Shown: positions 1 through 20,000 of the stretch, piece after piece
How positions within the stretch are numbered: position 1 is the stretch's first letter
Layout: every line of letters starts with the position of its first letter
Virus record (IMG/VR): IMGVR_UViG_3300009159_008407
DNA from: an uncultured virus (IMG/VR IMGVR_UViG_3300009159_008407)
Taxonomy: Duplodnaviria > Heunggongvirae > Uroviricota > Caudoviricetes
Length of the DNA stretch: 20,000 bases
Reading direction: 5' to 3' (one strand)
The notes under the pieces: generated by a model
What the model saw: the letters and a program-made list of their open reading frames with translations, nothing else
Database searches by the model: none
What the model was told of the DNA's origin: nothing
Made by a program: the position numbers and the translations under genes

Positions 1-1
1 T

Positions 2-115
2 AGTATTAATATACCTAATGCAATTGAAGAATTTATTAATTTACTGGATATTGAAGATAAAAAATTTATATTAGATTATACTCTTAACCTTTATGGTAAG
101 TGCACTACAGTATGA
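2..115 (+). CDS. C-terminal end of probable gp47-like recombination endonuclease subunit (partial, begins before the window)
   Basis: Frame 2 is open to TGA 113-115 (SINIPNAIEEFINLLDIEDKKFILDYTLNLYGKCTTV*). ATGA overlap with the gp46 start. The 47-46 order is standard in T4-like phages, so identity rests mainly on synteny. Confidence 0.65.
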   Translation, partial: SINIPNAIEEFINLLDIEDKKFILDYTLNLYGKCTTV

Positions 116-1917
116 AAAAAGTAATATTTAAAAGTCTTAAAATTCAAAACTATCTCTCAGTTGGTAATAATCCTGTATGTATCGATTTTAAAAAGGGTAT
201 CAATCTAGTTACCGGTATCAATAAAGATAAACCTGATCGTAGAAATGCTATCGGTAAATCTACTGTTGCTGATGCTTTGTACTTTGGTATTTTTGGAGAT
301 CCTTTGCGTGAAATTAAAAAGGATCTTATTGTTAACAATATTACAGGTGGTACAACTACAATTGAAATTGAATGCGATGTAGTTACCCCTAAAGAGACTA
401 ATACGTATAAGCTTATACGTAAACTTAACCCATCAAAGGTATATATCTATAAAGATGGTGAAGATGCAACTAGAGATACTATATCAAATACAAACAAGTA
501 TATTTGTGATACTCTAAGTGCTACCCCTTCTTTATTTCAGAATTGTGTTATTATGACAGTTAATAATGCAATACCTTTCATGGCTAAAAATAAAGTAGAA
601 AAGCGCAAGTTTATTGAAGATATTTTTGGCTTGGAAGTGTTTAGTCAGATGATCTCTGAGTTACGTGGTGAATATAACAACATATCAAAGGAGTATGATC
701 TTGAACAAGCAAAATTTTCTGAAGTTAACAGATCTACTTTTGATTATAAAAAACAAAGACAGAAAATTTTAGATCACCGTACCCAAAAACATCAAGTTTA
801 TTTACAACGTCAACAAGAAAATGATGATACATGGGGTAAACTTGACGCTAAACTTGCTGGAATGGTTTTTTGGGATAGTAGTATAATACAAGAAAATATT
901 AGTAAACTACAAACTGGTATTAAAAAATGTGAAAGTGTAATTACCGATAAAAATTTATTAGTTGGTGAATATACAACTAGAATTAAAACTTTAAAAAGCA
1001 CGTATGAAAAGATCGGTACGGATCAAGAAGAGTGTCCTGTATGTTTAAGATCAATTAAAGATCACGACGCAAAATATATTAAAGAAGAAAAGGTTAAGAT
1101 TGAGATCGAAATCGATAATCTAACTAAATTACTCAAAGCAACAAAGGATGAAATTATTTCAATACAGCAAAAGAAAGATGCTGTTAATAAAAAATTGAAA
1201 GATGAAGAAGGTAAAATTGCAAAAAATAAACTTCTCAATCAAGAAGAAAAAAATATTTTAGAAAAGATTCAACAGATCAAAAAATGGCAAGAATCACTAA
1301 TTGATGATATAAATCAGGTTACTGGTACATCAACTGAGTTTGATGGTATTATTGAAGATACTGAAAAACGTTTAAGTGAATTAGATCAAACTATTATTCA
1401 AAAGAAGCAGCAAATTCAAATGCTTGATGTTGTAAAATATGTCATCAGTGAAGAAGGTGTTAAATCTTATATTGTAAATAAATTGCTTGAACTTCTTAAT
1501 AGCCGATTGCTTTATTATCTCAAGAAATTAGATAGTAATGCAATTTGTTATTTTAATGAATTTTTCGAAGAGGAGTTAGTTAATGATAAGAATAAAATCT
1601 GTTCATACTTTAATTTTTCAGGTGCTGAACGCAAGAGTGTAGACTTAGCATGCTTATTTACGTTTTCAGATTTAAGAAGAATGCAAGGTGGGGTACAATA
1701 CAATATTGCATTTTATGATGAACTATTTGATTCGTCATTCGATGAAAAGGGTATTGAACTTATAAGTGATTTACTTAAAGAACGTTCAGATCAATTTGAT
1801 GAATGTATCTATATCATATCACATAGACTTGAATCACTTAAATCTGTAACAGGTGAAGTCATTTTCTTAGAAAAAGAAAATGGTATTACTAATAGGGTTG
1901 AGTTTAAAGATATCTGA
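112..1917 (+). CDS. 46: gp46-like recombination endonuclease ATPase subunit (SbcC/Rad50 family)
   Basis: Walker A with insertion (GINKDKPDRRNAIGKST), coiled coil with central CPVC zinc hook, signature FSGAE, Walker B FYDELFD, H-loop IISHR. Start moved from GTG100 to ATG112 because of the ATGA coupling. Confidence 0.92.
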   Translation: MKKVIFKSLKIQNYLSVGNNPVCIDFKKGINLVTGINKDKPDRRNAIGKSTVADALYFGIFGDPLREIKKDLIVNNITGGTTTIEIECDVVTPKETNTYKLIRKLNPSKVYIYKDGEDATRDTISNTNKYICDTLSATPSLFQNCVIMTVNNAIPFMAKNKVEKRKFIEDIFGLEVFSQMISELRGEYNNISKEYDLEQAKFSEVNRSTFDYKKQRQKILDHRTQKHQVYLQRQQENDDTWGKLDAKLAGMVFWDSSIIQENISKLQTGIKKCESVITDKNLLVGEYTTRIKTLKSTYEKIGTDQEECPVCLRSIKDHDAKYIKEEKVKIEIEIDNLTKLLKATKDEIISIQQKKDAVNKKLKDEEGKIAKNKLLNQEEKNILEKIQQIKKWQESLIDDINQVTGTSTEFDGIIEDTEKRLSELDQTIIQKKQQIQMLDVVKYVISEEGVKSYIVNKLLELLNSRLLYYLKKLDSNAICYFNEFFEEELVNDKNKICSYFNFSGAERKSVDLACLFTFSDLRRMQGGVQYNIAFYDELFDSSFDEKGIELISDLLKERSDQFDECIYIISHRLESLKSVTGEVIFLEKENGITNRVEFKDI

Positions 1918-1925
1918 CATAAATT
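1918..1925 (+). promoter_or_regulatory. possible late-promoter variant CATAAATT
   Basis: Resembles T4 late TATAAATA and lies 6 nt before ATG1932; imperfect match. Confidence 0.35.
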
Positions 1926-1931
1926 TATGAT

Positions 1932-3131
1932 ATGTTTCCATCACCGTTTGTATCACCATTTATTCCAGTTCAAGGTGCTAAATTAGCTCAACCACCCACA
2001 CCACCGAGGGAAAATATAGCACCACGTGAACTTTCTTTACCACGTGTTATCAATTATCTTGCTGATTATAGTGGTTGTGGTCACTGGAGGGTTATTTGGC
2101 CAGAACAAATTTTAAACGGTAATGGTGCGATGATTTCACAATCTAATACTTGTATGGTATTTGAACCAAAGTGGTATGAAGGTGTTACAGCAATTAAAAT
2201 TCAAAGACAAGCTACAACAGATCAAAAACGATTTATTGAATACCTAAAATCAATTCAAAAGCAGTGTGGTTTTAAAATTATTTACGAAGTTGATGATGTA
2301 GTTTTCAGAGAAGATATTCCAGATTATAATAAGTTTAAATTTGCTTTTGATAATGATGAAGTAAGACAAAACTGCATTGATATTATTAACATGGCTGATG
2401 AAGTTACTGTAACATGTGATTACATGAGAGATTTGTATAGGGAGAAGACAGGTAAACAAGAAATTACAGTCATTCCTAACTTCCCTCCATTTTTCTGGAT
2501 GGGTTATTTCTTCAACCATTCAAAGGTTTGTAATTCACTAGATAAAAACCACAAAAAACCACGCATTCTATATACAGGATCAGGTGCACATTATGATGTA
2601 GATAATAAAGTAGGTGGTAAAGATGACTTTGAACATGTAATCAAAGCAGTTATTGATACAAGAACAAAATATCAATGGGTGTTTATGGGTTCATTCCCAC
2701 CACCTTTGAAGCCATATATTGAATCTGGTGAGATTGAATTCCACCCATGGCAGACCCTTTATCAATATCCAAAGAAAATTTTTGAACTAGATATTAATTT
2801 GATGATTGCTCCGTTGCAAGATAACCATTTCAACAGATCCAAATCAGATATTAAATTTATTGAAGCATGTCTATTTGGTATACCAGTTATCTGTCAAGAT
2901 ATGGTCACATATAAGGATGCACCACTCAAATTTAAAACAGGTGAGCAACTTAAAGAACTTATTGCAGCCACTCTTAAAAATAAACCAAAATATCGTAAGA
3001 TGTCTATGGAGATGAGACAGGTTGGTGAACAACGCATTCTTGAAAAGCAAGAAAATATTGGGTGTATTTATGAAGCATATACTACACCATATAATTCACC
3101 TGAAAGAAAATACTTGAAGAAATGGAATTAG
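1932..3131 (+). CDS. GT-B fold glycosyltransferase (GT4-like) with Pro-rich N-terminus
   Basis: SGCGHWRVIWP N-terminal motif, YEVDDVVF, ADEVTVT, and LMIAPLQDNHFNRSKSDIKFIEACLFGIPVI (nucleotide-sugar-binding motif of GT-B enzymes). Confidence 0.8.
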   Translation: MFPSPFVSPFIPVQGAKLAQPPTPPRENIAPRELSLPRVINYLADYSGCGHWRVIWPEQILNGNGAMISQSNTCMVFEPKWYEGVTAIKIQRQATTDQKRFIEYLKSIQKQCGFKIIYEVDDVVFREDIPDYNKFKFAFDNDEVRQNCIDIINMADEVTVTCDYMRDLYREKTGKQEITVIPNFPPFFWMGYFFNHSKVCNSLDKNHKKPRILYTGSGAHYDVDNKVGGKDDFEHVIKAVIDTRTKYQWVFMGSFPPPLKPYIESGEIEFHPWQTLYQYPKKIFELDINLMIAPLQDNHFNRSKSDIKFIEACLFGIPVICQDMVTYKDAPLKFKTGEQLKELIAATLKNKPKYRKMSMEMRQVGEQRILEKQENIGCIYEAYTTPYNSPERKYLKKWN

Positions 3132-3141
3132 TTCATATAAT
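3114..3141 (+). promoter_or_regulatory. sigma70-like promoter for DNA polymerase
   Basis: TTGAAG(3114-3119)-N16-TATAAT(3136-3141), 8 nt before ATG3150. Confidence 0.65.
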
Positions 3142-3149
3142 AAGACGAA

Positions 3150-5726
3150 ATGTCTTATAGAAACTGTTTTTACAATAATAATAATCGATCCGTAGAGCTA
3201 TTTGCGTGGGATAAAGATGGTAATCGTGTGCAGTATACTGTATCGCATGATCCTTATTTGTACTTAGAAGACCCTAAAGGTGAAAGTGTATCAATTTATA
3301 ATACTAAACTCAAGAAGAAATATTTTCGTAACTCATATGAGCGTAGTAAATTTTTAAGAGATAGTGGTATTAGAAGGGTGTTTGAAAATATACCACCCGC
3401 TCAGCAATACTTACTTGATACATTTTGGCGTGAAAATGAAAAGCCAGAATTTACTCAGCATCCGATTAAGATCTGCTTTTTAGATATTGAAACTTATTCT
3501 GTTGATTCTTTTCCGAATCCAGAAGACCCTACTCATGAAGTAACTGTAATCACTTGTTATGATAGTTTAAGTAAAGAATTCCATACGTTTGGTATCAAGC
3601 CATATAATGGTAGTAACAAGACTGTAAAATACACTCATTGTAAAAATGAGAGAGAGTTGTTTATTAATTTTATTGAGTACCTAAAGAAAGATTACCCTGA
3701 TATTATGTCTGGGTGGAACTCCGAGTTTTTTGATATTCCATATATCATTAATAGATGTACTCGTATTTTAGGTGAAGAATATACTAAAGAACTTTCACCT
3801 CTTGGTAGAGTTCATTATCGGGATATTATTGGTAAGTTTGGTAGGCAGCAACGCCGATATTATATCGATGGTATGGCTATTCTTGATTATTTGGATATTT
3901 ACAAACGTTTTTGTTTTAAAGAACGTGATAGTTATAAACTAGATAATATTGGTGAAATTGAACTTGGTGAGAAAAAGGTAAACTTAAATGGTATGTCCAT
4001 TGCTCAATTAACTGATACTGATTGGGATACATTTATTGATTATAATATTCAGGACGTTAATATTGTTGTTCGTCTAGAAGAGAAGTTGCAATATGTTAAT
4101 TTATTAAGAATGTTATCATATGCTGGTCTTTGTACCTTTGAGCAAGCAATGGGTACCCTTTCAGTTATCAATGGTGCATTGTGTATCAAAGCACGTGAGC
4201 TAGGTAAGGTTATATCAACGTTTATTCGTAATGATCCTGATAGTGTAAATCCTGGTGCATATGTTGCAGAACCTAAAGGTGGTTTTCAAGAAAACATAAT
4301 CTCTTTTGACGCAAATTCACTATATCCGAACGTTATGATTTCACTTAACTTATCACCTGAAACTAAAGTAGGTAAGTTTGAAAAAGTTGACGATGATAAT
4401 TACATAATTAGGCATGTAAGTGGTAAAACTTTTAATTTAACTAAAGCTAAATTTGCTGAATTAATTAAAGCAGAAGATCTTGCAATTACTAAAGCAAACT
4501 TTTTGTTTACGCAGAAGTTTAAAGGTATTGTTCCTTTATTTGTAGATCACTTTTATAATAAACGTGTTGAAATTAAGAAAGAACTTCAAATATATAAAGT
4601 TGAATTGAGTAAACTTAAAAAAGGTACTACTGAATATAGACGAGTATCTGATATGGTTGCTAAACTTAATGCACATCAGATGTGTGTGAAGGTTTTGATT
4701 AACTCTTGTTATGGTTATTTTGGTAACAAGCAAGCTCCTATTGGTGATGATGATATTGCATCTTCTGTAACCTTAACTGGTCAAGCAGTAATTAAAGAGT
4801 CTAATATCCTCATTAGAGAATATCTCGAAAATACCGTCAGTGGTATTACTAAGAATGAACTAGAAGAAGCTATCATATATAATGATACAGATTCTTCTTA
4901 TGTATCCATTAAGTCTCTCTTTAAAGACAATAAAATCCAGTTCCTTGATAAGGATGGTAGTATTACTAAAGAAACTCATGAGCAAGTGCAAAATATTGAA
5001 AATTTCTTAAATGAAAAAATTAAGATTTGGGGTAAAAAGAACCTTAATTCAAAAGATTGTCGGTTTGTATTTAAACGTGAAAGTATTGGTGATGTTGGAA
5101 TATTTTTGCAGAAAAAACGTTATGTATTACATGTGTTAGATGATGAAGGTATCCCTTGTAATAAATTTAAGTATACTGGAGTGGAAGTAGTACGTACGAC
5201 TATGCCTAATGCGATTAAACCCTATGCTAAAAAGATTATTGAAACGATGATGTTATCGAAATCGCAGATAGAAACTAATAAAGTATTGAATGAAACGTAT
5301 GATATTTTCAAAAGTCTTTCTATTCAAGATGTTGCGTTTGTAATGGGTCTAAAAGGATATGAAAAATATTCTGCGCAGTGTAATGAATTTCAAACTGCAA
5401 AAGGTATGCCATTACATGTGAAATCGAGTTATTACTATAATTTACTTCTTGAAAAGTTTAACCTCGATAACAAATATGAGACTCTTTCATCAGGTGATAA
5501 AGTGAGATATTTGTATGTTGAAACTCCTAATAAATATATGTTAGAATCTGTTGCATTTAAGAATGAATTCCCTGAAGAGTTTCATCAGTTTTTCAAAATT
5601 GACTATGATAAAATGTTTGAGAAAATTCTCTTTCAAGCAATTGAAAGATTTTATGAAGCTGTAAATTGGAGAATTCGTAAACCTAAAGATAACGTACAAA
5701 CAGAATTATTTGATTTATTTGGTTGA
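3150..5726 (+). CDS. 43: family B DNA polymerase (gp43-like)
   Basis: ExoI DIET, ExoII GWNSEFFDIPY, ExoIII YNIQD, motif A SFDANSLYP, motif B KVLINSCYG, motif C YNDTDS, KKRY, and C-terminal clamp-binding-like QTELFDLFG. Confidence 0.97.
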   Translation: MSYRNCFYNNNNRSVELFAWDKDGNRVQYTVSHDPYLYLEDPKGESVSIYNTKLKKKYFRNSYERSKFLRDSGIRRVFENIPPAQQYLLDTFWRENEKPEFTQHPIKICFLDIETYSVDSFPNPEDPTHEVTVITCYDSLSKEFHTFGIKPYNGSNKTVKYTHCKNERELFINFIEYLKKDYPDIMSGWNSEFFDIPYIINRCTRILGEEYTKELSPLGRVHYRDIIGKFGRQQRRYYIDGMAILDYLDIYKRFCFKERDSYKLDNIGEIELGEKKVNLNGMSIAQLTDTDWDTFIDYNIQDVNIVVRLEEKLQYVNLLRMLSYAGLCTFEQAMGTLSVINGALCIKARELGKVISTFIRNDPDSVNPGAYVAEPKGGFQENIISFDANSLYPNVMISLNLSPETKVGKFEKVDDDNYIIRHVSGKTFNLTKAKFAELIKAEDLAITKANFLFTQKFKGIVPLFVDHFYNKRVEIKKELQIYKVELSKLKKGTTEYRRVSDMVAKLNAHQMCVKVLINSCYGYFGNKQAPIGDDDIASSVTLTGQAVIKESNILIREYLENTVSGITKNELEEAIIYNDTDSSYVSIKSLFKDNKIQFLDKDGSITKETHEQVQNIENFLNEKIKIWGKKNLNSKDCRFVFKRESIGDVGIFLQKKRYVLHVLDDEGIPCNKFKYTGVEVVRTTMPNAIKPYAKKIIETMMLSKSQIETNKVLNETYDIFKSLSIQDVAFVMGLKGYEKYSAQCNEFQTAKGMPLHVKSSYYYNLLLEKFNLDNKYETLSSGDKVRYLYVETPNKYMLESVAFKNEFPEEFHQFFKIDYDKMFEKILFQAIERFYEAVNWRIRKPKDNVQTELFDLFG

Positions 5727-5750
5727 TATATCACAATTATAATTCATAAT
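5723..5750 (+). promoter_or_regulatory. sigma70-like promoter
   Basis: TTGATA(5723-5728)-N16-CATAAT(5745-5750), 6 nt before ATG5757. Confidence 0.55.
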
Positions 5751-5756
5751 ATACAT

Positions 5757-6098
5757 ATGAGCGAAAACATTAAAGTTATTATCGACAACGTTGGTAGGTT
5801 TATTATTGGTAAAGTTGTATCAGAAACTGATACGGTTTTGTCTCTTAAGACACCTGTAATTATTCATGTACAACCAAGCCAGACAGGTCAGCTTCAAGTT
5901 CAAACTATTCCATTGTTCTTTGGTGAGTTTGTAAAGGAAAAAGACACAAATGTATGGCACTATACCAAATCAACAATTTCGTATAGCGACGTTGAACTTG
6001 ATGATAGGTTGCTTAACCAATACTTGGCTATTGCTAATCCATCACCAATCATTCAACCGACAGCGGACCCACAGGTTATCAAGTTGTTTGACGATTAA
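5757..6098 (+). CDS. small beta-rich phage protein, possibly Sm/LSm-like fold
   Basis: 113-aa ORF with its own promoter and terminator. Alternating hydrophobic beta pattern (IKVIIDNVGRFIIGKVV...LSLKTPVIIHV) resembles small Sm-like proteins of T4-like phages. Fold is inferred. Confidence 0.5.
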   Translation: MSENIKVIIDNVGRFIIGKVVSETDTVLSLKTPVIIHVQPSQTGQLQVQTIPLFFGEFVKEKDTNVWHYTKSTISYSDVELDDRLLNQYLAIANPSPIIQPTADPQVIKLFDD

Positions 6099-6112
6099 TT
6101 AAAAATTATATC

Positions 6113-6147
6113 ACCCCTCTGAGATAATTATCTCAGAGGGGTTTTTT
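6113..6147 (+). terminator. rho-independent terminator
   Basis: Perfect inverted repeat ACCCCTCTGAGATAA/TTATCTCAGAGGGGT (6113-6142) running into TTTTTT (6142-6147), just after the stop at 6098. Confidence 0.9.
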
Positions 6148-6148
6148 G

Positions 6149-6176
6149 TGGATAAATGTAAAATATAGATTATAAT
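6149..6176 (+). promoter_or_regulatory. sigma70-like promoter for uvsX
   Basis: TGGATA(6149-6154)-N16-TATAAT(6171-6176), 6 nt before ATG6183. Confidence 0.6.
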
Positions 6177-6182
6177 AGACTT

Positions 6183-7310
6183 ATGGATAAAGAATTAAAA
6201 GCTGCTTTAGATAGTATAGATGAAATCAATCCCTATGCTACATATTTGGATAAAAATTCCCTTAGTTTGGTTGATGGTTGGATTGATACCGGAAGCTACG
6301 TATTGAATGCGTTAATTTCAGGTAAGTTTGATGGTGGTATACCAGTAGGTCGTGTAACATTACTTGCAGGTGAATCAATGACAGGTAAGAGTTTATTTGT
6401 GCAAAAAATTCTAGCGAATGCGCAAAAGATGGGTAAGACGGTACTTATATTTGATACAGAAAATTCGATTGATCCTGTAGGTGCTGAACGTCTTGGTCTT
6501 GATATTTCAAAAGTGAAATACATCCCTTCAACAACAATTGAAGAAACTCGTAACACAATCTTTAAATTTCTTACAACTGTAAAAGAAAAGAAGCTTGAAG
6601 GTAAATTCATCATTGCGATTGACTCTCTAGGTAATCTACAGTCACAGATGGAAATGAATCGAATGGAAAAAGAAAGTACTTCCGCTGATATGGGTAGTGC
6701 TGCTCGTGCTATGAAATCACTTCTTAAGACATGCAATAATATGGGTGCTCTTACTAAGACAACCATTCTTTGTACTAATCATGTGTATGATGATCCATCT
6801 GCAATGTTTCCGTCTCTCGAGAAGAATATGCCTGGTGGTAAGTCTGTAATTTATTTACCGTCTGTATCTGTTCAACTAGCTCGTAAACCTATGAAAGACG
6901 ATGGAGGTAAGACATTTGATAGTAATATGGTTGCTGGTCAGAAAAATTATTCTGGTGTTATTATTCGTGCTCTCACACGTAAGAATCGTTTTGTAAAGCA
7001 GTATCTCGAGGGTGAGATGTATTTGTCATTCTCATCAGGTTTAGACAAGTATTACGGTCTTCTTGACTTAGCTGTTGGTATGGGAGCCGTTATTCAAAAT
7101 GGTGCAACATATGCATTACCAAGTGGTACCAAGCTTGGGTATTATAAAAATTGGCGTAAAAATGCTAAGCTGTGGGAAGAGGATATCTTACCTAAATTAC
7201 AAGAAGAAATTACTAAAAATTGGTTGTATAGTAATGGTAATGAAGTCGAAGCTGATGTACCAGATGAAATCGACGAAATTGACGAACTAGAAGGAGATAA
7301 AGATGAATAG
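6183..7310 (+). CDS. uvsX: UvsX / RecA-like recombinase
   Basis: IDTGSYVLNALISG, Walker A GESMTGKS, FDTE, Walker B IAIDSLGNL, NHVY, MPGGK, acidic C-terminal tail. Confidence 0.95.
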   Translation: MDKELKAALDSIDEINPYATYLDKNSLSLVDGWIDTGSYVLNALISGKFDGGIPVGRVTLLAGESMTGKSLFVQKILANAQKMGKTVLIFDTENSIDPVGAERLGLDISKVKYIPSTTIEETRNTIFKFLTTVKEKKLEGKFIIAIDSLGNLQSQMEMNRMEKESTSADMGSAARAMKSLLKTCNNMGALTKTTILCTNHVYDDPSAMFPSLEKNMPGGKSVIYLPSVSVQLARKPMKDDGGKTFDSNMVAGQKNYSGVIIRALTRKNRFVKQYLEGEMYLSFSSGLDKYYGLLDLAVGMGAVIQNGATYALPSGTKLGYYKNWRKNAKLWEEDILPKLQEEITKNWLYSNGNEVEADVPDEIDEIDELEGDKDE

Positions 7311-7344
7311 TATCAAAATGCTATATTTTAGTGCTCCGTGGTGA
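7303..7344 (+). pseudogene. thioredoxin 5' remnant / 13-codon ORF MNSIKMLYFSAPW*
   Basis: ATG7303 overlaps the uvsX end, with AAGGAG at 7291-7296. 8 of 13 residues match the downstream thioredoxin N-terminus (MNEIKLLYFTASY). TGA falls exactly where the first Cys of WCGPC is expected. Confidence 0.8.
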
Positions 7345-7355
7345 AACACACCACG
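7337..7355 (+). other. GC-rich hairpin at the insertion junction
   Basis: CGTGGTG-aaaca-CACCACG: 7-bp perfect stem, no U-tract. Confidence 0.7.
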
Positions 7356-7359
7356 ACGC

Positions 7360-7367
7360 TATAAATA
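7360..7367 (+). promoter_or_regulatory. T4-type late promoter TATAAATA
   Basis: Exact T4 gp55 consensus, 5 nt before ATG7373. Confidence 0.75.
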
Positions 7368-7372
7368 GTTGT

Positions 7373-8062
7373 ATGAATAAAACTAATTTATTGTGGGTTA
7401 TAGAATATCAAAAATATTTACAGTTCATAAAAAATTGCAAAACAAAAATTTACAACTCTAATTTAGTATTACATACACATCATATCTATCCACGATTTCT
7501 TAAGCTCGACTGTAATTTATCCGAAGCTACAGTCGAGCTGTCTGTTGAAGACCACGTACAAGCACACTTATTAATGGCAAAATGTTTTGATGAGGGTTCA
7601 TATGAGTTTATATCAAATTTAAGATCCGCAAAGCTTTTAGCTAAAAACTCTATAATAGATAAAAAGCTATTAGATGCTATATATGAATCACAAAGAGGTG
7701 AAAATAACCCATCAAAGCGTCCTGAAAATAGAAAAAAGATTTCTGATGGTTTATTAGAATTCTATAGTAATAACCCAAATGCAAAGAAAGGTAAAACCTA
7801 TAAAGAAATTTACGGTGAAAATTATTTAGAAGAAATAAACAAAAGAAAAAAAGCGACAAGGACCAAAGAAGAATATAAACAAGGTGCAGCTAAAGCTGCT
7901 GCTACAGCTAAAGAACGAGGTAGTAATAGTGGTAGTAATAATTCAAATGCAAAAAAAATATCAATAGATGGTAAAATTTTTAATTGTATAGCTGATGCAT
8001 GTCGGTATTTTTCACTTTCACCTTATAAGTTGAAAACAACCAACAATATATTATATTTGTAA
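7373..8062 (+). mobile_element. free-standing HNH-type homing endonuclease (mob-like) with NUMOD-like DNA-binding modules
   Basis: HTHHIYPR...VELSVEDHVQAHLLM nuclease motif, then GENNPSKRPENRKKIS, KKGKTYKEIYG and C-terminal NAKKISIDGKIFNCIADACRYF. Start reassigned from GTG7331 to ATG7373, downstream of the late promoter. Confidence 0.85.
8030..8057 (+). promoter_or_regulatory. sigma70-like promoter for thioredoxin-queC, embedded in the 3' end of the HNH gene
   Basis: TTGAAA(8030-8035)-N16-TATATT(8052-8057), 6 nt before ATG8064. Confidence 0.6.
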
Positions 8063-8063
8063 T

Positions 8064-8333
8064 ATGAATGAAATTAAATTGTTATACTTTACTGCTAGTT
8101 ATTGTGGACCTTGTAAAATGTTTAAACCAATCATTGAGCAGTTTAAACAAAAACATCATAATTGCGATGTTGAGCACATCAACATCGAAGAACATGAACA
8201 ATTAGTTAAAAATTACAACATTAATGCTGTACCGACTTGTGTATTTGTTAAAAACGAAAAAGAAGTTTCACGTTTTTCTGGGATGAAAGGTATTGTATAT
8301 CTTGAAAATCTCTTAGACGAAGCTACAATTTAA
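8064..8333 (+). CDS. thioredoxin
   Basis: FTASYCGPCK active site (Y in place of the usual W), cis-Pro motif AVPT, 89 aa. Confidence 0.93.
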   Translation: MNEIKLLYFTASYCGPCKMFKPIIEQFKQKHHNCDVEHINIEEHEQLVKNYNINAVPTCVFVKNEKEVSRFSGMKGIVYLENLLDEATI

Positions 8334-8335
8334 AT

Positions 8336-9073
8336 ATGTCGAAAATAGTATTAGCATTCTCTGGTGGTATGGATTCTTCTGTCCTACTTCAAAAAGCGAT
8401 TGAACAGTTTGATGAAATTTATTGTTTATTTTTTGATTATGGTCAAAGACATAAAAAAGAACTAGATTGCGCTCATAAACAACTTATACGCCGTGTAGGT
8501 CATAAGAAAATTATCAAAATGAAAATTATTAATACACCACTAGATGTATTAGCACCAACTTCTTCTCTAACTAATCTAGATATTGATACACCAGACGTTA
8601 GAGAGATGAGAGGTGAGGCTCAACCGAAAAGCTACGTTGCATTCCGTAATATGCTTTTTATTACTTACCTTCTATCATATGCAGAAGGAGTTGGAGCGAG
8701 CACAGTTTGGTATGGAGCAGCTCAAGTTGATTCATTAGCAGGTTATTGGGATGGAAGCCCTGAGTTTCTAGATGCAATCAATGCAGTTGCTGACTTAAAT
8801 CGAGAGCATCGCATTAAAGTTGAAGCTCCTCTAATTACAATGTCTAAAAAAGAGATTATTGAAGAGGGTATTAGACTTGGTGTGAAGTTTAGCGATACTT
8901 GGACTTGCTATGCAGGTGAAGATAAAGCAGATGCTTATTCACCTTCTAGTAGTTTAAGGTTAGCTGGATTTGTTTCAGCAGGTTATATTGATCCAATCGA
9001 ATATAAACAAGACTTATCGTCTGTATGGGTTAAGCATAACTGCAAAAAAATCCCTTATGAGACTTATTTGTAA
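8336..9073 (+). CDS. queC: QueC-family (7-cyano-7-deazaguanine synthase-like) PP-loop ATPase, divergent
   Basis: SGGMDS PP-loop, DYGQRH, YVAFRN, APLITMSKKEII, TWTCY, DPIEY. The C-terminal Cys cluster is degenerate. Confidence 0.85.
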   Translation: MSKIVLAFSGGMDSSVLLQKAIEQFDEIYCLFFDYGQRHKKELDCAHKQLIRRVGHKKIIKMKIINTPLDVLAPTSSLTNLDIDTPDVREMRGEAQPKSYVAFRNMLFITYLLSYAEGVGASTVWYGAAQVDSLAGYWDGSPEFLDAINAVADLNREHRIKVEAPLITMSKKEIIEEGIRLGVKFSDTWTCYAGEDKADAYSPSSSLRLAGFVSAGYIDPIEYKQDLSSVWVKHNCKKIPYETYL

Positions 9074-10116
9074 AACATCTCCGCTCTAGCAGCTTGTTGC
9101 CAGGAATTTGCTGGCTTAAAACGGTCCTTGGTTGAAATGAATGTCACTTTTGGTTTGTGGTTTTCATTTTGAACAAGGACTTCCTCATCTTCAAATGGGT
9201 TTGCAAGACGTCTCTCAGAGTCATCTGGAGCAATAGTACCCATTCCATAACCTTGTAAATCAACACCAGTTCGTTGAGCTTTAGTTTTTGGTTTTTTAGA
9301 TTCAAACTCAGATTCAATATCCATTGTATGTGGTGAGCTTATAAAAATTTCCATATCTTCAGCATCAACTTTTAAATATTTCGGCAATACTTTTAAAAGT
9401 GAGTCAGCTGTTGCATCTGCACCGTTCTTTTTAACCTTATCTACAATTGCTGATTCAGGATCTAAAGATATATCAATATTAGTAGGTGTGCTAGTATCAT
9501 CCACATTAACTGATTTACCATTACTTGCAGCTGTTAAAATTCTAGCTACTAGTTTAATATCTAGAGGTACCTTAGATACTATATTAACTAAATAATCGGT
9601 AAACTCATAAGGGGCTATCGGTGATGTATCGTCAGCTGCAGCTTGTTTTTTATCTTTTGCAGCTTGCTTTTCAGCATCCATTTCTTCTTTGGTTTTAACA
9701 TTTTTAAATGCGTTAAATTCTTCAGCAGATCCGAATGTTTTACCACGATTTTGTCCTTTACCGCGTTCACGTAAAGATCTCACTTTAAGTCCAATCCAGT
9801 CACCTAAATTAGTTTTTATATACTCGTTGAATTCATCAGCAATTTCATCTTTAAGTAAACCTGTATCAATAAGATTTTTAATAAATTCACCTGCGTCAGC
9901 AGCAGCGCGTGAACCTTTAAAATATGTTTCATCTGGTACTACACCCTTCTCTTTCAAAAAGTTAATAATAAATTCAAACATTAACGGTCTTGCTGTACCA
10001 AGTTTTTTATCTTCAATAGCTTTTTTAAGGTAGCCTGTTTGGAAGAGCTTTTCAAAGCGGCCAGTTTTAGCTTCTTCAAGGATTTCTAGTTTGGTAACGA
10101 GAGAATTAAAATTCAT
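9064..10116 (-). CDS. hypothetical protein (350 aa), candidate late or virion-internal protein
   Basis: Long open frame, charged composition, late-promoter-like motif 5 nt upstream; no recognised domain. Confidence 0.7.
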   Translation of the reverse strand: MNFNSLVTKLEILEEAKTGRFEKLFQTGYLKKAIEDKKLGTARPLMFEFIINFLKEKGVVPDETYFKGSRAAADAGEFIKNLIDTGLLKDEIADEFNEYIKTNLGDWIGLKVRSLRERGKGQNRGKTFGSAEEFNAFKNVKTKEEMDAEKQAAKDKKQAAADDTSPIAPYEFTDYLVNIVSKVPLDIKLVARILTAASNGKSVNVDDTSTPTNIDISLDPESAIVDKVKKNGADATADSLLKVLPKYLKVDAEDMEIFISSPHTMDIESEFESKKPKTKAQRTGVDLQGYGMGTIAPDDSERRLANPFEDEEVLVQNENHKPKVTFISTKDRFKPANSWQQAARAEMFYK

Positions 10117-10121
10117 AAAAT

Positions 10122-10129
10122 TATTTATT
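10122..10129 (-). promoter_or_regulatory. late-promoter-like AATAAATA
   Basis: Minus strand reads AATAAATA-ATTTT-ATG. Confidence 0.6.
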
Positions 10130-10155
10130 GTTTTTTGTGTATTAACGTCTATATT
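10128..10155 (+). promoter_or_regulatory. sigma70-like promoter for the amidotransferase and GT-A genes
   Basis: TTGTTT(10128-10133)-N16-TATATT(10150-10155), 9 nt before ATG10165. Confidence 0.45.
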
Positions 10156-10164
10156 TAATATATT

Positions 10165-10866
10165 ATGTGTTCTATATTCGGTTCAGCCGATCAATCAATG
10201 TTTGAAGTTTTATATGAAGCTAATAAAGCTCGTGGAAACTTTGCATCGTCATTACTAACGCTGATGAAAGCACCAGCTGGTAATGTTGACGATGTAAGTA
10301 TTTTAAAGCAGGAAGGTTATATTAACTTCGAAAAGCAAAAGCTCAAACCTAAAAACCATGCTTACTATATGGGGCATGTACAAGCTCCAACATCTTCAGT
10401 AAGAAAATATAACTATGATACATCACATCCATTTGAGCAAGAAGATTGGCTTGTGTTTCATAATGGTGTTTTAACAAATCATGAAAGTTTGAATGAACAA
10501 TATTGTAATTGGAATGAAAATCCTGTAGATACATCTGTTATTGTGTGTATGATTCAAGAAAAATGGAATGAGCTCAAAGGTAATAAATCTCGATCTTCTT
10601 CTACTGATGAAGTTAAAATAATTGAAACGATATGCGAGAGACTTAATGGGACGTTTGCTCTCTGTATTGTTAACACTACATCCCTTAACGTCTACCTAGT
10701 AAGACAAGGTAGTACCCTCTATATTAATGATAATGGTAGTTATTCGTCTATTAAAGGAAAGGGTTGGGTTGAATTACCTGAAGGAAAGGTTGTTAAACTT
10801 ACAAAAGAGTATAAATTTAAAGAAGTTGGTAAATTCAAACCTAACTCCCCATTCTTAATTATATGA
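10165..10866 (+). CDS. class II (Ntn-hydrolase) glutamine amidotransferase domain protein
   Basis: N-terminal MCSIFG (Cys nucleophile), ARG, GHVQAPT, SHPF, VFHNGVLTN, VDTSVI, GTFAL. Confidence 0.85.
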   Translation: MCSIFGSADQSMFEVLYEANKARGNFASSLLTLMKAPAGNVDDVSILKQEGYINFEKQKLKPKNHAYYMGHVQAPTSSVRKYNYDTSHPFEQEDWLVFHNGVLTNHESLNEQYCNWNENPVDTSVIVCMIQEKWNELKGNKSRSSSTDEVKIIETICERLNGTFALCIVNTTSLNVYLVRQGSTLYINDNGSYSSIKGKGWVELPEGKVVKLTKEYKFKEVGKFKPNSPFLII

Positions 10867-11507
10867 TAAAATTCGTATCAGCAACCAAAGGTGATCCAAA
10901 ATCAACTTTACTATATCGCAGCACAAAAGATATATATGATGTATCTTGGGCAGCAAACAATACAGACCCTTTACCTATTGTCTATAATGATGCTATTGAC
11001 GATTTTATATTATCAGACTGGATTGTATTCGTACATGATGATGTTATTATAGAAGCACCTGAAGCAATTGAAAGGCAACTCTATAATCTTGGAACAAACT
11101 TTGATGTTGTAGGGCTAGCAGGAACAAGAGAAGCAAAATTACAGAAACCAGCATTATGGCATCTAATGAGTAATAGAAAACATCATAGAGGAGCTGTAGC
11201 TCATCTATGTGAACCTACAGGTACCAAGTTTATGACCAGTTTTGGTAGTTATCCTGATCGTGTTATACTAATTGATGGTGTGTTTATGGCTGTTAAAACA
11301 GAAGTATTACAAAAAGTAAGGTTTGATGAAACAAATCCTGCTGGGTTTCACTTTTATGACCTAGACTTTTCAATGGCTTGCCATAAAGCTGGCTTTAAAA
11401 TCGGTGTAGGTGATATAACTATCACTCATGCGTCACCTGGATTGAAAGAATTTACAGATGAGTGGAATAATGGTCAAGAATGGTTCTTGAATAAGTGGTC
11501 AAACTAA
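10863..11507 (+). CDS. GT-A fold glycosyltransferase (GT2-like)
   Basis: YNDAI, VFVHDDV (DxD-like), VVGLAG, IDGVFMAV, FHFYDLDFS. ATGA-coupled to the amidotransferase. Confidence 0.8.
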   Translation: MIKFVSATKGDPKSTLLYRSTKDIYDVSWAANNTDPLPIVYNDAIDDFILSDWIVFVHDDVIIEAPEAIERQLYNLGTNFDVVGLAGTREAKLQKPALWHLMSNRKHHRGAVAHLCEPTGTKFMTSFGSYPDRVILIDGVFMAVKTEVLQKVRFDETNPAGFHFYDLDFSMACHKAGFKIGVGDITITHASPGLKEFTDEWNNGQEWFLNKWSN

Positions 11508-12755
11508 GATATCTTCAATTGGTGAATCGTTATAAACGACTTCAATCGGTCTTAAATCTGGTGTCATTAGCTTCTTTCTTGGTGAAACACCTATTAAACT
11601 ATACATTGTAGCAGCTAGTTGACCAGGAGTTACTGGATTATTATCTGGTTCTGAAGCTAAAGCATCGGATGTACCATAAGCATATCCGGATTTGACACCA
11701 CCACCTGCTAGTACTGTTGAAAATACTCTTGGCCAATGATCTCTACCATTAGTTGCGTTAATTTTTGGTGTTCTACCAAATTCAGATGTTACCATTACCA
11801 GTGTAGAGCTAAGTAAACCACGTTGTTTAAGGTCTGTAATGAATGCAGCAAAGGCTCTATCAAAGTTAATCATGTTTTGCTCATATGATCCTTTAAGATT
11901 TGAGTGGTGATCCCATGAACCATACGTTACTGTAACCATTCTTACACCAGCTTCAATCAATCTACGAGATAATAACAGCCGTTGCCCAGCTGCATTACGA
12001 CCATATGCATCTTTTACCACATCTGGTTCTTTTGATAACTCAAACGCTTCACGTGCTTGTGTTGACGACATCATTGCATATGCATCATTATAAAACGAAT
12101 CCATTGCTTTAACAGCATCTACATTAGATTCACGGGTTTTAAAGTGTTCATCAACAGCACCAAGTAGGTTACGACGTCTATCAAATGCTTTATCATTAAT
12201 ACCTGCAGGTGAATTGAGATCTTTAACAGCAAATCCTGGATCTTCTGGGTTAGAACCTAGAGAAAATGCTCCATATTTTGTTGATAGATAACCTGTACCA
12301 TTTTCTGGTGCAAATTGGTTTGGAACAAGAACGTATGCTGGTAAATTGTTGCGATTTCCTAATTCATGACTAATAACACTACCAAAAGATGGGTAGCTTA
12401 GTGCTGGTGATGGCTTATAACCAGTCAACATATTATGTGTTCCACGCTCATGAGCAGCTTCGCCATGTGTCATTGAACGGATAACAGTTAAATTATCACT
12501 AATCTTAGCAGTTTCTTTAAGAAGTGACCCAAAAGTCACATCGTCAATTTTTGTTTTAATTGGATCAAATGGTCCTCTATATTCAGATGGTGCAAATGGC
12601 TTGTAATCCCATGAATCTTGATGACTCATACCACCTGGCAAATAAATCTGTACAACTGATGTTGCTTTTGCTTTGTTTTGTGATTGAGCTCTTAAAAAAT
12701 CAGGCAATAACATCGAACCAGCAGCACCAACTCGTATAAATTCACGTCTATTCAT
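11499..12755 (-). CDS. DUF1501-family protein with twin-arginine (Tat) signal
   Basis: MNRREFI Tat motif; GGMSHQDSWDYKP, VIRSM, YPSFGSVISHELG, YGRNAAGQRLLLSRRLIEAGVRMV, WDHH, SEFGRTPKIN, GRDHWP. Confidence 0.93.
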   Translation of the reverse strand: MNRREFIRVGAAGSMLLPDFLRAQSQNKAKATSVVQIYLPGGMSHQDSWDYKPFAPSEYRGPFDPIKTKIDDVTFGSLLKETAKISDNLTVIRSMTHGEAAHERGTHNMLTGYKPSPALSYPSFGSVISHELGNRNNLPAYVLVPNQFAPENGTGYLSTKYGAFSLGSNPEDPGFAVKDLNSPAGINDKAFDRRRNLLGAVDEHFKTRESNVDAVKAMDSFYNDAYAMMSSTQAREAFELSKEPDVVKDAYGRNAAGQRLLLSRRLIEAGVRMVTVTYGSWDHHSNLKGSYEQNMINFDRAFAAFITDLKQRGLLSSTLVMVTSEFGRTPKINATNGRDHWPRVFSTVLAGGGVKSGYAYGTSDALASEPDNNPVTPGQLAATMYSLIGVSPRKKLMTPDLRPIEVVYNDSPIEDILV

Positions 12756-12760
12756 ATGGT

Positions 12761-12768
12761 TATTTAAT
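12761..12768 (-). promoter_or_regulatory. late-promoter-like ATTAAATA
   Basis: Minus strand reads ATTAAATA-ACCAT-ATG. Confidence 0.6.
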
Positions 12769-12799
12769 ACTGTTTAAAAAATATACCACAATTACCATC

Positions 12800-12830
12800 T
12801 TGATATACTATATCTAGCTACTATTATAAT
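12800..12830 (+). promoter_or_regulatory. sigma70-like promoter for helicase
   Basis: TTGATA(12800-12805)-N16-TATTAT(12822-12827), with an overlapping TATAAT at 12825-12830; ATG at 12834. Confidence 0.6.
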
Positions 12831-12833
12831 GTA

Positions 12834-14153
12834 ATGTTAAAATTAGACTTGGACTTTTTTGAGAATATCTTTTTGTATAAATGCTGTACAGATAAACGAT
12901 ATCTTGCAACTACTATTGATTACACCAAATCAGATTATTTTAAAAACAGAGATAATAAAAAAATATTTGAGATTATCAAAGGATTTTATGATGTTCGCAA
13001 TGAATTACCTAATTTAACGGAAATAAAGCAGTATTGTGGTGATGAAGTAAGTAGATCATCATTTAAAAACGTGCTTACCAGCTTTCAAAGCCTTGATAAA
13101 AGCTTCAACGAAGATGAATTGTATGAAAATACCGAGCAATTTTTAAAAGAGAAGGCTGTTTTTAGTACTTTACTTGAGGTTGCTGCTGATATTTCAAGTA
13201 ATAAGGCTGATACCTCTGCAATTCTTGATAAATTTGAAAAAAGCTGTAATATATCTTTGCAGACTGATGTTGGATTAGACTTGTATGCAGATATTGATAA
13301 TGTAATCAAGCAAATCCAGGATGTACAGGAAACTATTCCAAGTACATGGCCTTGGTTGGATGATTATATTGGTGGGGGCTTTATGAGAGATGGTCGAGCT
13401 TTATATGTCTTTGCAGGTGAGACTAATATTGGTAAATCTATTTTTCTCGGCAATATTGCAGCTAATATAGCAGATCAGAATAAAACTGTACTGTTAATTA
13501 CGTTAGAAATGCCTGAAATATTGTATGCGAAACGTATTTGTACTAATGTAAGTAAGATTCCAATGAAGACTCTTCATTTAGAGACTGGATCTCTTAAAGC
13601 AGCCATTGAAGATATTAAGAAAAATAAGCCAGGTGGTAAGATTCTTATCAAAGAATTTCCTCCTGCAACAATGACTCCAAGGCAGATTCAAGCTTTCATT
13701 AAAAAAATTGAAGATAAAGGTATTAAAATTGATGCTATTGTGTTAGATTACTTGAATCTACTACATTCTCCAATGGGTAATAACAGTTATGAACGTATTA
13801 AACATGTAACTGAGCAGGTTCGTGCTATGTCATACATCTTTAGCTGTCCTGTTATTAGTGCAACCCAGCTTAATCGTTCAGGATTTGATGTTTCTAACCC
13901 TGATCTTAATACTATTAGTGAGTCTATCGGTCTTGCAGCTACTGCAGATGTTATTGTTTCTATCTTCCAGAATGATGAAGATAGAGAACTAGAGATTATT
14001 AAAATGGGTATGATGAAAAACCGATTTGGAGCACGTGGAACAACTACATCAATGAAAATAGATTATTCAACTTTAACTATTTCAGAAGCAGATGGCCAAA
14101 CAGGTGGTATGGAAAGTGAAATGTTAAGTTCATTGAGTATGTTTGCGAGTTGA
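12834..14153 (+). CDS. 41: replicative DNA helicase (gp41/DnaB-like, SF4)
   Basis: Walker A GETNIGKS, ITLEM, IKEFP, VLDYLNLL, SATQLNR, ISESIGLAATAD, KNRFG. Confidence 0.95.
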   Translation: MLKLDLDFFENIFLYKCCTDKRYLATTIDYTKSDYFKNRDNKKIFEIIKGFYDVRNELPNLTEIKQYCGDEVSRSSFKNVLTSFQSLDKSFNEDELYENTEQFLKEKAVFSTLLEVAADISSNKADTSAILDKFEKSCNISLQTDVGLDLYADIDNVIKQIQDVQETIPSTWPWLDDYIGGGFMRDGRALYVFAGETNIGKSIFLGNIAANIADQNKTVLLITLEMPEILYAKRICTNVSKIPMKTLHLETGSLKAAIEDIKKNKPGGKILIKEFPPATMTPRQIQAFIKKIEDKGIKIDAIVLDYLNLLHSPMGNNSYERIKHVTEQVRAMSYIFSCPVISATQLNRSGFDVSNPDLNTISESIGLAATADVIVSIFQNDEDRELEIIKMGMMKNRFGARGTTTSMKIDYSTLTISEADGQTGGMESEMLSSLSMFAS

Positions 14154-14168
14154 TTATTTGGAGTAACC

Positions 14169-14176
14169 TCTAAATA
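14169..14176 (+). promoter_or_regulatory. late-promoter-like TCTAAATA
   Basis: TCTAAATA-ATGAG-GTG(14182): same 5-nt spacing as the other late motifs. Confidence 0.5.
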
Positions 14177-14181
14177 ATGAG

Positions 14182-14508
14182 GTGAACCAAAGCTTTATAG
14201 ATTACCTTAAAGAAAAATTCAAAACAACACAGTTTTTTCAACTAAAACTCAACGGTAAAATGTTTGTAAGTTTTTTTGATACTGGTGTTGTAACACCTGA
14301 ATTTATTAAATTATGCCAAAAGAAGTTTAACTGCGATGTTTTACTAGTTGTTAACACTAAAAACAAAGAGGTTGTTGTGTATAAGAGTGAAATTTCTGAT
14401 GTTAACATCAATGATTTTAACAAAAAGGTGTTTAATAAAGGCTCAGGCCATATTTTCTCATTCACTAAAGAATTTTTAGGTCTAACCAAACATTTCAAGC
14501 CATGTTAA
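14182..14508 (+). CDS. hypothetical protein, possibly an isolated or degenerate DHHA1-like domain
   Basis: DVLLVVN...VVVYK...DVNINDF...KGSGH resembles the DHHA1 GGGH region; no DHH catalytic domain is present. Confidence 0.4.
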   Translation: MNQSFIDYLKEKFKTTQFFQLKLNGKMFVSFFDTGVVTPEFIKLCQKKFNCDVLLVVNTKNKEVVVYKSEISDVNINDFNKKVFNKGSGHIFSFTKEFLGLTKHFKPC

Positions 14509-14789
14509 TTACAAACAAAAACTATAATCCAGCCCACTTTTTGGTTGAAGATGAAACAGAGCACTCTTTATTATCTTTTTGTACATTTTGTACACTTCTA
14601 GTTGGTAAAAAACTTTCTTTTCAAAACGTATTTCTATTGATTCTTAAAGATATAAAATTGAAAAACATATTAAAGAGAATTTTAGACGTTGATTCTGACT
14701 TTGAAATAGTTAAAATGTTTATAGATTACGATAATACAATTACAAAGTCAAAATATGTCACAAAATACATCAATTCTCTCAAAAAATGA
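14502..14789 (+). CDS. hypothetical protein
   Basis: 95-aa ORF tightly packed in the operon. Confidence 0.65.
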   Translation: MLITNKNYNPAHFLVEDETEHSLLSFCTFCTLLVGKKLSFQNVFLLILKDIKLKNILKRILDVDSDFEIVKMFIDYDNTITKSKYVTKYINSLKK

Positions 14790-15444
14790 TATCACAGAAG
14801 ATGAAAAGAGAATTTATAATGCATTCTTAATTGCATCCAAAAAAGCTAAAAACAAACCATTCAGATTAAGACAAAATTTTACTGATATATCAGATGAAAT
14901 TTATATCAGTCTAAAAAAACTCGGTGTATTTTTTAATACAAACCAGACAATTTCATGTAATGACTTTTTCTGGGCACCATATGAAATTTATTCAAAAGAA
15001 GAATATTTTGATTTGAGTTTTTATCATATGAGAAAGGCAATTATTGCTTATTCTCAATATATGAGAAAAAAAGAAACTCAAGACCCAGATAATGAGCTAA
15101 CTATTCAAGATTGTAAAGATGCTCTTAAAAATATATACAATCAGTGTTTGCAAAATAGTATAACTCTATCACAGTACAAGACATCACAACCACCCGTACC
15201 GTTATTTTTAATTAACCTCAAATCCCATTTAATTAATTTCTATATATTACATGGGTTAGATGTGGAAAAACAAATTAAGAGTGTAGAACCAGAGTTATTA
15301 GACTTTTATTGTAAAGATTTTTACGATCTATTTTACAAAACCCGAAATAGATTTATTGCATCTCAAAGACTTAAAATAGTAATTAGAGAAGGATTAAAAA
15401 TAATTGAAAAAAAACTGTTGAATTTATCAAAACCTAATTTATAA
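14755..15444 (+). CDS. hypothetical protein, candidate gp59-like helicase loader
   Basis: 229 aa, basic and aromatic, directly upstream of gp32 as T4 gene 59 is. Function inferred from position and size only. Confidence 0.4.
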   Translation: MSQNTSILSKNDITEDEKRIYNAFLIASKKAKNKPFRLRQNFTDISDEIYISLKKLGVFFNTNQTISCNDFFWAPYEIYSKEEYFDLSFYHMRKAIIAYSQYMRKKETQDPDNELTIQDCKDALKNIYNQCLQNSITLSQYKTSQPPVPLFLINLKSHLINFYILHGLDVEKQIKSVEPELLDFYCKDFYDLFYKTRNRFIASQRLKIVIREGLKIIEKKLLNLSKPNL

Positions 15445-15445
15445 T
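15418..15445 (+). promoter_or_regulatory. sigma70-like promoter for gp32
   Basis: TTGAAT(15418-15423)-N16-TATAAT(15440-15445), 10 nt before ATG15456. Confidence 0.65.
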
Positions 15446-15455
15446 AAGATATACT

Positions 15456-16307
15456 ATGAGTAAATATAACCTAACGTCAATGTTCGATTCCATTAAAGAA
15501 GCTTTAACTTCGCAAGATAATAAGCAAGGAAGTTTGCAAGATATTATGCAACTTAAACCTGGTAATACCTATACAGTAAGGCTTCTACCTAATACAAAAA
15601 ATCCAAAGCAGTCTCTTTTTCATCATTTTACGCATGGTTGGAATTCTCTTGCTACTGGTAAGTATGTAAGTGCTATTTCACCTACTACATTCGGTGAACG
15701 TGATCCTATTGCTGAAGAAAGATATAAAGTTCTTCGTACCGGTACTGAAGAAGAAAAAGAGAAAATGAAAACTATTCGTCGTGCCGAACAATGGCTTACT
15801 AATGTTTATGTAATTGATGATCCGTCTAAGCCAGAAAATAACGGCAAAGTAAAAATTCTTCGTTATGGTAAACAGCTTGGTAATATTATCAATAGCGCTA
15901 TTAGTGGTGATGAAGCTGAAGAGTTCGGTATGCGAGTTTTTGATCTATCTAAAGAAGGTGTTAACTTCAAGATTAAGGTTGAAAAGCAAGGTGACTATCC
16001 AGTATATACTTCTTCACGATTTACTTCTGTGGGTAAAGATCTTGGTTTGAGTGAATCCAAGCAAGATGAAGTTCTTGAGTCTACACATGACCTTGAAAAT
16101 GTATTCCGGGTTAAGACTGAAGATGAGCTTAAGCAAATGCTTGATGAGCATTTTTATTGTAAGACCGCTGAAGACCGTGAAACTACAACTTCATTACCTG
16201 AAGCAGATGAAGCGATTGCAGAGCTTAGTAATAAGGTTAAGCAACCATCAGTTAATTCTTCTAGTATTGAAGATGCTGATATCGATGAACTTCTTAAAGA
16301 TCTATGA
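15456..16307 (+). CDS. 32: single-stranded DNA-binding protein (gp32-like)
   Basis: VRLLP, HGW, SPTTFGERDPI, NVYVIDDPSKPENNGKVKILRYGKQL, FDLSKEGVNFKIK, YPVYTSSRF, acidic tail DIDELLKDL. Confidence 0.92.
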   Translation: MSKYNLTSMFDSIKEALTSQDNKQGSLQDIMQLKPGNTYTVRLLPNTKNPKQSLFHHFTHGWNSLATGKYVSAISPTTFGERDPIAEERYKVLRTGTEEEKEKMKTIRRAEQWLTNVYVIDDPSKPENNGKVKILRYGKQLGNIINSAISGDEAEEFGMRVFDLSKEGVNFKIKVEKQGDYPVYTSSRFTSVGKDLGLSESKQDEVLESTHDLENVFRVKTEDELKQMLDEHFYCKTAEDRETTTSLPEADEAIAELSNKVKQPSVNSSSIEDADIDELLKDL

Positions 16308-16825
16308 ACCCAGACGCAATTGAACAACAAAAAATGCTACTCAATTTAATGGGTAGCGTTTATGGTGAGGCTAGAAAAATTGATCAAAATTTAGTTGGTC
16401 AATCAGCTCATTTGAGACCTCAAAGTGAGCAGGTTAAGCAGTTGTTTGAGAGTACGTTGAGAAATGCTCAGCCACCTCCACCACCACAACCTCAATTTGC
16501 TCCACCACCTCAACTACCACCAAATACTGTTAATTTACCACATGTTATTCAACACCCACAAGAATCTAGACCTATTCAACTAGTTGATAATTCAGATATT
16601 GTTTCTATATTAAAAGGTATTGAAAGCAATCTTGGTAAGTTAGTAGAATTATTCACACAATATGAAGTTAAAGTTAAAAAAGCAACAAATCGAAAAGTTT
16701 CTAGAGTCTCTAGCGAAGATAAACGATCAGTGTATAGTGAAAGTGGAGAAGGAGAAAATATCGTCGATAGTAACGTCGACGGACAATACGTTGATCCTTT
16801 ACGCGATTCTAAACCATTCGAATGA
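16304..16825 (+). CDS. hypothetical Pro/Gln-rich protein
   Basis: ATGA-coupled to gp32; contains QPPPPPQPQFAPPPQLPP. The 3' 164 nt overlap the clamp gene. Confidence 0.7.
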   Translation: MNPDAIEQQKMLLNLMGSVYGEARKIDQNLVGQSAHLRPQSEQVKQLFESTLRNAQPPPPPQPQFAPPPQLPPNTVNLPHVIQHPQESRPIQLVDNSDIVSILKGIESNLGKLVELFTQYEVKVKKATNRKVSRVSSEDKRSVYSESGEGENIVDSNVDGQYVDPLRDSKPFE

Positions 16826-17372
16826 ATCCGAAAGATCCTTATGTATACCGGACTTAAAAAAACTTAATCGAGTTTTAGACTGTATTAATAGTGATGAAAT
16901 TGAACTCCAGGTTAATCAAAATAACCTGGAGTATAAATCCCCAGAAATTAAATTTAAATATCACCTTTTTGAAGATGATTTCATTGCACCCCCTTCAGTT
17001 AAACCTGAAAAGATTATGTCCTTTGATACCGACTTTACTTTTGAGTTGGTAAAAGAGGATTTTAGTAAAATTAATAAAGCTTCTACTTTTACTACCGAAA
17101 CTAATAAAATTTATTTTTATCTTGAAGATGGTATGGTAAAGTGTGAGCTTACAGATAAAGCTAGACATAATACAGATTCATTTCAATTGCAAGTAGGTAA
17201 AAATATAGTTGGTAATGAACTTAAAAATATACCTATTAACTTTGATAACTTTAAACTTATTAATTCAGATAATGTAAGTGTATCGATCAATAATAAGTAT
17301 GGGGTACTTATATTTGATATTGATCAAGGGCCGCTTAAATTAAGATATATTTTATCATCACTCACACAATAA
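16662..17372 (+). CDS. 45: DNA polymerase sliding clamp (gp45/PCNA-like)
   Basis: 236 aa with a clamp-like repeated pattern (FLESLAKINDQCIV, LCIPDLKKL, IKFKYHLFE, FTFELVKEDFSKINKAS); replication-cluster context. Confidence 0.7.
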   Translation: MKLKLKKQQIEKFLESLAKINDQCIVKVEKEKISSIVTSTDNTLILYAILNHSNESERSLCIPDLKKLNRVLDCINSDEIELQVNQNNLEYKSPEIKFKYHLFEDDFIAPPSVKPEKIMSFDTDFTFELVKEDFSKINKASTFTTETNKIYFYLEDGMVKCELTDKARHNTDSFQLQVGKNIVGNELKNIPINFDNFKLINSDNVSVSINNKYGVLIFDIDQGPLKLRYILSSLTQ

Positions 17373-17373
17373 C

Positions 17374-17727
17374 ATGGACCACATACTAACATACCAAGAC
17401 AAAAATAAGCTTAAAACATCAGGATATTTTATTAAGCGTTTAAAAGATAGTGGTTTTATTACTCTTAGAATATTCCAGAAATATGGGATTTCTGATCCAC
17501 GTAAGTGGACTATTCTTGTGGATCCAGGTGTTACATCTGTGTTTATTACATGTTATCAAAATAAAGAAAAACTTAATGAAATTATGTTTGAAATTGATGA
17601 TGGTGGGGTGAGGTTTCCTCGTAACTACTTTATCAAAACCCATTCTATTGAGGTTATTGTGGAATATTTGCTTGAAAAAGGTATATCACAAAATGACACA
17701 ACTAATCCGTTTTATAAACTGGATTAA
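17374..17727 (+). CDS. hypothetical protein
   Basis: 117-aa ORF starting 1 nt after the clamp stop. Confidence 0.7.
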   Translation: MDHILTYQDKNKLKTSGYFIKRLKDSGFITLRIFQKYGISDPRKWTILVDPGVTSVFITCYQNKEKLNEIMFEIDDGGVRFPRNYFIKTHSIEVIVEYLLEKGISQNDTTNPFYKLD

Positions 17728-17730
17728 ATA
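17723..17730 (+). promoter_or_regulatory. late-promoter-like ATTAAATA
   Basis: ATTAAATA-TGTTT-ATG(17736). Confidence 0.55.
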
Positions 17731-17735
17731 TGTTT

Positions 17736-18101
17736 ATGAGTGATGAACCTAAAAAATATAAAAGGAAAAAAATCACTCCCAAAGCACCTTCTCAAGATGA
17801 GACTGAGAAGGTGCAATCGAATATAGATATTAAAAATCTAATAAATGAAATTCTTTCTAACAAACTGAAAGAAGTAAAGAAAAACAAAGGGGTTGAAGAT
17901 ATTAATAATGCTCTTGTTTGTACAATAAGTGAATTTCTTGATTGTTTTATGTTATTAGGGTATAATAGTGAAGGTGTACCTATAGCTTTAACAAAATGTA
18001 ATACACCCATACATGCAGATGCATTACATTCATTACTAATGAAGTTTTTCGCAATTCAAATGGGTAAATTTAATGACAAATATGGTGGGGATGATTTTTA
18101 A
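17736..18101 (+). CDS. hypothetical protein with basic N-terminus
   Basis: Start at ATG17736 (MSDEPKKYKRKK) preferred because ATG17730 overlaps the late motif. Confidence 0.65.
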   Translation: MSDEPKKYKRKKITPKAPSQDETEKVQSNIDIKNLINEILSNKLKEVKKNKGVEDINNALVCTISEFLDCFMLLGYNSEGVPIALTKCNTPIHADALHSLLMKFFAIQMGKFNDKYGGDDF

Positions 18102-18366
18102 ACGAGAGCCTGAACCTAAAAAAAGCATACCATATGCTGTTCAGAATGGGCATTATGTAGGTGAAATGTTCGTTTACATGGAAAAGGATGATAAAAATTT
18201 TTATTTCATCTCTATTCCTAAAAATATAAACAGAGAAGTACCTAAAGATAGGTTTTTCTTCGGTGTTGAAAATAAAATACTCGAAGAAGTTGAAAAGTTA
18301 CCTAACAACATTTATAGTCTTTTAAAATCACAATATCTTTATAATAAAAATAAAGTTATTAAATAA
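18091..18366 (+). CDS. hypothetical protein
   Basis: ORF in the 18073 frame; ATG18091 minimises overlap with the previous gene. Start uncertain. Confidence 0.6.
   Translation: MIFKREPEPKKSIPYAVQNGHYVGEMFVYMEKDDKNFYFISIPKNINREVPKDRFFFGVENKILEEVEKLPNNIYSLLKSQYLYNKNKVIK
18358..18365 (+). promoter_or_regulatory. late-promoter-like ATTAAATA
   Basis: Same octamer as upstream of the DUF1501 gene, 13 nt before ATG18379. Confidence 0.45.
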
Positions 18367-18378
18367 TAAAAGACTACT

Positions 18379-20000
18379 ATGAAAAAACTTATAGCTATAT
18401 TAGTAAGTGTTTGCGCTCTATCATTTGGTGCAACTTTAGATCAACTTAACACATACAGTAGTAATATTGATTCTGTGTTACAAAAACAATACGTAGCAGC
18501 TAATGTTATACCACTTGGTAAAATTGATGATGATAAATTTTTACGACGAGCGTATCTTACAATAATTGGTAGAAATCCAACCTATGAAGAGTATGACTTG
18601 TTTAATAAAGCAACAGACCCTAATAAGAGACGAGGTTTAATACAGTTTCTTATGAACCATCCAGGTTATACATCACATATGTTTAACTTCTGGGCTGAAT
18701 CATTAAGATTGCGTGATAGAATTAACACCACTAACAATTTTTCTGGTGGTCCTTACATTGATTATGTTAAAGACTCAATCACAGCTAACAAATCTTATTC
18801 AAAGTTTGTTACAGATCTGTTAACATCAACAGGTTCATATTATGATAACCCAGCAACAGGATACTTCTATCGTGATTTAGGAATGCCATTAGATAACCTT
18901 ATTGGTACAGGTAAAGTATTCATGGGAACCGATATTGGTTGTGCACAATGCCATGATGATCCTTTCCAAGACTTCACCCAAATGCAGTTTTATAAGATGG
19001 CTGCTATGTTTACCCAGATAGAACTTAGAGGTCGTGGTAAAGATAAAGATCCAGCGGTAGCAGCTCGTCAGAAAGCTTTGAGAGAAGAAATTGATGCTAT
19101 AATTAAAGCTGATCCTATAAAGAACCGTGGGTTAAACAATACTATTAACAACTTTGTTAATGCTATGAGATCTAATATTGAAGTAGATGAAAAGCGTGTA
19201 TTGAAACTACCTCATGATTACAATTATAAAGATGCAAAACCAGGCGATGTTGTTATACCTGCAGTCCTTTCTGGTAAGACTGAAATTAACAATAAGGTTG
19301 ATATGAGAAAGGATGTTATTAGCTGGTTAGTTAACCCAAATCATCCAACATTCACTAAAAACATTGCTAATCGTTACTGGAAATGGGTGTTTGGTAAACA
19401 TATAATGGATAACTATGATAATATTCACGATGAAAAAGAGCTTAATGGTGAGCTTATGAACACTCTTGCTAAGATTATGGTAGACGTTAACTATGATACT
19501 AAGCAATTCCTGTATGTTCTTTACAATACAACATTGTTTCAAAGAGAACTCTATGACGGCATGTATACTAATACAGATAAATTTGTGTTCATTGGACCAG
19601 TCAAACAACGTTTAACAGCAGAGCAATTGTGGGATTCAGTTATGTCTATCGCTATTGCTAAGCCTGAAACATTTAAGTTAACTTTCCAAGATGAATATGT
19701 TAAAATAATGAGATATAATATCGAAGATTTAACAATTGATAAATTAAAAGCTAAAAACGAAGAATATCAAAAGGTAATTCGTTCAAAATATGAAGCAGCT
19801 CCAAAATATCGGAACTTTCCTCTAGTAAGAGCTTCAGAAGTTAATGATAACAACCCAGTTAATACCATTCTTGAACAACTTGGTCGTAGTGATCGTGAGT
19901 TAATTGATACATCTTCAAAAGAAGGTTCAGTTACACAGGTTATTTCTTTTATGAACGGTCAATTAGCTGAAGTTGCAATCAATAAAGATACTAATATTGC
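18379..20000 (+). CDS. DUF1549 (PSCyt2) + DUF1553 (PSD1) domain protein with Sec-type signal and CxxCH motif (partial, runs off the window)
   Basis: Translated by hand, no stop to 20000. MKKLIAILVSVCALSFGA signal; DDDKFLRRAYLTIIGRNPT; RDLGMPLDN; FMGTDIGCAQCHDDPF (CxxCH at 18940-18954); LKLPHDY; WLVNPNHPTFTKNIANRYWKWVFG; RLTAEQLWDS; RASE; GRSDRELID; QVISFMNG. Confidence 0.92.
   Translation, partial: MKKLIAILVSVCALSFGATLDQLNTYSSNIDSVLQKQYVAANVIPLGKIDDDKFLRRAYLTIIGRNPTYEEYDLFNKATDPNKRRGLIQFLMNHPGYTSHMFNFWAESLRLRDRINTTNNFSGGPYIDYVKDSITANKSYSKFVTDLLTSTGSYYDNPATGYFYRDLGMPLDNLIGTGKVFMGTDIGCAQCHDDPFQDFTQMQFYKMAAMFTQIELRGRGKDKDPAVAARQKALREEIDAIIKADPIKNRGLNNTINNFVNAMRSNIEVDEKRVLKLPHDYNYKDAKPGDVVIPAVLSGKTEINNKVDMRKDVISWLVNPNHPTFTKNIANRYWKWVFGKHIMDNYDNIHDEKELNGELMNTLAKIMVDVNYDTKQFLYVLYNTTLFQRELYDGMYTNTDKFVFIGPVKQRLTAEQLWDSVMSIAIAKPETFKLTFQDEYVKIMRYNIEDLTIDKLKAKNEEYQKVIRSKYEAAPKYRNFPLVRASEVNDNNPVNTILEQLGRSDRELIDTSSKEGSVTQVISFMNGQLAEVAINKDTNI

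Follow-up and report, generated by a model that had tools for sequence, protein, structure and literature searches.

In the 20,000-nt stretch of DNA from an uncultured lake phage analyzed here (the window), a nuclease gene has inserted into a thioredoxin gene (trx) between uvsX and queC. We think it probable that a homing-endonuclease cassette split trx by intron-less homing, stranding the native gene start upstream, and that a start brought from the donor restores the gene downstream. The insertion and its borders can be read directly from the DNA; an empty allele of the same locus exists, the tract around the nuclease gene is mosaic, and across its family the nuclease is linked to trx and preceded by trx remnants. 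It is this family-wide linkage, with remnants that end in TGGTG, that is new here.

The split thioredoxin locus

Table 1. Features of the uvsX-queC region, numbered from the first nucleotide of the window
Feature	Position	Strand	Basis
Left-flank recombinase gene uvsX, native to this lineage	6183..7310	+	Pfam RecA 7.5e-17; PHROG UvsX-like 5e-61
Shine-Dalgarno GAAGGAG of the original trx start, now the remnant's	7290..7296	+	direct reading
Remnant: stranded, apparently native trx 5' end, 13 codons MNSIKMLYFSAPW plus TGA	7303..7344	+	homology to intact trx stops at 7343
Junction hairpin CGTGGTG-AAACA-CACCACG; 5' arm is the remnant's end	7337..7355	+	direct reading
Approximate foreign-looking tract: nuclease gene plus ~148 nt of trx	7344..8211	+	L004 and X7 joint; identity rise
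TATAAATA, 5 nt ahead of the nuclease ATG, candidate promoter-like element	7360..7367	+	unproven
Free-standing homing-endonuclease gene, 229 aa	7373..8062	+	PHROG 12434; Pfam I-TevI_DNA-bd; PDB 1i3j
Replacement trx 5' end, re-spelled duplicate of the remnant (SYC for PWC)	8064..8104	+	sequence identity
Working trx, 89 aa, active site SYCGPC	8064..8333	+	Pfam Thioredoxin (PF00085) 5e-18
queC, right flank	8336..9073	+	Pfam QueC 7e-49

The remnant (ATG AAT AGT ATC AAA ATG CTA TAT TTT AGT GCT CCG TGG TGA) overlaps the uvsX stop, as the sequence-only reading had it: TAG, at 7308-7310, lies within 7303-7344. The motif GAAGGAGATAAAGATG also precedes the intact trx of L004, a nuclease-free relative. 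That reading had put the break within the first Cys codon of WCGPC, directly behind TGG TG, and comparison with L004 (TGG TGC GGG CCT TGC) confirms this. We also reproduced its hand count of 28 of 41 nt and 8 of 13 residues shared by the remnant and the start of the working trx, and the two do differ most beside the break (CCG TGG versus AGT TAT, five of six bases unlike by direct reading). The likeness of remnant and trx is above chance, because the 140 nt ahead of the nuclease gene, aligned locally with the trx 5' end, scored 17, a value reached by none of 300 control segments aligned in the same way (8.0 ± 1.4). The remnant, the nuclease gene, and trx occupy three different frames, each with its own start.

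When the trx starts of nuclease-free relatives are compared with the remnant, L004 is identical at 40 of 41 nt, L009 at 37, and L005 at 34; the start of the working trx matches L004 at only 27 of 41. Thus, judged by these identities, the remnant is the native start and the working start is foreign. The working trx opens with MNEIKLLYFTASYCGPC, 1 nt past the nuclease stop, and its active site keeps CGPC while the Trp ahead of it has become Tyr; three close relatives of this thioredoxin (P0018, P0020, and P0029) read S[FY]CGPC. Left of the junction, the window and L004 are 97% identical; the figure drops to 67% over 8064-8211 (49 mismatches) and recovers to 94% over 8212-8333 (7 mismatches, none beyond 8270). 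By this measure the working trx is a mosaic of a foreign 5' part and a native 3' part, and ∼870 nt look foreign, namely, the nuclease gene together with ∼148 nt at the 5' end of trx. We set the left edge of the tract at the joint seen in L004 and in run X7 and the right edge where identity to L004 climbs; the latter is approximate because these phage genomes are mosaics. L004 is not isogenic with the window, since queC and later genes also show diverged patches, and the right edge could instead reflect general mosaicism.

Empty and filled alleles

An empty allele, in which intact trx MNSIKMLYFSAPWCGPC directly follows uvsX, had been foretold from the window, and L004 carries it: UvsX is identical over residues 28-375 (100% at the amino acid level, with 34 of 1,080 nt unlike in the DNA), the single trx is intact and reads MNSIKMLYFSAPWCGPCKMF, and QueC is 88% identical. 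The opposite finding, a remnant plus a separate trx without the nuclease gene, was not seen in four nuclease-free, trx-bearing relatives (L004, L005, L006, and L009), each of which has one trx and no remnant. A 545-nt DNA contig from run X7, another lake metagenome, joins 7341 to 8103; the empty allele is therefore present in that lake too. The filled allele is identical in L002, L003, L131, and L132, and an X2 contig carries the filled junction (7243-7460) with 0 differences. Thus, one locus is polymorphic for presence (L002, L003, L131, L132, and X2) or absence (L004 and X7) of the insertion. Since filled and empty alleles occur together in lake metagenomes, the spread of the element could be tracked in nature.

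Among related loci, the uvsX-queC interval is a variable slot. A blastn search of 6900-8500 against a collection of cultured phages gave no match, and cultured-phage relatives of UvsX and the thioredoxin show only ∼30 to 39% identity. A search for a second strict filled/empty pair, made through the gene upstream of L147, covered 36 loci and yielded no clean empty allele.

The nuclease

The nuclease, whose start (7373) was picked by family alignment, is predicted to consist of an HNH-like N-terminal domain, a helical linker, and an I-TevI-type C-terminal DNA-binding domain. It matches PHROG 12434 "HNH endonuclease" (E = 5.5e-12), Pfam I-TevI_DNA-bd (2e-09), and PDB 1i3j (6e-05), and its model matches the I-HmuI C terminus (Z 4.4, rmsd 2.6, 44 residues aligned); Pfam NUMOD3 was matched in 8 of 15 nuclease relatives. 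The ORF is intact and keeps all invariant family residues, among them the HNH-type motif L-H-x-H-H (H34, H36, and H37) and D60-H61-x3-H65, invariant in 15- and 19-member alignments. The Asn position of this motif is Asn in the family consensus and Ala in the window. Structure models (pLDDT 80 for the whole protein and 91 for the N-terminal domain) place strands at 34-37 and 53-56, followed by a helix at 58-69.

The "HNH" label given in the sequence-only reading has in its favor the PHROG match, the motif conservation, and weak Pfam matches among the 15 relatives (HNH_5 in four, best 7e-4; HNH in three, best 0.0025), but not a fold match: Foldseek and VIA-align searches with the whole model and with the N-terminal domain found no HNH match, returning I-TevI/I-HmuI binding-domain matches, unspecific helical ones, and nothing else. 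Pfam HNH profiles did not match the 229-aa nuclease itself at E up to 1.

By tblastn, annotated HNH endonucleases of Dickeya and Salmonella phages share 28 to 33% identity with the nuclease; matches in cultured phages are partial, at ≤33%, and none is annotated as adjoining a thioredoxin gene. The nearest relative, P0002, is 71% identical. Searches did not find a donor of the cassette, and P0002, P0018, P0020, and P0029 could not be tied to a genomic context.

A nuclease family linked to thioredoxin genes

Our family counts cover this locus and 37 loci with stronger matches (L090-L101 and L133-L157), together encoding 32 distinct nucleases; weaker matches (L102-L130 and L158-L198) stand outside the counts. 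An ORF with a CxxC motif starts −20 to +12 nt from the nuclease stop in 27 of the 29 distinct nucleases with downstream sequence, and all 26 such ORFs from the loci, plus the window's own trx, match Pfam Thioredoxin. Here and in 27 of 29 relatives, the trx behind the nuclease gene starts at an ATG of its own and its N terminus is complete. In L139, trx lies upstream of the nuclease gene, and in L145, an N-terminally truncated trx follows it.

The 3,563 nt that precede the nuclease ATGs contain TGGTG 27 times, against a rate of 1.29 per kb in the rest of these loci (Poisson, 9e-13). TGGTG remnants, with the in-frame reading F/V-x-x-x-W-C, occur in 20 of the 28 distinct upstream regions; the other 8 lack them. 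The proximal remnant lies −18 to −37 from the nuclease ATG, next to at least a dozen different upstream genes, and outer remnants often have their own ATG and ribosome-binding site (L091, L092, L134, L135, L143, and L146/L147). Most loci break off after TGGTG(Y), L097/L098 after WCG, and L152 after WCGP. Several relatives have stacked remnants, some with frameshifts or stops, and in several the units recur every 20 to 22 nt; remnants are frameshifted or deleted in L143, L096, and L090. These counts support a carried-start cassette layout across the whole family. We dropped a transfer chain read from the likeness of remnants: the nucleases are too diverged (33 to 60% identity) and the remnants too short.

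WCGPC is kept in 6 of 27 nuclease-linked thioredoxins versus 39 of 55 controls of single-domain size (Fisher, 4e-05, with shared ancestry ignored); the controls are the thioredoxins of ≤140 aa among the best 150 matches, 95 longer ones having been dropped. This excess of noncanonical active-site codons is our sole reason for proposing that the working start may be cleavage resistant, and it suggests an influence of selfish elements on the sequence of a textbook-conserved motif of phage thioredoxins. The counts define a diverse nuclease family of uncultured phages whose predictable and very widespread target would be WCGPC-coding thioredoxin DNA.

Free-standing endonuclease genes of the T4 type usually lie between genes, and the locus could be explained as an ordinary intergenic nuclease gene next to a trx swapped by one-off illegitimate recombination, with the remnant a decaying scar and the target maybe elsewhere. 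The upstream regions without a TGGTG remnant (8 of 28), the frameshifted or deleted remnants, the general mosaicism of these genomes, and the variable uvsX-queC slot would all suit such an origin. We nonetheless consider it unlikely, because remnants in 20 of 28 upstream regions, beside so many different upstream genes, end at one codon pair and, for the proximal one, keep a constrained distance (−18 to −37) from the nuclease ATG despite nuclease identities of 33 to 60%, because linkage to trx holds in 27 of 29 cases, and because the active-site codons of the linked thioredoxins are unusually variable.

Other origins for the two thioredoxin starts

The two copies of the 13 codons, 761 nt apart, might also have arisen in place: the trx start would have been duplicated in tandem within this lineage, the copies would have diverged, and the nuclease gene would have come in between them later. 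This is very improbable. The remnant shares 40 of 41 nt with the allele of a relative that differs by ∼3% in uvsX, whereas the working copy shares 27; moreover, divergence runs ∼110 nt past the duplicated part, and together these observations fit import from a diverged donor, not divergence in place. No second trx start is found in the four nuclease-free, trx-bearing loci.

If the 761 nt between 7343 and 8104 were a self-splicing intron, joining TGG TG to T GGA CCT would give MNSIKMLYFSAPWCGPC..., in frame by construction. The would-be 5' splice site falls at a stable hairpin, and Dickeya phages have distant catalytic-domain relatives that carry an intron-encoded annotation (I-LimII). However, Rfam searches for introns of groups I and II gave no match at E up to 10 in 6900-8500 and none at the gathering score in 18 family loci, the downstream trx is complete by itself in the window and in 27 of 29 relatives, the remnants of several relatives are stacked with frameshifts or stops, and the joined form is present in DNA (X7); splicing is thus more improbable still. 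The Rfam result and the joined form in DNA support the intron-less part of the original cassette proposal.

An assembly chimera of two co-occurring strains is the least probable of all: both alleles do occur in lake metagenomes, and X3 contigs stop at 7338 and restart at 8220, but the filled junction recurs in the independent assemblies L002, L003, L131, and L132, the X2 Logan contig crosses 7243-7460 without a difference, and dozens of relatives have a like architecture.

Proposed mechanism of insertion

In the homing reading, the ancestral order would have been uvsX, an overlapping stop/start, and an intact trx reading ...SAPWCGPC.... A diverged phage would have supplied a cassette of ∼870 nt, in which a short leader is followed by the nuclease gene and by ∼50 codons from the start of the donor trx. 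Its left edge would split the first active-site Cys codon behind TGG TG, and its right edge, set by homologous exchange, would lie within trx. The native 13-codon start would have been stranded upstream, retaining its ribosome-binding site, and the donor start, placed 1 nt past the nuclease stop, would make the thioredoxin full-length again.

We infer that trx alleles lacking the nuclease gene are cut by the enzyme within or close to WCGPC-coding DNA; the remnant ends, which vary among loci, suggest where the cut may fall. During co-infection, the break would be repaired from the cassette-bearing genome, copying the nuclease gene and the adjoining re-spelled trx start. The filled allele would lack the full target, with the remnant ending at TGG TG and the working copy reading AGT TAT TGT, and would probably be immune.

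It is conceivable, if on balance doubtful, that the stranded start, rather than being debris, has a function within the mobile element. The remnant and the downstream trx body would then supply homology to the target on both sides, and the cassette could home into any phage trx, irrespective of neighbors, in a DNA-level counterpart of intron or intein splicing. The 20- to 22-nt remnant repeats may be a fossil record of successive invasions or, instead, operator sites through which the I-TevI-type binding domain of the nuclease would repress its own gene.

Comparison with known systems

The closest precedent is the mobile endonuclease ORF (mORF) of fungal mitochondria that brings along a replacement gene end; the arrangement seen here is its mirror image, at the 5' end. 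The atp6 gene of Allomyces macrogynus is reportedly a gene hybrid with an mORF. Passages of Beaudet et al. (2013; PMC3630166) describe endonuclease mORFs that make "gene hybrids" of Glomus atp6, atp9, cox2, and nad3, in which the native end is 91 to 98% identical to a relative's gene and the inserted end 64 to 81%. As described there, these hybrids resemble our locus in pairing an endonuclease gene with a foreign copy of a gene end, in displacing but retaining the native end, and in the closer likeness of the native end to the relative's gene (40 of 41 versus 27 of 41 nt here). They differ in that here it is the 5' end that has been exchanged, with the remnant upstream; the nuclease ORF and trx do not form one continuous frame; an HNH-like domain with an I-TevI-type binding domain takes the place of GIY-YIG or LAGLIDADG; and the host is a phage, with the break at an active-site codon and not in a general gene-end region.

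T4-type phages have free-standing endonucleases (SegF, SegG, and MobE) with intron-less homing. The locus shares with these a stand-alone nuclease gene beside a presumed target, present or absent in close relatives, with its own ORF and ATG and no intron family matched, and a diverged flanking tract (67% versus 94% and 97%) that fits co-conversion, given that the genomes are mosaic. Unlike theirs, which lie between intact genes, this insertion is within the trx coding sequence, and a duplicated gene start makes trx whole. T4 mobA occurs with the gene 60 bypass insert, and mobE splits nrdA in Aeromonas phage Aeh1. There, too, a nuclease gene sits inside an essential or useful gene, with a feature that preserves function, but the outcome is two polypeptides or a bypass, whereas here it is one complete thioredoxin ORF.

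Homing endonucleases encoded by introns and inteins target active-site codons of conserved genes, and here the insertion point likewise falls in the most conserved codons of the target (WCGPC). There is, however, no ribozyme or intein, and duplication at the DNA level, not splicing, restores the gene. The cassette would represent a third route, besides introns and inteins, by which a selfish nuclease can occupy the most conserved codons of a gene and yet leave the gene functional, namely, by carrying a spare gene start.

According to passages of a preprint (Barth et al. 2023, PMC10055350), the "HEG-islands" of ICP1-like and other phages contain small genes that adjoin nuclease genes and are fragments of essential cargo, suggested as possible recombination substrates for later homing. 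Those passages make a general remark about other nuclease classes and cargo genes, and do so without a thioredoxin target, a break at an active-site codon, a replacement start, or a family-wide count. Our literature search found no paper on a nuclease gene that targets thioredoxin and comes with a duplicate of the gene's start; passages of PMC3468402 and PMC2784036 mention thioredoxin and nuclease without linking them.

Expression signals at the locus

The sequence-only reading had proposed that the end of the nuclease gene supplies a promoter for the rebuilt trx. A σ70-like match does lie there (TTGAAA-16-TATATT, 8030-8057), but the 6 such matches found compare with 6.5 ± 2.7 in shuffled sequence, and the proposal was not borne out. 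Coupling of trx translation to the nuclease gene through the adjoining stop and start is the likelier means of trx expression. Ahead of the nuclease ATG, relatives have an AT-rich TAT(A)TTTATA element similar to TATAAATA. We do not claim TATAAATA as a T4-type late promoter because it is rarer than chance in the window (1 match in 20,000 nt versus 4.45 expected). Metatranscriptome X22 covered parts of uvsX only.

The predicted fold of 7322-7372, which includes the junction hairpin, has an energy of −16.3 kcal/mol (z = −3.88) that none of 200 shuffles equaled. The hairpin may be functional; if the stranded start does have a function in the element, pairing of the remnant's TGGTG with the downstream CACCA would time nuclease expression. 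In the L090 subgroup, the consensus hairpin shows weak covariation, with a double change in 4 of 13 pairs and a covariation term of +1.12.

Organization of the locus

The window comes from an uncultured, T4-like freshwater phage and carries its replication module, part of a 33.5-kb IMG/VR record, with genes for a gp46-like nuclease subunit, a glycosyltransferase, DNA polymerase, uvsX, queC, a helicase, SSB, and a clamp. Every element of the sequence-only reading, which placed an HNH gene in the thioredoxin active-site codon with a recoded 5' end downstream, is present. The stranded thioredoxin start (the remnant) and the start of the full gene (the working copy) are identical at 28 of 41 nt and 8 of 13 residues, with the greatest divergence in the two codons preceding the Cys codon. 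Gene callers extend the nuclease ORF out to a GTG at 7331, whereas the family alignment puts the start at the ATG at 7373.

Features of the uvsX-queC interval in the window
Feature	Coordinates	Details
uvsX	6183-7310	
Remnant	7303-7344	ATG AAT AGT ATC AAA ATG CTA TAT TTT AGT GCT CCG TGG TGA; overlaps uvsX stop; 7 nt after GAAGGAG
Nuclease ORF	7373-8062	229 codons; start at ATG set by family alignment
Working thioredoxin	8064-8333	89 codons, complete; begins MNEIKLLYFTASYCGPC, 1 base past nuclease stop
queC	starts 8336	next after thioredoxin

The native allele and the extent of foreign DNA

A scan of viral contigs for UvsX gave 80 loci, which we compared by tblastn. Two (L002 and L003) are identical to the window, four (L004, L005, L006, and L009) have a thioredoxin gene between uvsX and queC without the nuclease gene, and the remaining 74 (L007, L008, and L010-L081) have no thioredoxin gene there. 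The UvsX of L004, a close relative, is 100% identical to that of the window across the 348 residues compared. Its locus has the same GAAGGAGATAAAG, then ATG AAT AGT ATC AAA ATG CTA TAT TTT AGT GCA CCG TGG TGC GGG CCT TGC..., which opens one intact thioredoxin: the predicted empty allele, letter for letter. None of the four nuclease-free loci contains a remnant. The remnant matches the L004 thioredoxin start at 40 of 41 nt, whereas the working copy matches that start at only 27 of 41, an asymmetry that duplication of the thioredoxin start in place does not fit. An assembly chimera is excluded, because the same locus occurs in independent assemblies. Contigs from two public sequencing runs provide independent confirmation: one (X2) spans the filled junction, 7243-7460, with zero differences, and a 545-nt DNA contig from the other (X7) runs directly from 7341 to 8103, omitting the 761 nt between them. 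Coverage in the single RNA run was of uvsX only.

Because identity to L004 changes along the locus, from 97% in uvsX left of the junction (34 mismatches in 1080 nt) to 67% in thioredoxin positions 8064-8211 (49 in 148 nt) and 94% in 8212-8333 (7 in 122 nt, zero after 8270), approximately 870 nt (7344 to ~8211) look imported, comprising the nuclease gene and roughly the first 50 thioredoxin codons. The right edge of this tract is approximate, since both genomes are mosaics well past the nuclease locus: queC and the genes after it also have diverged patches, at 8461-8560 (60-66% identity) and within 9160-10700, amid stretches of 94-100%.

The content of the uvsX-queC interval varies, with other ORFs in some loci (233 aa at L018:5106-5807; 103 and 253 aa at L056:5127-6196). 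The nuclease-free thioredoxin gene at L006:5120-5480 has the usual start without its ATG, and ~85 extra nt separate it from queC.

Identity of the nuclease

The nuclease matches PHROG 12434 ("HNH endonuclease"; 5.5e-12), while Pfam finds only a C-terminal I-TevI DNA-binding domain (2e-09), backed by PDB 1i3j at the sequence level and by I-TevI/I-HmuI matches at the structure level. An L-H-x-H-H ... S-V-E-D-H-x-x-A-H pattern is invariant in 15 homologues (35-71% identity), among which Pfam reports NUMOD3 in 8, weak HNH_5 in 4, and weak HNH in 3. Predicted structures place two strands and a helix around the conserved residues; fold searches with the nuclease models returned no HNH structure, and the Asn position of the motif is Ala in the window's nuclease. 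Taken together, these results identify the nuclease as HNH-like with moderate confidence. Its nearest relatives in cultured phages (≤33% identity) carry the annotation HNH endonuclease, in one case intron-encoded I-LimII.

Linkage of the nuclease family to thioredoxin genes

Scans with the family alignment yielded 43 viral and 68 metagenome loci; we examined the window and the 37 stronger matches (L090-L101 and L133-L157), leaving out the weaker ones (L102-L130 and L158-L198). This set contains 32 distinct nuclease sequences, 3 of which lack downstream sequence. For 27 of the other 29, a CxxC ORF starts between −20 and +12 nt from the nuclease stop, most commonly through an ATGA overlap; all 26 such downstream ORFs from the loci, as well as the window's own, match Pfam Thioredoxin.

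The two exceptions are informative. In L139:1-1260, an intact thioredoxin gene (AAWCQHC) lies upstream and ends in an ATGA overlap with the nuclease start, and no thioredoxin was found within 259 nt downstream of the nuclease gene. In L145:1-1000, the thioredoxin after the nuclease lacks the N-terminal strand and CxxC (it starts ...IRMFKPILDK) and no intron family was matched; the contig starts 30 nt ahead of the nuclease gene, leaving any upstream 5' thioredoxin part out of view.

Genes farther upstream vary widely: uvsX in the window, genes with ribonucleotide-reductase-type Cys tails in several loci, a metallophosphatase gene, and a PhoH-like gene. Where the gene before the remnant ends in such a tail (L096/L147, L101, L135, L140, and L142; for example, ...ACGGGGAECAI*, ...ECEACS*, ...DCLSCDG*), the nuclease gene therefore lies between the reductase and its thioredoxin. 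At L133:736-1308, the thioredoxin ORF behind a stop-interrupted nuclease gene runs into a spermidine-synthase domain (191 aa), which may reflect contig chimerism or a fusion. Another family nuclease, met in an unrelated scan, lies at L207:1410-2102 (MEHATKLDLHKYYQYIDFLNKC...LVLHNHHIVP).

Remnants in relatives

TGGTG occurs 27 times in the 3563 nt that make up the 130-nt regions before the nuclease ATGs, compared with 1.29/kb elsewhere in the same loci (Poisson, 9e-13), and at least once in 20 of 28 distinct upstream regions. With TGG as a codon, these remnants encode FSAPW(C), FTADWC, FSAEWC, FSATWC, FWAPW, FTANWC, and similar peptides, corresponding to the strand and active-site start of thioredoxin. 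When each upstream region was compared with its own downstream thioredoxin start, 6 of 24 distinct loci scored higher than almost every one of 300 controls. The distance from the proximal remnant to the nuclease ATG is 18-37 nt. Most remnants end after TGGTG(Y); those of L097/L098 end after WCG and that of L152 after WCGP. Outer remnants often retain an ATG and a ribosome-binding site (L091, MKKILYFSAPWC; L092, MITVTKFSAPWC; L134, MKKVFKFWAPW; L135, MKYLYFSAEWC; L146/L147, MLIIKRFTADWC).

A self-splicing intron around the nuclease gene is highly improbable: 6900-8500 of the window and 18 family loci gave no ribozyme match, downstream ORFs are complete, relatives' remnants contain frameshifts or are stacked, and DNA of the joined form exists. 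The serious rival is that the remnant is merely the accidental scar of an ordinary intergenic nuclease gene; however, remnants recur across many contexts with a constant end point and constant spacing, which argues that the remnant-plus-replacement layout probably belongs to how this nuclease family moves. The family's nucleases have diverged to 33-60% identity; therefore, the architecture either is ancient and has been kept or arises anew with each invasion.

Six loci (L091, L096, L135, L140, L143, and L146) have two or three stacked remnant units (TTT-N9-10-TGGTG-N2-4), 20-22 nt apart. One crossover by homologous recombination in the remnant should give only one unit and so does not account for them; successive invasions, slippage, and binding-site repeats are candidates. 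The left half of the target recurs in inverted form after the remnant in the window (7349-7359; CACCACGACGC, the reverse complement of GCGTCGTGGTG, versus GCTCCGTGGTG in the remnant), L092 (~2910-2920; CACCACGGTGC), and L099 (~2940-2952). The L004 native target, GCACC-GT-GGTGC, also forms an inverted repeat.

Active-site variation

Only 6 of 27 nuclease-linked thioredoxins have WCGPC; others have SYCGPC, SFCGPC, KTCGPC, VTCGPC, or WC plus L/Q/A/N/V before PC, among other variants. Our control comprised 55 proteins of ≤140 aa from the 150 top-ranked representatives retrieved with the window's thioredoxin (95 longer ones were dropped): 39 have WCGPC and 50 have Trp preceding the first Cys. Fisher's test, which ignores shared ancestry, gave 4e-05 and 4e-04, respectively, for linked versus control proteins. 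Among 14 close relatives of the window's thioredoxin, 11 have xWCGPC and 3 have S[FY]CGPC. The window's remnant retains CCG TGG TG but none of what follows, and its working copy retains GGA CCT TGT with AGT TAT ahead of it; neither contains the whole ancestral site. From these patterns we infer that the active-site variation may be a sign of target-site immunity.

Comparison with known systems

The nearest precedent is a mobile ORF of fungal mitochondria, which introduces a foreign C-terminus and leaves the native one stranded (Glomus atp6, atp9, cox2, and nad3; PMC3630166); Allomyces atp6 is cited as a further case. Compared with those elements, the window case is mirrored to the 5' end; it lies in a phage and involves a nuclease of a different class and no in-frame fusion. 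A 2023 preprint about nuclease genes of phages (PMC10055350) notes adjoining cargo-gene fragments as possible recombination substrates. Among the papers retrieved by our literature search, none describes a nuclease family that targets thioredoxin or a gene start supplied as a replacement. The nuclease-thioredoxin layout is a clear, testable, and apparently widespread example of its kind.

Expression and hairpins

The sequence-only reading had proposed a cassette that carries both a resistant thioredoxin start and a promoter for it. The cassette is supported, with cleavage and immunity as predicted parts of it, but the promoter, placed at the end of the nuclease gene, is not: a σ70-like site at 8030-8057 is real, but such sites are no more frequent in the region than in shuffled sequence. 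The near-universal stop/start abutment suggests instead that thioredoxin may now be translated by coupling to the nuclease ORF. We do not claim TATAAATA (7360-7367) as a promoter; it is the sole copy in the window, fewer than expected by chance. Relatives have an AT-rich TAT(A)TTTATA element just ahead of the nuclease ATG and no Shine-Dalgarno sequence.

A hairpin at 7337-7355 in the window pairs CGTGGTG of the remnant with CACCACG (z = −3.88; 0 of 200 shuffles). Similar hairpins occur in L090, L133, L134, L136, L137, L138, and L142 (~−45 to +12 of the nuclease ATG), where TGGTG of the remnant pairs with CACCA, and GCA with TGC of ATGC, so that the start codon of the nuclease gene and an AT-rich loop lie inside; covariation in this subgroup is weak (double changes in 4 of 13 pairs). 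Hairpins are said to delay translation of T4 intron nucleases, and those in the window and the subgroup recall them.

What the first reader, a model, noticed from the sequence alone, without database searches (positions are those of the whole stretch)
11499..20000. Phage-encoded DUF1501 + DUF1549/DUF1553 pair: a PVC-bacterial exported module carried by a T4-like phage
Seen: an intact Tat-signal DUF1501 gene (11499-12755, minus) and a Sec-signal DUF1549/DUF1553 gene with CxxCH (18379 onward, plus). They are about 5.6 kb apart, separated by core phage replication genes, and each is preceded by the same ATTAAATA octamer. Both are as A/T-rich at third codon positions as their phage neighbours, judged by eye. 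Known: these families are strongly expanded and usually adjacent in Planctomycetota and Verrucomicrobiota, and their function is unknown. Inference: the phage has kept both partner families long enough to ameliorate them and put them under late control. This suggests a selected two-component periplasmic function (envelope remodelling, redox/metal chemistry, superinfection exclusion or a decoy) and points to a PVC host. The two genes may not be cognate partners; a second DUF1501 could follow beyond base 20000.
Basis: partly seen in the sequence, partly recalled or inferred. Interest (0 to 1): 0.88.

Follow-up and report, generated by a model that had tools for sequence, protein, structure and literature searches.

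The report
Phage-borne PVC-type exported DUF1501 enzyme module
An uncultured freshwater T4-like phage carries three intact, strongly conserved genes for exported proteins of an unexplained bacterial family typical of Verrucomicrobia and Planctomycetes, which gives a small, tractable version of that family to study.

Summary
Pfam finds a full-length DUF1501 at 11499-12755(-) (E 1e-108) and DUF1549+DUF1553 from 18379(+), among T4-type replication genes. The window's contig runs 607 bases further.

B, not the DUF1501 in the window ("A"), is the cognate partner. A B-like DUF1501 follows the gene in 16 of 16 phage loci and 60 of 69 cellular loci with room. A complex prediction passed (0.65 against best control 0.00).

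The genes are not an assembly artefact. Their third-position GC matches the phage, and dN/dS is 0.03-0.19. The nearest cellular relatives are Verrucomicrobiota and Planctomycetota.

DUF1501 has an alkaline-phosphatase-superfamily fold and lacks the sulfatase motif. The haem-motif partner has no known fold.

The biochemical function, "late" expression and a PVC host remain unproven.

This scan noted the same phenomenon earlier on other phage DNA. My paper searches found no printed report of phage carriage.

The parts
11499..12755 (-). DUF1501_A: Tat-signal, alkaline-phosphatase-superfamily enzyme (418 aa) of a stand-alone subfamily
   Evidence: PF07394 at 364 bits, full length. RREFI twin-arginine motif, no Cys, and no [CS]x[PA]xR motif. 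AF2 model pLDDT 82.9. Fold matches to NPP/PafA/sulfatases at Z 18-20. 59-63% identical to 1-2 orthologues in each of 5 Verrucomicrobiaceae genomes, where the next paralogues are at most 43%.
12756..12768 (-). Upstream element ATTAAATA-ACCAT-ATG; the TAAATA core lies at -11 from the start codon
   Evidence: TAAATA sits at -11 or -12 before the A gene in 11 of the 12 distinct relatives I read, although the flanks have diverged.
18358..18365 (+). The same octamer before the DUF1549/53 gene; the TAAATA core lies at -19
   Evidence: TAAATA sits 12-25 bases before the start codon in 11 of the 12 distinct relatives I read.
18379..20000 (+). DUF1549(PSCyt2)+DUF1553(PSD1) protein with a Sec signal and one CxxCH. 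It runs on to window-equivalent 20166 (595 aa). DUF1501_B (Tat signal, 411 aa) starts 9 bases later at 20175, outside the window.
   Evidence: AF2 model pLDDT 86.6, with no fold match. Predicted to bind B: 0.65 against a best control of 0.00.
12834..17372 (+). Phage replication genes between the two DUF genes: gp41-like helicase 12834-14153, gp32 15456-16307, gp45-like clamp 16662-17372, and small ORFs
   Evidence: Pfam DnaB_C and gp32; PHROG 223 processivity factor. Syntenic in 10 IMG/VR contigs.
10863..11507 (+). GT2 glycosyltransferase that flanks DUF1501_A on the other side; the two genes converge and overlap by 9 bases
   Evidence: Pfam Glyco_tranf_2_5. The position is conserved in the clade.

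Best explanation
The window is part of an uncultured freshwater phage of a deep-branching T4-like lineage. It carries three intact genes of a PVC-type periplasmic module.

(1) The gene from 18379 encodes a Sec-exported PSCyt2/PSD1 protein with one invariant CxxCH haem-attachment motif. (2) Directly downstream, just past the window, its cognate Tat-exported DUF1501 ('B') follows. The two are predicted to form a heterodimer, in which the conserved C-terminal part of PSD1 docks on the helical cap of DUF1501. (3) The DUF1501 in the window ('A') belongs to a different, stand-alone subfamily. Its closest cellular orthologues are in Verrucomicrobiaceae, where it is not next to a PSCyt gene.

Shown here: the genes are phage-borne, conserved, ameliorated and under purifying selection, and they have moved between phage lineages.

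Inferred: the phage drives them from its own TAAATA-type promoters, probably of the gp55 late type. The host's Sec, Tat and cytochrome-c maturation systems place them in the periplasm. There the two DUF1501 enzymes act as metal-dependent ester hydrolases of the alkaline-phosphatase superfamily. Their fold and motifs fit the phosphodiesterase/phosphatase type better than the formylglycine sulfatases.

My preferred role is an auxiliary metabolic one: freeing phosphate (or sulfate) from periplasmic organic esters for phage replication. I give that last step about one chance in three. The substrate is unknown.
For: Phage identity: the contig encodes gp43, UvsX, gp41, gp32, gp45-like, gp46/47-like, UvsY and a gp55-like late sigma factor.

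Not chimeric: the gene order is conserved in 10 IMG/VR contigs, and one independent contig spans 11000-20000.

Selection: dN/dS is 0.03-0.19 for A, 0.05-0.13 for DUF1549/53 and 0.04-0.11 for B, at dS about 0.1-2.8. That range resembles gp43, gp41 and gp32 (0.03-0.18).

Amelioration: GC3 is 0.18-0.23.

Cognate pair: a DUF1501 lies directly downstream of the gene in 16 of 16 viral loci with room and in 60 of 69 cellular loci with room. All 60 score higher with B than with A. The DUF1549/53 and B trees mirror each other: a phage-only clade (100* in both), and a separate Opitutia-linked pair in L020.

Binding: ipSAE was 0.65, 0.66 and 0.62 against a best control of 0.00. The partner's pLDDT was 86, and the runs agree in at least 61% of contacts. 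That mark was reached by 116 of 157 solved complexes and 2 of 215 mismatched pairs. Those counts hold only roughly, because I supplied my own alignments. No related solved structure exists by sequence, so the pass is not a recall of a known complex.

Enzyme class: VIA-align gives Z 19.5-20.1 to NPP phosphodiesterases and PafA/SPAP phosphatases, and Z 17.8-19.1 to sulfatases. A has 0 Cys and no [CS]x[PA]xR motif. The WDHH and GRDH motifs are invariant.

Own promoter element.

Spread: one search found 102 IMG/VR stretches that encode DUF1501 relatives. The carriers include a complete 224.7 kb T4-like genome with terminal repeats and PolIII-alpha/RNR phages.

Transfer between phages: the 224.7 kb phage shares 79%, 81% and 88% identity for A, DUF1549/53 and B, but only 51% for DNA polymerase.

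Possible expression: short contigs from two lake metatranscriptome libraries of two studies match parts of A and of DUF1549/53 without a mismatch.
Against: - No substrate, metal, haem or activity was measured, so the function is inferred from fold and motifs only.
- Sulfatases score within about 1-2 Z units of the phosphodiesterases. That is a near tie.
- The catalytic nucleophile is not identified. The invariant S94 and H102 lie near the expected place, but I could not inspect the model's coordinates.
- The sulfatase 'SDHG' metal motif aligns to 'SEFG' in DUF1501, so the active site may be atypical.
- If TAAATA is a late promoter, expression late in infection fits nutrient scavenging less well than an envelope role.
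- The RNA-library contigs do not prove transcription, because DNA carry-over is possible and cover is patchy.
- The phage-only clades may be tightened by shared AT-rich composition; the tool flagged the amino-acid make-up of the phage rows.
- The DUF1501 tree is FastTree only, and the sister relation of A to Verrucomicrobiaceae has support 86, not starred.
- The complex score is the model's own confidence, not a measurement.
Confidence: 0.6

Rival explanations
1. Envelope remodelling or receptor destruction. Made late and exported to the periplasm, the enzymes would strip or alter a phosphodiester- or sulfate-linked group on lipopolysaccharide, capsule or peptidoglycan-linked polymer. This would block superinfection, or stop progeny from sticking to debris.
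For: - TAAATA resembles the core of the T4 late promoter TATAAATA (consensus recalled from memory). The contig encodes a gp55-like late sigma factor. The motif is conserved before A and DUF1549/53, while the replication genes carry TATAAT instead.
- Lipoteichoic-acid synthase LtaS, an envelope-modifying member of the superfamily, is among the fold matches.
- Envelope-active genes lie beside the module in other phages: NlpC/P60 between A and DUF1549/53 in L025, and an amidase and a matrixin near the pair in L091.
- Glycosyltransferases flank A in this phage.
Against: - The DUF1501 proteins have no membrane anchor, unlike LtaS and EptA-type enzymes (a recalled property).
- The timing of expression was not measured.
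- The same families are expanded to dozens of copies per PVC genome: the five Verrucomicrobiaceae genomes hold 12-23 matches each at E <= 1e-60. That pattern looks like substrate-diverse catabolism rather than self-modification.
Confidence: 0.22
2. A redox module. The haem protein would be the working part, a periplasmic cytochrome that passes electrons to or from DUF1501 or a substrate, as Kamneva et al. proposed for the cellular modules. The phage would use it for electron transport or detoxification.
For: - The fixed residues of CxxCH (C188, A189, C191, H192) are invariant in 41 of 41 homologues.
- Kamneva et al. 2012 (PMC3542564; passages read) argue for electron transport from the cytochrome motifs and Tat signals.
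Against: - There is only one CxxCH in 595 residues and no cytochrome c domain; Pfam finds only PSCyt2 and PSD1.
- The model has no cytochrome-like or other known fold: the best Foldseek E-value is 0.27 and the best VIA Z is 4.9.
- The partner has a hydrolase fold, not an oxidoreductase fold.
Confidence: 0.1
3. An artefact or passenger: the genes come from a chimeric assembly or a bacterial fragment wrongly called viral, or they are recently captured genes without function in the phage.
For: - All the carrier contigs that I examined closely are metagenomic. The only GenBank phage match is a weak partial hit, 29% of A at 37.8% identity, and DUF1549/53 has none.
- IMG/VR can hold misclassified contigs. 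One IMG/VR DUF1501 (L015) sits very close to Opitutia bacterial genes, and I did not check that contig.
Against: - The genes are flanked on both sides by phage replication genes in 7-10 independent contigs.
- An independent 2024 assembly spans the whole stretch.
- A complete 224.7 kb phage genome with terminal repeats carries the trio next to gp15, gp20, gp21 and gp23.
- GC3 equals that of the phage, and dN/dS is 0.03-0.19.
Confidence: 0.03

Closest known systems
DUF1501 + PSCyt/PSD1 conserved gene module of Planctomycetes, Verrucomicrobia and Lentisphaerae (Kamneva et al. 2012, PMC3542564; passages read)
   Same: The Pfam families are the same. So are the Tat motif on DUF1501, the signal peptide and CxxCH on the partner, and the gene order, with the PSCyt2/PSD1 gene directly followed by DUF1501. 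That order holds in 60 of 69 cellular loci with room and in this phage.
   Different: - The module is carried by phages, not cells.
- The partner is short, 595 aa against 626-876 aa for 68 cellular homologues. Those cellular lengths come from my own ORF calls, and their start codons are uncertain.
- It has no PSCyt1, carbohydrate-binding or other added domain.
- It is 30-40% identical to the best cellular homologues.
- The phage holds one pair plus one solo DUF1501, instead of dozens of copies.
PSCyt gene sets of freshwater Verrucomicrobia (He et al. 2017, PMC5615132; passages read)
   Same: The habitat is the same: all runs that hold this DNA are labelled freshwater or lake. PSCyt2-encoding genes sit next to a family of unknown genes, and the products are predicted to be periplasmic.
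   Different: He et al. link PSCyt genes to sulfatases and carbohydrate use in cellular genomes. Here the context is phage replication genes, and no carbohydrate-binding module is present.
Nucleotide pyrophosphatase/phosphodiesterases and PafA-type alkaline phosphatases (e.g. 2gsn, 5tj3), and S1 formylglycine sulfatases
   Same: They share the alpha/beta core fold. VIA-align gives Z 19.5-20.1 over 241-283 aligned residues at rmsd 3.0-4.6 for NPP/PafA, and Z 17.8-19.1 for sulfatases.
   Different: - Sequence identity is 9-16%, and there is no significant sequence match to any PDB chain.
- The formylglycine motif is absent.
- The sulfatase 'SDHG' stretch reads 'SEFG'.
- DUF1501 has a helical cap that is predicted to dock a partner protein.
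Phage auxiliary metabolic genes for nutrient acquisition, such as phoH, pstS and phoA of marine T4-like phages (recalled knowledge, not looked up here)
   Same: Host-derived genes sit among phage genes, are conserved under purifying selection, and encode or serve periplasmic nutrient handling. In one PolIII-alpha-type phage locus, phoH lies about 3.8 kb from a DUF1501 array (L066).
   Different: The family has no known substrate. It is a two-protein unit with a haem-motif subunit. Its promoter motif is of the late type.

Membership tests
Pfam DUF1501 (PF07394) | Full-length match above the gathering score | tested here: met
   A scores 364.3 bits (cut-off 27) over profile positions 1-390 of 390. 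B scores 326.7 bits over 1-390 of 390.
Pfam DUF1501 (PF07394) | Twin-arginine (Tat) export signal, as described for the family by Kamneva et al. | tested here: met
   RREFI in A and RRNFV in B. The RR pair is invariant or nearly so in 34 and 42 homologues. This rests on the motif only; no signal-peptide predictor was available.
PSCyt2/PSD1 proteins (PF07583 + PF07587) | Both domains above the gathering score, in that order | tested here: met
   For the full-length protein, 120.7 and 88.2 bits against cut-offs of 29.8 and 28.5. For the window part, 120.6 and 72.8 bits.
PSCyt2/PSD1 proteins (PF07583 + PF07587) | CxxCH haem-attachment motif | tested here: met
   CAQCH at residues 188-192. C188, A189, C191 and H192 are invariant in 41 of 41 sequences.
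c-type cytochrome | Covalently bound haem and a cytochrome fold | not testable with these tools
   Haem attachment needs experiment. No cytochrome or other known fold was recovered, which is inconclusive for a 595-residue model searched whole.
Kamneva DUF1501-PSCyt/PSD1 module | PSCyt/PSD1 gene adjacent to a DUF1501 gene on the same strand | tested here: met
   The DUF1549/53 gene ends at window-equivalent 20166 and B starts at 20175. The same adjacency holds in 16 of 16 viral loci with room. The DUF1501 inside the window (A) does not meet this: it lies 5.6 kb away on the other strand.
Kamneva DUF1501-PSCyt/PSD1 module | PSCyt1 cytochrome domain in the partner (PSCyt1/PSCyt2/PSD1 architecture) | tested here: not met
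   No PF07635 hit in the phage protein, nor in 8 of 8 nearest cellular homologues tested. The phage protein belongs to the simpler PSCyt2/PSD1 architecture.
S1 formylglycine sulfatases | [CS]-x-[PA]-x-R motif at the nucleophile position | tested here: not met
   A has no Cys and no such motif. B has one regex match (CLAKR at 253), far from the strand-helix junction near residue 95 where the nucleophile should lie.
Alkaline phosphatase superfamily (fold level) | Shared alpha/beta core recovered by structure comparison | tested here: met
   494 of the 1000 compared chains score Z >= 8, and the top Z is 20.1. Foldseek finds 120 matches at E <= 0.001. The model's pLDDT is 82.9.
T4-like (Straboviridae-type) phage | T4 core replication and late-transcription genes in one contig | tested here: met
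   gp43, UvsX, gp41 and gp32; gp46-like and gp45-like; gp47-like, gp55-like, helicase and UvsY. The lineage is distant: its DNA polymerase is at most 31% identical to any of 2,677 matching GenBank phage records.
Phage auxiliary metabolic gene | Flanked by phage genes, conserved in related phages, expressed in infection | tested here: inconclusive
   Flanking and conservation are met. Expression is not settled: contigs from two RNA libraries cover parts of A and DUF1549/53, but DNA carry-over is not excluded.

The most novel reading that the evidence does not exclude
Aquatic phages of several unrelated lineages maintain and exchange a minimal two-subunit periplasmic enzyme: a haem-motif PSD1 protein docked on the cap of a DUF1501 hydrolase, plus solo DUF1501s. 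They would fire it from late, near-leaderless promoters to rework phospho- or sulfo-ester groups in the host periplasm or envelope. On this reading phages are both users and vectors of the largest orphan protein family of Planctomycetes and Verrucomicrobia, and the phage copy reveals the family's core mechanism, a partner-activated hydrolase.
Probability: 0.2. Interest if true: 0.78.

Novelty: new member of a known kind. Interest (0 to 1): 0.6.

Why it matters
DUF1501 and PSCyt/PSD1 proteins number in the dozens per genome in Planctomycetes and Verrucomicrobia. They have had no assigned function since they were first described; Kamneva 2012 and He 2017, in the passages I read, both say the function is unknown.

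A phage keeps only what pays during one infection. A stripped-down copy under strong purifying selection is therefore a clean entry point for biochemistry. Here that copy is one pair plus one solo enzyme, with no accessory domains.

The predicted interface gives concrete residues to test: PSD1 residues 393-411, 496-528 and 569-593 against DUF1501_B residues 142-222.

For phage ecology, the finding adds a widespread exported gene set to the list of candidate auxiliary genes of freshwater and marine phages: one search found 102 IMG/VR stretches that encode DUF1501 relatives. It also points, weakly, to Verrucomicrobia-type hosts for a T4-like lineage that has no cultured relative.

Tried and rejected
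- Octamer as a shared promoter: ATTAAATA is not enriched, and TATAAATA occurs once. I replaced this with the TAAATA positional analysis. Against composition-preserving shuffles of each 40-base upstream stretch the enrichment is modest: 10 of 43 ORFs against a mean of 4.8, with 32 of 2000 shuffles reaching 10. But 6 of the 10 sit at exactly -11. One search gave 12 of 43 because it also counted motifs overlapping the ATG.
- GenBank phages: no usable homologue.
- Host from phage relatives: DNA polymerase identity is at most 31% to isolated phages of cyanobacteria, Vibrio, Caulobacter, Sinorhizobium and Methylophilales, so there is no host hint.
- Conserved neighbour of the A orthologue: in 2 of the 4 Verrucomicrobiaceae loci examined, a roughly 400 aa protein without a Pfam match lies beside it. 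It has no homologue in the phage contig or the viral loci. My ORF picking missed the DUF1501 gene in one of the four loci (L192).
- Sulfur link: a weak APS-kinase-like hit lies upstream of the trio in L087 (E 1.3e-7), and a very weak one lies on this contig (E 6.5e-4, below cut-off). This is too weak to build on.
- Sequence search of the PDB: nothing for A. For DUF1549/53 there were only chance-level hits. A profile of A and B found only a local sulfatase/LtaS motif at E >= 0.013.
- Fold of DUF1549/53: the best Foldseek E-value is 0.27 and the best VIA wide Z is 4.9. There were recurrent weak, roughly 105-residue matches to phycobilisome-linker domains, and one weak Pfam hit to PF00427 in a cellular homologue (E 6.7e-4). 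I do not read these as homology.
- RNA: parts of the stretch had no cover in either RNA run (12806-13407, 13709-14009, 17622-18223). With contigs, that shows nothing.
- Earlier notes of this scan: none for this genome.

Full report
**What is in the window.** The 20 kb window is the minus strand of bases 608-20607 of a single 33.5 kb virus record. Pfam and PHROGs give a T4-type gene set:
- an SbcC/gp46-like gene (100-1917);
- family B DNA polymerase (3150-5726);
- UvsX (6183-7310);
- a homing-endonuclease-like ORF, thioredoxin and QueC;
- an amidotransferase-like ORF and a GT2 glycosyltransferase;
- a DnaB-like gp41 helicase (12834-14153), gp32 (15456-16307) and a gp45-like clamp (16662-17372).

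The rest of the contig adds gp47-like, a gp55-like late sigma factor, a helicase and UvsY. The lineage is remote from cultured phages. Its polymerase is at most 31% identical to any of the 2,677 matching GenBank phage records.

**The observation.**
- The ORF 11499-12755(-) is a full-length DUF1501 (364 bits) with a twin-arginine N-terminus.
- The ORF from 18379(+) is DUF1549+DUF1553, with a Sec-type signal and one CxxCH.
- GC3 of the three DUF genes is 0.175-0.232, inside the phage range of 0.19-0.29. Cellular homologues sit in loci of 42-72% GC.
- The octamer ATTAAATA lies before both genes, but it is no more frequent than chance (4 against 5.5 expected).

**Beyond the window.** The contig runs 607 bases further. 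The DUF1549/53 gene ends at window-equivalent 20166 (595 aa). Nine bases later a second ORF opens with MNNLTRRNF.... On a near-identical 84.8 kb IMG/VR contig this ORF is 411 aa and a full-length DUF1501 (326.7 bits). I call the window's DUF1501 'A', the downstream one 'B', and the DUF1549/53 protein 'C'.

**Which genes are partners.** In 16 of the 20 viral loci found with C, the contig continues past C, and all 16 have B directly downstream. Of the 80 best cellular loci, all Verrucomicrobiota or Planctomycetota (30-40% identical to C), 69 have room after the gene. Of those, 60 carry a DUF1501 directly downstream, and all 60 score higher with B than with A.

A belongs to another subfamily. Each of five Verrucomicrobiaceae genomes has one or two orthologues at 59-63% identity, while the next paralogues are at most 43%. 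In the loci I annotated, these orthologues are not next to a PSCyt gene.

**Physical pairing.** A complex prediction of C (19-595) with B (30-411), each given as an alignment, scored 0.65, 0.66 and 0.62 against 0.00 for the best of three controls. The partner's pLDDT was 86, and the runs agree in at least 61% of contacts. The mark was reached by 116 of 157 solved complexes and 2 of 215 mismatched pairs in the tool's calibration. Those counts hold only roughly, because I used my own alignments.

The interface joins C residues 393-411, 496-528 and 569-593 to B residues 142-222. The C side includes the invariant C-terminal W583, N587 and F591. The B side lies in the stretch that corresponds to the helical cap seen in the model of A. 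No related structure is solved, so the score is not a recall. It supports binding but does not show it.

**Real, kept and moving.**
- Gene order: seven IMG/VR contigs hold A between GT2 and gp41, and ten share the clade's order.
- Independent assembly: a DNA run of another study and year has one 11.3 kb contig across 11000-20000, with 239 differing letters.
- Selection: against four relatives of the clade, dN/dS is 0.03-0.19 for A, 0.08-0.13 for C and 0.04-0.11 for B. That resembles gp43, gp41 and gp32 (0.03-0.18). Small neighbouring ORFs reach 0.3-0.7.
- A complete carrier: a complete 224.7 kb T4-like genome with terminal repeats carries A, C and B in a row, just upstream of gp15, gp20, gp21 and gp23. 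It shares 79%, 81% and 88% identity for the three proteins but only 51% for the polymerase.
- A mosaic relative: another relative has A at about 100% identity (dS 0.08) beside gp41 at 79% (dS 1.5).

Both of the last two patterns indicate transfer of the DUF genes between phages.

**Other carriers.** PolIII-alpha/RNR-type phages carry C plus two DUF1501 genes (L020), or four tandem DUF1501 genes and no C in the locus (L037, L066). Two further phage types are L025 and L091. In all, one search found 102 IMG/VR stretches that encode DUF1501 relatives. I annotated only eight of the non-syntenic loci.

**Trees.**
- DUF1501 (167 rows after removing near-copies at 92%; FastTree): A lies in a 10-row phage clade (98*). 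With five unnamed metagenome proteins (99*), that clade is sister to a Verrucomicrobiaceae clade, with support 86, not starred. B lies in a 9-row phage-only clade (100*), inside a Verrucomicrobiota/Planctomycetota clade of partner-linked DUF1501s (98*).
- C (41 rows; IQ-TREE quick): six of seven phage rows form one clade (100*). L020's C groups with Opitutia (99*), as does its DUF1501.

So the pair was captured at least twice and travels as a unit. One caveat applies: the phage rows have a deviant amino-acid make-up, which can pull them together.

**What the proteins are.**
- A's model (pLDDT 82.9) has the alkaline-phosphatase-superfamily core. Foldseek puts sulfatases and LtaS first. VIA-align re-ranking puts NPP phosphodiesterases and PafA/SPAP phosphatases first (Z 19.5-20.1) and sulfatases just below (Z 17.8-19.1). 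That is a near tie.
- A has no cysteine and no formylglycine motif, so it is not an S1 sulfatase.
- Invariant residues include S94, H102, W281-D282-x-H284 and R338-D339-H340. I infer a metal site with a Ser/Thr/His-type nucleophile. I could not check this on coordinates.
- C's model is confident (pLDDT 86.6, pTM 0.89) and mostly helical. It has no match in the PDB.

**Expression signals.**
- TAAATA lies at -11 before A and at -19 before C. B has it at -15, inside the end of the C gene.
- In the relatives I read, 11 of 12 distinct sequences keep TAAATA at -11 or -12 before A, and 11 of 12 keep it 12-25 bases before C, although the flanks differ.
- Contig-wide, 10 of 43 ORFs have the hexamer within 40 bases upstream (shuffle mean 4.8; 32 of 2000 shuffles reach 10), and 6 of those 10 sit at exactly -11.
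- Replication genes instead carry TATAAT: 11 of 43 ORFs, equal to the maximum seen in 2000 shuffles.
- With a gp55-like gene on the contig, this fits T4-type late promoters and very short or absent leaders. No transcript start was measured.
- Short contigs from two lake metatranscriptome libraries match parts of A (12403-12604) and C (18403-18693, 19096-19775) without a mismatch. DNA carry-over is not excluded.

**Reading.** The solid part is this: a phage-borne, selected, exported module made of a predicted C-B heterodimer plus a solo DUF1501, derived from PVC-type bacteria and exchanged among aquatic phages.

The functional part is inference. I favour periplasmic ester hydrolysis that serves phage replication, at about one chance in three. 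Envelope remodelling or receptor destruction comes second, and fits a late promoter better. The host is unknown, and a PVC donor does not prove a PVC host.

**Prior knowledge.** My full-text searches gave the following:
- 'DUF1501' with 'phage': two papers, the one I opened being an irrelevant weak CDD hit in a 61 aa protein;
- 'DUF1501' with 'DUF1553': none;
- 'DUF1501' alone: 12 papers;
- DUF1549, DUF1553, PSCyt2 or 'PSD1 domain': 5 papers.

None reports phage carriage in its title, abstract or the passages I read. Papers outside the held library were not searched.

This scan had already noted the same phenomenon on other phage DNA (e1-6111114, e1-6163662, e1-5859972, e1-5709048, e1-5927705). 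Those are unchecked AI notes. My results here were reached independently and agree with them.

Noticed in passing
contig-wide; e.g. window 10122-10127(-), 12761-12766(-), 14171-14176(+): Two positional upstream motifs. TAAATA lies at exactly -11 from the ATG in 6 ORFs. TATAAT lies 7-19 bases before the ATG of polymerase, UvsX, gp41 and gp32. If these are -10 elements, many transcripts would be leaderless or nearly so.
   Followed up: partly
window 19718-19996: The window and the stored genome record are identical over 19,717 bases. They then differ at 23 positions in the last 280 bases, inside the DUF1549/53 gene: 17 synonymous and 6 not. Other runs carry the genome record's letters at many of these places. 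It looks like a recombination patch or a strain variant.
   Followed up: partly
window 7331-8062: An ORF of homing-endonuclease type (I-TevI DNA-binding domain) lies between UvsX and thioredoxin. It was found only in the identical contig L001 and is absent from the other syntenic relatives, so it looks like a mobile insertion.
   Followed up: no
window 8336-9073 and 10165-10866: QueC and a class-II glutamine-amidotransferase-like ORF are conserved across the phage clade at 73-89% identity. They may be part of a 7-deazaguanine pathway (an idea from memory, not tested).
   Followed up: no
L007 about 16600-20500: In one relative the DNA polymerase region is about 1.3 kb longer than in L005, which suggests an intein, intron or endonuclease insertion.
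   Followed up: no
L002/L082/L083 compared with the window: A mosaic relative. UvsX and DUF1501_A are about 100% identical (dS 0.15 and 0.08), and DUF1501_B is 99%. But gp41, gp32 and the small ORFs are 49-82% identical (dS about 1-2.9). This points to recent exchange of segments between diverged phages.
   Followed up: partly
L037 8754-14430; L066 7103-14284: PolIII-alpha/RNR-type marine phage contigs carry four DUF1501 genes in a row, with no DUF1549/53 gene in the locus. In L066 phoH lies about 3.8 kb downstream of the array.
   Followed up: partly
L025 17943-20852: The ribonucleotide reductase large subunit is interrupted by an intein with a LAGLIDADG domain, in a phage contig that also carries A, NlpC/P60, C and B.
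   Followed up: no
window 16304-16825: ORF173 overlaps the gp45-like gene by 164 bases. It shows dN/dS of 0.4-0.7 with low dS (0.26-0.70), unlike its neighbours. It may not be a real gene, or the overlap may constrain it.
   Followed up: no
L015 about 7034; L130, L136: One IMG/VR DUF1501 sits very close to Opitutia bacterial genes (branch lengths 0.07-0.2, clade 100*). It is either a recent capture or a bacterial contig filed as viral. I did not check which.
   Followed up: no
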